Source: a bacterium (GTDB lineage: Bacteria > Patescibacteriota > JABMPQ01 > JBDRIV01). From it: a stretch of 64,000 nucleotides of DNA. Below, one piece after another: positions 1-64,000 of this stretch (positions are counted from its first letter, which is position 1; every line of letters begins with the position of its first letter). Position numbers and translations under genes: made by a program. The notes beneath the pieces were generated by a model, which was not told the DNA's origin, searched no databases, and saw only the letters and a list, made by a program, of their open reading frames with translations. The stretch spans positions 502,943 through 566,942 of the forward strand of contig JBDRIV010000002.1 in NCBI GenBank assembly GCA_043815505.1, read 5' to 3'.

Positions 1-2
1 AA

Positions 3-384
3 AAATATAATTTATACCGGGTATGTTACAGAAGCTGAAAAGAATGATTTATTTAGCAAGGCTGAAGTTTTCATATATCCCAGCTTCTATGAAGGTTTTG
101 GTTTTCCACCAATTGAAGCACTTCTACACAATAAAAAAGTTATAACCTCAAATACAACTTCATTTCCAGAAATAGTTGGCCAGTTTGTCACTATGGTTGA
201 TCCCAACAACAAAAATGATATCAAGCAAGCACTGGAAATAAATATCAATAAAAATCAGGAAATAAAGCCAGAAATTATAGTTGATCTTAAAGAAAAACTG
301 GATTGGCAAAAAACCGCCCAGAAAGTAGAAAATCTCTTTATCAAAATAAAAAATAGATTTGACCAAATTGCAAAATCAACGTAA
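3..384 (+). CDS. Glycosyltransferase family 4, C-terminal fragment (5' end lies outside the window)
   Basis: Frame 3 is open from the window edge. It translates to ...YTGYVTEAEKNDLFSKAEVFIYPSFYEGFGFPPIEALLHNKKVITSNTTSFPEIVG..., the GT4 EX7E / retaining-GT C-terminal motif. Stop TAA at 382-384. The 193..384 ORF in the track is only the internal-Met tail of this gene. Confidence 0.75.
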   Translation, partial: NIIYTGYVTEAEKNDLFSKAEVFIYPSFYEGFGFPPIEALLHNKKVITSNTTSFPEIVGQFVTMVDPNNKNDIKQALEININKNQEIKPEIIVDLKEKLDWQKTAQKVENLFIKIKNRFDQIAKST

Positions 385-418
385 AATATAATTGATTTTG
401 TTTTTGATTTAGAAAAAA

Positions 419-1552
419 ATGAAAATTGGTATTGATGCCCGTTTTGCCGGACCAATGGCTAAGGGATTGGGTCGGTATACACAAAGGCTGATAGCAAATC
501 TTATTGAAATTGATAAAAATAATGAATATGTTTTGTTCCTTAACAAGGAGAATTTTAATTTGTTTGCAGAATCACAGAGGATAAAAAAAGTGCAGGCTAA
601 TTTTCGTTGGTATACTTTAACGGAGCAAATAAAACTTCCTCGATTATTGAAGAAAGAGAAATTAGATTTAGTTCATTTTCCTCATTTCAATGTTCCCATA
701 TTGTACAAGCAACCGTTTGTTGTTACTTTGCACGACTTAATAATAACGCATTTTCCTTCTCGCAGGGCAACTACCCTTGGTCCTTTCTTCTATTTTTTTA
801 AGCAATTAGCCTATCGCTATGTGACCAGAAGTGCTGTTAAGCGTGCCAAGAAAGTTATAACCGTATCAAATTATTCCAAGGCAGAAATTGTAAAACATTT
901 TAAAATTCCTGATACAAAAATAGCAGTTACCTATGAAGCAGCCGACAAGAAATGTTTGCAGGTTAATGAAGAGTTTATAAGTAAAACTTTAAACAAATTT
1001 GGTATTAAAAAAGATTATATTTTGTATGTTGGTAATGCTCATCCTCACAAAAATTTAGATAGATTAATAGAAGCTTTTAAGATAATTTGTAAGAAGCGTA
1101 ATGATTTAAAATTAGTTTTAGTAGGTAAGAAGGATTATTTTTATTCCCGTTTAGAAGAAGAAAGTATAAAAAACCACAGCGCTGATTTTATGAAAAATGT
1201 AAAATTTCCTGGCTTTGTTACTGACAGAGAATTAGCAGCTCTTTATCGTCAGGCCAGTTTATACGTATTTCCATCTTTATATGAAGGATTTGGTTTACCA
1301 CCCATTGAAGCCATGACGTGTGGTATACCGGTGATATCAGCCAATACTTCTTGTTTACCAGAAATTTTGGGAGAAGCGGCGGATTATTTTGATCCATATA
1401 AAACAGAAGAAATGGCACAGAAAATAATAGATTTAATTGACGACGAAGAAAAAAAATGTGATTTAATAAATAAGGGTTTTAGTTTGATTAAAAAATATTC
1501 CTGGCACAATTTAGCTGAGAAAACATTAGATATTTATGAAAAAGCAAAATAG
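419..1552 (+). CDS. Glycosyltransferase family 4 (GT-B, retaining)
   Basis: 377 aa. C-terminal VFPSLYEGFGLPPIEAMTCGIPVISANTSCLPEILGEAADYF is a canonical GT4 motif. Tandem with the upstream GT4 fragment. Confidence 0.85.
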   Translation: MKIGIDARFAGPMAKGLGRYTQRLIANLIEIDKNNEYVLFLNKENFNLFAESQRIKKVQANFRWYTLTEQIKLPRLLKKEKLDLVHFPHFNVPILYKQPFVVTLHDLIITHFPSRRATTLGPFFYFFKQLAYRYVTRSAVKRAKKVITVSNYSKAEIVKHFKIPDTKIAVTYEAADKKCLQVNEEFISKTLNKFGIKKDYILYVGNAHPHKNLDRLIEAFKIICKKRNDLKLVLVGKKDYFYSRLEEESIKNHSADFMKNVKFPGFVTDRELAALYRQASLYVFPSLYEGFGLPPIEAMTCGIPVISANTSCLPEILGEAADYFDPYKTEEMAQKIIDLIDDEEKKCDLINKGFSLIKKYSWHNLAEKTLDIYEKAK

Positions 1553-3704
1553 AAAATTTGTTACCGATATTATAAAAGACCACAATAATAATAAAGTGGT
1601 TGATTTGAGGCAGTTGGTTGAAGAAATTCCCACAGCATCTCCTCAGGTTAAAATAGAGAAAAGTTTAGTACAGAATATTGCTGATGAAATTCCTCGGAGC
1701 AAATCTTTTGTTATTAAAAAACTTAGTTGGGCTGGGCTACTATTACTTGTTATGATGATTTTTCCAGGACTTATTAAATTTTCTGATTATGTAAACAATA
1801 ATTTACTTGCCAAACAGGGAGTAGTTTTGGGTGAAGCTTTAAATGCTTTTGATCATGCTAAATCAGCCGGTTCTTCTCTAGCTGACATTAATTTAGAGTC
1901 AGCAGTTTTTAAATTTAATTTGGCAGCGGAAGGATTTAAAGAAGCTAAAACAGACATAGATGAAACCAATGTTATTATTCGGGAAATAGTGAAAGTATTG
2001 CCAGGAGGATCAAAATTGGCTTCAGCTGAACACATGTTAGAAGCAGGAGCTAATCTCTCTCAAGCCGGTGAAAGTTTAGCTAAAGCCATGCAACCCTTAA
2101 ACTCAATTAACAACACAATTTCTGGTGCTATGGATACAGATAAAAAGAACCGCAGTTCCATAACCGAGAATTTATTGGTTAGCAAAGCGCACTTGGAAGT
2201 TGTAAAGGATAAAGTTGCTCTAGCGCTGGATCACATTGAAAAAGTTAATGTTAACGATTTACCGGAAAATCAACGTGAGCAATTTGATAAAATAAAAAGC
2301 ATGGTTCCGCAAATTAGAGAAACCGTGTCTTCAATTTCTACCTATTCAGATTCATTTTTGGAATTGCTTGGACATAATATGAAAAAACGTTATTTGCTTC
2401 TCTTTACCAATAATCGAGAAGTGAGAAAAGGAGGTGGTTTTATTGGTACTTATGGATTATTAGATATTCAAGATGGTAATATCACGAAATTATTTGTTGA
2501 GGGTCCTTATAACATTGATGGTCAATTAAAAGAAACCATTGCTTCTCCAACTCCTTTACATTTAATAAATCCAACATTTTATATGCGTGATGCTAATTTC
2601 TTTTTGGATTATCCCACTTCCGCTCAAAAAGTCGCAGAGCTTTATGAAAAATCTGGTGGTGTTACTGTAGACGGAGTTATTTCTATAAATGCTTCTTTAA
2701 TGCCGAAGCTTTTAAAAATTACTGGCCCTGTTGCCATGCCAGAATATGATACCACAATAAATTATGAAAACTTTTACGATCAAACTCAGGTGGAAGTTGA
2801 ATTTGAGTATGATAAAGAAGAAAATAAACCTAAACAGTTTATTGCTGATTTGATGCCAAAAATATTTGAGAAATTAAGTTTTTTAGAATCAAATCAAACA
2901 GTGGAATTGGTTAATTTGCTTTTCGGTTCTCTACAAAATAAAGAAATCATGTTGTATTTCTTTGATGATAATTTGCAACAATTAGCATCTGAAAATGGTT
3001 TTACTGGCGAGGTTCCAGAAACAGATAAAGATTACCTAGCTATTGCCGAAAGTAATATTGGCGGGGGAAAAACTAGCAATGTGATAAAAAGAGATGTCGA
3101 TTTAAAAACCAATATAAGTAGTGATGGAAAAATTACTAATGAGTTAAAGATAGTAAGTTCTCACACTGGTGATCCTGAAAATATTTGGTCAGGAATAAAA
3201 AACGTAACTTATTTAGAAATATTTGTACCACAGGGTGCTAAATTAATAAAAGCTGAAGGTTTTGATGACTGGATATTCTCGAGATTGAAACCTGAATTGG
3301 ATAACGCCATCGATGACTCTCTGGTAAAACAAATTGAGAATAGTAAAAGCATACATAAAGAATCATCAACCGTTATTGGTGTGGAATCAGAAAAAACAAC
3401 TTTTGGAAATTGGTTAGAAATTGCTCCCAGTGAAAAAAAGGAAATAACTTTAGTTTATGAATTACCGTTTAAAATTGATACCAAAAACAATAGTGTTGAT
3501 TCTTACTCAATTTATTATCAGAAACAAGCAGGCACAAATCCGTTACAAATAAAACATGTTATTGAATACCCCGATAATTATAAATCTTTATGGAATTATA
3601 ATACGTTAGACAATTTGGATAAAGAATTTAATTTGATAAGATTCTCAGGTCAACTTGACCGAGATATGATTACCGCTTTTGTTTTGGAAAATATAAATGA
3701 ATAA
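1536..3704 (+). CDS. DUF4012 domain membrane-anchored protein (paralog 1)
   Basis: 722 aa with an N-terminal TM (LSWAGLLLLVMMIFPGLI). Core KKRYLLLFTNNREVRKGGGFIGTYGLLDIQDGNITKLFVEGPYNIDGQL...VDGVISINASLMPKLLKITGPV is typical of DUF4012. Overlaps the upstream GT4 gene by 17 nt. A paralog sits at 37848-39773. Confidence 0.7.
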   Translation: MKKQNRKFVTDIIKDHNNNKVVDLRQLVEEIPTASPQVKIEKSLVQNIADEIPRSKSFVIKKLSWAGLLLLVMMIFPGLIKFSDYVNNNLLAKQGVVLGEALNAFDHAKSAGSSLADINLESAVFKFNLAAEGFKEAKTDIDETNVIIREIVKVLPGGSKLASAEHMLEAGANLSQAGESLAKAMQPLNSINNTISGAMDTDKKNRSSITENLLVSKAHLEVVKDKVALALDHIEKVNVNDLPENQREQFDKIKSMVPQIRETVSSISTYSDSFLELLGHNMKKRYLLLFTNNREVRKGGGFIGTYGLLDIQDGNITKLFVEGPYNIDGQLKETIASPTPLHLINPTFYMRDANFFLDYPTSAQKVAELYEKSGGVTVDGVISINASLMPKLLKITGPVAMPEYDTTINYENFYDQTQVEVEFEYDKEENKPKQFIADLMPKIFEKLSFLESNQTVELVNLLFGSLQNKEIMLYFFDDNLQQLASENGFTGEVPETDKDYLAIAESNIGGGKTSNVIKRDVDLKTNISSDGKITNELKIVSSHTGDPENIWSGIKNVTYLEIFVPQGAKLIKAEGFDDWIFSRLKPELDNAIDDSLVKQIENSKSIHKESSTVIGVESEKTTFGNWLEIAPSEKKEITLVYELPFKIDTKNNSVDSYSIYYQKQAGTNPLQIKHVIEYPDNYKSLWNYNTLDNLDKEFNLIRFSGQLDRDMITAFVLENINE

Positions 3705-5253
3705 TATTAAAAACGTTAAATCGAAATCTATAATTTCGGCTGCATCACTGCTGTCGATTTTTGCGTTATTATCAAGAATAATTGGATTATTGCGCGATCG
3801 CTTACTGGCCAGTGAATTTGGTGCTTCAGAACAACTTGATATTTATATGGCTGCTTTTAGAATTCCTGATTTTCTATTTAATATAATTGTTCTCGGCGCC
3901 TTATCAGCTGCTTTTATACCTATCTTCACAAAATATATTACAAAAAATAAACTTGATAGAGCTTGGCGTTTCACAAATACAATTATTAATTTAACAATAA
4001 TAGTTTTGATTGTTATCTCAATTCCTATAATTGTTTTTGCTAAGCAATTTATGATTTTAATTGCTCCAGGACTTCCTCCTGAAGCACGAGAATTGGCAGC
4101 GGAATTAACTAGAATTATGCTTTTATCACCATTAATATTTAGTATTTCGAATATTGCAGGAAGTGTTTTACAATCTTTTAAAAAGTTTTTTCTTTATTCC
4201 TTAGCTCCACTTTTTTATAATTTAGGAATAATTTTTGGCATAATTGTACTTGTTCCCAAATATGGGGTTCACGGTTTAGCTTACGGTGTAATTTTGGGTG
4301 CAATTTTACATTTACTGGTACAACTACCGGCTGTTTTCATTTTAGGTTTTAGATATAAAATTAAATTTGATTTACAACAGAAATCAATTTCTTTACTTAC
4401 TAGGTTAATGGGACCAAGGACCCTTTCTTTATTAATAGTACAAATAAATTTATTAATAATTACTGCCATTGCTTCATTTTTACAAGAGGGGAGCATAACT
4501 ATTTTTAATTTTGCCAATAACTTACAAAGTGTACCTATTGGTGTAATTGGAATATCATTTGCTGTCGCTGCTTTTCCATTTTTATCAGAAGCGTCATCAA
4601 AAAATAATTACCAGAAATTCTTAAGCTACTTTTCCAAAGCTTTTCGTCAAATAATATTTTATATTGTTCCCATTTCTGTTCTGATGTTTGTTTTAAGAGC
4701 TCAGATTGTACGTTTAGTCTTAGGATCAGGTGAATTTGATTGGGAAGATACAGTTTTAACTTTGGAAACATTAGCATTTTTTGCTCTAAGCTTATTTGCT
4801 CAAGGTTTAATTCCGTTGCTTGTTAGATCTTTTCACACCTTAGAAGACACAAAAACTCCTTTGCAAATCGGCTTGGTCAGCATGGCAATCAACGCTGCCT
4901 TAGCTTACCCCTTAGCTTCAATTTTTGGTGTGGCTGGGTTAGCTTTAGCATTTTCTATTGCTAGTATTGTTCAAATGATTTCCTTGTATGTTTTATTAAA
5001 AGGAAGACTGGGTAATCTCAATGACAATATAATTATAAAAGGTTTTTTACATATAATAGTAAGTTCAATATTAGCTGGCTTAATTGTTTATCTGGCTCTT
5101 TATTTATTTGCTCCAATTCTTGATACCAGAACATTCGTTGGTTTGTTGTTGCAAACAATTGGAGCAGTAATTTTAGGAACTTTGTTGTATCTAGGATATC
5201 ATTATCTTTTAAAAACAAAGGAGTTTAAAGAAATTTTCAATGGAGGAAAATAA
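3697..5253 (+). CDS. murJ: Lipid II flippase MurJ (MviN)
   Basis: 518 aa polytopic protein. N-terminus SAASLLSIFALLSRIIGLLRDRLLASEFGASEQLDIYMAAFRIPDFLFNIIVLGALSAAFIPIF is the canonical MurJ signature. Start overlaps the upstream stop in an ATGA arrangement. Confidence 0.9.
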   Translation: MNNIKNVKSKSIISAASLLSIFALLSRIIGLLRDRLLASEFGASEQLDIYMAAFRIPDFLFNIIVLGALSAAFIPIFTKYITKNKLDRAWRFTNTIINLTIIVLIVISIPIIVFAKQFMILIAPGLPPEARELAAELTRIMLLSPLIFSISNIAGSVLQSFKKFFLYSLAPLFYNLGIIFGIIVLVPKYGVHGLAYGVILGAILHLLVQLPAVFILGFRYKIKFDLQQKSISLLTRLMGPRTLSLLIVQINLLIITAIASFLQEGSITIFNFANNLQSVPIGVIGISFAVAAFPFLSEASSKNNYQKFLSYFSKAFRQIIFYIVPISVLMFVLRAQIVRLVLGSGEFDWEDTVLTLETLAFFALSLFAQGLIPLLVRSFHTLEDTKTPLQIGLVSMAINAALAYPLASIFGVAGLALAFSIASIVQMISLYVLLKGRLGNLNDNIIIKGFLHIIVSSILAGLIVYLALYLFAPILDTRTFVGLLLQTIGAVILGTLLYLGYHYLLKTKEFKEIFNGGK

Positions 5254-7015
5254 AATTAGAAATTTTTGTATAATCGCTCATATCGATCATGGGAAATCAA
5301 CACTTGCTGATCGTTTTTTAGAAATCACCGGAACTGTCTTAAAACGCGACATGAAAGAACAATTGCTAGACCAAATGGACATTGAACGCGAGAGAGGAAT
5401 TACCATCAAACTTCAACCGGTGCAAATGAAATATTATGACTGTACTTTAAACCTGATTGATACTCCCGGACATGTTGATTTTACTTACGAAGTTTCTCGT
5501 TCTTTAGCTTGTGTAGAAGGAGCAATTTTAGTAGTGGATGCAGCCCAAGGTGTGGAAGCACAAACTTTATCAAATTTGTATTTAGCCATGGAACAGGATT
5601 TGAAAATAATTCCTGTTATTAACAAAATAGATTTACCCAATGCTGAAGTGGCAAAAGTTGAACAAGAATTAATTTCTTTATTAAATATAAAACCAGAGGA
5701 AATATTAAAAGCCTCTGCTAAAAATGGAAAGGGAGTAGAAGAAATATTGCAAAGTGTTATTAAAAATATACCTCCGCCACAAAAAGAAGATAAAAAGGAA
5801 TTGCAAGCACTAATTTTTGATTCCGAGTACGATTCTTATCAGGGAGTAATTGCCTATGTTCGTGTTATGCAAGGTGAATTAAACAAAAATGATATTGTAA
5901 AATTCGCAGCTAATAATAGCAAAAGTGAATGTTTAGAATTGGGCGTCTTTAAACCTAAGAAAGTTAAAAAGGAAAGTATCAAGGCTGGTGAAATCGGATA
6001 TATTGTGACCGGTTTACGTGATTTAAGTTTATGTCAAGTCGGAGACACAATAATTAATCCTGAAGCAAACACCAAAGCTTTACCGGGATATAAACCTTTA
6101 AGCCCCATGATTTTTGCCAGTATTTATCCGCAAGAAGCGTCCGAATATACAAATTTGAAAGATGCGTTAGAAAAACTGGTATTAAATGATTCTTCGCTTT
6201 CTTATGAAACAGAAAATTCCAAAGCTCTTGGTTATGGATATCGCTGTGGTTTTTTGGGATTATTACACATGGAAATTGTGCAAGAACGCTTAGAAAGAGA
6301 ATACAATTTAGAATTAATAATAACTGCTCCCTCTGTAACTTATAAATATATAGCCACAAGTGGTGAAGAAAAGGAAATTAAAGCTGCCTCCGAATTACCA
6401 AATCCAGATAGATTCAATTCTATTTTAGAGCCTTGGGTAAGGGTAGATTTATTCTTGCCGAAAAGCTTCATGGGGCCAGTTATGGAATTGGTCCAAAATT
6501 TCCGCGGTGAATATAAAAGTACAGAATTTTTGAATGAAGAAAGGGCAGTTCTGACTTATGAAATTCCTTTAGCCAGTATTGTGACCAAGTTTTATGATCA
6601 ATTAAAAAGTGTCAGTAAAGGATATGCTTCAATGAATTACGAAATAATTGGTTTCCGAGAAGGAGATTTGGTACGTTTGGATATTTTAGTAGCTGAAGAA
6701 GAGGTTTCTCCTCTTTCCTCAATAGTTCCAAAAAATGAAGTCGCAGATATTGCTCGCAATCTTTTAAAACGACTTAAAACCATAATACCTAAACAAAATT
6801 TTGTAGTAGCGTTGCAAGGATCCATTTGGGGTAGAATTATTGCTCGTGAGGACATTTCCGCCTTAAGAAAGGATGTTACAGCTAAATTGTACGGCGGTGA
6901 TGTTACGCGCAAAAGAAAACTTTTAGAAAAACAAAAAAAGGGTAAAAAACGTATGAAACACATAGGTCGGGTAGATATACCACAGGATGCCTTTTTATCC
7001 CTATTAAAAAAATAG
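5240..7015 (+). CDS. lepA: Elongation factor 4 (LepA)
   Basis: 591 aa. G1 motif NFCIIAHIDHGKSTLADRFLEITG, DTPGHVDF, NKIDLP, and a LepA-specific C-terminal domain (...GGDVTRKRKLLEKQKKGKKRMKHIGRVDIPQDAF). Confidence 0.95.
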   Translation: MEENKIRNFCIIAHIDHGKSTLADRFLEITGTVLKRDMKEQLLDQMDIERERGITIKLQPVQMKYYDCTLNLIDTPGHVDFTYEVSRSLACVEGAILVVDAAQGVEAQTLSNLYLAMEQDLKIIPVINKIDLPNAEVAKVEQELISLLNIKPEEILKASAKNGKGVEEILQSVIKNIPPPQKEDKKELQALIFDSEYDSYQGVIAYVRVMQGELNKNDIVKFAANNSKSECLELGVFKPKKVKKESIKAGEIGYIVTGLRDLSLCQVGDTIINPEANTKALPGYKPLSPMIFASIYPQEASEYTNLKDALEKLVLNDSSLSYETENSKALGYGYRCGFLGLLHMEIVQERLEREYNLELIITAPSVTYKYIATSGEEKEIKAASELPNPDRFNSILEPWVRVDLFLPKSFMGPVMELVQNFRGEYKSTEFLNEERAVLTYEIPLASIVTKFYDQLKSVSKGYASMNYEIIGFREGDLVRLDILVAEEEVSPLSSIVPKNEVADIARNLLKRLKTIIPKQNFVVALQGSIWGRIIAREDISALRKDVTAKLYGGDVTRKRKLLEKQKKGKKRMKHIGRVDIPQDAFLSLLKK

Positions 7016-7154
7016 ACTATTATCCAAGTCTATATTCTGATACAATAAGATTACTTGAAAAGTGGTATCATTAGCCATAAAACCATGGATAATGCCACAA
7101 AAGCAACAATAATGATTGCTATAACCTTTCTAAATCCTTTAAATTTTGACATAA

Positions 7155-7745
7155 ATGTTTGATAATTATTTTACACAGGAATTAAAGCCCGAGGAAGAAG
7201 TTATTATTGTTATCCGAAAACACTGGGCAAGCATAATAATATCATTTATAAAAGTCTTTGTCATCTGGATAATTTTAGCTGTTTTGACTCCATTGGCATT
7301 TCAGCAAGTAATGGGAATATTTCTTTTCTTTTTTGTTCTTTCAATTTCTTTAGGCTATGTAACTTATCATTGGATTACGTGGTACTTTGATATATTTATT
7401 ATAACAAATCTTCGTATAATTGATGTTGATCAACACACAATATTTAGAAGAACAGTTTCAGAAGTAACGTTAGAAAACATACAGGACGTGACTTATGAGA
7501 TTACAGGTTTTGTTTCAGCTACTTTCAATTATGGTATTGTTAAAGTTCAAAGTGCTTCGGCTATTCCCAGTATTCAAATGGAATATGTGAAAGATCCTAA
7601 ACAAACACAAGAACTAATTTCTAAATTAGCTCATGATATAAGAGAAAAAAATCAGGTTGTAAACGCTGAAGAGCTAATTAGAATATTACAAAAACAACAA
7701 ACAAATAATAAAAATACAACTAATGCAGAAGAAAAACAATCTTAA
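7155..7745 (+). CDS. Membrane protein with bacterial PH domain (bPH_2 / YdbS-YdbT-like)
   Basis: 196 aa. Cytoplasmic N-segment (EEVIIVIRKHWASII), two TM helices, then a PH-like fold (DIFIITNLRIIDVDQHTIFRRTVSEVTLENIQDV...YGIVKVQSASA). Confidence 0.55.
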   Translation: MFDNYFTQELKPEEEVIIVIRKHWASIIISFIKVFVIWIILAVLTPLAFQQVMGIFLFFFVLSISLGYVTYHWITWYFDIFIITNLRIIDVDQHTIFRRTVSEVTLENIQDVTYEITGFVSATFNYGIVKVQSASAIPSIQMEYVKDPKQTQELISKLAHDIREKNQVVNAEELIRILQKQQTNNKNTTNAEEKQS

Positions 7746-8133
7746 TTCGAAAAACCTTTGGTATCGAATTATTCGGTCACGATTTTTATTGCCTTTATTG
7801 CTTGTGGCTTTAATCTTTGTAGGTATATCTTTGGGTAAAGAAATTCTTAGAAAATATCGTATCGATAATGAAATTAAAAATTTGGAAGCAGATATTCAGG
7901 AATTGGAACACAGAAATCAAGAACTTTCCAATTTACTTGATTATCTGCAAACTGATTCTTACAAGGAAATTCAAGCGCGCGAGCAATTAGGCTTACAAAA
8001 AGAAGGAGAAACCGCTATCACAATACAATCAGATTTAGAAACCCCACCAGAAATTGCAAGCTTTGAGGTTGAAGTAAGAGAAGAGATTCCTAACCCCTTG
8101 CGTTGGTGGAACTATTTTTTTGATAATTCATGA
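7723..8133 (+). CDS. ftsB: Septum formation initiator (FtsB/DivIC family)
   Basis: 136 aa. Single N-terminal TM, leucine-zipper coiled coil (NEIKNLEADIQELEHRNQELSNLL), and the conserved DivIC/FtsB C-motif YKEIQAREQLGLQKEGE. Confidence 0.7.
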   Translation: MQKKNNLNSKNLWYRIIRSRFLLPLLLVALIFVGISLGKEILRKYRIDNEIKNLEADIQELEHRNQELSNLLDYLQTDSYKEIQAREQLGLQKEGETAITIQSDLETPPEIASFEVEVREEIPNPLRWWNYFFDNS

Positions 8134-9107
8134 GTGAAGATTACTTAAAACTTAATGAAGAAACAGAAACTGAGAATAAAAAGCCAAAAAAGAAATTAAA
8201 TTGGGCTTGGCTTTTAGTATTGGTTTTAGTTATATTTAGCGCTCAGTTTCTAATCGTAAAAACTGATGTGGCCGAAAGCTTTCCTGCTAGTGTGCAAAGA
8301 TTTGTTTTTTGGCCGGTGGCAGTTATAAACTATAATAATTTTATTTCCTACTCCTCCTTAGCTGAACATGATAAAGCAATGGAGGTTTTTGCTAATAAAT
8401 CCAGTGATGAAGAATTAGGATTAGGTGTTAATTTTTCCAGTCCAGAGGAAAGACACCACATTGCTCAAGAAAGACTAATTAGAGACACAGTAATTGCCGA
8501 AATTATTCAAAATTACAATTTAGAACCAAATACAAATGAAATAAATGAAGAGTGGGATAATTTAATACAAGAAACTGGAAAGGAAGAAGATTTATTGCAA
8601 TCAATTAATGAATATTTAGGTTGGAATAAAAAAGAATATTTGCAGTTTTCCATGCTTCCCGCTTTGCGAGAAATTAAATTGCATGAATATTATTTGAGCA
8701 CCGAGGATCTTGATGTCGAGGAAAAAAGCAAGCTCAATGCTGATATTGAAAACAAAATGGTGCAAATAAATGAAGAATTGAATTCCAAAAGTTTTGCCGA
8801 TGTAGCAAAAGAATTTTCTGAAGATCCTTATACAGCTACCGAGGGAGGAAATTTAGGTTTTGTAAAAAAAGGAGATTTAGGCGAGGACTTTGATAACATA
8901 ATATTTGATAATAGCATTGGTTTAATTGCAGAACCAATAAAAACTGATTACGGCACATATTTAGTAAAAATTGAAAATATTAAATATGAAGGAGATGAAA
9001 AAACAGTGGATATTAGTTATATTTATTTATCAGCGGCTGATAATTTTGATAATTGGCTCGATAGTAAAATTAACGAAGCCAGCATAATTAGATTCACACC
9101 TTATTAA
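8130..9107 (+). CDS. Parvulin-type peptidyl-prolyl cis-trans isomerase (PpiC/PrsA-like), membrane anchored
   Basis: 325 aa. N-terminal TM (WAWLLVLVLVIFSAQFLIV). C-terminal PpiC domain FADVAKEFSEDPYTATEGGNLGFVKKGDLGEDFDNIIFDNSIGLIAEPIKTDYGTYLVKIENI. Confidence 0.7.
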   Translation: MSEDYLKLNEETETENKKPKKKLNWAWLLVLVLVIFSAQFLIVKTDVAESFPASVQRFVFWPVAVINYNNFISYSSLAEHDKAMEVFANKSSDEELGLGVNFSSPEERHHIAQERLIRDTVIAEIIQNYNLEPNTNEINEEWDNLIQETGKEEDLLQSINEYLGWNKKEYLQFSMLPALREIKLHEYYLSTEDLDVEEKSKLNADIENKMVQINEELNSKSFADVAKEFSEDPYTATEGGNLGFVKKGDLGEDFDNIIFDNSIGLIAEPIKTDYGTYLVKIENIKYEGDEKTVDISYIYLSAADNFDNWLDSKINEASIIRFTPY

Positions 9108-9109
9108 TA

Positions 9110-9182
9110 AGCCCACTGTCGGATTTGAACCGACGACCTGACGCTTACGAAGCGCCTGCTCTACCAACTGAGCTAAGTGGGC
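9110..9182 (-). tRNA. tRNA-Thr (anticodon CGU)
   Basis: Reverse complement GCCCACTTAGCTCAGTTGGTAGAGCAGGCGCTTCGTAAGCGTCAGGTCGTCGGTTCAAATCCGACAGTGGGCT folds as a cloverleaf: acceptor GCCCACT/AGTGGGC, D-arm GCTC-AGTTGGTA-GAGC, anticodon stem GGCGC/GCGTC with loop TTCGTAA (anticodon CGT), T-arm GTCGG-TTCAAAT-CCGAC. CCA is not encoded. Confidence 0.85.
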
Positions 9183-9258
9183 AAACTGATATTATTGTAT
9201 CGGAATAATAGAATTTAGCAAAGTAGGCAAAGAAATAAAATAATGGTAAAATTCGTAT

Positions 9259-10357
9259 ATGCAAGATTTAAAGATAAGAATTACCCAATTAAAAAAACGG
9301 ATACTCGCTTTGCGAGAAAGTCTTTGATTTGGATTCTATACGTATTAAAATAGAAGAGTTACAAATTAAGACTTCAGCCCCGGATTTTTGGCAAGATGCT
9401 GGCATTGCTAAAACTATAATGCAAGAATTGGATACTAAAAAGGATTTAGTTAACACCTGGGATATAATAGAACAAAATATTTCAGAGTTGGAGGACTTTT
9501 TAAAACTTGAGGATGCTGATTTAGAAGAAGAAATTGCCAGCAAATTAACTGCTACTGAAGAAAAACTAAAGGTTATTGAATTAGAATTAAGACTGAGCGG
9601 ACCTTATGATAAAGGTAGCGCTTTGTTATTTATTCACTCTGGAACTGGTGGCATTGATGCTCAGGATTTTGCCGAAATGCTAATGAGAATGTATTTACGT
9701 TTTGCCGAAAACAAAAACTGGAAAGCAGTTGAACTAGAAAAATCAAAAGGGGATGAGGCGGGAATAAAAAGTGTCAGTTTAGAAATTATTGGAAATCTAG
9801 CTTACGGATATTTGAAAGGTGAGAATGGAATTCACAGACTGGTTAGAATGTCGCCCTTTGATGCTAATAAACAACGTCACACATCATTTGCTTTGGTTGA
9901 AGTTATTCCGGTAATAGAGAATGCTAAAGAATTAGAATTAAAGAACGACGATTTAAGAATAGATTCATTTAAAGCTTCTGGACATGGTGGTCAAGGAGTA
10001 AACACAACCGATTCAGCTGTTCGCATCACACATTTACCATCAGGAATAGTTGTAAGTTGCCAGAACGAAAGATCACAGATGCAAAATAAAGAAAAAGCTC
10101 TGCAAATACTAAAATCCAAGTTGTTAATTAAAAATGAAGAGAAAGAAGCTAAGCAGAAAGCAGAGCTTCGAGGGGAACATCAAGAGGCAACTTGGGGAAA
10201 TCAAATCAGATCTTATGTTATGCAACCATATCAAATGATAAAGGATCATCGAACAAAATACGAAACTGTGGAAATTGATAAGGTTTTAAATGGTGATATT
10301 ATGCCCTTTTTAGAAGAATATTTAAACTGGAGTTTAAAAAATGATAAAAATAAATAA
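9259..10357 (+). CDS. prfB: Peptide chain release factor 2, with programmed +1 ribosomal frameshift (frame shifts at 9325)
   Basis: The upstream short ORF starts at ATG 9259 (MQDLKIRITQLKKRILALRESL) and ends at CTT TGA (9322-9327). Shifting +1 there joins the 9329..10357 frame (DSIRIKIEELQ...). The body carries the RF2 signatures SPFDANKQRHTSFA and GGQGVNTTDSAVRITHLPSGIVV (GGQ motif). This is the classic autoregulatory CUU-UGA shift site. The ORF track reports only the downstream part, from a TTG start. Confidence 0.85.
9322..9328 (+). promoter_or_regulatory. RF2 programmed +1 frameshift site CTT TGA T
   Basis: CTTTGAT at 9322-9328. The 0-frame stop TGA sits in a weak context. A purine-rich SD-like GAGAAAG lies 3-4 nt upstream (9313-9319), as in canonical prfB recoding sites. 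Confidence 0.75.
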
Positions 10358-11024
10358 TTTAACTAAACACTATTTAGGTAATGTAGAAGCACTGGAAGGT
10401 GTTGATTTAGAAATTGAACAAGGAGAATTCGTTTCCTTAATTGGTCGTAGTGGTAGTGGAAAATCAACTCTGGCAAAACTTCTAATTGCTGAAGAAAAAC
10501 CTACTGCGGGAACTATAAAAATTGATAAATGGAATGTAACAACCCTAAAATCAAAGAAGGTCCCATTTTATCGTCGCCAAATTGGAGTTGTTTTTCAGGA
10601 TTATAAATTATTACAAAAGAAGACGGTATATGAAAATGTTGAATATGCCTTATTAGTTAGTGGTGAAAGCAACGAATTAATTGAAAAAATTGTTCCCAAA
10701 ATTATTGATTTGGTTGGTTTAAAAGGAAAAGAAGAAAGATTTCCCAAGGAAATGTCTGGTGGAGAACAACAAAGAGTAGCCATCGCTCGAGCCATGGTTC
10801 ATAATCCCAAGCTTCTAATTGCTGACGAACCAACAGGAAATTTAGATATTTTTATTGCTGAAGAAATTGTTGATTTGCTTTTAAAAATTAATGAGTTGGG
10901 AACAACAGTTTTACTGGCAACTCATAACAAGGATTTGGTTGATGGTTTAAAAAAGCGTGTCATAACAATAGAAAATGGAAAAATTGTAAATGACCAAAAG
11001 AAAGGAAAATATACAGTAAAATGA
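10341..11024 (+). CDS. ftsE: Cell division ATP-binding protein FtsE (ABC ATPase)
   Basis: 227 aa. Walker A GRSGSGKST, Q-loop, ABC signature LSGGEQQRVAIARAM, Walker B LLIADEPTGNLD. Overlaps the prfB stop and is followed by ftsX with a 4-nt overlap. Confidence 0.9.
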   Translation: MIKINNLTKHYLGNVEALEGVDLEIEQGEFVSLIGRSGSGKSTLAKLLIAEEKPTAGTIKIDKWNVTTLKSKKVPFYRRQIGVVFQDYKLLQKKTVYENVEYALLVSGESNELIEKIVPKIIDLVGLKGKEERFPKEMSGGEQQRVAIARAMVHNPKLLIADEPTGNLDIFIAEEIVDLLLKINELGTTVLLATHNKDLVDGLKKRVITIENGKIVNDQKKGKYTVK

Positions 11025-11935
11025 AACTAACATCTACTGCGAGAGCATTTAAAATTGGTTTAAACAATTTTGTCAGAAATATTGGCATCAATTTTGCTAC
11101 CATAGTTATTACCACTCTAACTTTGTTTGTTATTAGCACGGTAATAATTTTGAATATTATTGGTAGTACTGCTATTAAATCGTTGGAAGATAAGATTGAT
11201 GTTAGTGTTTATTTGAAATCTGAATCAGTTGATGATGATGTTAACAAAATAATTTCTTATTTGAATACAAAAGAACAAGTAAAGGAAATTAATCTAACAA
11301 CCAAAGAAGAGGCGCTTAGCCGTTTGCAAACAACTTATGAAGCCAATCCTGCCATCGTGGAATCACTTTACTTAATTGGTAATCCTTTACAACCAACGAT
11401 TTCCTTCAAAACAAAATCCTTCGATGATTACGATGCGATTGTCACCGATCTAGAATCGGATAAATTTTCTAATGTAATTGATACTATAAATTATCAAGAC
11501 AATAAAAAAGTTATCGAGAAATTAGCAACTACCACCAATGCTGTTCAAAAATCAGGTTTTGGAATTAGCATTGTTTTTGTGATTGTAGCGGTTCTAGTTA
11601 TTTTTAATACTATTCGTTTAACAATATTTACACAGAAGGAAGAGATTGAAATAATGCGCTTAGTGGGAGCAACGGGTTTCTTTATTCGTTTGCCATATCT
11701 AATAGAAGGTATTATTTACGGATTAATTTCAAGTATTATTTCGCTTGTGGCCCTAGCTATTATGATTAAAAAATTTAATCCTTTTATTGAAGCCTTTTTT
11801 GAAGGAGAAGCAGAAGGGATATTAGCTTTTATGACAAACAATATTTGGCAAATATTATTATGGCAATTGGTACTAGGAATAGTTTTGGCTGTTATTTCAA
11901 GTTATATTTCGGTTTGGAAATACATTAGAAAATAA
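11021..11935 (+). CDS. ftsX: Cell division permease FtsX
   Basis: 304 aa. N-terminal TM, large periplasmic loop, three C-terminal TMs (FtsX-like permease). Translationally coupled to ftsE (ATGA overlap). Confidence 0.8.
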   Translation: MKLTSTARAFKIGLNNFVRNIGINFATIVITTLTLFVISTVIILNIIGSTAIKSLEDKIDVSVYLKSESVDDDVNKIISYLNTKEQVKEINLTTKEEALSRLQTTYEANPAIVESLYLIGNPLQPTISFKTKSFDDYDAIVTDLESDKFSNVIDTINYQDNKKVIEKLATTTNAVQKSGFGISIVFVIVAVLVIFNTIRLTIFTQKEEIEIMRLVGATGFFIRLPYLIEGIIYGLISSIISLVALAIMIKKFNPFIEAFFEGEAEGILAFMTNNIWQILLWQLVLGIVLAVISSYISVWKYIRK

Positions 11936-11971
11936 TTGACAAATAGTCAAAATTTGTTAGATTTGTAATCT

Positions 11972-12283
11972 ATGGATGAATTAAAAAAGAAAATAAATGA
12001 AGCCCTAAAAAAGGTAATGGACCCAGAGCTTGATATAAGCATTTATGATATGGGTCTTCTTTATGAAATAAAAATTGATGGTAAAAAAGCTCATCTTTTA
12101 ATGACCTTAACAACACCAGCTTGTCCATTAGGTAACAAAATTGCTGATGATGTAAAAGCAGCGGTTGAATCAGTTGAAGGAATTGAAAGTGCCTATGTGG
12201 AATATGTATTTGATCCACCATGGACACCGGATAGATTGTCGGAAGAGGCAAAAATAAAACTGGGCTACGATTCAGAGAGTTAG
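11972..12283 (+). CDS. DUF59 / MIP18-family Fe-S cluster assembly protein (SufT/PaaD-like)
   Basis: 103 aa. LKKVMDPELDISIYDMGLLYEIKIDGKKAHLLMTLTTPACPLGNKIADDVKAAV matches the DUF59 fold with its conserved Cys. Confidence 0.7.
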   Translation: MDELKKKINEALKKVMDPELDISIYDMGLLYEIKIDGKKAHLLMTLTTPACPLGNKIADDVKAAVESVEGIESAYVEYVFDPPWTPDRLSEEAKIKLGYDSES

Positions 12284-12356
12284 AGGCCAAAAGCAAGTGG
12301 CAAATAGTAAAATATAGAAAGCTGTGTGCTATAAGCTATTGGCCATTAGCCAGTAT

Positions 12357-12431
12357 TGGGGAGTAGCCAAGTGGTAAGGCAATAGGTTCTGGTCCTATGA
12401 TTCGGGGGTTCGAATCCCTCCTCCCCAGCCA
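12357..12431 (+). tRNA. tRNA-Gln (anticodon CUG), CCA encoded
   Basis: TGGGGAGTAGCCAAGTGGTAAGGCAATAGGTTCTGGTCCTATGATTCGGGGGTTCGAATCCCTCCTCCCCAGCCA. U1:A72 as in bacterial tRNA-Gln, D-arm as in E. coli tRNA-Gln, anticodon stem ATAGG/CCTAT with loop TTCTGGT (CTG), T-arm GGGGG-TTCGAAT-CCCTC, discriminator G, then CCA. Confidence 0.85.
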
Positions 12432-12435
12432 TACT

Positions 12436-12540
12436 TCGCTAAAGCTACGTAGTGGCAAGCCATAATCAAATAAAGCCATGCAGAGTGATAAGCTATAACC
12501 AAATAAAGCTACGTAGTGGCAGGGCCATATCAAAAATACA
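12436..12540. repeat. Two imperfect ~30-bp direct repeats (AAAGCTACGTAGTGGCArGsCCATAwyCAAA) spaced ~64 bp apart, immediately 3' of tRNA-Gln
   Basis: Copy A 12441-12472, copy B 12505-12537. Each contains the palindrome CTACGTAG. Shorter ATAAGCTAT motifs recur at 12330 and 12489. Confidence 0.6.
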
Positions 12541-12558
12541 TATTGAAGAGTAATATTT

Positions 12559-12837
12559 ATGTGTTATGTGTATATACTCTTTAGTAAGAAAGCTAATAAA
12601 TTCTATTATGGTTATACAAACAATCTAAGGAAAAGAATAGAATTGCACAACAATGGTAGGGTAAGATCTACTATGCCATATAGACCATGGAAATTAATGC
12701 AGTATTGTGCATTTATTGATGGCAAGAAAGCTAAAGAGTTTGAAAAATATTTAAAAACTGGTTCTGGGAAAGCTTTTGCATACAAAAGATTTCTAAATGT
12801 AGCTTTAGTGAAGTATGTCGGAGAGGAGAAAAGGTAA
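12559..12837 (+). CDS. Small GIY-YIG nuclease superfamily protein (UPF0213/COG2827-like)
   Basis: 92 aa. MCYVYILFSKKANKFYYGYTNNLRKRIELHN shows the GIY...YIG-type motif (YVYIL...YYGYT), with a conserved Arg and Glu downstream. Sits between tRNA-Gln and a duplicated copy of the tRNA 3' end. Confidence 0.65.
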   Translation: MCYVYILFSKKANKFYYGYTNNLRKRIELHNNGRVRSTMPYRPWKLMQYCAFIDGKKAKEFEKYLKTGSGKAFAYKRFLNVALVKYVGEEKR

Positions 12838-12864
12838 TCCGAAGCATTTATGCGAAGGATACCC

Positions 12865-12877
12865 TCCTCCCCAGATT
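12865..12877 (+). repeat. 13-bp exact direct repeat of the tRNA-Gln 3' end (CCCTCCTCCCCAG); att-like duplication
   Basis: CCCTCCTCCCCAG occurs at 12415-12427 (tRNA T-stem/acceptor 3' strand) and again at 12865-12877. Flanking bases extend the similarity to 16 of 18. A GC-rich 13-mer in AT-rich DNA is very unlikely by chance (on the order of 1e-3 in 64 kb on both strands). Confidence 0.6.
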
Positions 12878-13007
12878 TTGAATATTTTTATCTTGTTATA
12901 TATACACCTATTTAATAATTCCATCATTTTTGACAACTTTATAATAATAAGTAATAATGTAACCAAGAGAATTTGAAGGCTCCCTACATGTATTGGAAGG
13001 AGGTGAA

Positions 13008-13251
13008 GATGATGGTTACTTCACATCGTTTTGGTGCGACGGATAAAAGCGATACCATGCGGGCTATTATTGGTTGTCTGATTGTAATCCTGATTCTTGG
13101 AATTCTGTGCTTGTACTGGCATCAAAAAGGCATGTTGTTTGGCACTCCAAAAGCATCTCAAATTCAGGAGATTGTATATGAAACTTTCACGACAAGCAAT
13201 AATGCAGGTTGTTCACCCTTCCAAATACCATTCCAAAATGAACTGGCATAG
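13008..13251 (+). CDS. Hypothetical small membrane protein (~80 aa) with strong SD
   Basis: GGAGGTG 6-8 nt upstream of ATGATG. One TM (AIIGCLIVILILGILCLYW). No recognisable family. Confidence 0.35.
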
Positions 13252-13788
13252 CCATATTATCACGGAATGGATAAGGAGCTCTTATAGAATCAATTGGCTT
13301 TGGCTGATTCTACAAGGGCTCCCCAAATTTTCGATCTAAATCGATTTTTTATTTGCCAAAGCCAAAGTAATTTTCTAATTGCAATTTGTAATTTTAAAAA
13401 TTGTGTGTATAATTTTACACGCTAGTTCATTAAAAACAAGCATTTCAAAATAAACGGAGGTACAAAAAATTGAGAATGAAAGATTATAAATCACCAAAAC
13501 CAGTTGATTCAGGAAAAGCTCTCACTTATAATAATCAGTTTCTTCTTTCCTTCCCCGAAAATTACGCAGAGCCTACAAGTAAGGAAAAAGGGGAAGAAAA
13601 GGAAAAGTAGAAAACATTTATTTCTTGCTATCATTCGCGTTGTAAAATGCGTCTGATAGCCATTTTTATTTGCCAAATAATACCTTCTTTGCTAACCTGA
13701 AAATAGAAACGTTCCTTAATAAATTGGGAAATATTGTAATAAATTTGTATTAGTTGGTGATAACTTAAAATAGAAGGAGGATTAACAA

Positions 13789-14022
13789 ATGTCAAAAAAA
13801 ACCTACAAAAAACCGGAAATTATTACTGAAGCATCATTTCAAACACCTCCTCCGTGTGACATTGGTGGACGACACTTCACCAGTGCTTATGACACATTTC
13901 TCGGTCATTGGGGAAATCGGAATGAATTGACACACGGCACTGGAATAGAATTAGGTCCACGCAATTCACCATGTATTTATACTTATTTGTGTGGCAATTG
14001 GAGTTATTGGTCTCATAAATAA
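13789..14022 (+). CDS. Hypothetical small Cys/Trp/Gly-rich protein (77 aa)
   Basis: AAGGAGG 7 nt upstream of ATG. MSKKTYKKPEIITEASFQTPPPCDIGGRHF...LCGNWSYWSHK. No recognisable family. Confidence 0.35.
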   Translation: MSKKTYKKPEIITEASFQTPPPCDIGGRHFTSAYDTFLGHWGNRNELTHGTGIELGPRNSPCIYTYLCGNWSYWSHK

Positions 14023-14111
14023 GGAGTAAAAATACTATAAGGAAAGGACTTTGACGTAAAAAATTTTGAGAAAGAAGACCTTTAAAAACAGATTTATTGG
14101 GAGGACAATAT

Positions 14112-14300
14112 ATGAGCAATGGTGAACTTGTAATTGAAATTTCTGGTATAAATAGAATACTTGAAAGGAGATCGGAAGAAGAAATTGTAATTGTAGAACA
14201 GGGACTGCAAAGGCTTTTTCCCAATAAGGGAGAAAAAAGGAGACCAACCCGAACGACCAACCGCAATTATTTGCGTAAAAAATTATTTATGAGAAGATAA
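14112..14300 (+). CDS. Hypothetical small basic protein (62 aa)
   Basis: GGGAGG 7 nt upstream of ATG 14112. Arg/Lys-rich C-terminus (KRRPTRTTNRNYLRKKLFMRR). Followed by an intrinsic terminator. Confidence 0.3.
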   Translation: MSNGELVIEISGINRILERRSEEEIVIVEQGLQRLFPNKGEKRRPTRTTNRNYLRKKLFMRR

Positions 14301-14382
14301 TAATCCTGTTAAAACCCCACCCAGAGACATTAACTCCGATGGTTTATCTCATTCTTCTTTCTTCTAATTGCTCATTAAGAGC

Positions 14383-14425
14383 TTAGCTGTGCGTTTACTA
14401 AAACCTGACCCTCGCACAGCCCTTT
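14383..14425 (+). terminator. Rho-independent terminator
   Basis: GCTGTGCG-(loop)-CGCACAGC stem followed by CCTTTTTTTATTTT. Confidence 0.55.
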
Positions 14426-14692
14426 TTTTATTTTCAATTTAAGTGTATACTAACATTGTTCTAAGCACGGGTTTGGAATACAACAATAAAAATGTATTAA
14501 GCTCTTTTACTCGCAACTATTTACTTATCCCCCGTAAGTATGTAGTTGCATTTTTTATCAAAAATTGATAAATTAGGAACATATTTGAACATTTAAAGGG
14601 AGCAAAATAATGCCTGTTGGCATATCCTAGAAAGGAGGTTAAAGGATCTTAGACAAAAGAGTATGATATGTAAGTAAAAAGGAGGTAGTATA

Positions 14693-14824
14693 ATGCGAAG
14701 ACCAAAACCGGGTGATTGGGTAGATTATTATTGTGAAGATCCAGAAACACAACCACCTCCAAAAAAGGAAACAAAACCTGTAAGCTTTAATCCTAATGAT
14801 CATCCACCCCTAAAACAGGAATAA
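14693..14824 (+). CDS. Hypothetical Pro-rich micro-protein (43 aa); not in the ORF track
   Basis: AAGGAGG 7 nt upstream of ATG 14693. MRRPKPGDWVDYYCEDPETQPPPKKETKPVSFNPNDHPPLKQE, stop TAA 14822-14824. Confidence 0.3.
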   Translation: MRRPKPGDWVDYYCEDPETQPPPKKETKPVSFNPNDHPPLKQE

Positions 14825-15105
14825 CATTTTATGCTCTAAAACAATATAAATAATGACCAGGGGGTGACACTGCTGATTCAATACTCAAAACTCCCAAAAC
14901 TCAATTTCTACGTTTTACTTGTATACCTCCTGGTCAGAACTTTTGCTCTTCTTGGCTAAGAATAAGTTTATATTGGATAGCGCGATATTATACTGCAAAT
15001 CCCATAAAAACTTTACCTAGCCATTTTATTTGTTAAATTATAAATCATATGCTACTTTAATAATATATTGGAGTTCTTTAAATAAAATATATACGAGGTG
15101 ATAAA

Positions 15106-15315
15106 ATGAAACCAAATATATTAAAGCAAGGTAAGCAGAATAAATTTGTTAAAACAAATTTAGTGAAACCTGCAGGTTTTCCCGTCATGAATATAATGAT
15201 GTGCTCAGAACCTCATATATCGAGTTCTGACAAAAAACATTTTCCTAATTCCGCTGCCCCAAGTATTAAAAATTCTCTAGGATTGCCCGATATTCTTTCA
15301 CCAATTGAAAAATGA
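15106..15315 (+). CDS. Hypothetical small protein (69 aa)
   Basis: GAGGTG SD upstream. No family assignable. Confidence 0.3.
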   Translation: MKPNILKQGKQNKFVKTNLVKPAGFPVMNIMMCSEPHISSSDKKHFPNSAAPSIKNSLGLPDILSPIEK

Positions 15316-15328
15316 AATGGAGGAAGTT

Positions 15329-15514
15329 ATGAATAATAATCTTACAGAATTTTCCGACACGGAACGAATTAATTATTTGCTTAAAGCAAACAATTGTAAA
15401 GGAGATTGGGTTGCAGGTGATAAGAAGGACTCGAAAGAATGGATATCTTATTCAAAACCAGATTTGCATTTTAAAGAGAAAGCCGTTAAAAACATATTTC
15501 ATCCATCATCTTAA
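15329..15514 (+). CDS. Hypothetical small protein (~61 aa)
   Basis: GGAGG 7 nt upstream of ATG 15329 (internal Met of the 15305 ORF). MNNNLTEFSDTERINYLLKANNCKGDW... Confidence 0.3.
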   Translation: MNNNLTEFSDTERINYLLKANNCKGDWVAGDKKDSKEWISYSKPDLHFKEKAVKNIFHPSS

Positions 15515-15625
15515 TTCCAAAATTCGGTCATGTTCTAGTAACTTTGAAGTCATCTTTTTATAGATACTTCATAAGAACCTGACCTTTTTCTTTACTTAAA
15601 TTCGAGAGTTTGATTAAATAAGATT

Positions 15626-16258
15626 ATGAATTGGAATAAAAGTTATCGCATTCTTGAAATGTTAAAGAAATCTCCTTTGCGAGATGCTTTTAAGATTGGC
15701 AATAATTTTAAAATTACTTCACAAAAAAGATATCAACTTCTACTCACAATTACAGTAATGTTGGTTTTAATGTTTGTATTTTATGCCTTTTCTCATCAGG
15801 CACCCGATTACACTGATGCTGTAGTAATTGATTATAATAGCTTTGTGGAAGATATTGTTCGCGAGAGTCCTGATGCCAACGGCTATTATTTTGTCACAAC
15901 TGTTATTGATGGTGACACTTTTTATGTTGACGATAATGGTACAGCCGAAAGTGTACGTTTAATTGGAATTGATACGCCAGAAATTGCTAAACAAAAATCA
16001 GAAATTCAAGAAGGTGCATTGGAAGCTTCAAATTTTATGAAGGATTTGGTGGAAGGAAAATGGGTGTATTTAGAAGCTGATGAATCGCAAGGGGATAGAG
16101 ACCAGTATGGCAGATTACTCCGTTATGCATTTCTAGAAGATGGAACCCACATAAATTTGCTTTTATTGAAAGAAGATTTGGCAGTTGAGTACACCTTCGA
16201 CAAACCCTACAAGTATCAGGAGGAATTTCAAAAAGAGCAAAATGAAAATATAAAATAG
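15626..16258 (+). CDS. Membrane-anchored thermonuclease (staphylococcal nuclease / SNase-like)
   Basis: 210 aa. N-terminal TM (LLLTITVMLVLMFVFYAF). SNase core VIDGDTFYVDDNGTAESVRLIGIDTPEIAK...DQYGRLLRYAF...LLLLKEDLAVEY carries the catalytic Arg/Glu/Asp/Tyr pattern of micrococcal nuclease. Confidence 0.8.
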   Translation: MNWNKSYRILEMLKKSPLRDAFKIGNNFKITSQKRYQLLLTITVMLVLMFVFYAFSHQAPDYTDAVVIDYNSFVEDIVRESPDANGYYFVTTVIDGDTFYVDDNGTAESVRLIGIDTPEIAKQKSEIQEGALEASNFMKDLVEGKWVYLEADESQGDRDQYGRLLRYAFLEDGTHINLLLLKEDLAVEYTFDKPYKYQEEFQKEQNENIK

Positions 16259-16383
16259 TAAATACTTATGTTTTAAGACATTTATAATATATATAAAGAA
16301 ATAAATAACATTTTGAAATAACAGTTGATATAAATATTTGGTGGTAGACATTTAGCACTATTGCTTAAGTCTGTGCTGCAATT

Positions 16384-16695
16384 TTAGCTCTCGGGGGGAC
16401 ATTCGTAGTATTTAAGATCAACAATATATCTCAGGCAGTCGATAATTATAAAAACAGAGTTCTTCACATGTATAATTATATAAATGATTTTAGAACAACG
16501 TACAAAAATTATAGGAAGCACCAACAAAAGACCGAAGAATGAAATAAAAACTATAGCAACGATATTACCTATTATGGAAACTGTTCTGCGTGCTTTACTT
16601 TGTGGGTGATTGATTATTACTTCATCAATCAAATCCTGCTTATCTTCATTTACTTTAATCATTGCAGAATAAACAATGCTTAGCACAATACCCAA
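16384..16695 (-). CDS. Hypothetical small membrane protein
   Basis: 103 aa with two predicted TM helices. No family assignable. Start codon uncertain. Confidence 0.3.
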   Translation of the reverse strand: MGIVLSIVYSAMIKVNEDKQDLIDEVIINHPQSKARRTVSIIGNIVAIVFISFFGLLLVLPIIFVRCSKIIYIIIHVKNSVFIIIDCLRYIVDLKYYECPPES

Positions 16696-16879
16696 AACAT
16701 ACCAATAAATAAATATAGCGATTCTCCTTATTTTGATGTAAAGAACAATCTAAAGATAGATATATATTAGCAACATCAATTATTTTTGCAAACTCATTCT
16801 CCGCATTGACAAATTCAATAAAATAGTATAATTTGTTGAGTTAGATAAATCGTACACTTTACATAAAGGGGGTAAGAAA

Positions 16880-17371
16880 ATGCCTGAACAGCTATGTTTT
16901 CATGATTCTGAACTTACAATTAATAAAAAGCCATTTGGAATCAAAACACTTTTTGGATCAAGAATTATTTCTTTCAAACTTGAATGCAGGCACGATGTAC
17001 CTATTGTAATTGCAAAGGTAGCTGAATTTATGAATCCTAGTGGAGACATTAAGAAAGAGCTTAAAAAGGCTAGAGCTCTGTCTCGTTTTTTCAGAAAGGA
17101 AGAGGCGAGATACCTTAGTGCTGGTCTTGAAACTGAATATGATGATGAAATTGATAGACTGCGTCAACAGGTTGCCAGCATAACCAAAACTGAATTAGCA
17201 GGAGTTCATTCAGAATATCCAAGGCATAACCGAATATATGGCCATTTGTATGGACAACTGCTCGGAAGAAAAAGAAAAGAACTTATAGCCAGATTGATTT
17301 CCGAAGGCAGAATCAAATATAGCCTTGAAGAACTCAAGTCTGTAAAACTCGTTCGCACCCAAGATTTCTAG
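16880..17371 (+). CDS. Hypothetical protein (163 aa)
   Basis: Strong SD AAAGGGGGTAAG upstream. No recognisable domain. Ends at a bidirectional terminator. Confidence 0.4.
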   Translation: MPEQLCFHDSELTINKKPFGIKTLFGSRIISFKLECRHDVPIVIAKVAEFMNPSGDIKKELKKARALSRFFRKEEARYLSAGLETEYDDEIDRLRQQVASITKTELAGVHSEYPRHNRIYGHLYGQLLGRKRKELIARLISEGRIKYSLEELKSVKLVRTQDF

Positions 17372-17384
17372 GGTGCTTTTTTTT
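17355..17384. terminator. Bidirectional intrinsic terminator
   Basis: GCACCC-AAGATTTCTA-GGGTGC followed by TTTTTTTT. Lies between the convergent genes 16880..17371 (+) and 17383..18306 (-). Confidence 0.6.
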
Positions 17385-18306
17385 ATTTCAAGGGAGTTGC
17401 TAATTCAACTCTTTTAGAATCCCTGGCAATGGCAATCATAGACAAAACTAAAACGATAGCACCCAACCACTGGGTTGAGGTTAGAGTTTCATTTAAGAAA
17501 AAAGTACCCACTAAAACTGCTGAAACTGGCCAAGCTAATTCTAAAAATGTAGAACGTGAAGCTGGAACCCTTTGCAAACCAAAATAGTAAACTGCTAGGG
17601 CAACAAGTCCTGTGGAAAAAACAATAGCTAAAATATACATCCATTGATTTGGATTTACATTTGTGATTTGATCAGTTTGACCAAGAAAGGGTAAAAACAG
17701 AAAGGCAAAGATTGGCGTAATACCAAATCTTATAGCTGTAATTTGCAAAAAGCTGGTGCCTTTCAAAGCATATTTTGAATAAGCGGTAGAAATTCCCCAA
17801 GCCGCAGCAGCTCCTAAAGCAAACAAAATTGCATAAACCGTTTCTTTCCCAGTAGCAAAATTAACTTTGAGATCAGGAAAGGAAACAAAGTAAGCTGCCA
17901 CCAAGGCTAGAGGAGCAGCTGTTATAAAATATTTAGTTATTGGTTCCCGCAATAAAAAGAAAGCTGCCAGCACTGCAAACAGAGGTTGTAATTGTTGTAA
18001 TAAAACTACAACTGAGAAAGGAATAAAATTAACTTTCATTAAAGCAGTGGTATAAAATACTGTTCCCAATGCTCCAGAAAGTAAGGAAACCAGAGCAATG
18101 GCGCCCCATTGTTTACCTGAAAGTTTTTTAAAATTCTTACCGACAAATAAAACTATCGGCAACAAAAACATAAAACCAAGCAAATGCTCCCAAAAAACAA
18201 CCACTGTACTTGGCAAATCAAAAAGCTGCCTTCTTAAAAGTCCGTCCATACTCCATAGAACGGCCGCTAAGACAACAGCAACAGCACCAAAGTTTTTATA
18301 CTTCAT
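17383..18306 (-). CDS. DMT-superfamily transporter (EamA-like, 10 TM)
   Basis: Two EamA-type repeats (AVLWSMDGLLRRQL...; ...AAAAWGISTAYSKYAL...). Start set at the ATG 18306 (MKYKNFGAVAVVL) preceded by AAAGGAAT, rather than the longer 18342 start. Confidence 0.7.
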   Translation of the reverse strand: MKYKNFGAVAVVLAAVLWSMDGLLRRQLFDLPSTVVVFWEHLLGFMFLLPIVLFVGKNFKKLSGKQWGAIALVSLLSGALGTVFYTTALMKVNFIPFSVVVLLQQLQPLFAVLAAFFLLREPITKYFITAAPLALVAAYFVSFPDLKVNFATGKETVYAILFALGAAAAWGISTAYSKYALKGTSFLQITAIRFGITPIFAFLFLPFLGQTDQITNVNPNQWMYILAIVFSTGLVALAVYYFGLQRVPASRSTFLELAWPVSAVLVGTFFLNETLTSTQWLGAIVLVLSMIAIARDSKRVELATPLK

Positions 18307-18342
18307 TATATTCCTTTCAATTACTAAATGTAATTTCAGCAA

Positions 18343-18470
18343 ATAAGCTGATCCCGACTATACGGTCGGCTGAGGAATTTCACCTCATCAGCCCAGCTCC
18401 AGTTTTAAACAAACTGGGTCTGGGGTAGACGGCTGTAACGTCCGATTGGCGAATTGCACGCCACCCTAGA
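18343..18470. ncRNA. Candidate structured RNA: GC-rich, hairpin-dense element between divergent genes (identity unknown)
   Basis: Five consecutive perfect or near-perfect hairpins in ~130 nt: CCGAC-TATAC-GGTCGG; GGCTGAGG-AATTTCA-CCTCATCAGCC; CCAG-TTTTAAACAAA-CTGG nested inside CCCAG...CTGGG; GACGG-CTGTAAC-GTCCG; GGCGAATTGCACGCC. The whole is enclosed by GGGT...ACCC. GC content is far above the surrounding DNA. Confidence 0.35.
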
Positions 18471-18518
18471 TTTGTAAAATAATACTAGCATATAAGCTTC
18501 TACTGTCAACTAGAAGTT

Positions 18519-18545
18519 TTATCCAAAATTTGCTATAATTTTTAT
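18519..18545 (+). promoter_or_regulatory. Putative sigma70-type -10 (TATAAT at 18532-18537) giving a leaderless or near-leaderless transcript for the 18546 gene
   Basis: TTTGCTATAATTTTTATATG: the extended -10 ends 8 nt before the ATG, and there is no SD. Confidence 0.35.
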
Positions 18546-19325
18546 ATGTCTGAATACTATAATGCCAAAAGGCAAAGAAACTTATACGATCCTGAAGAGA
18601 AAAGACCATTTAGAATTAGTCGATCAAAAATCGACTTATTTTTGGCTTGCCCACGTTGCTTTTATTTGGATAGAAGACTAGGAACTGATAGACCTCCTGG
18701 GTATCCTTTTGCTCTTAATTCAGCGATTGACTTTTTACTAAAAAAGGAATTTGATGTTCATCGTGCCAAAAAGGAAACTCATCCTTTAATGAAAGAGTAT
18801 GGAATTGATGCCATTCCCTACGATCATGAAAAAATGAATGAGTGGAGAGAAAATTTTAAGGGCGTACAATATTTTGATGAACAAAATAACTTTTATATAA
18901 CAGGTGCAATTGATGATTTATGGATTAACCCTAAAGGTGAAACCCATGTAGTAGATTATAAATCCACTGCCAAGGAAGCAGAAGTTAATATTGATGCATC
19001 GTGGCAAATTAGTTACAAAAGACAAATGGAAGTTTATCAGTGGTTGCTGCGAAAAAATGGTCTTAAAGTTTCTAATACCGGATACTTTGTTTATGCCAAT
19101 GGCATAACCGACAAAAAAGCTTTTGATGCCAAATTAGAATTTGATATTAAAATAATTCCATACGATGGTGACGATAAATGGATTGAACCAACGTTAAAAG
19201 ATATGAAAAAATATTTGGATGCTAAAAAGATTCCTGCAGCTTCTCGCGATTGTGATTTTTGTAATTATCGCTCGGCTGCCTATGATTTAGAACATAAAAA
19301 AGGTGAGCAGTCTTCCTTATTTTAA
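18546..19325 (+). CDS. PD-(D/E)XK nuclease superfamily protein (Cas4/RecB-like, with Cys cluster)
   Basis: 259 aa. Motifs ITGAIDDLW (D), VVDYKS (E-x-K), QMEVYQWLL (QxxxY). N-terminal CPRCFY plus C-terminal CDFCNY provide the four Cys typical of Cas4-type Fe-S nucleases. Confidence 0.6.
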   Translation: MSEYYNAKRQRNLYDPEEKRPFRISRSKIDLFLACPRCFYLDRRLGTDRPPGYPFALNSAIDFLLKKEFDVHRAKKETHPLMKEYGIDAIPYDHEKMNEWRENFKGVQYFDEQNNFYITGAIDDLWINPKGETHVVDYKSTAKEAEVNIDASWQISYKRQMEVYQWLLRKNGLKVSNTGYFVYANGITDKKAFDAKLEFDIKIIPYDGDDKWIEPTLKDMKKYLDAKKIPAASRDCDFCNYRSAAYDLEHKKGEQSSLF

Positions 19326-19340
19326 TATAAATAAAATATT

Positions 19341-19592
19341 ATGAAAAAATGGAAATTAATTATTGTTTCGACAATAATTGTTTTTATATTAGCTATTGCT
19401 TTATGGCTTACTTGGGGTTGGTGGGAACTTTTAATTGAAGATGAAACAAATATCATATCAGTCGAACCAGCGCTGGAAAATAATTTTGGCTTTTTAATTA
19501 GTTATAAGGAATTCTCTCTGGAAATAAATGAAAAATTAAATCCTAACAAACCACTTGATGCTTATAATTTAATATTTAGTAAATATGAATAA
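19341..19592 (+). CDS. Hypothetical small membrane protein (83 aa)
   Basis: Single TM (LIIVSTIIVFILAIALWLTWGWW). Overlaps the next gene by 8 nt. Confidence 0.4.
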   Translation: MKKWKLIIVSTIIVFILAIALWLTWGWWELLIEDETNIISVEPALENNFGFLISYKEFSLEINEKLNPNKPLDAYNLIFSKYE

Positions 19593-20166
19593 CAAATCGC
19601 TAGCTAATTTTCTGTTTGAAATAGGAATTCTTTCTAAAACTCCCCGAAGCGGATTTCATCTATTGGGGAGCGGGGAACAATCGGTGGCCGAGCACGTTCA
19701 CCGGACCGTCTATTCAGGTTATGTACTGGCAATGATGGAAGGAAACGTGAATATTGAGAAGGTTTTGAAAATGTGTTTATTCCATGATCTAGCTGAAGGC
19801 AGAACGAGTGATCTAAATTATGTTCATCAACAATATGCTAAAGCAGACGAAATGGAAGCGGCCAGAGATATAGCCAAAGAACTTGATTTTGGTGATGATA
19901 TTATAGAAATCTTAAATGAGTATAAAGAACGAAAAACAATTGAATCTAAAATCGCTAAAGATGCAGATAATATTGAGTGGTTACTTTCTTTAAAAGAGCA
20001 AGTTGATATTGGTAATAAAAGAGCTGAAACCTGGTTACCGTCAGCTGAAAAAAGACTCAAAACAGATTCCGCCAAAGAACTGGCCAAGAAAATAATTGCT
20101 ACTGCGTCTGACGATTGGTGGTTTTCTGACAAGGAATCAGATTGGTGGGTAAACAGGAAGAAATAA
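19585..20166 (+). CDS. HD-domain phosphohydrolase (YfbR-like 5'-deoxynucleotidase family)
   Basis: 193 aa. H...HD motif (AEHVHRT...CLFHDLAEGRTSDL) and the downstream conserved D of the HD superfamily. Confidence 0.7.
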   Translation: MNNKSLANFLFEIGILSKTPRSGFHLLGSGEQSVAEHVHRTVYSGYVLAMMEGNVNIEKVLKMCLFHDLAEGRTSDLNYVHQQYAKADEMEAARDIAKELDFGDDIIEILNEYKERKTIESKIAKDADNIEWLLSLKEQVDIGNKRAETWLPSAEKRLKTDSAKELAKKIIATASDDWWFSDKESDWWVNRKK

Positions 20167-20234
20167 TATTATCTACATCTACTATTGACAACGATTACTA
20201 ATATGTTAATATTTATATATTAAGTAATTCTTAA

Positions 20235-20567
20235 ATGTATAAATATATGATTACGGATAAAGAATTGGCTATCATAAAAGAGAAAATAAATAAATCTAAT
20301 GATAGAATAACGATATTATTTCATACCTTAGGTGATCCCTGTCGGATGAAAATATTCAAAACTTTGTTAACTAGACACGACCTGTGTGTAGGCGACATCG
20401 CTAGACTTTGTAATGTTAGTCCTTCAGCGGCTTCACAACAACTGCGTATTATGGAAATGTCTGGTATTGTAAAAAGAGAAAGAATTAAACAAATGGTTTG
20501 TTACCATGTTACAAGTAGTGATAGTAATATAAAAAATATTGCTACGCTGGTTAAAAAATATCTATAA
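20235..20567 (+). CDS. ArsR/SmtB-family transcriptional regulator
   Basis: 110 aa. wHTH region ILFHTLGDPCRMKIFKTLLTRHDLCVGDIARLCNVSPSAASQQLRIMEMSGIV. The two Cys (C..C) suggest metal or redox sensing. Confidence 0.75.
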   Translation: MYKYMITDKELAIIKEKINKSNDRITILFHTLGDPCRMKIFKTLLTRHDLCVGDIARLCNVSPSAASQQLRIMEMSGIVKRERIKQMVCYHVTSSDSNIKNIATLVKKYL

Positions 20568-20574
20568 TTAATAA

Positions 20575-20814
20575 TTGCAAATGAATAGTGTAATAATTTA
20601 CACCACTCCAACTTGTGGTTATTGCAAACTGGCTAAAGAATTTTTCAAGGACAACAGTGTTGAATACGAAGAAAAAGATGTTGCTACTGATAGAGAAGCT
20701 GCTGAAGAAATGGTTAAGAAATCTGGTCAAATGGGAGTTCCGGTAATTGATGTTAACGGAGAACTTATTGTTGGTTTCGACAAAGCCAAGTTGGCAGAGT
20801 TGTTGAAGATTTAA
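20575..20814 (+). CDS. Glutaredoxin-like protein (thioredoxin fold, CGYC active site)
   Basis: 79 aa. VIIYTTPTCGYCKLAKEFF...GVPVIDVNGELIVGFD is the YruB/NrdH-like glutaredoxin pattern. Confidence 0.8.
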   Translation: MQMNSVIIYTTPTCGYCKLAKEFFKDNSVEYEEKDVATDREAAEEMVKKSGQMGVPVIDVNGELIVGFDKAKLAELLKI

Positions 20815-20819
20815 AAGAC

Positions 20820-20848
20820 AGCCCGTTTTAATTGACGGGCTTCTTTAT
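20820..20848 (+). terminator. Rho-independent terminator
   Basis: AGCCCGT-TTTAATTG-ACGGGCT followed by TCTTTAT, immediately after the glutaredoxin stop. Confidence 0.6.
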
Positions 20849-20861
20849 AATAAACAAAAAC

Positions 20862-21509
20862 ATGAATACAAAATTTAAACTATGGTTTAATAGCATTATT
20901 TTTAGTGTTTTCACTTTTATAGTGGCTATTTTTTATCATTTAGTAAGTAATAATACTAGCAATATAAATCTTTTGTTGATTAATAGAGCGTTAGGGGATT
21001 CGGCTATTGTTATTGTATCCATTTCTTTAGCTTTTAGTTGCCTAGCATACTTTTGGAATTTTGTGGACAAACAAATTATATATAGAAAGCATTTAGGTTT
21101 GGTGGGATTTAATCTGGCTTTATTACACGGGACAATTTCTTTATTTTTTTTACCCAATAATTTTGAGTTTTTAAATTACTATTTGGCTCCTGGTAATAGA
21201 TTGCCATTTATATTGGCCCTAATTTCCTTATTGATTTTAATGACCATGACACTGGCTTCCAATAATCCATCCATCAAATCGATGGGAGCAAAAAAATGGA
21301 AAATTCTGATGCGCTTTGGTTTTGTGGCCTTACTTTTCGCTCTGACTCACTTTACTTTAAAAAAATATTCAAGTTGGTTTGAATGGAATTTTTCTGATCA
21401 TAATTATCTACCTCCACTTAGTTTAATTGTCTTTGTTTTGGGTTTATTTTCATTACTATTGCGAATATCTTTATATTTTAATAAAATAAATAAAGAAAAA
21501 AAACATTGA
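20862..21509 (+). CDS. Polytopic membrane protein, possibly ferric-reductase/MsrQ-like heme-binding TM domain
   Basis: About 215 aa with 6 TM helices and conserved His in TM segments (LALLHG, LTHFTL). Start taken at ATG 20862 because the TTG at 20832 lies inside the terminator hairpin. Family call is weak. Confidence 0.35.
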   Translation: MNTKFKLWFNSIIFSVFTFIVAIFYHLVSNNTSNINLLLINRALGDSAIVIVSISLAFSCLAYFWNFVDKQIIYRKHLGLVGFNLALLHGTISLFFLPNNFEFLNYYLAPGNRLPFILALISLLILMTMTLASNNPSIKSMGAKKWKILMRFGFVALLFALTHFTLKKYSSWFEWNFSDHNYLPPLSLIVFVLGLFSLLLRISLYFNKINKEKKH

Positions 21510-21562
21510 CTGATATTCCTTATTATGTTATAATATCTCTAGATAAAAACAAAAATTAAACA

Positions 21563-22951
21563 ATGACAAATAAACGACTATTTCTTAGTATTATAGCGAT
21601 TTTATGTGTGTTTCTAGCGCCAAATTTGGCCCTAGGAAGCGATTTTCACGTTCCACAAGTGAAAGTATATAATTCACGCAATTTGAATATTGACGTGGAT
21701 TTTTTAGCTTTTGACGAAAATTTTGGTGGCGGTGGAAGAATCGCTTTAGGTGATTTTGATGGTAATGGTTATGACGAAATTTTGGTTGGCTCTGGTAGGG
21801 GAAGTTCTCATGTTAGAGTTTTCGATAAGCTGGGAAATCCCACTCAATTTTCAATATTTCCTTTTCATCCTGATTTTAAAGGTGGAGTGGATGTGGCCGC
21901 TGGTGATGTAGATGGAGATGGCGCTGACGAAATTATTTTATCACAATTATCTGGAGGTCAAGCTTGGATAAAAGTTTATGACTATAATGGTTATATAAAA
22001 TCAAATTTCTTGGCTTTTAATGAAGATTTTCATGGTGGTGCTTATGTAGCTGCTGGTGATGTAACTGGAGACGGCATTGCCGAAATAATTGTGGGGGCAG
22101 GTTTAACTGGAAATAAAGTTAAAGTTTTTGATGGTATTGGCAATGATTTAAAATATGATTTATATCCATATGGTTATAGTTATCAGGGCGGTGTCGATGT
22201 GGCTGTGGCTGATATGGATTATGGTAAGAAGGCAGAAATTGTTACTTCAGTAGCAGCGGCTGGACAAGCTAGAATCAAGGTTTACAAATATAATGGTTTG
22301 CGAACAATTATTGGAGAATTTTTAGCCTATGGTGAAGATCATCAAGATGGATCATTTATAACAGCTCTTGATATTGATAAAGATGAAATTGCCGAAATTG
22401 TAACGGGAGTTGCTAATAGTGGCGGACCTCATGTTCGAGCTTTTGAATTTTGGGGACAGCCTTTAAACATTAGTTTTCATGCCTTGGCTTCTGATTTTCG
22501 AGGTGGATTAGATGTAACATTGGGTGATTTGGATGGAGGCGATGCTAAAGAATTATTAGTTATTCCCAGTGCCTATGAAAAAAGAGGTAGAACCGATTTA
22601 GATAAATATATCGAAGTTGATTTATCGGAACAAAAATTATATGCTTACGAAAAAGGAGTCTTGTATAAAGAATATTTAATTTCTTCCGGCCTACCCGGAA
22701 CACCTTCACCTCAAGGAGAGTTTGCTGTTACTCGCCATCAAGAATCTAAATTGTATTCTGGCCCAGGTTTTTATCTACCAAACACTTTATGGAATATGAA
22801 TTTCTATGGACCGTATTATATTCACGGAGCCTACTGGCATAATAATTTTGGTCATCCAATGAGTCATGGTTGTATAAATATGCGTACAGAGGAAGCCAAA
22901 ATAATGTATGATTTTGCACCTGATGGTACCAAGGTAATAATCCACGAATAA
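21563..22951 (+). CDS. Secreted FG-GAP-repeat beta-propeller protein fused to a C-terminal L,D-transpeptidase (YkuD) domain
   Basis: 462 aa with a signal peptide. Repeated GDFDGNGYDEILVGSG / GDVDGDGADEIIL / GDVTGDGIAEIIVGAG / GDLDGGDAKELLV FG-GAP-type Ca-binding repeats. C-terminus GEFAVTRHQ...YIHGAYWHNNFGHPMSHGCINM is the LDT catalytic His/Cys motif. Confidence 0.75.
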   Translation: MTNKRLFLSIIAILCVFLAPNLALGSDFHVPQVKVYNSRNLNIDVDFLAFDENFGGGGRIALGDFDGNGYDEILVGSGRGSSHVRVFDKLGNPTQFSIFPFHPDFKGGVDVAAGDVDGDGADEIILSQLSGGQAWIKVYDYNGYIKSNFLAFNEDFHGGAYVAAGDVTGDGIAEIIVGAGLTGNKVKVFDGIGNDLKYDLYPYGYSYQGGVDVAVADMDYGKKAEIVTSVAAAGQARIKVYKYNGLRTIIGEFLAYGEDHQDGSFITALDIDKDEIAEIVTGVANSGGPHVRAFEFWGQPLNISFHALASDFRGGLDVTLGDLDGGDAKELLVIPSAYEKRGRTDLDKYIEVDLSEQKLYAYEKGVLYKEYLISSGLPGTPSPQGEFAVTRHQESKLYSGPGFYLPNTLWNMNFYGPYYIHGAYWHNNFGHPMSHGCINMRTEEAKIMYDFAPDGTKVIIHE

Positions 22952-22967
22952 TATTTGTTAAAATAAG

Positions 22968-22993
22968 ACCGCATAATATAAGCGGTTTTTTTG
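22968..22993 (+). terminator. Rho-independent terminator
   Basis: ACCGC-ATAATATAA-GCGGT followed by TTTTTTT. Confidence 0.6.
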
Positions 22994-23063
22994 TATTTGT
23001 TTATGGTATTGTAATTTAATGTAGAATTATTTATAATAAACAAGTTAATTAAATTTCAAATAT

Positions 23064-24320
23064 ATGAAATACGATGTTAAATCTCTAAAACTTGCCAGCG
23101 AAGGCAAAAAAAGAATTGAATGGGCAAATCGTTCTATGCCCGTTTTGCAATTAATTCAAGAACGATTTAAAAAAGAAAAACCTTTGGCGGGTGTTCGTGT
23201 GAGTGCTTGTTTGCATGTTACCACCGAAACTGCCAACTTAATGAAGACCTTAAAAGCTGGTGGGGCTGAAGTTGCTTTGTGTGCTTCTAATCCACTTTCT
23301 ACTCAAGATGATGTGGCTGCCTCCCTTGTTAAAGACGAAAAGATTTCAACCTTTGCCATCAAAAGTGAAAATAAACAACAATATTATAAGCACCTAAATT
23401 CTGTCCTTGCTATTAAACCTCATGTCACAATGGATGATGGCGCTGATTTAGTTTCTGCACTGCATGGCAAGAAAAAGAATTTAGCTAAAGGTTTATTTGG
23501 TTCAACCGAAGAAACCACTACAGGTGTTATTCGTTTAAAATCTTTAGCCAAAGAAGGCAAGCTCAATTTTCCTGTTATTGCTGTTAATGATGCTTTAACC
23601 AAACATTTATTTGATAATCGTTATGGCACTGGACAAAGTACAATTGACGGTATTATTCGTGCCACCAATGTTTTGTTGGCTGGAAAGAATGTTGTTGTGG
23701 CTGGATATGGTTGGTGTGGACGCGGTGTCGCTATGCGAGCACAGGGACTGGGCGCTAAAGTAATTATCACAGAAATTGATCCCGTGAAAGCTATCGAAGC
23801 CACTATGGATGGTTTTGCTGTAATGTCTATGGAAAAAGCCTGTAAAATCGGTGATGTATTTGTAACTCTAACTGGTAATCGGGACATTTTGGATAAACAT
23901 CATTTTAAAGCCATGAAAGATGGAGCAATCATATGCAATTCCGGTCACTTTGATATAGAAATTAATGTAAAAGCCTTACAAAAAATGGCTAAACTGAGAA
24001 AGGAAATTCGACCTTTTAATGTTGAATATACTTTATCTGGAGGAAAAAGAATTATTCTTTTAGCAGAGGGTCGTTTAATAAATTTGGCCTCAGCTGAAGG
24101 ACATCCCGCTGCTGTAATGGACATGAGTTTTGCTGGGCAAGCACTTTCCTGTGAATATATGGTAAAGAATCATAAGCAATTAAAAAATGAAGTCTACACT
24201 GTACCGGAACACTTAGACAAAAATATTGCTAAATTAAAACTCAAATCTATGGGAATTGGAATTGATAAACTAACACTGCTACAGAAGAAGTATCTTAATT
24301 CCTGGGACATTGGAACTTAA
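23064..24320 (+). CDS. ahcY: Adenosylhomocysteinase (S-adenosyl-L-homocysteine hydrolase)
   Basis: 418 aa. N-terminal SAHH domain ([30 protein letters not shown]), NAD-binding [27 protein letters not shown], and C-terminal dimerisation helix. Confidence 0.9.
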
Positions 24321-24334
24321 TACAAATAAAAAAG

Positions 24335-24358
24335 GCGCTTCGCCAGAAGCGCTTTTTT
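24335..24358. terminator. Bidirectional intrinsic terminator
   Basis: GCGCTTC-GCCA-GAAGCGC flanked by A5 upstream and T6 downstream. Serves the convergent ahcY (+) and rhodanese (-) genes. Confidence 0.65.
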
Positions 24359-24374
24359 GATTAACAAATATTAA

Positions 24375-25187
24375 CTAAAATCCAGCGTCAATCCAAGCTT
24401 CGATACCACCGGTGAGAATTTTTATATTCTTATATTCCTGTCTAATCATTTCCTGAGCAGCTAAACGAGATTTTAATCCCATTTCGTCATAGATAATTAC
24501 CTCAACATTTTTACTTTGCACATTGGCAGATAATGTACTGGAAAAATCTATGAAAGGAATGTTAATCGCTCCGGGGATTTTGAAGTAATCATAAGCAGTT
24601 TTTTCTCTAATATCGATAATAACTAAACTTTTGTTTGTCTTTAGTAATTGATTTAATTCTGTGGTCGTAATTTCTGCAATCGCAGTATGTTCCACACTTG
24701 CAGTTCCTTCTAAATCATAGCCGTTGTTGTTCCATTCGGTAACACCATCAGGAATTAAATAAGCGTTTTCCCAAGCTAGCTCATTAAGTTTTTGATCGGC
24801 CACTATGCACTCTAAACTATTACAAATAAAGGCATAAGTGTCATAATTTTCAGCTTCTTCTTGAAGTTCAATTGAGGCTAAATCGGAGTTTATAGAACCA
24901 GGAATATGCAATTCTTCATAATCCGATGCCGAACGTAAGTCAATAACAAATATACTTTCGTTATTATCTAGTTTGTTTTTTAGTTCTTGCGAAGTCATTA
25001 CACCCACAATTGATCCCACGACAGTATCATCGGGATTAATTAACTCTTTAGGTTTAGTGTGAGTAATTAAAGTAGATCTATTTCCAATTGGTAAAAAATA
25101 GGAAACATATAATACACCAGCCACAATTGCTAAAATAACAAATCCGCTAAAAATCATTAAGTTAGTTTTTTTGTCGTAATTATCCAT
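24375..25187 (-). CDS. Membrane-anchored tandem rhodanese-domain protein
   Basis: 270 aa. N-terminal TM, then two rhodanese-like modules (…FVIDLRSASDYEELHIPGSIN…FICNSLECIV… and …VIIDIREKTAYDYFKIPGAINIP…VIIYDEMGLKSRLAAQEM). Confidence 0.6.
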   Translation of the reverse strand: MDNYDKKTNLMIFSGFVILAIVAGVLYVSYFLPIGNRSTLITHTKPKELINPDDTVVGSIVGVMTSQELKNKLDNNESIFVIDLRSASDYEELHIPGSINSDLASIELQEEAENYDTYAFICNSLECIVADQKLNELAWENAYLIPDGVTEWNNNGYDLEGTASVEHTAIAEITTTELNQLLKTNKSLVIIDIREKTAYDYFKIPGAINIPFIDFSSTLSANVQSKNVEVIIYDEMGLKSRLAAQEMIRQEYKNIKILTGGIEAWIDAGF

Positions 25188-26133
25188 TGGTGAGATTTAA
25201 TATTTTATTTTTCAAAAATCCGTTAATGAATTCAGTAGAATTCATTTCCTTTTTACCTTCTAATTTTAGCTTATAAGCAACAAGTTGTCCATTATTACAG
25301 CCAATTACAATTTGACTGTTTTGAACTTTAATTTGACCAGCTTCTAAATTGCTTATATTGCTAGCTTTTACCTCAATAATTTCCAATTTTTTGTTTTCAA
25401 AATAAGTAAAAGATTTGGGAAATATTTGATAAGCCTTTATTTGCTGATAAATTTTATCAGCTGATTTGGTCCAGTCTATTAAACCATCAGCTTTTTCCAA
25501 TTTCTTTGTAAGCGTAGCTTCCTTTTCATCTTGTTTTTGTAATTCAATTTTTCCTTCAATATAATTTGGTAAAACATTTACCAATTCCTTAGCCCCTGTT
25601 TCTGATAACTTTTTGGACAAAGAAATAAAATCATCTGTGGTTGTAATTTCAATTTCTGCTTGCGAAATTATATCTCCCGTATCAACTCCTGCATCCATTT
25701 TCATAATAGTAATACCAGTTTTTAACTCCCCATTTTTAATCGCTTCTTGAATAGGCGAAGAACCGCGATATTTAGGTAGCAATGAAGCGTGGACATTAAC
25801 ACATCCATACTGAGGATAATTTAGAGTTTCTGCTGGCAAAATAAATCCAAAAGCACAAACAATTATTATATCTGGATTTATTTTATTTAAATAATTATTC
25901 CAGCTATTATTTTTTAAATTTTCAGGTTGAAATATTTTTAAATTATTTTTGTTAGCAATATTTTTAATCGGTGGGGGAGTTATGTCTTGCTTACGACCAA
26001 CTTTTTTATCTTTTTGTGTTACCACAGAAACTATGTTCAACTTGTTATTTAATAAAGATTCTAAAACGGGTACAGCAAATTCTGGTGTACCCATAAACAT
26101 TATTTTACAATCTTCTTTATTTATTTTTGTCAC
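25180..26133 (-). CDS. fmt: Methionyl-tRNA formyltransferase
   Basis: 317 aa. KIMFMGTPEFAVPVLESLL N-terminus, the formyltransferase SLLP loop (HASLLPKYRGSSPIQEAI), and a C-terminal tRNA-binding domain. Alternative start at 26100 would remove the 17-nt overlap with def. Confidence 0.9.
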   Translation of the reverse strand: MTKINKEDCKIMFMGTPEFAVPVLESLLNNKLNIVSVVTQKDKKVGRKQDITPPPIKNIANKNNLKIFQPENLKNNSWNNYLNKINPDIIIVCAFGFILPAETLNYPQYGCVNVHASLLPKYRGSSPIQEAIKNGELKTGITIMKMDAGVDTGDIISQAEIEITTTDDFISLSKKLSETGAKELVNVLPNYIEGKIELQKQDEKEATLTKKLEKADGLIDWTKSADKIYQQIKAYQIFPKSFTYFENKKLEIIEVKASNISNLEAGQIKVQNSQIVIGCNNGQLVAYKLKLEGKKEMNSTEFINGFLKNKILNLTNG

Positions 26134-26590
26134 AATGCTTGAGAATTAGAATTCCATTTAAATGATCAACTTCGTGTTGAATAACTCGCGCCATCATTCC
26201 TTCGGCTTTAAATTTAATTTTTTCTCCCTTTTCATTATACGCTTTAACTTTTATTTTAAATGCTCTAGTAACCGGGCAAAATAAATCAGGAACGCTCAAA
26301 CAACCCTCCTCCATGCTTTCTTTTTTGCGTGAAAACCAAACAATTCTCGGATTAACTAAAACCATATCATTATCAATGGTAGCAATTACACAGATTTTAT
26401 AAGAGACATTTATTTGCGGAGCAGCTAGTCCAACACCATCCTTGACGTGCATAGTTTTTTTCATATCGCGAATAAGTATTTTGAAATCTGAACTGGCAAA
26501 ATCACCTTTAAAATCCTGAGTTCCCTTGGTTAAAACTTCAGGTATATCTTTATAAGGTTTTTTAGTTGTAATTATTTTTCGTAACGCCAT
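26117..26590 (-). CDS. def: Peptide deformylase
   Basis: 157 aa. Motifs GVGLAAPQI, EGCLSVP, HEVDHLNG. Confidence 0.92.
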   Translation of the reverse strand: MALRKIITTKKPYKDIPEVLTKGTQDFKGDFASSDFKILIRDMKKTMHVKDGVGLAAPQINVSYKICVIATIDNDMVLVNPRIVWFSRKKESMEEGCLSVPDLFCPVTRAFKIKVKAYNEKGEKIKFKAEGMMARVIQHEVDHLNGILILKHCDKNK

Positions 26591-28593
26591 TAAAGTGTGT
26601 CTTCTGGATCAACATCAATAATCCAGTCGTTATTTATTACCGATAATATTTTTTGTTTGCTAATTTTATCTTTTTTGCTTAGTTTAACTATTATATGATA
26701 TCGATACTTATTGCGCAACTTAGCCAGAAAACAAGGGGCCGGCCCCAACATTTCTGAATCTGTATTTTTTATAATTTCTTGAATGGATTGAACGAATATT
26801 TGTGCTTCTTTTTTAACCTTGGTAAGATCAGAATTTTCATATATAAAACGCAATAGTCGTGAATATGGAGGGTAATTAAGATCTTTTCTAATTTTTAGTT
26901 CTTGCTGAAAGAATTTTTCGTTGTTATGTTCAACTATGGCTTGGAGGGCCGGTAGTTTTAGATCGTAGGTTTGAATAATGGCCTGACCCCCTGCTTGCAA
27001 TCTTCCCGAACGACCAATAACTTGACTTATTGTTTGCCACATCCTTTCACTGGATCTAAAATCAGGAAAATTTAAGAAACTTTCTGCCAACAAGACACCA
27101 ATTAAAGAAATACTTTCAATATCCATACCTTTGGTAATCATTTGCGTGCCAATAATAATATCAACTTCCTTTTTTAATATTTTATTGTAATTCTGCTGAT
27201 AATCTTTTTTGGAAAGATTGCTATCACTATCAATTCGCAAAATGTTTTTGTCTGGCCAAAGTTTTTCGGCTGCTCTGACAACTTTTTCTGTTCCGTAACC
27301 TCGATGAGAAAGCTTTGGTGATTCGCATTTTGAGCAATATCCTAAAAAATCTTTTTGCTGTAAACAATGATGACAAACAAGTTTGTTATTTTGCTCATGA
27401 TAGGTTAATGGTAAATTACAGTTATGACAAATTTCTCGTTGCCCACAATTTTCACAAAATACCACTGGCACTAAACCGCGTCGATTAACAAAAAGTAAAA
27501 CTTGTTCATTTTTTTGTAAGGTTTTGCTAATAGAACTTTCTAGTTTGTCAGAAAATATTGAAAAGTTTTGCTTTTTTCTTTCTTCTTGCAAATCAATAAT
27601 ATCAATCTTATGTTGCTGTATTTTTTCAGTTACTCCTTTTTCTGTTTTTACAATTCTATTCGGTAGTTCTAATCTAACTGACGAACCAACTTCCGCACTA
27701 TAAATTTCTTCCAGGCTGGGAGTGGCACTGCCAAGTATTAATTTTGCTTCATATAAATTACTTAAAACTCTGGCCACATGACGAACATGGTAACGTGGCA
27801 TCATATCAAATTGCTTATAACTGTAGTCGTGTTCTTCATCAACTATAATTAAACCTAATTTTTTAACTGGAGCAAACAAAGCAGAGCGCGGACCCACAAT
27901 AATATTTTTATTGCCAGAACTAATGCTAGAAAATATTTTTCTTCTTTCTTTGGGAGTAATTTTACTATTAATTAAAGCGACCGTATCTTCACCAAAACGC
28001 TGATGAATTCTTTGTACCAACTGTGGCAATTGAGTAAATTCTGGTGTTAAAACAATTACTTGTTTTTCTTTCTTTAAAGCTTCGGTTATGAGATGAAAAT
28101 ACACTTCAGTTTTTCCTGATCCTGTAACTCCCGAAATTAAATAGGTTAATTCTTTACCAGAATTGATTCTGTTAAAAACCTCTTTTTGAGTTTTCGTCAG
28201 ATCCAAATTATTTATTTTATTTAAACTATCATCCTGACTGACAATTTTATCATTTTTATTTTTCAGCAGGGGAGGGGTCATCATCCGAATCAGTTTGTTT
28301 TCCGATTCGTGATAATACTCACTCATCCAAGTTATCAATTGCCAATGTTTATCATCAATAAATAATTCTTTGTCTCCAATTTGAAAAACTTCTTTTAGCT
28401 CACCTTTAAAGTTAGGTTTTTGATTATGAACCTTTTTTACTACTCCCGTAATTTTTTTGTTTTGAAAGGGAATAAGTACTCTTTGACCTATTTTTATACT
28501 TGTCGCTAGATTTTCTGGAACTGAATATGTAAAAGCACCCTCCCGCCCGCGAGGAATTTTTGTTAGGGGAACAATATCGGCAAAAATAGCCAT
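26590..28593 (-). CDS. priA: Primosomal protein N' (replication restart helicase PriA)
   Basis: 667 aa. N-terminal 3'-DNA binding domain, Walker A ISGVTGSGKTEVY, DEEH box, the PriA Cys-rich Zn region (CENCGQREICHNCNLPLTYHEQNNKLVCHHCLQQKDFLGYCSKCES), and helicase C motifs. Conserved priA-def-fmt synteny. Confidence 0.92.
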   Translation of the reverse strand: MAIFADIVPLTKIPRGREGAFTYSVPENLATSIKIGQRVLIPFQNKKITGVVKKVHNQKPNFKGELKEVFQIGDKELFIDDKHWQLITWMSEYYHESENKLIRMMTPPLLKNKNDKIVSQDDSLNKINNLDLTKTQKEVFNRINSGKELTYLISGVTGSGKTEVYFHLITEALKKEKQVIVLTPEFTQLPQLVQRIHQRFGEDTVALINSKITPKERRKIFSSISSGNKNIIVGPRSALFAPVKKLGLIIVDEEHDYSYKQFDMMPRYHVRHVARVLSNLYEAKLILGSATPSLEEIYSAEVGSSVRLELPNRIVKTEKGVTEKIQQHKIDIIDLQEERKKQNFSIFSDKLESSISKTLQKNEQVLLFVNRRGLVPVVFCENCGQREICHNCNLPLTYHEQNNKLVCHHCLQQKDFLGYCSKCESPKLSHRGYGTEKVVRAAEKLWPDKNILRIDSDSNLSKKDYQQNYNKILKKEVDIIIGTQMITKGMDIESISLIGVLLAESFLNFPDFRSSERMWQTISQVIGRSGRLQAGGQAIIQTYDLKLPALQAIVEHNNEKFFQQELKIRKDLNYPPYSRLLRFIYENSDLTKVKKEAQIFVQSIQEIIKNTDSEMLGPAPCFLAKLRNKYRYHIIVKLSKKDKISKQKILSVINNDWIIDVDPEDTL

Positions 28594-28659
28594 TTTTCCT
28601 TTAGTTTAGGCAATTTAGTGCTTTGATTTTATCACTTCTTATGATATAATTCAATTATT

Positions 28660-29508
28660 ATGGACAATAAAGTTAATATTTTAGATATCGAAATTGATGC
28701 TCTAACTAAAGCAGAAGCCACTAAAAAGATGCGTGGTCTTATTTTTCGTGACCGTCAATCTTTGGTGACAACTCCGAATCCAGAAATGTTAGTAGCAGCG
28801 ACACGAGATAGAGAATTTAAATATATTTTAGAGAAATCCGATTTAAAAATACCTGATGGCGTGGGATTGATGTGGGCCGCTTATGTTGCTCATGAACCAC
28901 TGCCTAAAGATTTCTTTATGCGTTTTTATGTTTTGCTTTGGCGATTTATTTTAGGTGAAGTGGCAATTGTTTTTAATAAGAAACGACTGCAAAGATATTT
29001 ACCAGAACAAATTTCTGGAACTGATATGGTTTATGACATTGCCCAGATTGCTAAAGAAAATGACTTAAGTATATTTTTACTTGGTTCTTACAATAAAACT
29101 GGCGAGCGCTGTGCTAAAAAACTGCAAGAACTTTATCCCGATTTGAAAATCGCTGGTACGCATGAGGGAAACTTTTCTGAAGTGGATGATAAAAACTCTC
29201 GCCAAATTATTAATGAATCAGGTGCCAACATTTTACTCGTTGCTTATGGACATTCTCGCCAAGAAAAATGGTTGGCCAGAAATTTAGAAAAGCTTCCGCA
29301 CGTAAAAATGGGTATTGGGGTAGGCGGAGCTTTTGATTATATTTCTGGAGATATTAAAAGAGCTCCCAAATTTATGCGCCTGCTTGGTTTGGAATGGTTA
29401 TTTAGAATGATAATACAACCTTCCCGAGTTTTTAGAATCATAACTGCCACTTGGACGTTTCCCAATATGGTTGTAAAATGGAAACTACTTAACAAAAATA
29501 ATGGTTAG
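28660..29508 (+). CDS. WecB/TagA/CpsF-family glycosyltransferase (GT26; UDP-ManNAc(A):lipid-linked GlcNAc transferase-like)
   Basis: 282 aa. VTTPNPEMLVAA, IPDGVGLMWAA, LLVAYGHSRQEKWLARN...MGIGVGGAFDYISGDIKRAPKFMRLLGLEWLFRMIIQPSR are hallmark GT26 motifs. Confidence 0.85.
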   Translation: MDNKVNILDIEIDALTKAEATKKMRGLIFRDRQSLVTTPNPEMLVAATRDREFKYILEKSDLKIPDGVGLMWAAYVAHEPLPKDFFMRFYVLLWRFILGEVAIVFNKKRLQRYLPEQISGTDMVYDIAQIAKENDLSIFLLGSYNKTGERCAKKLQELYPDLKIAGTHEGNFSEVDDKNSRQIINESGANILLVAYGHSRQEKWLARNLEKLPHVKMGIGVGGAFDYISGDIKRAPKFMRLLGLEWLFRMIIQPSRVFRIITATWTFPNMVVKWKLLNKNNG

Positions 29509-30949
29509 AGTAAGAATAGCACCATCACCAACAGGCCCACTTCACATTGGTACTGCCAGAAGTGCTCTTTTTAATTATCTTTTTGCTAAACAAAATAAAG
29601 GTAAATTTATATTACGCGTGGATGATACTGACAAAGAAAGATCAGAAGATAAATATCTGAAAAATTTAACTGTGGGATTAAAAGATTTAGGAATTACTTG
29701 GGATGAAGGAATTGAAATGGGTGGGGAATTTGGCCCGTACAAACAGTCAAAACGGGGAGAAATATATGAAAAATATTTACAGCAGTTATTAGAGGAAAAC
29801 AAAGCTTATTATTGCAACTGTTCTAAGGAAAAGCTGGATGAAGCCAGAAAAAAACAAATTGCTGAAGGTAAGGCGCAAATATATTCTGGTCTGTGTCGGG
29901 ATAAAAATATAAATAAAGAAGAATTTCCTGAATCTGTAATACGACTTAAAGTAGATGACAAAGATGTAACTTTTTCCGATTTAATCAAAGGACAACAAAC
30001 CATTGCCACCAAGGAAATTGGCGATATGGTAATTGCTAAAAGCACAAAAGAAGTTCTTTATAATTTTGCTTCAGTGGTTGATGACGAGGAAATGAAAATA
30101 TCGCATGTGATTCGCGGAGAAGATCATTTGTCCAATACACCCAAACAGATTTTAATAATGGAAGCTTTAGAATTTTCTGTTCCGCACTTTGGACATATTC
30201 CACTTATTCTCAATAAGGATAAATCGAAACTTTCTAAAAGAAAGAATAAGGTTTCTATATCTGACTATTTGCAGGAAGGTTTTCTGCCGGAGGCTCTGAT
30301 TAATTATATGGTTTTACTCGGATGGAATCCCAAAAACACAGAAGAATTTTTTACCCTTGAAGAACTTGGGAAGGAATTTAATTTAACAAAGGTTAATAAA
30401 AGTGGTGCCATTTTTGATCTAGAACGTTTAAGATTCTTTAATGCTCATTATATTAAGGAAATGAATTTAAGTAAGTTAACTGAAATGTGTTTGCCCTATT
30501 TAATTAAAAAGAAATTAATTGCCCAGCCAGATTCCATAGAAAATAATAAATTAGAAAACATTATTAAAATTGAACAATCAAGAATTGAAATTTTATCTGA
30601 AGTAGGGGACGATGTTATGTTTTTATTTTCTGACCATCTAACTTATGACCCGAGGTTCTTTCTCTGGAAAGATATGACCAAGGAAGATGTTATTCATGGC
30701 TTAGAATATATGCTAAAACTTCTTGATTCCTACGAAGAAAAAGATTTTAATAATGATTTCTTGCAGAAAAATGTTGTTGATAGATTAAAAGCAGATACAG
30801 AAAATATTGGCCAAGTTTTATGGCCTCTGCGCATTGCACTTTCTGGTCAAAAACAAAGCCCTTCTCCTTTTGAAATTATGGAAGTATACGGTAAAAAAGA
30901 ATCCCTAAAAAGAGTTACAGCTGGTATAGACCTTGCTAAAACTTTGTAA
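29501..30949 (+). CDS. gltX: Glutamyl-tRNA synthetase (probably non-discriminating; no glnS in the window)
   Basis: 482 aa. HIGH-class motif APSPTGPLHIGTARSALFNY and KMSKS-class KLSKR. C-terminal anticodon-binding domain. Confidence 0.9.
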   Translation: MVRVRIAPSPTGPLHIGTARSALFNYLFAKQNKGKFILRVDDTDKERSEDKYLKNLTVGLKDLGITWDEGIEMGGEFGPYKQSKRGEIYEKYLQQLLEENKAYYCNCSKEKLDEARKKQIAEGKAQIYSGLCRDKNINKEEFPESVIRLKVDDKDVTFSDLIKGQQTIATKEIGDMVIAKSTKEVLYNFASVVDDEEMKISHVIRGEDHLSNTPKQILIMEALEFSVPHFGHIPLILNKDKSKLSKRKNKVSISDYLQEGFLPEALINYMVLLGWNPKNTEEFFTLEELGKEFNLTKVNKSGAIFDLERLRFFNAHYIKEMNLSKLTEMCLPYLIKKKLIAQPDSIENNKLENIIKIEQSRIEILSEVGDDVMFLFSDHLTYDPRFFLWKDMTKEDVIHGLEYMLKLLDSYEEKDFNNDFLQKNVVDRLKADTENIGQVLWPLRIALSGQKQSPSPFEIMEVYGKKESLKRVTAGIDLAKTL

Positions 30950-31005
30950 ATATGATATACTAATCATACTAATGGTAATAATTTGGCTAAATTAAGCCTA
31001 GAGTA

Positions 31006-32280
31006 ATGAATAAAACACAAATAAGAAGATTTGTTTCCAAAGGAGCAGTTTATTTACTCCTTATTTCGTTTGTCGTAATTCCATTCAGCCTTAAAGCTGA
31101 AGATGTTGATGAGGAGGAATTGAGCAAGCAAATCCAAAATATTAATTTGCAAATTGGCAAAAAACGCCAGGCTATTGATAATTTGAAAGAAAGCGAAGAA
31201 GAACTGCAAAAACAAGTTTCGGCTTATCAAAACGAGGCAGCTTCCTTGCAAGCGCAGATTTCAATTTTAGATTCAGAGATTTCTCAAACTGAAAGCAATA
31301 TTGAAAAAACCAAAGTAGAAATTGAAAAAATTGGTTTAGAGGTAGAATCAATTAATTTAGAAATTACTGAACAAGAAAATAGGATAGAGGAGCAAAAGGA
31401 AGTTTTGTCAGAACTTTTAAGAATTCTATATCAGCAAAGTCAAAAAGATCCTTTAGAAATATTTTTGGGTTATGATTCCTTGTCTCAAGTTTACGATCAG
31501 GAGCATTATATGGCTACCCTAGAAAGTCAAGGAAAAAAAGCTTTGGATGAAATAGAATCAATTAGACGAGAGTTGAAATGGCAGAATACGGTGTTGGCAG
31601 CGAAAAAAGAGAAACAACAAAACTTACAAGCTGAACTGGAACGCAACAAAGAAATATTAAATGAAGAATTATCTGGAAAAGATAGATTGTTAACAGAAAC
31701 CAACAACGAAGAAGCTAAATATCAAACTTTACTGGAACAAGCAAAAGCTGAGCGCGATGCAGCTGAAGCTCAGGTTTCTTCCATGGAATCACAAGTTAAT
31801 TCTATCTTGGAACAAGCCAGACAAAAGAACTTATTTGATGGTTGGACACCAACCGCTGGCACCACCGGAGTTCTAAATTGGCCCGTTGTTCCTACCAGAG
31901 GAATTTCTGCCTATTTCCATGATGAGGCCTATAGATCTTATTTTGGAGTAGATCACTACGCTATTGATATTCCCACACCTCAAGGTACACCAATTCACGC
32001 TCCTGCTGATGCGATTGTGGGCAGAACGTATGATGCTGGATATGGTTATAGTTTTATAGTTTTAATTCACAATGAACAGCTAACGACTGTTTATGGTCAC
32101 ATTTCAAGTTTTGCAGTGTCTGAAGGTCAGTTTGTGACTTCTGGTAGTGTAATAGGGTATAGTGGTGGTACTCCAGGCACCAGGGGAGCTGGTTGGAGAA
32201 CAACTGGGGCTCATTTACATTTTGAAGTTAGAATAAATGGAATTCCTAATGATCCTTTAAATTATTTACCATCATTCTAA
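31006..32280 (+). CDS. M23-family metallopeptidase with N-terminal coiled coil (EnvC/murein hydrolase activator-like)
   Basis: 424 aa. Signal/TM, ~250-aa coiled coil, C-terminal LytM domain (HYAIDIP..GTPIHAPADAIVG...GHISSF...GGTPGTRGAGWRTTGAHLHFEV). Confidence 0.8.
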   Translation: MNKTQIRRFVSKGAVYLLLISFVVIPFSLKAEDVDEEELSKQIQNINLQIGKKRQAIDNLKESEEELQKQVSAYQNEAASLQAQISILDSEISQTESNIEKTKVEIEKIGLEVESINLEITEQENRIEEQKEVLSELLRILYQQSQKDPLEIFLGYDSLSQVYDQEHYMATLESQGKKALDEIESIRRELKWQNTVLAAKKEKQQNLQAELERNKEILNEELSGKDRLLTETNNEEAKYQTLLEQAKAERDAAEAQVSSMESQVNSILEQARQKNLFDGWTPTAGTTGVLNWPVVPTRGISAYFHDEAYRSYFGVDHYAIDIPTPQGTPIHAPADAIVGRTYDAGYGYSFIVLIHNEQLTTVYGHISSFAVSEGQFVTSGSVIGYSGGTPGTRGAGWRTTGAHLHFEVRINGIPNDPLNYLPSF

Positions 32281-32305
32281 TTTAATTTAATTTTGAATTA
32301 ATAAA

Positions 32306-32331
32306 AACACCTATAATTGGTGTTTTATTAT
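32306..32331 (+). terminator. Rho-independent terminator
   Basis: AACACC-TATAATT-GGTGTT followed by TTATTATTT. Confidence 0.55.
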
Positions 32332-32548
32332 TTACCTTGTTTCAGCCCTGCTTCAGAGATACTAGGTCGTAAAAGATATATTGTGCGTCTTACTAAATTA
32401 TTCTCTCTTTAGGCCTATATCACTAATTATAATAATTTGTGACTTCTATTCCCTATAATCAATGTTTAATTACTTATTTTATCTATTAAAATAGTATTAA
32501 TACCCTTTTATTCATTTAATCACTAATTCTTGTTAGTCGTACAATTTG

Positions 32549-33688
32549 TTAGTTTTTAGCCACTTTTTGAATGATTTGGATGAGGTCTAGTACCTCTTTT
32601 TTTGTAGAAAATCGCCCAAACGATAATCTTATAGACGAATCTATTTCTTTGACTGATAATCCCATCTCTTTTAGCACATAAGATTTTTTTATTGCTCCCG
32701 CTGCACAAGCTGAACCACTACTTACTGCTAAACCAGCTCTATCCAATTTCATAGTTAGAATATCAGCTTCGGTTTTAGAAAATTGCAAATTAATTATTCC
32801 CGGTAAAGAATTATTTAAATTACCATTTAATTTATAATTAATTAATTTATTTATAATTATTTCTTTTAATTCAGAATCATGTTGGTAGTCAGATTCAAGT
32901 TCTTTTTGTAATATTTTTGCAGCTTCACCCATACCAACTACAGCTGCCGTATTCTGAGTTCCGGGCATAAGTCCCCTTTCCTGACCACCACCAAAAATCA
33001 ATGGCTCTAATTTCACGTCTTTATGTATATACAAAGCCCCAACTCCTTTGGGTCCATACATTTTGTGAGCTGATAAAGTTAGAGCATCAACTCGCAAAAC
33101 TTTAATGTCAAGTTTTATTGATCTAACTGCTTGGACAGCATCGGTATGAAATATTATTTTACTAGTTCTGGCTTCATTTATAGCTTTAATTTTTTTACCT
33201 AATCGAGCAATATTATTAATAGTTCCCGTTTCATTGTTGGCCATCATAATACTTACAAAAATTGTATTAGCTTTAATTTTCGCTAACACCTCATCAGCAG
33301 AAATTGTCCCCTCTTTGTCTGGTGAAATTAAATCCAATTCAATTAATTTATTCTTTTGCAAATTATTTACAACTTCTAATATTGAAGGATGTTCTATGCT
33401 GGAAGTTATAAAGTGAGGTTTATTATTATTTATTAAACCTGAAATTATTAAATTATTGGCAATGGTAGCGCTTGGTGTAAAAATAATTTCTCCTGCTTCC
33501 GCGTTTATCAATTTAGCCACTTGATCTCGAGCATAATCAATCGCCACTAACGCTTTTTGGCCCAAAGCATGAATAGAATTGGGATTACCGAAGTTTGTTT
33601 CTAAAAATGGTTGCATAGCTAAAAACACCCGTTTATCAAGCGGTGTAGTAGCGGCATAATCAGCGTAAATTGTCTTATTTTGGCTCAT
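32549..33688 (-). CDS. Cysteine desulfurase (class V aminotransferase, NifS/IscS-like)
   Basis: 379 aa. PLP-Lys motif SAHKMYGPKGVGALYI and the active-site Cys loop SSGSACAAG. Confidence 0.85.
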   Translation of the reverse strand: MSQNKTIYADYAATTPLDKRVFLAMQPFLETNFGNPNSIHALGQKALVAIDYARDQVAKLINAEAGEIIFTPSATIANNLIISGLINNNKPHFITSSIEHPSILEVVNNLQKNKLIELDLISPDKEGTISADEVLAKIKANTIFVSIMMANNETGTINNIARLGKKIKAINEARTSKIIFHTDAVQAVRSIKLDIKVLRVDALTLSAHKMYGPKGVGALYIHKDVKLEPLIFGGGQERGLMPGTQNTAAVVGMGEAAKILQKELESDYQHDSELKEIIINKLINYKLNGNLNNSLPGIINLQFSKTEADILTMKLDRAGLAVSSGSACAAGAIKKSYVLKEMGLSVKEIDSSIRLSFGRFSTKKEVLDLIQIIQKVAKN

Positions 33689-33731
33689 ATTTACTTATTT
33701 TCGTGCATTTGGACTATTTGTCAACTTATCC

Positions 33732-33760
33732 TTGACATTTAGTCGTAATTTAAATATTAT
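33732..33760 (+). promoter_or_regulatory. Sigma70-like promoter for rpmA (-35 TTGACA, 17-bp spacer, -10 TATTAT)
   Basis: TTGACA at 33732-33737 and TATTAT at 33755-33760, about 35 nt upstream of the rpmA start. Confidence 0.5.
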
Positions 33761-33794
33761 GTATAAAGTTATCAGAATTTATTAATCGAAATTT

Positions 33795-34076
33795 ATGGCA
33801 CATAGAAAAGCCGGCGGATCGACAACTCTTGGTCGCGATAGCCAATCAAAAAGATTGGGTGTTAAAGTATACGGTGGTCAAACTGTTAAAACAGGTGGGA
33901 TAATTGTTCGCCAACGAGGAACCAAATATCATCTTGGCAAAAATGTTAAAATTGGTAGTGATGATACAATTTTTGCGATGGTAAATGGAAAAGTAGAATT
34001 CAAAAAGAAAAAGGTTAAAGCCTTTAATGGTAAATTGGCTCTCCGCAATTTTGTAAGCGTTATACCATCTAAATAA
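33795..34076 (+). CDS. rpmA: 50S ribosomal protein L27
   Basis: 93 aa. [51 protein letters not shown] is near-identical in pattern to bacterial L27. Confidence 0.92.
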
Positions 34077-34116
34077 AAATTATAAACGAGAGCTCCATTT
34101 TTACTCAAACTTAAAA

Positions 34117-34152
34117 ATCGAGTTGATTAATAAACTATTACTCGATTTTTTG
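34117..34152. terminator. Bidirectional intrinsic terminator
   Basis: ATCGAGT-(16-nt loop)-ACTCGAT flanked by A5 and T6. Lies between the convergent rpmA and pyrG. Confidence 0.45.
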
Positions 34153-34185
34153 TTATTTTCAGAATTTAGTAAAACTGGTACTTGA

Positions 34186-35817
34186 TTATTTACTGGCCGC
34201 TGCTTGAATAAAATCCCTAAACAACGGGTGTGGACTTTGCGGATAGGATTGAAACTCGGGATGAAATTGTGATCCCACAAACCATTTGTGTTCTGGTATT
34301 TCAATTATTTCTACCAGATTTTTTTGACGATAAACTCCCCCAATTCTCAAACCTTTTTTAATTAATTTATCTCGATATTTATTGTTAAATTCGTAACGAT
34401 GGCGATGACGCTCTGATATTCTTTCTTTTTTGTATGCTTTATAGGCAAAAGTGTCTTTTCTAACCGCACAAGGATAAGCTCCCAATCTATTGGTGCCACC
34501 ATAGTCTTTATCTTCTAATATTTTCTTTTGTTCTTCCATAACATCAATTACCGGATGTTTGGTGCGGGGATTTATTTCAGTGGAATTGGCTCCTTTTAAT
34601 CCGGCCACGTGGCGAGCAAATTCTACAACAGCTAATTGCATGCCATAACACAATCCTAAATAAGGAATATTATTTTCACGCACAAATTTAATAGCATTTA
34701 TTTTTCCCTCAATGCCACGACTGCCATATCCTCCCGGCACAATAATTCCATCTAAATCAGCTAATTTATTAACGTTTTTTGGATTTTTCTCAAATTGTTC
34801 GGAATCAAGCCATTTTATTTTTGGCTTCACGTCATTTGCCCATGAGGCATGTTTAATAGCTTCAATGACAGAAATATATGAATCTTCTAAATCATAATCA
34901 CCAGTTTTAAAATATTTTCCTACCACGCCGATTTTAACTTCGCGACTAACACTTTTAATTTTTTTTATCAGTTTTCTCCATTCATTCAATTTTTTTCTTT
35001 CTGAACCAAGCTTTAATTTCTTTAGAATACTTTCTCCAAATTTTTGCTCATCAAAGAGTAAGGGAATTTCATAAATTGATTCAATATCGGGATTAGAAAT
35101 TACATCTTCTTCTTTAACATTACAAAAAGTAGCTATTTTTTCAATTCTTTTTTTGTCCAATGATCTTTCACTTCGTCCCACCACAAAATCTGGCTGAATG
35201 CCGGCCGCATTTAATGTACGTACAGAATTTTGCACTGGTTTGGTTTTCATTTCTCCAGCTGTCTGCGGAATTGGCAAATAAGAAACATGTACATTTAAAA
35301 CATTTTCTGGTATATCGCGTTTCATCATACGATCGGCTTCCAAAAATAAGATATTTTGATATTCGCCTACCGTACCGCCAATTTCTATCATAACAATATT
35401 AGCCCGGGCAACTTTGCCGGCCAATTTTATTCTTCTTATAATTTCTTCGGGAACATGGGGAACAACTTCCACATCTTCACCCTCGTATTCAAAATTACGT
35501 TCTTTTCGAATTACTTCTTGATAAATTTGGCCGGTAGTAACATAATTGTGCCAATCGGTATCAACATTTATAAATCTTTCATAATTACCTAGATCCTGAT
35601 CCGTTTCTACGCCATCCTTGGTTACAAAAACTTCTCCATGCTCGGTTGGTCGCATAGTACCTGCGTCAATGTTGACATACATATCACATTTGACACAAGC
35701 TACGCGATGTCCCTTGCTTTGGAGAACTTTAGCGATGGAAGCAGTCGTAATGCCTTTTCCTAATGAGGAGATGACACCACCTGTTACAAAAATGTATTTT
35801 GTTTGCGCTTTGACCAT
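34186..35817 (-). CDS. pyrG: CTP synthase
   Basis: 543 aa. N-terminus MVKAQTKYIFVTGGVISSLGKGITTASIA. C-terminal glutamine amidotransferase domain with GLCYGMQLAVVEFARHV (catalytic Cys). Confidence 0.95.
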   Translation of the reverse strand: MVKAQTKYIFVTGGVISSLGKGITTASIAKVLQSKGHRVACVKCDMYVNIDAGTMRPTEHGEVFVTKDGVETDQDLGNYERFINVDTDWHNYVTTGQIYQEVIRKERNFEYEGEDVEVVPHVPEEIIRRIKLAGKVARANIVMIEIGGTVGEYQNILFLEADRMMKRDIPENVLNVHVSYLPIPQTAGEMKTKPVQNSVRTLNAAGIQPDFVVGRSERSLDKKRIEKIATFCNVKEEDVISNPDIESIYEIPLLFDEQKFGESILKKLKLGSERKKLNEWRKLIKKIKSVSREVKIGVVGKYFKTGDYDLEDSYISVIEAIKHASWANDVKPKIKWLDSEQFEKNPKNVNKLADLDGIIVPGGYGSRGIEGKINAIKFVRENNIPYLGLCYGMQLAVVEFARHVAGLKGANSTEINPRTKHPVIDVMEEQKKILEDKDYGGTNRLGAYPCAVRKDTFAYKAYKKERISERHRHRYEFNNKYRDKLIKKGLRIGGVYRQKNLVEIIEIPEHKWFVGSQFHPEFQSYPQSPHPLFRDFIQAAASK

Positions 35818-35853
35818 AATTTTAAAAAGTGGGCTTAAAAAGCCCTTTTTTGA

Positions 35854-36300
35854 TTATTTTGCTTTTACTACGAGCGGCACTTTAATTTCTTTGTCTTTAT
35901 CAATAATAAATGTAATTTTGTAGGAACCTATTTTTTTAATAGCAGCAAATTTCTTTATATTTTTTTCTGTTACTTCAATATTATTATTGCTTTTCAAATA
36001 TTTTATAATTTCTTTAGCAGTAATGGCGCCAAATAATTTATCATCTTCATTTACTTTTTCTTCCATATCTATTTTTACATCTTTGAGGCTGGCTTGTAAA
36101 TCTTTTTTACCCGCTTCAGCTTTAGCTTTTTCCTGATCAATTTTTTTAGCCAACATTTTATAATTATTTCTTACACCTGGTGTTAATACTTCGGCTAAGC
36201 CATTAGGAATCAAATAATTTTGAGCATAACCACGAGAGACATCTTTAATGTCTCCCCTGTTTCCTAATGTTTCAATATTTTTGGTTAAAACTACTTTCAT
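35854..36300 (-). CDS. rplI: 50S ribosomal protein L9
   Basis: 148 aa. MKVVLTKNIETLGNRGDIKDVSRGYAQNYLIPNGLAEVLT. Confidence 0.9.
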   Translation of the reverse strand: MKVVLTKNIETLGNRGDIKDVSRGYAQNYLIPNGLAEVLTPGVRNNYKMLAKKIDQEKAKAEAGKKDLQASLKDVKIDMEEKVNEDDKLFGAITAKEIIKYLKSNNNIEVTEKNIKKFAAIKKIGSYKITFIIDKDKEIKVPLVVKAK

Positions 36301-36343
36301 AAAATAATTATTTAGCTTAAGTATAATGATTTGCCTTAACTTG

Positions 36344-36619
36344 TCAATATTTTATTGTAAAATCTGAGTAATTTTCAGCTTTATTTATTTCTGCTTTTTC
36401 AATATTTTCAACCTCGGCTAATTTACTCCCCTGTCTACACTTTTTGATTAGCTTATCTAAGCTCTTTTCTTCTCCAGAAGCTATAATCTCAACTGATCCG
36501 TCCGCCAGATTCTTCACATATCCCTTAATATTTAATTTATTTGCTTTTTCCCAAACAAAATTTCTGAAACAGACTCCTTGAACTCTGCCTAAGATTTTCA
36601 TACGAATTACTTTGTTCAT
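36344..36619 (-). CDS. acyP: Acylphosphatase
   Basis: 91 aa. ILGRVQGVCFRNFVWEKANKLNIKGYVKNLADGSVEI matches the acylphosphatase signature (VxGxVQGVxFR). The true start may be the internal Met at 36601. Confidence 0.85.
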   Translation of the reverse strand: MNKVIRMKILGRVQGVCFRNFVWEKANKLNIKGYVKNLADGSVEIIASGEEKSLDKLIKKCRQGSKLAEVENIEKAEINKAENYSDFTIKY

Positions 36620-37839
36620 AGCTGCTTGTTTATTTCAGCGTAGGCTTTTTCTAATTGTGGGTCTTTATTGCTATTAAAGTCTTCATCACTTAATTCCACC
36701 TCAATTGTGGGATCAATACCAGCTTTATTTATATCTATCCGATTCGGAGTTAACCATTTAGCTACACTAACTCTTAAGGCCCCATCATTATCAAGTGTAT
36801 GTAATTCTTGAACTGTACCTTTGCCAAAAGTCGTTTTTCCAATCAAACTTACATCTCTATTATCAGCTAAAGCACCAGCCAAAATTTCTGCAGCACTGGC
36901 TGAACCCTCATTTATCAAAACTACCATTGGTAAATCTCCCAATCTCATACTGCCATTACTGCGAGAAATTGTTTCTGTATTGTCGGCATATTCTTCTATC
37001 GCCACAATATCATTTTCTTCTAAAAATTCAGAAGCCACTTCTACTGAAACCTGTAATAAACCACCAGAATTATCTCTTAAGTCCAAAATTATTCCTTTAG
37101 GATTTTGAGGTAATATTTGTGAGATTGCTAAATCTAATTCGCCAGTTGTCTTTTCAGCAAACTGGGTTAATTCCATATACACAACGCCATTATTGTTCAT
37201 TTCCCAAGTTACTGATTTAATATCAATTTGATCTCGCATTATGGTAAAATCCTTTTCATCAAAAGAATCTTTTCTGGCAATTGTTAACACAACTTCACTG
37301 CCTTTTTCACCTCTAATTTTTGCTACCGCTTCATATAAACTTAATGAAGTCACATCCTCACCATTAATTTTTTTGATTAGATCGCCGCTAAGCAAACCGG
37401 CTTTTTTAGCAGGAGAATTTTCCAGCGGTGCAATAATGGTTAATTGTTCATTTTTTATTCCAATTTCGGCGCCGATACCTGAAAATTTGCCGTCAATTTC
37501 ATTTTGAAACTCTTTGGCTTCATCGGGATTCATATAAAGCGTATAGGGATCGTCCAACGCATAAACCATGCCATTAATGGCACCATCAAGCATAGCACTA
37601 TAATCAAGCGGTTGATCCACATAGCGATCTTCAATTAATTTCCAGACATCCCAAAAGGTATCAAAATTAACTTGTTCCGCTTTATCAGTTAAGCGCCCAG
37701 AAAATATTTGTTTAATATTTCCGTTCTCAATTGTAGTTGTGGCTCGGCCAATAAAAAGTCCGCCAATAAAAACCGCTACCAACACAACTAGGATTGTAAA
37801 ATTAGGTCGTTTTTTATGACGCGGTACAAATTTCTCCAT
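36616..37839 (-). CDS. ctpA: S41-family C-terminal processing peptidase (tail-specific protease)
   Basis: 407 aa. N-terminal TM, PDZ domain (GIGAEIGIKNEQLTIIAPLENSPAKKAGLLSGDLIKKING), catalytic Ser/Lys region (VLINEGSASAAEILAGAL...GKTTFGKGTVQ). Confidence 0.85.
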   Translation of the reverse strand: MEKFVPRHKKRPNFTILVVLVAVFIGGLFIGRATTTIENGNIKQIFSGRLTDKAEQVNFDTFWDVWKLIEDRYVDQPLDYSAMLDGAINGMVYALDDPYTLYMNPDEAKEFQNEIDGKFSGIGAEIGIKNEQLTIIAPLENSPAKKAGLLSGDLIKKINGEDVTSLSLYEAVAKIRGEKGSEVVLTIARKDSFDEKDFTIMRDQIDIKSVTWEMNNNGVVYMELTQFAEKTTGELDLAISQILPQNPKGIILDLRDNSGGLLQVSVEVASEFLEENDIVAIEEYADNTETISRSNGSMRLGDLPMVVLINEGSASAAEILAGALADNRDVSLIGKTTFGKGTVQELHTLDNDGALRVSVAKWLTPNRIDINKAGIDPTIEVELSDEDFNSNKDPQLEKAYAEINKQL

Positions 37840-37847
37840 ATTTTTAT

Positions 37848-39773
37848 TTAGAATTTAACAATAAATTCTTTATCCATTAGTAAATCAGTTGTAAAGGTTA
37901 TCGCTTTACCATCTGAGGTTACTTCCCCACCCTCACCAGAAAATGATTTTATATTTTTAGCGAATTTTAAAGTAATATTTAGAGGAGGATTTATTGTACC
38001 CGGCTGCTTTTGCACTTTTAATTTATATTCACCATCATCAACCATAGCTTTAATCCAATCTGGTAATTCATATTCATAAACTAGATCGCTTTCACTATTT
38101 GTTTCTGTAATAGAGAAGGTTCCATAAGCTGTTTTTCCCAATTCTTCAGTTACTTCATAAGATTCGTCTGTTTCATAATAAGATGGACTTACTTGGTTAC
38201 CAGAAATGTTTAAAAGATTTGACGTTTCCGGAACATATAGTCTATTCCAAGTGCGATAACGAGTTGATTTCCAAGTTAAACCGGCGTTGTTTTTGTAGTG
38301 AATTGTAGCTTTAGCAGTAGGTGTTGAATTGGTAAAATCGGCTTCATAAGCTAATGAACGATCCATAAAAGCATCAGTTTTTAGAGCCGCCATGTTGGCA
38401 TCAACTGACATTAGATAATCTCCGTTTTCACTCTGATCAACCGCACCACCCCAATTATTTTTGTCAATAAATGCTTGTTCTGTATCATTTGTCATATAAA
38501 TCAACATTTGCTTTTCGTGCATAGTATCAAAAACAACTTCTGAAAAATCCAACCACTTTTCTTTTGGTAGCGCAAAAATTGTTTCAATAATTTTGTCAGC
38601 CAGTGGACCAATAATATCTTTTCTTTGTTCCTTGTCTGTACCAGTTAATTTATATTCTCTTTCCACAATAAATTGTAATTGTTCAGTGAAATTTTCGTGA
38701 TTGAAAGTATAACCATCAACTGCCAACTCGCCAGTAAAAGCGAGAAAGTTTTCTATGGCAGTTGGTGTTAAAGCGATTACGCCATCAAATTCTGTTGTTC
38801 CACCCTCAATGTCATAGAAATATAAGGCCTTCTCACTGGAAGTTGGAAAATCAGGTGACCAGTTGGAATCTCTAAATGTCCAAGTGGACATATTAGGATT
38901 AGTTAGAACTCGTAGTTGCCAAGGCGGGGTTTCATTAATATCAGCATCTTTATCAAGATTATAAGTATCATCAGTTGTTAAATCCTTAATTTCGGCACTC
39001 GAAATATTTATTTCTCCATAACTACCGTTAAATCCTCCATCGGGTCGAAGTTCAGTATTATTTTTAAATAAAAACAAATAATGTCGGTCTTCCGGATAAC
39101 CGGCCATGGGCGGTAAAACTTGTGATAAATCAGTTACTATTGTCAAACCCTCCTTTAGAGCTGGTAACTGTTCGTTAATAATATCAAGCGCTTCTTTAAT
39201 TTGTGGCAATAAACCAAAAGTTGAAATGGAATTTATGGTTTCGTCGGCCAATTCAATTTTAGCTACTGCTCGAGTCAAATTGGGTGTGGATTCATAAAAT
39301 TCTTGCATTATTTTATATTTATCTGCTTCAGAAAAATCGGAAAAACTGGCATCTTCTTTTTCTTTAAATGGTTCATACAAATTTTCTACTACATCCACAA
39401 CTTCAATTAGAGCACCAGTTATTTCTTCAGCAGAAACCACCATTCCTTCAGCCGCTTTGATTTGGTTACGCACATAAGGAATAAATTTTAAATAAGATAT
39501 TTTTTGAATATCATTTTTGGTGGCAACAAATTTTTCATTAGCTGCTACCAATTTTTGACCAGCATTATCAAGATCTTGTTTGACCGCTAAGTCTTGCGCT
39601 TCCAACAAAAGATTTTTTCCTGCCAAAGCATTTTTGTAAGCCGATTTTCCAGGACTATAAGCAAAGGCAGAGCTGGCACCAATTAAAACAACCGATACTA
39701 CAATTATCCAAATTGTTATTTTTCGAGCTTTGGAAAATTTACTATTGGTAGGATTTATTTTTCTAGTTTTCAT
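37848..39773 (-). CDS. DUF4012 domain membrane-anchored protein (paralog 2)
   Basis: 641 aa. N-terminal TM. Core HYLFLFKNNTELRPDGGFNGSYGEINISSAEIKDL...FDGVIALTPTAIENFLAFTG parallels the 1536..3704 paralog. Confidence 0.7.
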   Translation of the reverse strand: MKTRKINPTNSKFSKARKITIWIIVVSVVLIGASSAFAYSPGKSAYKNALAGKNLLLEAQDLAVKQDLDNAGQKLVAANEKFVATKNDIQKISYLKFIPYVRNQIKAAEGMVVSAEEITGALIEVVDVVENLYEPFKEKEDASFSDFSEADKYKIMQEFYESTPNLTRAVAKIELADETINSISTFGLLPQIKEALDIINEQLPALKEGLTIVTDLSQVLPPMAGYPEDRHYLFLFKNNTELRPDGGFNGSYGEINISSAEIKDLTTDDTYNLDKDADINETPPWQLRVLTNPNMSTWTFRDSNWSPDFPTSSEKALYFYDIEGGTTEFDGVIALTPTAIENFLAFTGELAVDGYTFNHENFTEQLQFIVEREYKLTGTDKEQRKDIIGPLADKIIETIFALPKEKWLDFSEVVFDTMHEKQMLIYMTNDTEQAFIDKNNWGGAVDQSENGDYLMSVDANMAALKTDAFMDRSLAYEADFTNSTPTAKATIHYKNNAGLTWKSTRYRTWNRLYVPETSNLLNISGNQVSPSYYETDESYEVTEELGKTAYGTFSITETNSESDLVYEYELPDWIKAMVDDGEYKLKVQKQPGTINPPLNITLKFAKNIKSFSGEGGEVTSDGKAITFTTDLLMDKEFIVKF

Positions 39774-40671
39774 TGCTATTTAAATTATTGATTTTATTTA
39801 TTAAATCTCTTTCTTCTGCTCTTCTATATTTCCAAAAATATTTAATGGCACTTTTTATATGAATTCTAGTTAATTTATTGAACATCGCTAAAAATAGACT
39901 GCTTTCGGTTGCACTTTCCCGTTGATAGTAATGAACCATGGCAGCATCGGGATAATAATAGACTTTATAACCAGCTCGCCAGAAACGTCGACACCAATCC
40001 ACATCTTCCATATACATAAAAAATCTTTCATCCATTAAACCAACTTTCTTTATTGCTTCACGTTTAGCCATCATAGCGGAACCTAACATCCAAGCCACCG
40101 GACGCGCTTCTGCGTGATTCCAATTTGTTAAGGAAAACTTTTCTAAATTTTTCTTTCCCTTATTTAGATTACCCAACGAGGTACGACGATAAATTATAGT
40201 TTTAATAGTTGTAAAAAAGGAAAAGCATGAAAATTGAATTGTTCCTTTTGGATTAACAAGTTTGGGTGAAACAATTGCCACCTCTTCGTGTTGATCAAGA
40301 AAGGCGGCTAATTTGTTTATAGAATTTTCTAAAACGGTAATATCAGGATTTAAAATCAAAACATATTTACCACTGGAGTTTTTTATTCCTTGATTGACAG
40401 CTTTAGGAAATCCAACATTCTTTTTATTTTTTATTAACTTTACTTCTTTACTAAAATCATCCTCTATCTTTTCTTTTATCTCGTTACGATTTTTATTGTT
40501 AATAGAATTATCAACTACAATAATTTCAAAACTCTCATTCGGTTTGTTTGCTTCTTTGAGAATTGATTTTATACACTGCATTAAAATACCTGGATTTTCA
40601 TAACTAACCAGGATAATAGAAATGCTTTTTTTATCATCTTTCATTTCTGCCATTGCTTTAGTCGGAACCAA
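39763..40671 (-). CDS. Glycosyltransferase family 2 (GT-A)
   Basis: 302 aa. ISIILVSYENPGILMQCIKS..., DxD region, DVDWCRRFWRAGYKVYYYPDAAMVHYY (rhamnosyl/GT2_7-like C-terminus). Confidence 0.8.
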   Translation of the reverse strand: MVPTKAMAEMKDDKKSISIILVSYENPGILMQCIKSILKEANKPNESFEIIVVDNSINNKNRNEIKEKIEDDFSKEVKLIKNKKNVGFPKAVNQGIKNSSGKYVLILNPDITVLENSINKLAAFLDQHEEVAIVSPKLVNPKGTIQFSCFSFFTTIKTIIYRRTSLGNLNKGKKNLEKFSLTNWNHAEARPVAWMLGSAMMAKREAIKKVGLMDERFFMYMEDVDWCRRFWRAGYKVYYYPDAAMVHYYQRESATESSLFLAMFNKLTRIHIKSAIKYFWKYRRAEERDLINKINNLNSNEN

Positions 40672-40707
40672 TTACAAGTAGAGATTTATAGATATAAAAT
40701 ATCAATT

Positions 40708-42207
40708 TTAGCCTTCTTTGTCAAAATGCCCTGCTGGTTTAATTAGAGCCATGGCCGAAGCTATTATAATTAGACCAATTCCTATAGGGTGATTCAAATA
40801 AGGAGTAAAAAAATTAAGAATTAACAGACAAACTAGACTTAAGAAAATACCTGTATAGAGATAAGAATTTAACATTTTATGCCAAATATTTTTGGCAATA
40901 AACATAAGGTAAGCCAAATAAGCTAACAGTCCAATAAAACCAAATTCAACTATCATGTCTAAATACGTCCACTCCAAAGAATAAGTTTCAATTTGATCCG
41001 TACCGTTTAAATCTATATAACGCAAGTCGCTCGTTGTGTAAGCCGTTTTGGTGCCAAAACCTTGTCCGATTATGGGATTAACTTTTACATTTTCCATTAA
41101 CGGATTCCATAAACTCCATCTACTTCTGGCAGCTGCTTCGGAATCTAAATCTGATGTTCTGTCACTTAATAAATTGATAGCAGAAAAATCCTGTCCCCCA
41201 CCAAGAGGTAGTGGAAATTTAACAACAATGGTTAGAAATATAACAGCTATAATGGCCGATAAAGTTAACCAAGATAAATATTTTATTATTCTTTTTAGCT
41301 CAATTCTTTGTATCAGCAATAATATAATTGCTATTGCAATTGTTCCAACTAATCCCATCCAAAAACTTCTGGATAATCCAATAATAATTATAAAACTGTT
41401 CAGGGTGAGCATTATGTAAGCAGATGAAAAATATTTGGCTGACCTAATTTTTTCCTGTGGCCAAAGATAAGCCACTAAAATAAACCAAGCTACAATATTA
41501 AACAAATGTGATTGAAAAAATATACGGTAAAAACCATGACCGTAATTAGTTATCTCACCAACGCCAGTGTCTCTTATCCATTTATACAAACCCGCCATAG
41601 TTTCGGTGAAACCATGAGAAAAAGTATACAAAACTAAAGTAGTTTCAATGGCGACGGCGGTAGTGGCAAAAAGTAAATAACGCACTACTTTTTCCAGTTT
41701 TTTCTTGTTATTAATTTCCGCCACCGCCATTGGCACTAGTCCTAAAAACAAATAACCGTTAGCATCCAAAAAGATATCAATTAAAGGATTATTATTTATA
41801 TAAGCTATTAACACTCCCCAACCAATAGCTAAAATTGTCAGCCAATAATAGATTCCGATTTTTTTAGTAAATACAGGATTTTTAAAAATGGCTGAGTGGT
41901 TTTTTAGCAATGAAATTATTATCCAGGCTGCAAGGACAGTTAAAAATATTCCTAGGCGCAAGGAAATTTTTGTGCCGAGCAATTCTGCAAAAAACAAATA
42001 ACCCTTTCCCCCAATAATTAATTCAAATAAAACTATTAGCAATCCGTAAAGTGGTTTATATAAGGTAAAAATTGCTGTCAGAATTAAAACTATCCAAAAT
42101 ACCGTTTGATTTATCAGCAAATTTGAAATCCCCCACAACGAAAACGCTTCCACTAGAGCCCAAGCAATTAAAACATAAAAGAATTCTTTGCCAAAAATAT
42201 TTTTCAT
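40708..42207 (-). CDS. Polytopic membrane protein, O-antigen ligase/polymerase (Wzy_C)-like
   Basis: 499 aa with at least 10 TM helices and a large extracytoplasmic loop near the C-terminal third, the usual topology of O-antigen ligase/Wzy proteins. No unambiguous motif. Confidence 0.45.
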   Translation of the reverse strand: MKNIFGKEFFYVLIAWALVEAFSLWGISNLLINQTVFWIVLILTAIFTLYKPLYGLLIVLFELIIGGKGYLFFAELLGTKISLRLGIFLTVLAAWIIISLLKNHSAIFKNPVFTKKIGIYYWLTILAIGWGVLIAYINNNPLIDIFLDANGYLFLGLVPMAVAEINNKKKLEKVVRYLLFATTAVAIETTLVLYTFSHGFTETMAGLYKWIRDTGVGEITNYGHGFYRIFFQSHLFNIVAWFILVAYLWPQEKIRSAKYFSSAYIMLTLNSFIIIIGLSRSFWMGLVGTIAIAIILLLIQRIELKRIIKYLSWLTLSAIIAVIFLTIVVKFPLPLGGGQDFSAINLLSDRTSDLDSEAAARSRWSLWNPLMENVKVNPIIGQGFGTKTAYTTSDLRYIDLNGTDQIETYSLEWTYLDMIVEFGFIGLLAYLAYLMFIAKNIWHKMLNSYLYTGIFLSLVCLLILNFFTPYLNHPIGIGLIIIASAMALIKPAGHFDKEG

Positions 42208-43091
42208 TTATTTTTATCTCGTTTAATTGTTTTGAAAGTTTCTATTAAATTTACAACTAGGGCCAAGAATAAACTTAGGGGCGCCAAGAATAAAATAATA
42301 TTCTTTTCACTTCCTTGACCATGTTTTTTAAAATATTTGTATAAGCTATTCAAATAAATATATTGTTTTTTGACCGCGGGCAATTTAGCAAAGCTTTCTC
42401 CTTTTTGGTGCAGGATTGAGGTGCCAGCTAAATACATAATTTTTAAACCCTTGTCTTTAGCTCGTTTACAGAAATCTACTTCTTCAAACCAGAGAAAATA
42501 ATTTTCATCAAACTGACCAATTTTTTCAATGGCAGTTTGGGAAATTAAGAAAGCTGCTCCCATTACTTGATCAACACTATCAGAATAATCATAATCAAAA
42601 CTTTTGGCTAAATAATTTTTAATAGCTTTTAGTTTAAATAATTGATGAAGCTTTAATAAAATTAAACTTTGGGATTTGATATCAGGAAATCTTCTGACCG
42701 ATTCTTGAATACTGCCGTCGTAATTTAAAATCTTACATCCGGCCACGCCCAAATTTTTAATATCTTTGGCTTGATCAATAAAACTGCGCAAGGTATTTTC
42801 ATCAGGAATTAAAACATCAGGATTTAGAAGTAAAATATATTCACCTTTGGCTTTACCAATTCCCTGATTAACGGCCGTAGCAAAACCAAAATTAACTTTG
42901 TTATGAATGATATAACTTTGTGGCCAACGCTTTCCCACTTCCCAGATATCACAATCCATGGAATTATTATCGACAATAATAATTTCGAAATCAATGTTTT
43001 TAGTTTTTTCTACAATAGATTTTATACACTTATTCAATTCCCGACTGACATTCCAGTTAACAATAATTATGGAAAGTTCTTTATTCATCAA
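42204..43091 (-). CDS. Glycosyltransferase family 2 (GT-A)
   Basis: 295 aa. LSIIIVNWNVSRELNKCIKSI..., DNNSMD and LLLNPDV (DxD-type) motifs. C-terminal TM. Confidence 0.8.
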   Translation of the reverse strand: MMNKELSIIIVNWNVSRELNKCIKSIVEKTKNIDFEIIIVDNNSMDCDIWEVGKRWPQSYIIHNKVNFGFATAVNQGIGKAKGEYILLLNPDVLIPDENTLRSFIDQAKDIKNLGVAGCKILNYDGSIQESVRRFPDIKSQSLILLKLHQLFKLKAIKNYLAKSFDYDYSDSVDQVMGAAFLISQTAIEKIGQFDENYFLWFEEVDFCKRAKDKGLKIMYLAGTSILHQKGESFAKLPAVKKQYIYLNSLYKYFKKHGQGSEKNIILFLAPLSLFLALVVNLIETFKTIKRDKNK

Positions 43092-44226
43092 TTTTATCTA
43101 ATACTTCTTGTTTAAATTTGCTTAGAAGTGTTTCCCATTGTAATTCGTTTTCGGCGCGTAACTTTCCGTTTAAAGCTAATTTATTTCTTAATTCGTCGTT
43201 TTGCAGAATTTCAATAATTTTATCAGCGATTTCTGCTTCATTTTCCGGATCAACCAAAATTCCTGTCTTACCATCCAAAATTGCGTCAGCTGTTCCCCCA
43301 CCGCGTCCGCCAATTACCGCTTTGCCATAAATATTGGCTTCCACATAAACCATGCCAAATCCTTCCACATCATCTTTGATGGGACGCGATGCTAAAATTA
43401 ATATGTCGCAAGCAGAATAATATTTCGCTAAATCTTCATCACTCACTTTACCGGCAAAAATAACCTTGTCTTCTAAATTGTTTTCTTTTACTAATTTAAC
43501 TAAATTTTCTTTATTTTCACCATCTCCCACAATAACATATTTAGCTTGAGGAATTGTTTCTAAAACTTTTTTCAGGGCAGAAATTACTTTGTCATGTCCT
43601 TTTCTAGCCATCAACCTAGCTACTGTTAAAATTATTTTGTCATCCTTATTTAAATTCAGTTCACTTCTAGCTTCATCTTGGTTCCAGATTTTTTCTGGTT
43701 GCGATACTCCCGGCCACAGTTTATATATTTTTTCTTCTGGTACAGAAAATTTCATAATTTCCTTTTTGGTAAATTCACTTATGGTTATAATTTTCTCGGC
43801 TTGAGCAAAAACTTTTTTTGATAACCAACTTTTGTCTCGAGCGTGATGTAGCAGAGTTACGTCCATACCATAGGTAAAAATAATATAGGGAATTCCGAAA
43901 AGTTTCTTGGCAAAATAGGCGGCGGCTCCTAAGGGATGAATTTGACCAGCATAAATAATGTCGGGCTTCTTTATAATTACCAATTTTAAGGTATGCCAAA
44001 GCAAGGGAATAAATCTCGGTTTAGGCCATCTCTTACTATTCAGGAATTTCTTTCTTACTATTTTGTAAGGCTCTTGTTTATCAAACTCTTTGCAATTTTT
44101 GAACGGAGGTACTAAAATAGTCAGTTCTTCTTTATCTTTTAAGAAATGACTGAAATTGTAGAGAGAATTCTCTATACCACCCACTTGTGGTGGGTAGAAA
44201 AATGTTACTAATAGGCTTTTCTTCAT
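43081..44226 (-). CDS. Glycosyltransferase family 4 (GT-B)
   Basis: 381 aa. EGFGMVYVEANIYGKAVIGGRGGGTADAI is the EX7E motif. Confidence 0.8.
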   Translation of the reverse strand: MKKSLLVTFFYPPQVGGIENSLYNFSHFLKDKEELTILVPPFKNCKEFDKQEPYKIVRKKFLNSKRWPKPRFIPLLWHTLKLVIIKKPDIIYAGQIHPLGAAAYFAKKLFGIPYIIFTYGMDVTLLHHARDKSWLSKKVFAQAEKIITISEFTKKEIMKFSVPEEKIYKLWPGVSQPEKIWNQDEARSELNLNKDDKIILTVARLMARKGHDKVISALKKVLETIPQAKYVIVGDGENKENLVKLVKENNLEDKVIFAGKVSDEDLAKYYSACDILILASRPIKDDVEGFGMVYVEANIYGKAVIGGRGGGTADAILDGKTGILVDPENEAEIADKIIEILQNDELRNKLALNGKLRAENELQWETLLSKFKQEVLDKIDE

Positions 44227-44377
44227 TGGATGTTTTATAGAAATTCCTTTATATTATAGCAGAAATATACATTTTTGCTTTGATTGAGGCTTATTAACAG
44301 ACGTGTTATTATAAACTATACTCGGTAGTACAACAAGTTTTTGTACTATTGGGCCGATAAATAATATATTCATTAAG

Positions 44378-45853
44378 TTGTGCTACTGGGATATGTTTAA
44401 AGATATCAAAAAACTGGGTACAGATACAATTATTTACGCTGTTGGTTCAGGTTTACAAAGCCTGATCAATTTTTTGCTAATTCCCTTATACACCAGAAAT
44501 CTGGATACGGCCGATTATGGACGTTTGGAGCTTCTAAACACCGTGTTGGCAGTTTTAAATATGATTTTTTTAATCGGGATGGCTTCAGCAATAATTAAAG
44601 TCGCCAACCGCGATACAAAATCTGATGATCACAAAAAAATTGCCAGTGGTACTGCTTTCATTTTTGTTGTTCCAATTACAATTATTTTCACTGTTTTAGC
44701 TTGGTTTAAAGCGACCGAACTGGCAGAATTGGTTTTAGGAAATGCTGAACTTGTTAATTTGGTAAAACTGCTACTGCTGGCCAATGCAGTTATGATTCCT
44801 GAAACTATCTTCTTTTCCACTCTCAGAAGTCAGGATAGAGCCAAAATTTATTCTTCTCTGTGGATTGTTAGAGCGTTTGTTATCTTAGGTCTAAATAGTT
44901 ATTTCTTGATAGTCCAAAAAATGGGTATAGCCGGAATTTTAACCGGTAATTTAATTGCTCACTTTTTAATTCTGATCGTTTTCTTTTTATTTGTTAATAG
45001 AACTGTAAAATTTAAATGGGACAATTTTCTTTTTCGCAAACTTATAAAATTTGGTTTGCCAATAATTCCTGCGTCGCTAGCAATGTGGATTATGGATTTA
45101 TCCGATCGCTATTTTCTAAAACACTATTTTGATTTCACCGAAGTCGGGATTTATTCTCTGGGTTATAAACTTGGATTCTTTTTGTCTGTAGTTTTGGTTA
45201 CACCTTTTCAAATGGCTTGGCCCACAATCTCCTATCGCTTGGCCAATGAACCCGACAGCAAAAAAACTTTTGCCAGAATTTTTACTTACTTCTTTTTGTT
45301 GGCCTCAGCGGCCGCGCTGGGAATTTCTATTTTTGATGAAGCCTTAATTACCATTATGTCACCGGCCGAATATATTACGGCTGCCACCATTGTTCCACTA
45401 GTTGCTTTTTCTTATGTCTTTTATGGTTTGCATTTTGTGCTGGCCCAAGGAATTCATATTGTTGAAAAAACTAAATATTATCCGTGGGTAATAATTATTC
45501 CGGCAGTACTAAACTTTGGTTTAAACTATTTCTTTGTTCCTCGTTTTGGTATGATGGGAGCAGCCATTACCACCATCATCTCTTTTGCCATTGTAATATT
45601 TCTTACCTATCTTGTGGCCAATAAGTACTATCCTGTTAAACAGGAATGGCTGCGTTTGTTTAAAATCGTAATTGCCGTTATAATTCCACTAATAATCTCT
45701 TATTTTCTGCCCACCGCTCTGCTTTCAAACATCTTGACAGGAGTGTTAATATTTGGTCTATTTATATTATTACTGTTTGTATTTGGATTTTTCAATAAAG
45801 AAGAGTTTGCCCAACTAAAAGGTTTAAGATCAATGTTTAAAAAAGCCAAATGA
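44378..45853 (+). CDS. Oligosaccharide flippase (Wzx-like, MOP superfamily polysaccharide biosynthesis protein)
   Basis: 491 aa with 12-14 TM helices. N-terminus TDTIIYAVGSGLQSLINFLLIPLYTRNL is typical of Polysacc_synt/Wzx. The real start is possibly ATG 44393. Confidence 0.6.
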   Translation: MCYWDMFKDIKKLGTDTIIYAVGSGLQSLINFLLIPLYTRNLDTADYGRLELLNTVLAVLNMIFLIGMASAIIKVANRDTKSDDHKKIASGTAFIFVVPITIIFTVLAWFKATELAELVLGNAELVNLVKLLLLANAVMIPETIFFSTLRSQDRAKIYSSLWIVRAFVILGLNSYFLIVQKMGIAGILTGNLIAHFLILIVFFLFVNRTVKFKWDNFLFRKLIKFGLPIIPASLAMWIMDLSDRYFLKHYFDFTEVGIYSLGYKLGFFLSVVLVTPFQMAWPTISYRLANEPDSKKTFARIFTYFFLLASAAALGISIFDEALITIMSPAEYITAATIVPLVAFSYVFYGLHFVLAQGIHIVEKTKYYPWVIIIPAVLNFGLNYFFVPRFGMMGAAITTIISFAIVIFLTYLVANKYYPVKQEWLRLFKIVIAVIIPLIISYFLPTALLSNILTGVLIFGLFILLLFVFGFFNKEEFAQLKGLRSMFKKAK

Positions 45854-46794
45854 AATTAATTGTAACCATACCAGCTTATAACGAAGAGCAAACTATTGCT
45901 CAGGTCATAAAGGAAATTCCTAGAACCATAGAAGGAATTGCTGAAGTTTTAGTTTTGGTTTTAAATGATGGTTCAACCGACAGAACAGCAGAGATGGCCA
46001 AGGCGGCGGGAGCAGATTTTATATTTTCCCACAAAACCAATGAAGGCTTAGCCCGAACTTTTTCTGATGCCATAAATAAAGCTTTAGAGCACGGAGCCGA
46101 CATTATTGTAAATACCGACGCTGACAATCATTACGATCAGTCTCGTTTGGAAGAACTGGTACAACCCATACTTAATAAAAAAGCGGATATTGTGGTTTCA
46201 AATCGTGATATTAAAAATCTAAAGGAGATGCCTTTAGTAAATCGCCTAGGAAATGCTTTAGGAAGTTTCTTTGTAACAAGACTTACTGGTTTGCCTAAAG
46301 ATATTGATGTCTCCAGTGGTTATCGTGCTTATGCCAGGTCCGCCGCTATGAAAATAAATATAATTTCTACTCACACCTATGCACACGAATCCTTAATTCA
46401 AGCCAAGAATAATAATTTAATTATCAAATCTGTCACCATTCCCGCCCGCGCCGTCAAACGCAAATCTCGCCTTATCAGAAACGTCCCTTCTCACATCACC
46501 TCCTCACTTATTACTATCCTAAAAACCTTTGCTATTTATCGTCCTTTGCGGGTGATGTTGTTTTTAGGCAGTATTCTATTTTTCTTTGGATTAATTGGTT
46601 TTGGTCGCTTCTTATATTTTTATTATACCGAGGGTGGCGATGGTCACATTCAATCACTTATTTTATCGGCGGTTTTAGTTATCGTTGGTTTTCAGGTCAG
46701 TATTATGGGTCTGGTTTCGTCAGCTATTGGTTATAATCGCAAAATTTTAGAAGATATTTCCACCAAGCTTAAACAAAACAAGTACGATCGATGA
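45850..46794 (+). CDS. GT2 polyprenol-phosphate glycosyltransferase (DPM1/GtrB/ArnC-like) with C-terminal TM helices
   Basis: 314 aa. KLIVTIPAYNEEQTIAQVI...VLNDGSTDRTAEMA, DADNHYD (DxD), and two C-terminal TM helices as in GtrB/ArnC. Confidence 0.8.
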   Translation: MKLIVTIPAYNEEQTIAQVIKEIPRTIEGIAEVLVLVLNDGSTDRTAEMAKAAGADFIFSHKTNEGLARTFSDAINKALEHGADIIVNTDADNHYDQSRLEELVQPILNKKADIVVSNRDIKNLKEMPLVNRLGNALGSFFVTRLTGLPKDIDVSSGYRAYARSAAMKINIISTHTYAHESLIQAKNNNLIIKSVTIPARAVKRKSRLIRNVPSHITSSLITILKTFAIYRPLRVMLFLGSILFFFGLIGFGRFLYFYYTEGGDGHIQSLILSAVLVIVGFQVSIMGLVSSAIGYNRKILEDISTKLKQNKYDR

Positions 46795-47846
46795 AAGTTT
46801 TATTCATAGCCCGCACTTTTTCCGATGCACCTGGAGGTATGCAACAGGTGTCTCGTAACTTGCTTGAAAATTTACCGGTTGAAAAAATAAGTATTTTAAA
46901 TAAATCAGTTAGTCGTCTATCTTTAGTATGGTTTTTGCCATATTCTTTTTTTATGGGATTAATTTTTGGAGCTTCGGTGGATTTGATTTATTTAACAGAT
47001 GGTGTGATGGCGCCAGTGGGAAGACTACTGGGGAAAATTTATGGAAAACCGGTGGTGGCGACCATGCATGGTTTAGAATTAACTTACAATAACTGGTTCT
47101 ATAATTTATTTGTGAAAAGATCTTTTGCCAAGCTCACAAAAATAATTTGTGTTAGTAATTTTACCAAAAGCTTGTGTTTACAAAACGGCATAGCAGAAGA
47201 TAAATTAATAACTATTCCTTCTGGTTATTCAAAAATAAAATTGTACGAAAAAAATGAATGTCGTCAGAGATTAATTTCTGATAATATTGATTTAAAAGAT
47301 CACTTCACCTTAATAACAGTTGGTCGCTTGGTAAAACGCAAAGGTGTTTTATGGTTTCTGCAAAATGTTTTTCCTAAACTTGGGCCAGATATGAAATATT
47401 TAATTATTGGCGATGGTCCAGAACACGAAAGCATCCGCAAATTCATCTGGCAGGAAAAATTAAAAAATAGGGTTTATTTAATAAAAAATTGTAGTAATAC
47501 AAAAAGAGATATTTTATTGTCAGCCGCCGATCTATTTCTAATGCCAAATATTAAAGTAGCTGGTGACGTTGAGGGTTTTGGATTAGTAGCGCTAGAAGCC
47601 GCTTTAACTCTAAAACCAATTGTGGCATCAGCTGTTGACGGTTTAACATCAGCTGTCAGTGACCAAATGGGAATCTTGTGTCCAGAGAAAGACACCACCT
47701 GCTTTGTAAATAGTATTAATAAATTTCTAAACGAAGAATACTATGATCAGTTTGCTCGGTCAGCCTATAATTACGTTAAAACTACTTATACTTGGGAAAA
47801 AACTATCAATAACTATCTGAATTGTTTTAAGGAGGTAATTTTATGA
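46791..47846 (+). CDS. Glycosyltransferase family 4
   Basis: 351 aa. GDGPEHESIRKFI... and VEGFGLVALEAALTLKPIVASAVDGL. Confidence 0.75.
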   Translation: MKVLFIARTFSDAPGGMQQVSRNLLENLPVEKISILNKSVSRLSLVWFLPYSFFMGLIFGASVDLIYLTDGVMAPVGRLLGKIYGKPVVATMHGLELTYNNWFYNLFVKRSFAKLTKIICVSNFTKSLCLQNGIAEDKLITIPSGYSKIKLYEKNECRQRLISDNIDLKDHFTLITVGRLVKRKGVLWFLQNVFPKLGPDMKYLIIGDGPEHESIRKFIWQEKLKNRVYLIKNCSNTKRDILLSAADLFLMPNIKVAGDVEGFGLVALEAALTLKPIVASAVDGLTSAVSDQMGILCPEKDTTCFVNSINKFLNEEYYDQFARSAYNYVKTTYTWEKTINNYLNCFKEVIL

Positions 47847-48853
47847 AAATTGTATTTATCTATCCCTTTTTAGTTGATCCTTATGGTGGCGAAAGACATT
47901 TAGCAAAGCTCACCAGTACTTTGGCTGAAATGGGCCATAAAGTTTATGTTGTAACCTTGCGGACCGCTAAACCGGTCAATGACATGATGTCTAAAAAGGT
48001 GGTAATTAAATCTCTTGATTTAAAATTGTCTAAAAATTTGTTTCGCCGAACTTTCAAATCAACCACGGAGGCGAAGGCTTTAGCTAAAAGAGCAGCTCGT
48101 ATTAAAGCCAAATTTTATTGTGGTATGGGTTGGCAAACAACCATTGCTTTAAACAGTTTGAGTAAAGATTTTGGTATTAAAAAATCAAAATTAATTTATT
48201 ATTGTTTAGAACCGCCGCGCTTTCTGCATGATTTAAAAAAAGAACAGAATTCTTTGGTGCGTTTTGTTTCTCCCCTCCTGCGCAATAGAGATTACAAAAA
48301 TGTTAGAAATCTAAAAAATATTATTGCTAATAGTCAATGGACAAAAGATCAAATTAGAAATATTTACAATTTAGATGTCCCAGTTATTGTTCCTGGTATT
48401 GAAAAGAAAAGATTTGATAAATATGATAAAGAAAAGTTAAGGAAAGAACTTGATTTTCCCGAGCGTACTAAAGTTTATATTACCACCTCAAAACTTCATA
48501 AACGTAAAGGAATTGATAAGGCGATTTCATATTTTAGTAGAAACGCTAAAGGTTTAGAACATTTTTATATAATTGGTGATGGTCCAGAAAAGGCAAAATT
48601 AAAAAAATTGGCTAAGCATTCTCGCCTAGCAAATAATATTCATTTCTTAGGCCGACTAAAAGATCGACAAGTAGAAAAATATATTAAAGCTTCAGATATT
48701 TTCATTTTTACTGCCAAAAATGAACCTTATGGAATTGCTCCCCGCGAAGCGGTGTATGCTGGCCTTGAAGTAAAACCCAACAAGGTTTTGGGTCCAATTC
48801 TTTCGTGGGAAGGTTCCACTAAAAAGTTTGTAAAATATTTAGAGTCTTTATGA
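47843..48853 (+). CDS. Glycosyltransferase family 4-like (GT-B)
   Basis: 336 aa. N-terminal MKIVFIYPFLVDPYGGERHLAKLTSTLAEMGHKVYVVT is a GT4 N-domain. C-terminal EPYGIAPREA is a degenerate EX7E. Confidence 0.65.
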   Translation: MKIVFIYPFLVDPYGGERHLAKLTSTLAEMGHKVYVVTLRTAKPVNDMMSKKVVIKSLDLKLSKNLFRRTFKSTTEAKALAKRAARIKAKFYCGMGWQTTIALNSLSKDFGIKKSKLIYYCLEPPRFLHDLKKEQNSLVRFVSPLLRNRDYKNVRNLKNIIANSQWTKDQIRNIYNLDVPVIVPGIEKKRFDKYDKEKLRKELDFPERTKVYITTSKLHKRKGIDKAISYFSRNAKGLEHFYIIGDGPEKAKLKKLAKHSRLANNIHFLGRLKDRQVEKYIKASDIFIFTAKNEPYGIAPREAVYAGLEVKPNKVLGPILSWEGSTKKFVKYLESL

Positions 48854-49980
48854 AAATTGGTTACATTACAGAATCACTAAATGAACCGACTACTGGCATT
48901 GCTAGATATACGCTAGAGTTGCTTAAAGCTATGCAAGCAAATTCTGATAATGAATTTGTTTGTTTGAATTATAAAGAGTTGCCGGAATTAAAAAGTTTTG
49001 AACAACGAGTTATTCCCAATCCTTATAAGTGGCTTTTGAAAACGCATCTATATTACCCCCATATGATAAATAGTAAGAAGTTGTATGATTTAGACGTTAT
49101 TCACAATCCCGCGCAAATTCCGACCTATTTTACGCCTCCTAAGCCCTATGTAATTACCATTCACGATTTATCTCCCCTACTAACTCCAGAAGCTCATAAA
49201 TTTGGCAAACGTTTTATTTATAAAAAACTGTGGCCCAAAACTTTTGCCACTGCCAAAAAGATTATTGCAGTTTCTAAAACCACAGAGAAAACTTTGCACG
49301 AACTTTATCCTAAAACGAAAAACAAAACGGCAGTAGTTTATGAAGCTTTGCCGACTAAGCTGGCAAGTGCGGAACCAGATTCATCTCTAATGCAAAAGGT
49401 TACTTCTAAATATAATTTGCCCGAAAAATATATTTTATCAGTTGGTTCTCTGACTCCGCGGAAAAATTATGAGATGTTAATTCGTGCTTGTGCTAATTTG
49501 TGGCAACAAAATAAATTAGCAGATACCGAATTGATAATTGTTGGTCGCAAAGCTTGGCGCTATCAAAATATTTTTAAACTTATTAAAAGTTTAAATCTGG
49601 AGAAAAAAGTTAGAATTATTGAAACTGTTACTGATGAAGAACTACCAGTTTTTTATCAGCATTCCAGTTTGGCAGTTTTTCCTTCTCTTTTAGAAGGATT
49701 CGGTTTAATAGTCCTTGAAGCGATGAAATTTAGCGCACCAGTTATTGTCAGTAAAAATTCGTCTTTGTCTGAAGTTGCCGGCGACGCAGCCCTAAGTATT
49801 AATCCCTATTCTATTTCCGAATTAGAAGATGCTATTGTTCGCATTTTTGAAAATGAGACCTTACGCCATGATTTGATTGCTAAAGGTTTGACGCGAATTA
49901 ATGATTTCAGCTGGCAAAAAGCAGCCACTGAAACTATGGCAATTTATAAAAATGTCTATGAAAATTCTCCTAGTAAATGA
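48850..49980 (+). CDS. Glycosyltransferase family 4
   Basis: 376 aa. EGFGLIVLEAMKFSAPVIVSKNSSLSEVAGDAA. Confidence 0.8.
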   Translation: MKIGYITESLNEPTTGIARYTLELLKAMQANSDNEFVCLNYKELPELKSFEQRVIPNPYKWLLKTHLYYPHMINSKKLYDLDVIHNPAQIPTYFTPPKPYVITIHDLSPLLTPEAHKFGKRFIYKKLWPKTFATAKKIIAVSKTTEKTLHELYPKTKNKTAVVYEALPTKLASAEPDSSLMQKVTSKYNLPEKYILSVGSLTPRKNYEMLIRACANLWQQNKLADTELIIVGRKAWRYQNIFKLIKSLNLEKKVRIIETVTDEELPVFYQHSSLAVFPSLLEGFGLIVLEAMKFSAPVIVSKNSSLSEVAGDAALSINPYSISELEDAIVRIFENETLRHDLIAKGLTRINDFSWQKAATETMAIYKNVYENSPSK

Positions 49981-51166
49981 TCACGCTTCTGCTCATGGTG
50001 GAGCAGAAACCTATTTTTTTAATCTGGCTAAGTTATTAAAAGATAATGGTCATGAGGTTTTTGGTTTGTCTTTTTCTCCCTCACCGGCTCCAGAAAAAGC
50101 TTTTCCAAATTTAGAAATATTTACAGAAAAGAAAAATAAACTAGCCCGCGATTTAAGAGCTTTTTATTATCCAACCTTAACAAAATATTTTGGCAGTTTT
50201 TTAAACAGACATAATTTTGACGTTTTTCATTTTCAAAACATTAAAAAATATTCTCTTCCGTTGCTTAAAGTAAGGAAACATTTTCCTAATACAAAATTCA
50301 TACAAACAATTCATGATTCTTCATATATTTGTGAAACGGAATGGTTAGTTAAAGATATTGGAACTTTGTGTCCGGCTGGTATTGGAATTAAATGTTTGAA
50401 TAAAAAATGTAAATTGCGCCATCACACCTCTTCTCATTCCTGGTTACGATATAAATATAATGTTTTAGCACATAGTTATATTCGTCGTCGCGCTAAAAAC
50501 AAAATGGATTCCTATATTGTTCCTTCACAGGAATTAAAGCACAAATTGGCTGAACATAGTTTTAAAAATCTCCATCATTTGACCAATTTTATTGATTTAG
50601 ATAATTCAGAAATTGCGCCTCTGCCAGATAAACCAAATATTTTATTTGTGGGCAGAATGGTGAAATCTAAGGGTCCGCAAATCTTATTAAAGGCAATAAA
50701 AACTTTAGCAGAAAATAATTCTGATTTTACAGCCACTTTTGTGGGTTCTGGTCCTATGGAAAAAGAATTACAAGATTATGCCAATAAAAATAACCTTGAT
50801 AATAAAGTTGAGTTTGTTGGAAAAGTTAAGCATTCTGAACTGAACAATTTCTATAAAAATTGTAGTATGGTTGTAATTCCCTCACTGGTTTCAGAAAATC
50901 AACCGCTGGTGGCTTTGGAAGCAATGAATTATGGCCGAGCTATAATTGGTAGTCGCTTGGGAGGATTGCCAGATATAATTTCTGAAAATGAAAACGGCAT
51001 GCTATTTTCTTCCGGTAACGCATTAGAATTATCTCAAAAACTTGCAAACATTTTACCAGCCAGAGAAAAACTTACCACTTGGGGTAAAATTTCTAAAAAT
51101 ATAGTACAAAAAAAGTACTCAACACATGAGCACTTAAAATCTCTGCTAGAATTTTACAAATCCTAA
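49958..51166 (+). CDS. Glycosyltransferase family 4
   Basis: Start moved to ATG 49958 (MKILLVNDHASAHGGAETYF), the typical GT4 N-terminus; it overlaps the upstream gene by 23 nt. C-terminal ENQPLVALEAMNYGRAIIGSRLGGLPDII. Confidence 0.8.
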   Translation: MKILLVNDHASAHGGAETYFFNLAKLLKDNGHEVFGLSFSPSPAPEKAFPNLEIFTEKKNKLARDLRAFYYPTLTKYFGSFLNRHNFDVFHFQNIKKYSLPLLKVRKHFPNTKFIQTIHDSSYICETEWLVKDIGTLCPAGIGIKCLNKKCKLRHHTSSHSWLRYKYNVLAHSYIRRRAKNKMDSYIVPSQELKHKLAEHSFKNLHHLTNFIDLDNSEIAPLPDKPNILFVGRMVKSKGPQILLKAIKTLAENNSDFTATFVGSGPMEKELQDYANKNNLDNKVEFVGKVKHSELNNFYKNCSMVVIPSLVSENQPLVALEAMNYGRAIIGSRLGGLPDIISENENGMLFSSGNALELSQKLANILPAREKLTTWGKISKNIVQKKYSTHEHLKSLLEFYKS

Positions 51167-51203
51167 ATTGCTAATCAATTAAGGTTAGCAAGACCCTATT
51201 TTT

Positions 51204-54170
51204 TTATTCCAAATTTGCGCCAATATTATCTAGCAAAACTTCACAATTTTTTTCATCTGAATTCCAGGTGATTTCAATATGAGAAAGTTTTTCGCTTGGA
51301 GCTGGCAGTTGCAAATAATATGGTTGCCAATCTTTGTTAATAGAAAATTCTCCGAGTGTATTTTTCTCTTCTTCTGATCTTGAAACACTGCCTGCAAGCA
51401 ATATATCATCGCTACAGCTCGTTTTAGCGTCAAAATAGACGTTTATCGGGTTATTTGCCACCTCATCCTGATAAACCGATATAATCGCATTTTTTCTAAT
51501 ACTACGGGTGGTTTCGTGTGTTATGGGGTCTGTATACATATCTTTGAATCCTGATCTCATTAGAAGTTTAGGAAAAGCACTGTTATAAGGTTCATCTTTT
51601 CCGACTCGGTAAGCTACATAACCATCTTGATTGTAAATTGTGTCAGCGCGAAATGATCTCTGTGATGTGTATTCGTGAAAATCTGAAACACCCATAAAAT
51701 TGTCAGCATCAATTACCACATAACCAATATTAAATTTTGCCAAACTTTCTTCTGCCCAATCATCATAGTAAGCACGGTCATAAATATTATACATTTCGTG
51801 AGCAACGTTCCAATTTATTTCCGAGCGAATAATTGGTTGAAAAGATGCAAAATCGGAGAGGGTTGAATATTTTCTACCTAGAAATATTTCATTTAGACTT
51901 TCAATATTTTTTATTATTATATCGTCTCTTTCAATAATATTTGCATCTAATTCTCTATTCTCTGTTGGTGTTTGCAGAATGTTTTGATTAGCAAAAGAAT
52001 TAATATTATTATAGACTTTTGGTATTTCTACTTCATCAACTTCTTGATAATTCATTTTTATTACTTCTATGTCTTTATTTTTCATAGTTGCACCTTGACT
52101 GTTCGTAATTTCAATTTTTAATGAATGTATTCCCGGTTCAATATTATTTATTAGAAATGATTTTCCTAATATGCCCTCAAAAATTGTATATTCTTCAATA
52201 ATTTCATCATCAAAAATGATTCGCAAAAGACTATTTTCAGAATTTTCTCCGCTATCAAAAACCATATTTATTTGAGTATTTATATTATCGTCTTTGGTAT
52301 TTTCAATTATCCAATTCTCTTCACTTGATACAAATTTAGTAACTCTTACCAATTGCTTTAAATCATCATATCTTAACTTTTTCTTTTCAATAAAACCATT
52401 TTCATAAATTAATAAATTTGGTTGGTCTATATTTTTACTTATTTCTGTAGAAAAAGCCACCACCGATGCATCTCTATAAACTTCATCTAATTCCATTTCA
52501 TTTCTGAGAAATTCAATAGTTCTGTTAAATTCATATAATGAGAACTTTATTTTATCTCTTTCAATCGCTTTTCTATCAATGACAATGTATTTAATATTGT
52601 TTTTTTCAAAATAGTGATGAGCTGTGTTTTTATAATCATGTTCTAAATAACTAAATTGAGATTGTGGCAATTGGTATAGTAATTTATTTAGAATTGGATC
52701 GCTCTTTTCCTCTAAAAATGAATTTGGTTTTTGCCTAGCAAAATCCATTCCCCCAAAAACTTTTTTATTATGCAAAGAATTAAAGTATTTTGATTCTGTT
52801 GCGGCCACATAACTGGTTGAATCTGGTATATGAACAATGGCATAATCTTCGGTATCTTGTTGCATTTTTACATAAAATGGCGAGGGGACAGTAAAAGAAG
52901 TTCTGGGAACTGCCCAAAAATCTAAAATAAGCAAACCAGTAATGGCCACAAAAATAATCTTTTTTGTACTTTCCTTTTTAAATTTTAAACTAATTATTCC
53001 ATATCCAACTAACATAGAAAAAGCTAACATAGCAAAAGGAAACATTCTCGCTACTGATCTAATATTATCTACAAATGGTAAATACTCATATAATAAAATA
53101 TATGGCATGGGAATTATTGGTTTTACTAAACCATAAAAATGTAAAAATGGTCCTAGGGAAAGAATAAAAAATACTGAAAATATAGAAAACCATAATTTCA
53201 TTTTTTTATCATGCCATTTTTTGGAAATTCCAAATATGGCAATTATTAAGGCTATAATTCCCAAATAAGTTGTATTCTCTCCCCTGCCTCCGGTAAATTT
53301 GTCCCGAACATTATCATCAAAATATTCTCCCCAAAATGGATTTAAACTTGGTGGAGTAATAACTCCTAAGGTATCAGCTGAATAATATATTGCTTCATTT
53401 AAATTTGGTTGTAAATAGTTATTATCTGAGTAGTTGATTTTTAAGTAAGGTTTGTATTTATATACTAATATTGAAACTCCAATAAGCAAAACAACTATTA
53501 CATATGTCCAAAACTTTTTGTTTTGTAATATTTTCTTATCTGTAATTATTTTCCAAATTAAAATTACTGCTGTTAATATTATTGTCCAATAAGCGAAATG
53601 TAATTCACTATTAACTATAAATAAGAAAGTTATTAAGATAGCGAGAGCATATTTAAACTTTAGGCTATTTAGAAATAAAAGAAGAAACAAAACATAAAAA
53701 GGTATAAATTCAATATGCGTTGCTCCCCCAAATCCCATTGCGTAAGCAAAATGAACTGGCGCAAATCCATAAACCAAACCCGCAATAAAAGATGCTAATT
53801 TCTTTTTAGATAAATAGTAAAATAGTAAATAGGCGCCAATGGCTGCTAAGGGAAAAGAAATTAACCAAATTACATTAAATGCCAAAGTAACATTACCAGT
53901 TAACGCTTTAATAAAATATGAATAGGTTGTTAAACTAAAATATCTATCAGGATTTGCAAAGTAGGTAAATTTTTCAAAACCTGTTTTAGATTCAATGCGT
54001 TTTTCCAAAACATTTGTTCTAGCCAAAACCGAATATGCATCATCCTCTCCGGGAATTTCTGTAGTTATTTTTGTGACTAATGGATAAGCCATTACTATTA
54101 TCAAAATACAGTAGATGGCTACTGCTATGAAAAATCCTTTATTTTTTAGAACTTTTTTTAAATCAATCAC
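51204..54170 (-). CDS. Very large polytopic membrane protein with C-terminal extracytoplasmic domain (GT-C-fold / YfhO-like)
   Basis: 988 aa. About 13 N-terminal TM helices with an early extracytoplasmic loop (EIPGEDDAYSVLARTN) resembling the DxD-like loop of GT-C enzymes. About 550-aa soluble C-terminal domain. Family call is tentative. Confidence 0.4.
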   Translation of the reverse strand: MIDLKKVLKNKGFFIAVAIYCILIIVMAYPLVTKITTEIPGEDDAYSVLARTNVLEKRIESKTGFEKFTYFANPDRYFSLTTYSYFIKALTGNVTLAFNVIWLISFPLAAIGAYLLFYYLSKKKLASFIAGLVYGFAPVHFAYAMGFGGATHIEFIPFYVLFLLLFLNSLKFKYALAILITFLFIVNSELHFAYWTIILTAVILIWKIITDKKILQNKKFWTYVIVVLLIGVSILVYKYKPYLKINYSDNNYLQPNLNEAIYYSADTLGVITPPSLNPFWGEYFDDNVRDKFTGGRGENTTYLGIIALIIAIFGISKKWHDKKMKLWFSIFSVFFILSLGPFLHFYGLVKPIIPMPYILLYEYLPFVDNIRSVARMFPFAMLAFSMLVGYGIISLKFKKESTKKIIFVAITGLLILDFWAVPRTSFTVPSPFYVKMQQDTEDYAIVHIPDSTSYVAATESKYFNSLHNKKVFGGMDFARQKPNSFLEEKSDPILNKLLYQLPQSQFSYLEHDYKNTAHHYFEKNNIKYIVIDRKAIERDKIKFSLYEFNRTIEFLRNEMELDEVYRDASVVAFSTEISKNIDQPNLLIYENGFIEKKKLRYDDLKQLVRVTKFVSSEENWIIENTKDDNINTQINMVFDSGENSENSLLRIIFDDEIIEEYTIFEGILGKSFLINNIEPGIHSLKIEITNSQGATMKNKDIEVIKMNYQEVDEVEIPKVYNNINSFANQNILQTPTENRELDANIIERDDIIIKNIESLNEIFLGRKYSTLSDFASFQPIIRSEINWNVAHEMYNIYDRAYYDDWAEESLAKFNIGYVVIDADNFMGVSDFHEYTSQRSFRADTIYNQDGYVAYRVGKDEPYNSAFPKLLMRSGFKDMYTDPITHETTRSIRKNAIISVYQDEVANNPINVYFDAKTSCSDDILLAGSVSRSEEEKNTLGEFSINKDWQPYYLQLPAPSEKLSHIEITWNSDEKNCEVLLDNIGANLE

Positions 54171-54179
54171 ATAATTATT

Positions 54180-54857
54180 TTACTTTTTACAATTACCCCA
54201 AAAATTTGGATATAAATATAATGGTAATTTACTTGCTAATTTGAGAAAGAAAACTCCGATTGATCCAAATCTATCTCTGACTTTATTTTTATTGTGTTTC
54301 GTAATAATATTATACTTTTCAATAATAACATTATTAAACTTTGCTTCTTTTAAAAGTTTTTTTAAGCTGAAATAATTTTGTAAAGAACAATGCCATTTTT
54401 TATACTTTGTAAAACTTTTTGTCGCAATTATTGACCATGGTACATTTATAAATTTATTTGGTGTTTGAAATATAAAAATACCACCTGGCTTTAAAATTCT
54501 ATAAACTTGGTCTGATATAAATCTATTTATATTTGGAATATGTTCAATAACATCAAACATTAATATTACATCAAAGGAATTGTCATCAAAAGGAATTTCA
54601 TTTCCTTTATAATGCATTAGTCTTTCACTAATACTATTATATTTTATTTTACCTTCGGATATTGTTTTTATATTCTTGTCTATTCCATAAATATCATTAT
54701 AGCCTTTTCTGTATAAATTATATAATAAACTTCCATATCGGCAACCAATATCAATTATTTTATTTTTATTATGAATGTTTAAAGATTCAATATATTTTAA
54801 GGAAGAATAAATATTACCATGTTCATTGCGAAATAAATTTTTACTTCCTTTTTCCAT
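54180..54857 (-). CDS. Class I SAM-dependent methyltransferase
   Basis: Motif I IIDIGCRYGSLLYNL, post-I DIYGIDKN, motif II FDVILMFDVIEHIP, motif III LKPGGIFIFQTP. Start placed at the internal Met (MEKGSKNL) because the longer 54968 start adds a non-conserved hydrophobic leader. Confidence 0.75.
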   Translation of the reverse strand: MEKGSKNLFRNEHGNIYSSLKYIESLNIHNKNKIIDIGCRYGSLLYNLYRKGYNDIYGIDKNIKTISEGKIKYNSISERLMHYKGNEIPFDDNSFDVILMFDVIEHIPNINRFISDQVYRILKPGGIFIFQTPNKFINVPWSIIATKSFTKYKKWHCSLQNYFSLKKLLKEAKFNNVIIEKYNIITKHNKNKVRDRFGSIGVFFLKLASKLPLYLYPNFWGNCKK

Positions 54858-54968
54858 AGAAATTAAAACTTTAATTTTAAATAAGCCATAATAATGACTT
54901 CCTGTGCTTAAATTATAACAAAATATAACGATATAGACAATATTTCTTGATAGTTTATAATTAATCAT

Positions 54969-57254
54969 ATGACTTTAATGTCCTATTTATTTATGTGTTT
55001 TACAAACAACCATAAAATTATTAGTTTATGCAAGAGCTTAACAAATAAACTTAGCTGGGTTTTTATTTCAATTTTGATTATTCAGTTTGTTCTTGATTCT
55101 TTTAATCTTATTAGCTTGAAGCTAAATGAGGATCCAATTTTAATATTTCTAATTTTAATAGATCTTATAATTGTAAATAGATTAACTTCAAAGAAGGGTC
55201 TTCAACATAAGAAGTTTTGGTTTTGGATGTTAATTACTTTATTTATTTTTAATATAATTTGGTCATTTGGTCTGAGTGAATTTAAATCTTATAATATATA
55301 TAAATTTAATATCACATTAAACTATTTATTAATACTTATAGGCTTATCTTTTCTAAAAACGTCACATAAATATATACAGAATATTATAATATTTATAAAG
55401 AAAACTTCCACCAAGGTTGATACCGAACTACAAAATAATGATAAAAAATCCTCAACAAAATCAAAAGCTCTAACTATAGTTATCGTTTTACTATTACTTA
55501 GTTTATTCGTTTTTCTTAAGCTACCCTACATAAATAGCACCATAGATCACACCTCTCCTAACTATGATAAGTTTAAAACATATCTACCAGTTTTAATAAA
55601 TTCATATCAGGAAAACAATTTGTTTTCCAGTAATAACTATTTTTACAAAAATCTTGATTCTCCTAGAATTAAAATCCCAACACCTTATCAGGACTTTCCT
55701 TTCTACTCTTGGACCCTTTATCCATTTATGTTTTTAACAGAAACAATTTCCTTTCTTTTAATTGTTAAGGTTTTTTTAATTGTAATTGATGTATTAATTC
55801 TTTTTGGATTCTATCTAATCCTTCGTAAACTGTTTGCAACCAAGGTGGCATTTACTGGTTTACTACTTCTGGCAATAAACAGTTTTTTACATAATTATTT
55901 CTTTGTTACCGTAATGGATAAACCCGGACTCTTATTTTTTGTATATTCAGTTGTTTTATATCTTTACAAAAAAAATAATCTCTCTTATACACTCTCTGGT
56001 TTATCTATACTAAACAGAATATCGTTTGCACCAATAGTATTTGGCTTCTATGTTTTTGGCATTATGATAAAAAAAGATCGTATTTCAAACAAAACTGTAG
56101 AAGTTATTAAAATGTTTATTCTTTCTTTATTACCATATATATTATTTCAATCTTTTACTAAATATATACCTCAATATGAATCTCCATATAATTTTCTTAT
56201 TCTGATTGGCACTGTCCTTTTCTATATACTTATTTATTTCTTATTAAAAAATAAAACGATTGATGTTAAAATTATTAAAAATAAACTGTTCTTAATACCC
56301 GCATTTTTATTTGGTGTTTTAGTATCATATGTAATATGCAGTAAATTCAATCTGTTAAATAATAATTTTATAACAGATTTATCTATTCTTTTTAAACCTA
56401 ATATTTATTATCTGATAATAAGACAATTAGAGAACTTCTTTCCAATCTGGATCTGGTCAATAGTAATATTTGGAATAGTTCTTAGTTTCAATTCTCGTAA
56501 ATTTATTAAAACAATTCCTTTGTTTCTAATTGGATCATTATTATATTTAGTAATAGGTTCTAAGGCTATCTTTTTTCACAATTACTACAGACATATATTT
56601 GTAGTTGTTATTATATTACTCATTTGCACCTTTCTATCATATATTTCCCATATTTCAAAAAAAAGAATAATTAGTAATACAATATACATTATTCTTGTTT
56701 TATTTATATCTATAAGTACATTCACTATTTCTCATAATAGAGCTACCGATTTAGCTGAAGGCAATAACATATTAGATTATGAGTCATCAATTCAATTTAT
56801 AAAGGATAATATAAAAATAAATGAATACACTTTAACACCAAATTCTAGATTAAGAAACGGCTTAATATTATTATCTTTTAGATCACCTGCGAGTTTTTCT
56901 AAAAATATTATAGAAGAAATTAGTAATAATGGTTTTTGTCAAACCATGACAAAATATAATGTTAAATATTATATTTCTGATAATGAATCAGATTTTAGTG
57001 ATTTATTATATTTGTTTGAGTCATTTAATTATGATACCGTTTCTAGATCAGAACAAATTCTATACAGAATTAGCGATAGTGCGTTAAATAAATACCCTTC
57101 AAATAAACTTGTTGATGTTAGAAGTGATCTCAAATCTACAAGTAATGAAATTGATACAAGTTTTTTACTTGATACATATAATCCTTCTCAATATTACAGT
57201 CTAAATCATAGCCAAAATGAATTTTATTTCTACACTCTAAATAGTTGTAATTAG
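54969..57254 (+). CDS. Very large polytopic membrane protein (O-antigen polymerase / GT-C-like), extremely AT-rich
   Basis: 761 aa with at least 16 predicted TM helices and a soluble C-terminal ~170 aa. Strongly Ile/Leu/Phe/Asn/Lys-biased. Divergently arranged with the 54180 methyltransferase. Confidence 0.35.
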   Translation: MTLMSYLFMCFTNNHKIISLCKSLTNKLSWVFISILIIQFVLDSFNLISLKLNEDPILIFLILIDLIIVNRLTSKKGLQHKKFWFWMLITLFIFNIIWSFGLSEFKSYNIYKFNITLNYLLILIGLSFLKTSHKYIQNIIIFIKKTSTKVDTELQNNDKKSSTKSKALTIVIVLLLLSLFVFLKLPYINSTIDHTSPNYDKFKTYLPVLINSYQENNLFSSNNYFYKNLDSPRIKIPTPYQDFPFYSWTLYPFMFLTETISFLLIVKVFLIVIDVLILFGFYLILRKLFATKVAFTGLLLLAINSFLHNYFFVTVMDKPGLLFFVYSVVLYLYKKNNLSYTLSGLSILNRISFAPIVFGFYVFGIMIKKDRISNKTVEVIKMFILSLLPYILFQSFTKYIPQYESPYNFLILIGTVLFYILIYFLLKNKTIDVKIIKNKLFLIPAFLFGVLVSYVICSKFNLLNNNFITDLSILFKPNIYYLIIRQLENFFPIWIWSIVIFGIVLSFNSRKFIKTIPLFLIGSLLYLVIGSKAIFFHNYYRHIFVVVIILLICTFLSYISHISKKRIISNTIYIILVLFISISTFTISHNRATDLAEGNNILDYESSIQFIKDNIKINEYTLTPNSRLRNGLILLSFRSPASFSKNIIEEISNNGFCQTMTKYNVKYYISDNESDFSDLLYLFESFNYDTVSRSEQILYRISDSALNKYPSNKLVDVRSDLKSTSNEIDTSFLLDTYNPSQYYSLNHSQNEFYFYTLNSCN

Positions 57255-58525
57255 TAATATTTATTATTCTCATAAATAACCTTTTGGTAAAGCTCCTTAA
57301 ATTTTTCAACTTGTATCTCAGATTTATATACCTCTAGAGATTTTCTTCTGGCACTTCGTCCAAGTATATTGTTTCTTTCCTTATTTTCAATTATCCATTT
57401 AATCCCCTCAGTCAAATCATGAACGTCTTTATAAAATGCAAGATAGCCATTATTTTTGTGATCAATAATATCTTTTATTCCACTTGTCGAAAAAGATACT
57501 GCCGGTGTTCCACAAGCAAATGACTCTAGCAATGTATTGGGCAAATTATCTTGTAATGCTGGAAGAACAAAAACATTGGCGGCATTATAAGCATCAATAA
57601 TCTTATTTTTATCGTTTATTTTGCCTAGTAGAATTGTTTCAAATGGTAAATTATTTAAATCAATATTATTAGCATTACCAAATATTAATATACTTATTTT
57701 ATTATCATTAATATTCTTATCTTCTTTCAATATTGATAGAGCATTTATTAAGTATTTAAATCCCTTCCTTTTTTCACTTACTTTTGCTGCTCCAAATAAT
57801 ATAACAAATTTATTCTTAGCTAATCCTAAATTATTTCTAGCCTTATTTTTGTCACGAGGTTGATAAATATTGGTATCTATCCCGTTTGGTATTAATGACA
57901 CATTATTATCTCTAAAAATATAGCTTTCTTCAACACATTTCTTCATCCATTTTGATAAAACAACAATATGTATTTTTAAATCTTTAAATCCTTCTATTTT
58001 CTTATTAAAACTCTTAAATGATAAATCTCTTTCTGTGTTTGATGCCAATTTCGGGCAATTGCCACAATTACTTTTATATTTAGTGCAATTACCGGAATAA
58101 TGACAACCACCTGTAAAGGGCCACATATCATGTAAAGTCCACACAATTGGTTTTTTTAATTGATTAAGACTAGTTATATCCTTAACAGACAAAAAACCAT
58201 TGTTAATCCAATGTAAATGAATAATATCAGGATTAATCTTCCTTATTTTTATCGTTGTATTGCTCGATAACCTAGATACACTAAATAGTCCACTTTCACG
58301 TTCTTTGTACAAATAAAGTGGGGCATTATCTATAATATTATGAATCTTCGTATAACTTCTTGAAAAAAGACTATTTGGACCAATGACGTTTGGATCCTTA
58401 CTAAGTTTTCGTTGCACTAATATTTTTGACTCAACACCACTGTTTATTAATCCCTCATGAAGCCTGCGAGTTGCAATTGCCGCCCCACCACCAGAATCAG
58501 TTGTGTTAAGTAATAAGACCTTCAT
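57251..58525 (-). CDS. Glycosyltransferase family 4 (WcaC-like)
   Basis: 424 aa. N-terminus MKVLLLNTTDSGGGAAIATRRLHEGL... and the C-terminal GT-B Rossmann domain. Confidence 0.7.
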   Translation of the reverse strand: MKVLLLNTTDSGGGAAIATRRLHEGLINSGVESKILVQRKLSKDPNVIGPNSLFSRSYTKIHNIIDNAPLYLYKERESGLFSVSRLSSNTTIKIRKINPDIIHLHWINNGFLSVKDITSLNQLKKPIVWTLHDMWPFTGGCHYSGNCTKYKSNCGNCPKLASNTERDLSFKSFNKKIEGFKDLKIHIVVLSKWMKKCVEESYIFRDNNVSLIPNGIDTNIYQPRDKNKARNNLGLAKNKFVILFGAAKVSEKRKGFKYLINALSILKEDKNINDNKISILIFGNANNIDLNNLPFETILLGKINDKNKIIDAYNAANVFVLPALQDNLPNTLLESFACGTPAVSFSTSGIKDIIDHKNNGYLAFYKDVHDLTEGIKWIIENKERNNILGRSARRKSLEVYKSEIQVEKFKELYQKVIYENNKYY

Positions 58526-59256
58526 TATTTTTTAGCTATTATTACAATTCTTGTTGATAAAATTTTATTTTTTAATGGCAAAATCTTTATTATTTGCGAT
58601 ATTAGTTTAATCACAAATCTAGTATATTTTTTAACTTTAGCTGTTTTTTCTAACCACAATCCTGGTTTTCCATAATATAATATTTTATAATATTTTAAGT
58701 TCAGAGAATTCAATATTTTTTTAATATTCTCTATTTTCATCGCTTCCAAATTATGAGCATCATAATTTTTATTATCAAAATATTTTTGCACAAAACCGTT
58801 TAAGCCAAGAAAATTTGGTAATGATATTAACATTATTCCACCCTTTTTTGTTATTTCATAATGCTTTTTATATATGATTTCTAGATTTTGAAAATGTTCA
58901 ATAAATCCAGATGAAAAAACAACATCATATTTTTTGTCAGTTTTATAAGAAATAAATTCTGTCTCAATTAATTGAATAGATTCTTCTTTAATGCTATTTA
59001 TTCTTTCCATTTCTCTTACTATTTTCTCATCAATATAGTAATCAAGTAAAGACACCTCATATCCTTTGTACTTCTTCATATAAACGGAAAATGTTCCTGG
59101 AAATCCACCAATTTCAATAAAACTTTTATTATCTGCTAGAGTTTTAAAAATATCATCAAACATAACCCTATTAACTATCTTAGGCTTATAATTTGACCAG
59201 TATGACTTCCAAAATATTCTATCAGTAATAGAATTGCTTAATTTATTATTTTTCAT
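58525..59256 (-). CDS. Class I SAM-dependent methyltransferase
   Basis: 243 aa. Motif I FIEIGGFPGTFSVYM and motif II YDVVFSSGFIEHF. Confidence 0.65.
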   Translation of the reverse strand: MKNNKLSNSITDRIFWKSYWSNYKPKIVNRVMFDDIFKTLADNKSFIEIGGFPGTFSVYMKKYKGYEVSLLDYYIDEKIVREMERINSIKEESIQLIETEFISYKTDKKYDVVFSSGFIEHFQNLEIIYKKHYEITKKGGIMLISLPNFLGLNGFVQKYFDNKNYDAHNLEAMKIENIKKILNSLNLKYYKILYYGKPGLWLEKTAKVKKYTRFVIKLISQIIKILPLKNKILSTRIVIIAKK

Positions 59257-60160
59257 TAGTAAAATCTTTGATTTTCTGTGAAATTCTTACTCTATATATT
59301 TTCTTAAATTCCCTTAATATTTTAATATTTTCTACCACTTCATTTGAGAATGAATTATTGGAGTACTTAAAATTATTGAGTGTTTTATGTTTTAAATATC
59401 CCCTTTTTCCCCCGTGCGTTCCACTTCCATCTTGACCAATATTATATAAGTAATGTTTTTTAGGAAATAAACAATAGGCATTATTTTTGTAATGTGCGTA
59501 GCACCAGCGAATTGCCCAAGAATCAAGTTGCCCATTTATTTGCTTATTTAACATTCTATTCAAATCTTCTCCTCCTTTGTTAAATATTTTTTGAGCTTTT
59601 TTATCAGTAGAAAACTCCTCAAAGTCTTTTACTTCCCAATCAACTTCTTGCCATCTATTTTTCCATGTTCCCCATCCCCAAGAACTTGCTCTGGGACTAA
59701 AATATGTTTCATACTCTGTTATAGAATCTAAATTTTTATTGACTATTGGATTATAGCCTGTTATAGAATATACTTTTTTATTGTATTTATAAAATTTCAG
59801 TGCTTCGTTCATATAATTTAAGAATGTCTTAGCCACTATTATATCATCTTCCAAAACTATGATATTTCCATATTTGTTTATGACTTTGGTAACACCATCA
59901 ATTACAGAATTAGCCAAACCATAATTTTTATCTCTCGTAAATATTTCAAGGCTTTTAAAACCAGTAATTTTATTTACTATATTTTTTACTGCCGATACTT
60001 TTTTTTCATCTTCTTCATTTTTTGGTCCATCACAAAATATTACTAAATCACTTTTTATTGCTTTTGTATTACCCCGCAATGCTCTTAATGTCTTACTAGT
60101 ATGTTCTGGTCTATTGTACACAAACAGAGTTATTGGTGCCAATTTTTTATCACCTGACAT
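59246..60160 (-). CDS. GT-A fold glycosyltransferase (GT2-like)
   Basis: 304 aa. ITLFVYNRPEHTSKTLRALRGN...VIFCDGP..., then NIIVLEDDIIV (DxD-like ED/DD). Confidence 0.55.
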   Translation of the reverse strand: MSGDKKLAPITLFVYNRPEHTSKTLRALRGNTKAIKSDLVIFCDGPKNEEDEKKVSAVKNIVNKITGFKSLEIFTRDKNYGLANSVIDGVTKVINKYGNIIVLEDDIIVAKTFLNYMNEALKFYKYNKKVYSITGYNPIVNKNLDSITEYETYFSPRASSWGWGTWKNRWQEVDWEVKDFEEFSTDKKAQKIFNKGGEDLNRMLNKQINGQLDSWAIRWCYAHYKNNAYCLFPKKHYLYNIGQDGSGTHGGKRGYLKHKTLNNFKYSNNSFSNEVVENIKILREFKKIYRVRISQKIKDFTNEK

Positions 60161-61079
60161 GTTTTTGTGATTTTAAGTATGATTTTATTTTCCCGTATGC
60201 AATTATTAACCTTCTAACAATTTTAAGAAAATAATTTTGTCTATAAGGATATTTCCTTCTATTACGAAAAGGAAACATTATTAAACCAACAATAAATAAT
60301 ACAAATCCAATTATTATATGTATAAAACTAGAAAATAATTTATTATTTCGTTCTGGATATATGAATCTGGAATTAAAACTGGTTGCTATAAATCTTTTTA
60401 TAATATATTTAACTTTCATTTTTTCCTCTGTCACCAAATGATAGACAATCAATTTTTTACTGAAATACCTTTTAATTCCATTTTTATAAGCAATCAGTTG
60501 TAGTTTTGTTTCTTCCCCAACCGAAATTTCATTATTGCCTTTCATTCCTAAGTTTAAATCAAATCTTCCAATTTTCTCAAAAACATTTTGATTTATAAAA
60601 ATATTCGAACCCGACAAGAATTTCTTTTTCGTATCAATATAACTAGATTTTTTTAGCGGTTTTCTAATTTCATATTCATCTCTAAACCACTTTGGCTTTT
60701 TTGTTATATAAAATGGATAAATAGGACCTCCAAATATTTCTGGTCTTTTTTTCTTAATTGTTCTATAAGCTATTTCAAGCCAATCATTATTTGCTTTAGC
60801 ATCATCATCAAGAAAGGATATATAATTAGTCTGACATTCTTCTATTCCTTTATTTCTTGCATAACTAAGACCTTGATTTTTTTCAACAACATATCTTAAA
60901 TTAAGCTTATTTTCAAAGCTTTTTGAAATCTCTTTTGTGTCATCAGTTGAATTATTATCAACAACAATAACATCAAAATCACTTTTATCCAGTGTTTGGT
61001 CCACGAGGCTCAAAAGAGCCATTTTAAGCAATTGAGCACGATTATAGGTGCAAATTACTACTGTTATTGATTTATTCAT
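60150..61079 (-). CDS. Glycosyltransferase family 2 with C-terminal TM
   Basis: 309 aa. ITVVICTYNRAQLLKMALLSLVDQT, DNNSTD, FLDDDAKA (DxD). C-terminal TM helix. Confidence 0.8.
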   Translation of the reverse strand: MNKSITVVICTYNRAQLLKMALLSLVDQTLDKSDFDVIVVDNNSTDDTKEISKSFENKLNLRYVVEKNQGLSYARNKGIEECQTNYISFLDDDAKANNDWLEIAYRTIKKKRPEIFGGPIYPFYITKKPKWFRDEYEIRKPLKKSSYIDTKKKFLSGSNIFINQNVFEKIGRFDLNLGMKGNNEISVGEETKLQLIAYKNGIKRYFSKKLIVYHLVTEEKMKVKYIIKRFIATSFNSRFIYPERNNKLFSSFIHIIIGFVLFIVGLIMFPFRNRRKYPYRQNYFLKIVRRLIIAYGKIKSYLKSQKHVR

Positions 61080-61914
61080 TTACTTTGTATAATCTTGATT
61101 TTATGGCTTTTTTCAATTCATTATCACCCAATTTAGAAGAAGTCTCAAGTCCTTTTTTCAATTCATTACATATTTCTATTTTTGATAGATTAGGTAAATT
61201 AGTGTTCAATCTTCTAATATATGCATTGTATTTAGCTAAAATAAAATTCACTTGACCAATAAGCATCTTAGTTGGATCATTGCCTTGTGAATTTGGCAGA
61301 ACTCTGTAATTGTATAATATTTTGTTTAGAAAATATGGTTTTGTAAACTCTTCTAATTTAAAAATAATATCTTTATCTTCTGAGTATAATAGTTTCTCAT
61401 CATAACCTGTTGTTTGATTGTAAATATTTTTCCGAAAAGTTTTAAAATGACTTATTTTGTTAAGATGTAAATTACTTTTTCCTTTTGGAATCTTTTTATT
61501 ATATCCCACATTTCTTTTTGTCATATCACTATTACAATACATAAATTGTGAGTATACAAATCCCAGCTCCGGCTTTTTAGTATAGCATTTTAGAATCTCA
61601 CAAACCGCATTTGTTTTTAGTGAATCATCACTATCCAATATTCCTACAATATCTGTTTCGGCTGCATCAATAAGTTTTATTAGAGTTCCGGTATATCCAA
61701 CATTTTCTTTATTCTGAATTAACTTAATATTTTTATGATCCAAATATGGCTTTATCAATTGTACAGAATTATCCTGAGAACAATCATCAATTATTATTAG
61801 ATTCCAATCTTTACTGTTTTGACTAATAACTGAATTTAAAGATTCCTCAATATACTTTGAGTTATTGTAGTTTGCCATCAATATTGTAATTGAATTTTTT
61901 ATATCTTTTTTCAT
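61072..61914 (-). CDS. Glycosyltransferase family 2
   Basis: 280 aa. ITILMANYNNSKYIEESLNSVISQNSKDWNLIIIDDCSQDNS and LDSDD. Confidence 0.8.
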   Translation of the reverse strand: MKKDIKNSITILMANYNNSKYIEESLNSVISQNSKDWNLIIIDDCSQDNSVQLIKPYLDHKNIKLIQNKENVGYTGTLIKLIDAAETDIVGILDSDDSLKTNAVCEILKCYTKKPELGFVYSQFMYCNSDMTKRNVGYNKKIPKGKSNLHLNKISHFKTFRKNIYNQTTGYDEKLLYSEDKDIIFKLEEFTKPYFLNKILYNYRVLPNSQGNDPTKMLIGQVNFILAKYNAYIRRLNTNLPNLSKIEICNELKKGLETSSKLGDNELKKAIKSRLYKVNE

Positions 61915-62822
61915 TTTTTGTATGAAATACCAATTCCCGCTCCACTATACCAATGATTTGCTGGTTCCTCACTAAAAAACATAAACTGACGATTGTTTTC
62001 TAGTGAAAACTTAGACAATTTATCTGAACAATGACTATTGTCTCCTAAAAGTACTCCTTTTTCAGATAGTTTATTCTTTATTACCTGATATTCCTGATAC
62101 TCATAATTCGGTGAGTGATCACTGTCGTTTATAAAAATGTCTATTTCTTCATCTAGGTTCTTTAGACTTTTAATTGAATCTCCATAAAGTATCTCTCCAT
62201 ACTTTTTATATTTTTCTCCTAAAAGTAGACCACCTTTTGGATTAATCTCTGTACCATAATACTTTCCCTGGTATCCTTCTTTACTATTTTTCATTATTGC
62301 ATAACAAAGCAAGACTGAACCTAATCCATTATAGACCCCAGTTTCTACTACAATTTTAGGTTTCATTTGACGTACTATCGCATACCATCCTAATCGTCTT
62401 CCAAAATCAGATCTTTTATCTGAGACTCTATTTAATTCATTTTCATTTTCCGTTCGCATAATTACATATTCCTTTAATTCTATATCATTTCTAGCCTCAT
62501 TTATGTAGGTTATAATTTTATCATATTTTTCATTAAATATATTAGCAATCATATGTGCTAAATATTCAATATTTTTTTCTGTTAAATCATAAGTAAAATT
62601 AGTTTTTTCTTTTGATTTAACCACCCATTTTAAAATCCTTAAATGCTTTTTTCTCAATCCTTTAGTTGCTTTTACATATCTGGGAAATAGTTGAAGCATT
62701 CTCGAATGAGAAACTTTTCTAATAATATTATAGAAATTAGACTTTTTCAATTTTTCTAGGTATTTCTTGAGTTTTGGATTATTATCAATTTTTCTATAGA
62801 TAGTAGAATTTTTAATTTTCAT
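61911..62822 (-). CDS. TylF/MycF-family (macrocin O-methyltransferase-like) class I SAM-dependent methyltransferase
   Basis: 303 aa. VETGVYNGLGSVLL (SAM-binding Gly-rich motif as in TylF/CmcI) and FINDSDHSPNYEY (metal-binding Asp pair). Confidence 0.55.
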   Translation of the reverse strand: MKIKNSTIYRKIDNNPKLKKYLEKLKKSNFYNIIRKVSHSRMLQLFPRYVKATKGLRKKHLRILKWVVKSKEKTNFTYDLTEKNIEYLAHMIANIFNEKYDKIITYINEARNDIELKEYVIMRTENENELNRVSDKRSDFGRRLGWYAIVRQMKPKIVVETGVYNGLGSVLLCYAIMKNSKEGYQGKYYGTEINPKGGLLLGEKYKKYGEILYGDSIKSLKNLDEEIDIFINDSDHSPNYEYQEYQVIKNKLSEKGVLLGDNSHCSDKLSKFSLENNRQFMFFSEEPANHWYSGAGIGISYKK

Positions 62823-62856
62823 TTAATTACTTTAATTTTTTTAAATACTACCAATT

Positions 62857-63780
62857 TTATTCTGAATACTTAATAATTGTTTCCTTACTAGGCATTGAAT
62901 CAGTTGAATATATATTATCTAAACCAAAACTTTTAAGAATTTGGACTGATTTTTCTATTTCATCATCCGCCACGTGCTCTCTCCAGCCGGAAACTAAATC
63001 ACTTCCGGTATTTAAAGCGCTATTTTCACCAGTCATTGCCGACGGTTTTTTCATAACATTTTTGATTTTAGGATCAAATGGTTTTTTCAAATACTTAAAT
63101 AATCTGGATATTTCATTGTCTGAATCCTGACAAAGATTTTCATAAAATACTAGGTGAACATTTTTTTTCTTTAGCTGACGAAGTGGTATGAAATACAGAA
63201 TGCACCACAAATAAATAAATTCGTAAAAAGTTCCAAAAGATTCTTTTATATCATCTAAATATGGTTGCAAATAATCCTTAATAATTTCTTTTTGGGAAAG
63301 AATTATATCTAGGTCTCTTTTATCTCCCTTAATCTCTTTCCCCCACCCTTTCTCACGCCATGATGATGCCACCGCCAACGGATGTCGAAACAATAATATT
63401 ATTGGTAAATTTGGAAATTGTTTTTCCATCCACCCTAACAATAAATTAGTTCTAATGTCCTTGATAATTCTTTTATTGCTAATGAGCTTTTTATTAAACT
63501 TGTCTGACCATAAATTTCTTATTTTTCCTGTAAATAGATCTTTGACAGGTTTTACAAGTTCCGTACGCTTGTCATCTGGTCTAAAATATTGAATATATTT
63601 ATAATTTTTGAATTCGGGAACCATTTTAGAATTTATTGGTTCAAATATTTCTCTATATTCATTTCTATAATTTATTATTTCTGATAACCAAGTACTACCA
63701 CTTCTTCCCATGCTAGATATAAAGATTGTATTCTCTATTTTATCTCCGTAATCAATAAAATACTTATTTGCTAACTTCAT
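62857..63780 (-). CDS. Sulfotransferase-family protein (PAPS-dependent)
   Basis: 307 aa. 5'-PSB motif ISSMGRSGSTWLSEIIN and 3'-PB-like region ILLFRHPLAVASSWREKGW. Confidence 0.65.
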   Translation of the reverse strand: MKLANKYFIDYGDKIENTIFISSMGRSGSTWLSEIINYRNEYREIFEPINSKMVPEFKNYKYIQYFRPDDKRTELVKPVKDLFTGKIRNLWSDKFNKKLISNKRIIKDIRTNLLLGWMEKQFPNLPIILLFRHPLAVASSWREKGWGKEIKGDKRDLDIILSQKEIIKDYLQPYLDDIKESFGTFYEFIYLWCILYFIPLRQLKKKNVHLVFYENLCQDSDNEISRLFKYLKKPFDPKIKNVMKKPSAMTGENSALNTGSDLVSGWREHVADDEIEKSVQILKSFGLDNIYSTDSMPSKETIIKYSE

Positions 63781-63781
63781 A

Positions 63782-64000
63782 TTATATTTTTATCCAATCT
63801 TTAGGCAATAGATCCTTAATGTCTTTATTGCCAGCCTGAAACCAAACTTTGGGAGCAATTACAATTTTATGTTCATTTTTATTCAACCAAGCGCCCCACC
63901 AACTAAAAGAACTGTTAGCTATAATTTGATGTTCACATCTGCTCATTAATACTAAATCTATATGACCAGGATTATTAAAGAAGTATGTTTCATATTCCGT
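63782..64000 (-). CDS. GT11-family alpha-1,2-fucosyltransferase, C-terminal fragment (N-terminus lies beyond the window)
   Basis: Minus-strand frame translates to ...TEYETYFFNNPGHIDLVLMSRCEHQIIANSSFSWWGAWLNKNEHKIVIAPKVWFQ.... HxxxxxxS(N)SSFSWW(G/A)A(W/Y)L is the GT11 motif IV. Stop at 63782-63784. Confidence 0.75.
   Translation of the reverse strand, partial: TEYETYFFNNPGHIDLVLMSRCEHQIIANSSFSWWGAWLNKNEHKIVIAPKVWFQAGNKDIKDLLPKDWIKI

What the first reader, a model, noticed from the sequence alone, without database searches (positions are those of the whole stretch)
54180..64000. AT-rich tailoring cassette (3 methyltransferases, a sulfotransferase, a GT11 fucosyltransferase, 4 GTs and a 761-aa polymerase-like membrane protein) at the end of the glycan locus
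From about 54.2 kb onward the sequence is visibly more AT-rich than the rest of the window, with long runs of Asn/Lys/Ile/Phe codons. The genes are a class-I methyltransferase, a very large membrane protein, a GT4, a second methyltransferase, three GT-A/GT2 enzymes, a TylF-like O-methyltransferase, a PAPS-type sulfotransferase and a GT11 alpha-1,2-fucosyltransferase. Together they imply an O-methylated, sulfated, fucose-containing surface glycan. The compositional break suggests horizontal acquisition of the variable, serotype-like part of the locus. A sulfotransferase in a reduced-genome (CPR-like) glycan locus is unusual because the sulfotransferase needs PAPS, which this genome would have to make or import. 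An epibiont could use it to mimic host sulfated or fucosylated glycans.
Basis: partly seen in the sequence, partly recalled or inferred. Interest (0 to 1): 0.7.

Follow-up and report, generated by a model that had tools for sequence, protein, structure and literature searches.

The report
Fucose-methyl-sulfate glycan module in CPR
The AT-rich end of this ultra-small (CPR) bacterium's sugar-coat locus is a real, compositionally foreign gene block: a conserved core built around a rare membrane glycosyltransferase, plus a swappable tail that here adds fucose, methyl and sulfate groups. It is interesting mainly because the cell would need a sulfate donor (PAPS) that is not encoded in the 64 kb we can see.

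Summary
The GC drop is real (0.334 to 0.265; 2-kb windows z = -3.5 to -6.6). It starts at about 51.9 kb, inside the 988-aa gene, not at 54.18 kb. It extends to synonymous sites: 4-fold GC falls from 0.28-0.32 to 0.20-0.23, and RSCU correlation with housekeeping genes is 0.85, against 0.96 for the upstream glycan genes.

HMMs confirm three methyltransferases, GT4, two GT2, a GnT-I-like GT-A, a PAPS-type sulfotransferase with intact motifs, and the C-terminal 72 aa of a GT11.

The 761-aa "polymerase-like" protein is instead a rare PMT_2-type GT-C glycosyltransferase: 198 representatives among 1.84 billion proteins, with named members in archaea and CPR. "TylF-like" is only Methyltransf_24.

Synteny with three to four other contigs shows a conserved core (988-aa protein, GT-C, GT4, GnT-I-like GT) and a variable tail. 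The tail always contains a fucosyltransferase and methyltransferases, and sometimes a sulfotransferase. The window's sulfotransferase, Methyltransf_24, second GT2 and first methyltransferase are absent from the closest syntenic locus.

LepA places the organism in Patescibacteria. Horizontal origin is plausible but unproven, because no mobility signatures were found. PAPS and GDP-fucose supply could not be tested.

The parts
51204..54170 (-). 988-aa orphan polytopic membrane protein: about 9 TM-like segments in residues 1-420, then a ~560-aa soluble part. It is a conserved partner of the GT-C, and the GC change point (~51,880) lies inside this gene.
   Evidence: No Pfam, NCBIfam or PDB hit. Orthologs in L004 (28.5% over 975 aa) and L003-type locus L093 (38% over the first 421 aa, cut by the contig end), in the same position and orientation. 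TM count. Codon usage groups it with the cassette (RSCU r = 0.956).
54180..54968 (-). Class I SAM methyltransferase (Methyltransf_23/11). It has the lowest GC of the window (0.219) and is absent from the syntenic loci. M38 is a plausible true start.
   Evidence: Pfam 1.7e-19. No counterpart in L004 or L093. The M1 start abuts the GT-C start with 0 nt between divergent genes.
54969..57254 (+). 761-aa GT-C-fold glycosyltransferase of a rare PMT_2-related family: about 15 TM-like segments plus a C-terminal extracytoplasmic domain. It is not a Wzy-type polymerase.
   Evidence: No direct Pfam hit, but 47 of 50 family members hit PF13231 PMT_2. 198 representatives in 1.84e9 proteins. AF2 pLDDT 82.5; Foldseek best hits are AglB, STT3, DPY19 and PglB, then ALG9 and ArnT. 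No WWDxG or DxD motif; conserved K201, W248, D317, D470, K532, H537, Y539, Y540 and R693.
57251..58525 (-). GT4 glycosyltransferase, core member; last gene of the minus-strand operon, convergent with the GT-C.
   Evidence: Pfam Glycos_transf_1 2.7e-25. Orthologs at 42% (L004) and 45% (L093) in the same position.
58525..59256 (-). Class I SAM methyltransferase (Methyltransf_23).
   Evidence: Pfam 1.7e-10. 51% ortholog in L004. Absent from L093.
59246..60160 (-). GnT-I-like GT-A glycosyltransferase with an EDD motif at residues 104-106; core member.
   Evidence: Weak PF03071 GNT-I (1.4e-5, 24.6 bits vs cutoff 25.4). PDB profile hit to GnT-I, E = 0.037. Orthologs at 45% (L004) and 47% (L093). The family is widespread, with at least 557 metagenome matches.
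60150..61079 (-). GT2 glycosyltransferase with one C-terminal TM segment.
   Evidence: Pfam 2.1e-33. 47% ortholog in L004. TM.
61072..61914 (-). Second GT2 glycosyltransferase, part of the window-specific trio.
   Evidence: Pfam 6.5e-26. No ortholog in L004 or L093.
61911..62822 (-). Methyltransf_24 SAM methyltransferase (cation-dependent O-methyltransferase-like), part of the window-specific trio.
   Evidence: PF13578 5.2e-14. Weak PDB hits to PaMTH1 and a putative O-methyltransferase. No TylF hit. No ortholog in L004 or L093.
62857..63780 (-). Cytoplasmic PAPS-type sulfotransferase, part of the window-specific trio, lying directly beside the GT11 gene.
   Evidence: Sulfotransfer_1 1.8e-13 and Sulfotransfer_3 9.5e-10. 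5'-PSB G25-R26-S27-G28-x-T30-W31 and 3'-PB R132-H133-P134...S140 are invariant in a 55-sequence family alignment. AF2 pLDDT 92.7; fold matches TPST, SULT2A1 and CurM-ST. No TM. Best non-self homolog 56%, then about 47%.
63783..64000 (-). C-terminal 72 aa of a GT11 alpha-1,2-fucosyltransferase-family gene. The gene continues beyond the window.
   Evidence: PF01531 4.1e-10, 39.8 bits (cutoff 23.9), model positions 236-296 of 298. 56% identical to the GT11 C-terminus of L004. Carries the motif ANSSFSWWGAWL.

Best explanation
Window 51.2-64.0 kb (continuing past the window end) is one compositionally distinct glycan-assembly module attached to a native Wzx/Wzy-type glycan locus of a deep-branching Patescibacteria (CPR) genome. 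It has two layers.

(1) A conserved core: an orphan 988-aa polytopic membrane protein, a rare PMT_2-type GT-C glycosyltransferase, a GT4 and a GnT-I-like GT-A. In this sub-lineage the core also includes MT23, GT2_60150 and GT11.

(2) A variable tailoring layer. In related loci it always includes a fucosyltransferase (GT11 or GT10) and methyltransferases, and sometimes a sulfotransferase. Here it consists of MT_54180 and the trio GT2_61072, Methyltransf_24 and sulfotransferase, which sit between GT2_60150 and GT11.

Proposed mechanism (inferred): soluble cytoplasmic GTs build an oligosaccharide containing fucose on a polyprenyl-phosphate carrier. SAM-dependent methyltransferases and the PAPS-dependent sulfotransferase modify it in the cytoplasm, possibly on or near the fucose. 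After flipping, the GT-C acts at the outer face of the membrane. It either transfers the glycan to an extracytoplasmic acceptor (protein or wall polymer) or adds a polyprenyl-P-linked sugar to it.

Shown: family assignments, intact cofactor motifs, folds, synteny, and compositional and codon distinctness. Inferred: substrates, order of steps, acceptor, and horizontal origin.
For: Composition:
- Change point at 51,880; z = -3.5 to -6.6.
- 4-fold-site GC: 0.277 (housekeeping), 0.322 (upstream glycan), 0.233 (988-aa gene), 0.200 (cassette).
- RSCU r: housekeeping vs upstream glycan 0.962 (baseline 0.964), housekeeping vs cassette 0.854, 988-aa gene vs cassette 0.956.

Families.

GT-C identity.

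Sulfotransferase:
- Motifs and fold.
- No TM segments in the GTs, MTs or sulfotransferase.
- Four homolog contexts are all GT-rich polysaccharide loci.

Synteny:
- L004/L026 share 988-aa protein, GT-C, GT4, MT23, GnT-I-like GT, GT2 and GT11 at 28-56% identity in the same order.
- L093 shares 988-aa protein, GT-C, GT4 and GnT-I-like GT at 37-47%, followed by GT2, GT10, an unrelated sulfotransferase and two MT_21.
- L094 and L095 have the GT-C beside GT11 and methyltransferases.

Operon: the tightly overlapping minus-strand genes from 63,998 down to 57,251 indicate one operon (coordinates).

Organism: the named LepA top hits at 57-62% identity are almost all Patescibacteria lineages (one Methylomirabilota exception).

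Precedent for methylated and sulfated fucose: NoeI and NoeE of NGR234 (PMC4881576). The window sulfotransferase has a weak NCBIfam hit to NoeE (1.5e-5, far below cutoff).
Against: - No biochemical data exist. Donor and acceptor specificities of every enzyme are inferred from family membership only.
- Only 72 aa of the GT11 are in the window.
- No GDP-fucose (gmd/fcl) or PAPS (sat/cysDN/cysC) genes are in the 64 kb, so precursor supply is unknown.
- The sulfotransferase's best structural matches are protein-tyrosine and small-molecule sulfotransferases at TM about 0.45-0.58, not carbohydrate sulfotransferases.
- The GT-C itself scores no Pfam hit. Its acidic EL1-type residue (D200) is not conserved across the family, and E263, conserved in 84% of the family, is Leu here.
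- The full module is seen in only one other contig among 80 loci anchored on the GnT-I-like GT.
- Horizontal origin rests on composition and patchy distribution alone. No mobility genes or repeats were found.
- Low GC is common in surface-polysaccharide loci for other reasons (own knowledge).
Confidence: 0.6

Rival explanations
1. The block is native and vertically inherited. Its AT-richness reflects relaxed selection, low expression or mutational AT bias on accessory surface-glycan genes rather than horizontal acquisition. Differences between loci reflect lineage-specific gene loss.
For: There is no integrase, tRNA, direct repeat, plasmid or phage similarity at the borders. The change point lies inside an intact gene whose ortholog aligns across it. 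The related module in L004 is also somewhat AT-richer than its flanks (GT-C 0.283, GT2 0.280, GT11 0.281 vs 0.32-0.39), suggesting a property of the module rather than of one transfer. The largest shift is at codon position 1, i.e. in amino-acid composition.
Against: Synonymous 4-fold sites also shift (0.28-0.32 to 0.20) and RSCU correlation drops to 0.85. The neighbouring accessory glycan genes at 37.8-51.2 kb are indistinguishable from housekeeping genes (0.962). Membrane proteins elsewhere in the window (Wzx, Wzy, MurJ) have normal GC. Nearest homologs of individual genes lie in unrelated taxa with GC 0.44-0.48 (sulfotransferase) or in archaea (GT-C).
Confidence: 0.25
2. The sulfotransferase is not a glycan-modifying enzyme. 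It sulfates a protein tyrosine, lipid or small molecule, or it is inactive for lack of PAPS in a reduced genome.
For: The best fold matches are tyrosylprotein sulfotransferases and cytosolic SULTs. The 5'-PSB uses Arg (GRSGSTW) as in TPSTs (own knowledge). No PAPS genes are in the window. Characterised sulfated-capsule clusters carry cysNDC in the cluster (PMC11641403), and this one does not within the window.
Against: The gene sits inside a tightly packed GT/MT operon, 2 nt from the GT11 and 34 nt from the MT24. All four homolog contexts examined are polysaccharide loci. All 26 family-invariant residues are intact, which argues against decay. An independent, non-orthologous sulfotransferase sits beside the fucosyltransferase in the related module L093. 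PAPS synthase annotations have been reported in some CPR (PMC12114108).
Confidence: 0.12
3. Assembly or binning artefact: the AT-rich segment belongs to another organism and was joined chimerically to the contig.
For: There is an abrupt composition and codon-usage change. The source is a MAG labelled only '[bacterium]'.
Against: The change point falls within a continuous 988-aa ORF whose L004 ortholog aligns from residue 15 to 939, across the change point. The contig is 567 kb. The window shows no ORF break at the junction and no gap.
Confidence: 0.03

Closest known systems
Sulfated capsular/O-antigen polysaccharide gene clusters of marine bacteria (e.g. Vibrio sp. KMM 8419, Cobetia marina KMM 1449; PMC11641403, PMC11766843)
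   Same: They are polysaccharide loci that combine GT2/GT4 enzymes with cytoplasmic PAPS-type sulfotransferases. Sulfotransferase presence or absence varies between strains, and horizontal transfer is suspected.
   Different: Those clusters carry their own cysN/cysD/cysC copies and ABC/Kps export genes. Here no PAPS genes are visible in 64 kb. The host is a CPR bacterium, and the module is organised around a rare GT-C and an orphan 988-aa membrane protein.
Nod-factor fucose tailoring in Rhizobium sp. NGR234 (NodZ fucosyltransferase, NoeI 2-O-methyltransferase, NoeE fucose sulfotransferase; PMC4881576)
   Same: It combines a fucosyltransferase, an O-methyltransferase and a PAPS-dependent sulfotransferase acting on one fucose residue. 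The window sulfotransferase has a weak NCBIfam hit to NoeE (1.5e-5).
   Different: The NoeE hit scores 23.9 bits against a cutoff of 500, so the window protein is not a family member. The fucosyltransferase here is GT11, not NodZ/GT23 (own knowledge). The acceptor is a polyprenyl-linked glycan rather than a lipo-chitooligosaccharide, and fucose as the sulfation target is only inferred from adjacency.
GT-C glycosyltransferases of the PMT_2 / ArnT / PMT type (CAZy GT39/GT83) and oligosaccharyltransferases AglB/STT3/PglB
   Same: The protein has a predicted GT-C fold with about 13-15 TM helices and a C-terminal extracytoplasmic domain. Family members hit PF13231 and are named GT39 by NCBI. The gene sits next to a lipid-linked glycan assembly operon.
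   Different: The window protein itself scores no Pfam hit. It has no WWDxG or DxD OST motifs. TM-scores are only about 0.3-0.5. The family is very small (198 representatives), and no member is characterised.
Low-GC O-antigen / capsule serotype cassettes of Enterobacteria and others (own knowledge)
   Same: A surface-glycan locus with lower GC than the genome, a mosaic of GTs and tailoring enzymes, and gene content that varies between relatives.
   Different: Here a large part of the low-GC block is a conserved core shared across distant genomes. Only four genes are demonstrably differential. No close relatives are available to show serotype-like replacement.

Membership tests
PAPS-dependent sulfotransferase (Pfam Sulfotransfer_1 / Sulfotransfer_3) | Family HMM above the gathering score | tested here: met
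   PF00685 50.9 bits (cutoff 22); PF13469 39.5 bits (cutoff 27).
PAPS-dependent sulfotransferase (Pfam Sulfotransfer_1 / Sulfotransfer_3) | 5'-phosphosulfate-binding loop and 3'-phosphate-binding motif | tested here: met
   G25-R26-S27-G28-S29-T30-W31 and R132-H133-P134...S140 are invariant or near-invariant in a 55-sequence alignment and present in the window protein. Assignment of these residues to the PSB and PB motifs rests on own knowledge of the family.
PAPS-dependent sulfotransferase (Pfam Sulfotransfer_1 / Sulfotransfer_3) | Sulfotransferase alpha/beta fold | tested here: met
   AF2 pLDDT 92.7, pTM 0.91. Foldseek probability 1.00 to TPST1/2, SULT2A1 and CurM-ST, with TM 0.45-0.58.
PAPS-dependent sulfotransferase (Pfam Sulfotransfer_1 / Sulfotransfer_3) | Availability of the donor PAPS in the cell (sat/cysDN + cysC, or import) | not testable with these tools
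   None is present in the 64-kb window. The rest of the 567-kb contig could not be retrieved.
GT11 alpha-1,2-fucosyltransferase | Family HMM above the gathering score and the C-terminal conserved motif | tested here: met
   PF01531 39.8 bits (cutoff 23.9) on the 72-aa fragment, with motif ANSSFSWWGAWL. 56% identical to the GT11 of L004.
GT11 alpha-1,2-fucosyltransferase | Full-length intact gene, including the N-terminal GDP-fucose-binding motifs | not testable with these tools
   The gene runs off the window end at 64000, and the source contig is not retrievable.
   No Pfam or NCBIfam hit. Relatives hit PMT_2, not Wzy_C. A separate Wzy_C protein exists at 40708-42207.
GT-C glycosyltransferase, PMT_2 type (GT39/GT83-like) | Family HMM | tested here: inconclusive
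   The window protein has 0 hits. 47 of 50 aligned relatives hit PF13231 (best 1.1e-17) and 8 hit PF02366.
GT-C glycosyltransferase, PMT_2 type (GT39/GT83-like) | GT-C fold: multi-TM N-terminal module plus an extracytoplasmic domain | tested here: met
   AF2 pLDDT 82.5. Foldseek E 4e-8 to 5e-5 to AglB, STT3, DPY19 and PglB, then ALG9 and ArnT. About 15 TM-like segments.
GT-C glycosyltransferase, PMT_2 type (GT39/GT83-like) | Conserved acidic catalytic residue in the first extracytoplasmic loop | tested here: inconclusive
   D200 in the DKF motif is not conserved family-wide. K201 is invariant, D317 is 98% conserved and D470 86%. Their positions relative to the membrane were not mapped.
Oligosaccharyltransferase STT3/AglB/PglB | WWDxG motif and DxD/ExD motifs | tested here: not met
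   The sequence has no WW or DxD; only the unconserved DTE151, DYE603, DNE671 and EID727 are found.
   Only PF13578 Methyltransf_24 is reported at E <= 0.01. NCBIfam gives no hit.
Horizontally acquired genomic island | Deviant base composition and codon usage | tested here: met
Horizontally acquired genomic island | Mobility signatures (tRNA target, integrase/transposase, flanking direct repeats, similarity to plasmids or phages) | tested here: not met
   The only tRNAs are at 9.1 and 12.4 kb. The repeats found are short, low-identity AT-rich matches. No plasmid or phage match. The right border lies outside the window.
Horizontally acquired genomic island | Absence from an otherwise collinear site in close relatives | not testable with these tools
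   No close relative was found. The best LepA hit is 62% identical, and the source genome is not among the GTDB representatives.
Sulfated-polysaccharide biosynthetic cluster (hallmark proposed in PMC11641403) | Sulfotransferase and PAPS-synthesis genes together in the polysaccharide cluster | tested here: not met
   The sulfotransferase is present, but no cysN/D/C lies within the window or within +/-8 kb of four homologs.

The most novel reading that the evidence does not exclude
A CPR episymbiont uses an archaeal-type GT-C glycosylation module to display a fucosylated, O-methylated and sulfated surface glycan, while lacking its own PAPS and GDP-fucose pathways. The module's family is otherwise named only in Methanosarcinales, Haloarcula and another CPR. 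On this reading the activated donors must be taken from a host, and the module (with its swappable fucose-tailoring tail) has been exchanged between CPR bacteria and archaea that may be their hosts.
Probability: 0.1. Interest if true: 0.75.

Novelty: new variant of a known kind. Interest (0 to 1): 0.45.

Why it matters
CPR/Patescibacteria live attached to host cells, yet almost nothing is known about their surface glycans. This locus predicts a concrete, testable chemistry: fucose with O-methyl and sulfate groups.

It also predicts a concrete dependency. PAPS and GDP-fucose must be made or imported, and this can be checked on the full genome.

The work also defines a small, uncharacterised GT-C family with an orphan 988-aa partner. 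The family recurs next to fucosyltransferase/methyltransferase/(sulfotransferase) operons in CPR-like and archaeal genomes. That makes it a candidate extracytoplasmic glycan-transfer system worth structural and biochemical study.

If the rest of the genome does encode PAPS synthesis, the finding reduces to an ordinary, if rare, sulfated-polysaccharide locus.

Tried and rejected
- Retrieving the source contig, to read past 64 kb and to look for cysC/cysDN/sat and gmd/fcl. Exact-protein look-ups failed and the genome is not among the GTDB representatives.
- Wzy-type polymerase reading for the 761-aa protein. Rejected.
- OST (STT3/PglB) membership for the GT-C. Rejected for lack of WWDxG and DxD.
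- Relating the 988-aa protein to the GT-C family or to any solved structure. There are no Pfam, NCBIfam or PDB hits. hhalign gives only a 50-column C-terminal similarity (probability 83%) and nothing for the membrane domain.
- Looking for flanking repeats or mobile elements. Only chance-level AT-rich matches were found.
- Promoter and terminator scans. These are at shuffle level and uninformative.
- Testing whether GT2_61072, MT24 and the sulfotransferase travel together. They do not, in four homolog contexts.
- Using the GnT-I-like GT as a synteny anchor. The family is widespread across GC 0.25-0.68, and only one of the 80 loci carries the module.
- Archaeal GT-C loci. They share a convergent GT operon but have no fucosyl/methyl/sulfate tail.
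- Literature search for sulfotransferases in CPR. Nothing relevant was found.

Full report
OBSERVATION

The window averages GC 0.31-0.37 up to about 51 kb and 0.24-0.29 from about 52 kb to its end. A single-change-point likelihood scan puts the break at 51,880 (GC 0.334 on the left, 0.265 on the right, log-likelihood ratio 109). 2-kb windows in 54-64 kb lie 3.5-6.6 standard deviations below the distribution of 2-kb windows in 1-51 kb. The AT-rich tract is therefore real and far beyond chance.

Per gene, the cassette has GC 0.22-0.30, against 0.28-0.38 elsewhere. The N+K+I+F+Y fraction is 0.39-0.50. This is not only an amino-acid effect:
- GC at 4-fold degenerate sites is 0.277 in housekeeping genes, 0.322 in the upstream glycan genes (37.8-51.2 kb), 0.233 in the 988-aa gene and 0.200 in the cassette.
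- The RSCU correlation with housekeeping genes is 0.962 for the upstream glycan genes, equal to the housekeeping half-versus-half baseline of 0.964. It is 0.898 for the 988-aa gene and 0.854 for the cassette.
- The 988-aa gene and the cassette correlate with each other at 0.956.
- Other membrane proteins in the window (Wzx, Wzy, MurJ) have normal GC.

GENE CONTENT

Pfam and NCBIfam confirm the following:
- 54180-54968: Methyltransf_23/11.
- 57251-58525: GT4.
- 58525-59256: Methyltransf_23.
- 59246-60160: a GT-A enzyme with a weak GNT-I hit. It scores 24.6 bits against a cutoff of 25.4, has an EDD motif, and gives a PDB profile hit to GnT-I at E = 0.037.
- 60150-61079 and 61072-61914: GT2.
- 61911-62822: Methyltransf_24.
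- 62857-63780: Sulfotransfer_1/Sulfotransfer_3.
- 63783-64000: the last 72 residues of a GT11 (PF01531, 39.8 bits against a cutoff of 23.9), with the motif ANSSFSWWGAWL.

Only PF13578 is hit, with weak PDB similarity to cation-dependent O-methyltransferases.

Genes from the GT11 down to the GT4 lie on the minus strand with overlapping or nearly abutting stops and starts, which indicates one operon. The GT-C gene on the plus strand converges on it (coordinates).

THE 761-aa PROTEIN

This protein has no Pfam, NCBIfam or PDB sequence hit. A word-indexed search found only two relatives. An exhaustive profile search found 198 cluster representatives among 1.84 billion proteins, so the family is rare.

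- 47 of 50 aligned members hit PF13231 (PMT_2) and 8 hit PF02366 (PMT).
- NCBI names two archaeal members 'glycosyltransferase family 39 protein' (Methanosarcina sp. KYL-1 and Haloarcula halophila). Another member is from Candidatus Kerfeldbacteria, a CPR lineage.
- The only GTDB-representative relatives are Methanolobus, Methanosarcina and an unnamed archaeon.
- An AlphaFold model (pLDDT 82.5; the N-terminal ~160 residues are low-confidence) matches AglB, STT3, DPY19 and PglB best, then ALG9 and ArnT.
- The sequence lacks WWDxG and DxD. The family's conserved polar residues are K201, W248, D317, D470, K532, H537, Y539, Y540 and R693.

It is therefore a GT-C-fold, PMT_2-related glycosyltransferase. 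It is not a Wzy-type polymerase and not an STT3-family oligosaccharyltransferase. A bona fide Wzy_C protein and a Wzx flippase lie in the upstream locus.

THE SULFOTRANSFERASE

The family has at least 190 members. The best non-self hit is 56% identical and the rest are 47% or lower. Named members come from Rubrobacter, Actinomycetota, Desulfobacteraceae and Lentisphaerae, and none from CPR.

- The window protein keeps all 26 family-invariant residues. These include the 5'-PSB loop GRSGSTW and the 3'-PB stretch RHP...S.
- Its model (pLDDT 92.7) has the PAPS-sulfotransferase fold. No solved structure is close: the best matches are TPST1/2, SULT2A1 and CurM-ST at TM 0.45-0.58 and 13-18% identity.
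- It has no TM segment, so it is predicted to act in the cytoplasm.
- Four homologs on long contigs all lie in GT2/GT4-rich polysaccharide loci, often with further sulfotransferases and methyltransferases. These loci have GC 0.44-0.48, and none has PAPS-synthesis genes within 8 kb.

SYNTENY

- Contig Ga0066637_10000193 (L004/L026) carries, in the same order and orientation, orthologs of the 988-aa protein (28.5%), GT-C (41%), GT4 (42%), MT23 (51%), GnT-I-like GT (45%), GT2_60150 (47%) and GT11 (56% over the C-terminus; the gene is split by a frameshift there). It lacks MT_54180, GT2_61072, MT24 and the sulfotransferase.
- L093 carries the 988-aa protein (38%), GT-C (37%), GT4 (45%) and GnT-I-like GT (47%). 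A different tail follows: GT2, a GT10 fucosyltransferase, a 232-aa Sulfotransfer_1 protein unrelated to the window's, two Methyltransf_21 and a radical-SAM protein.
- L094 and L095 have the GT-C (38-41%) preceded by a Laminin_G_3 protein. It converges on operons that contain GT11 and methyltransferases.
- The Methanolobus locus has two PMT_2 proteins and a convergent GT/Wzx operon, but no fucosyl, methyl or sulfate genes.
- Anchoring on the GnT-I-like GT returned at least 557 metagenome matches across GC 0.25-0.68. Only the Ga0066637 contig carries the full module.

The block therefore has a conserved core and a variable tailoring layer. In the closer subgroup, the variable layer repeatedly combines a fucosyltransferase with methyltransferases and, twice independently, with a sulfotransferase. 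The upstream Wzx/GT genes are only 22-29% identical between the window and L004, so they are less conserved than the module.

ORGANISM AND PRECURSORS

LepA's named top hits at 57-62% identity are almost all Patescibacteria-group lineages (Parcubacteria, Doudna-, Buchanan-, Komeili- and Gracilibacteria); the exceptions are one Methylomirabilota hit and one labelled only '[bacterium]'. The source contig is 567 kb. 'CPR-like' is supported, and the lineage has no close sequenced relative.

All ORFs of the window were scanned. None encodes sat, cysD/N, cysC, cysQ, gmd or fcl. An S-adenosylhomocysteine hydrolase (23064-24320) and a tandem rhodanese are present. The rest of the genome could not be retrieved.

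In the held literature, one paper reports PAPS synthase annotations in groundwater CPR (PMC12114108). No paper links sulfotransferases with CPR glycans. Characterised sulfated-capsule clusters carry cysNDC in the cluster (PMC11641403). Combined methylation and sulfation of fucose has a precedent in NGR234 Nod factors (NoeI and NoeE; PMC4881576). The window protein's NoeE hit is far below cutoff and is only a lead.

ORIGIN

Composition, codon usage, patchy distribution and distant nearest homologs favour a foreign origin for 51.9-64+ kb as a unit, and a separate origin for the inserted trio. Against a recent event:
- There is no tRNA, integrase or meaningful repeat, and no similarity to plasmids or phages.
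- The change point lies inside an intact gene whose ortholog aligns across it. This also argues against an assembly chimera.
- The right border is outside the window.
- The related module in L004 is only mildly AT-richer than its flanks.

I rate horizontal origin at about even odds, or slightly better.

VERDICT

The gene list is largely right, with two mislabels. The 'variable, horizontally acquired cassette' reading is partly right, because only four genes are demonstrably differential and the rest form a conserved module.

The PAPS question is legitimate but untested. The added value of this analysis is the definition of a rare GT-C-centred module with a fucose/methyl/sulfate tailoring layer. 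That makes this a new variant of a known kind (surface-glycan biosynthesis loci) of moderate interest.

Noticed in passing
window 12970-15600: A stretch of about 2.6 kb has no credible ORF and no Rfam match (the only hit is a chance-level snoRNA at E = 0.054). This is unusual in an otherwise gene-dense small genome. It lies next to a tRNA (12357-12428) and a stand-alone GIY-YIG nuclease ORF (12559-12837).
   Followed up: partly
alignment A3; loci L007, L008, L009; proteins P0130, P0137, P0141: The rare GT-C family has named members only in archaea (Methanosarcina, Methanolobus, Haloarcula, an unnamed archaeon) and in CPR (Candidatus Kerfeldbacteria and this genome). This suggests an archaea + CPR distribution, but most members are unnamed metagenome sequences.
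   Followed up: partly
L004 16260-17119: The GT11 ortholog in the syntenic contig is split by a frameshift into a 211-aa N-terminal part and a C-terminal part. This is either a pseudogene or an assembly error. The contig ends 10 bp upstream of its start, and two other contigs with the same locus also end inside the module.
   Followed up: no
window 54858-55230: The longest ORFs of MT_54180 (minus strand) and the GT-C (plus strand) start head-to-head with 0 nt between them. M38 of the methyltransferase would leave 111 nt. The NCBI start of the GT-C (675 aa, P0121) is probably too short, because residues ~40-100 of the 761-aa ORF are conserved in P0122.
   Followed up: partly
L093 7133-8838: A non-orthologous 232-aa Sulfotransfer_1 gene sits directly beside a GT10 fucosyltransferase in a related module. 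This mirrors the sulfotransferase-GT11 adjacency in the window and looks like an independent recruitment of sulfation next to fucosylation.
   Followed up: partly
L094 171-1298; L095 8796-10004: In two related loci a Laminin_G_3-domain protein lies immediately upstream of the GT-C, overlapping it, in place of the 988-aa membrane protein. It may be a partner or an acceptor.
   Followed up: no
window 419-5253 and 37848-39773: There are two DUF4012 proteins in one window. The first (1536-3704) sits with a GT4 and MurJ in a second small envelope cluster. A WecG/TagA-family transferase lies at 28660-29508.
   Followed up: no
window 23064-25187: An S-adenosylhomocysteine hydrolase lies next to a tandem-rhodanese protein. 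The hydrolase is relevant to recycling the by-product of the three SAM methyltransferases. No methionine adenosyltransferase was seen in the window.
   Followed up: no
L007 7276-11320: In Methanolobus the GT-C homolog (824 aa) is preceded by a second PMT_2 protein (537 aa) that overlaps it. This is a paired-membrane-protein arrangement reminiscent of the 988-aa protein and GT-C pair.
   Followed up: no
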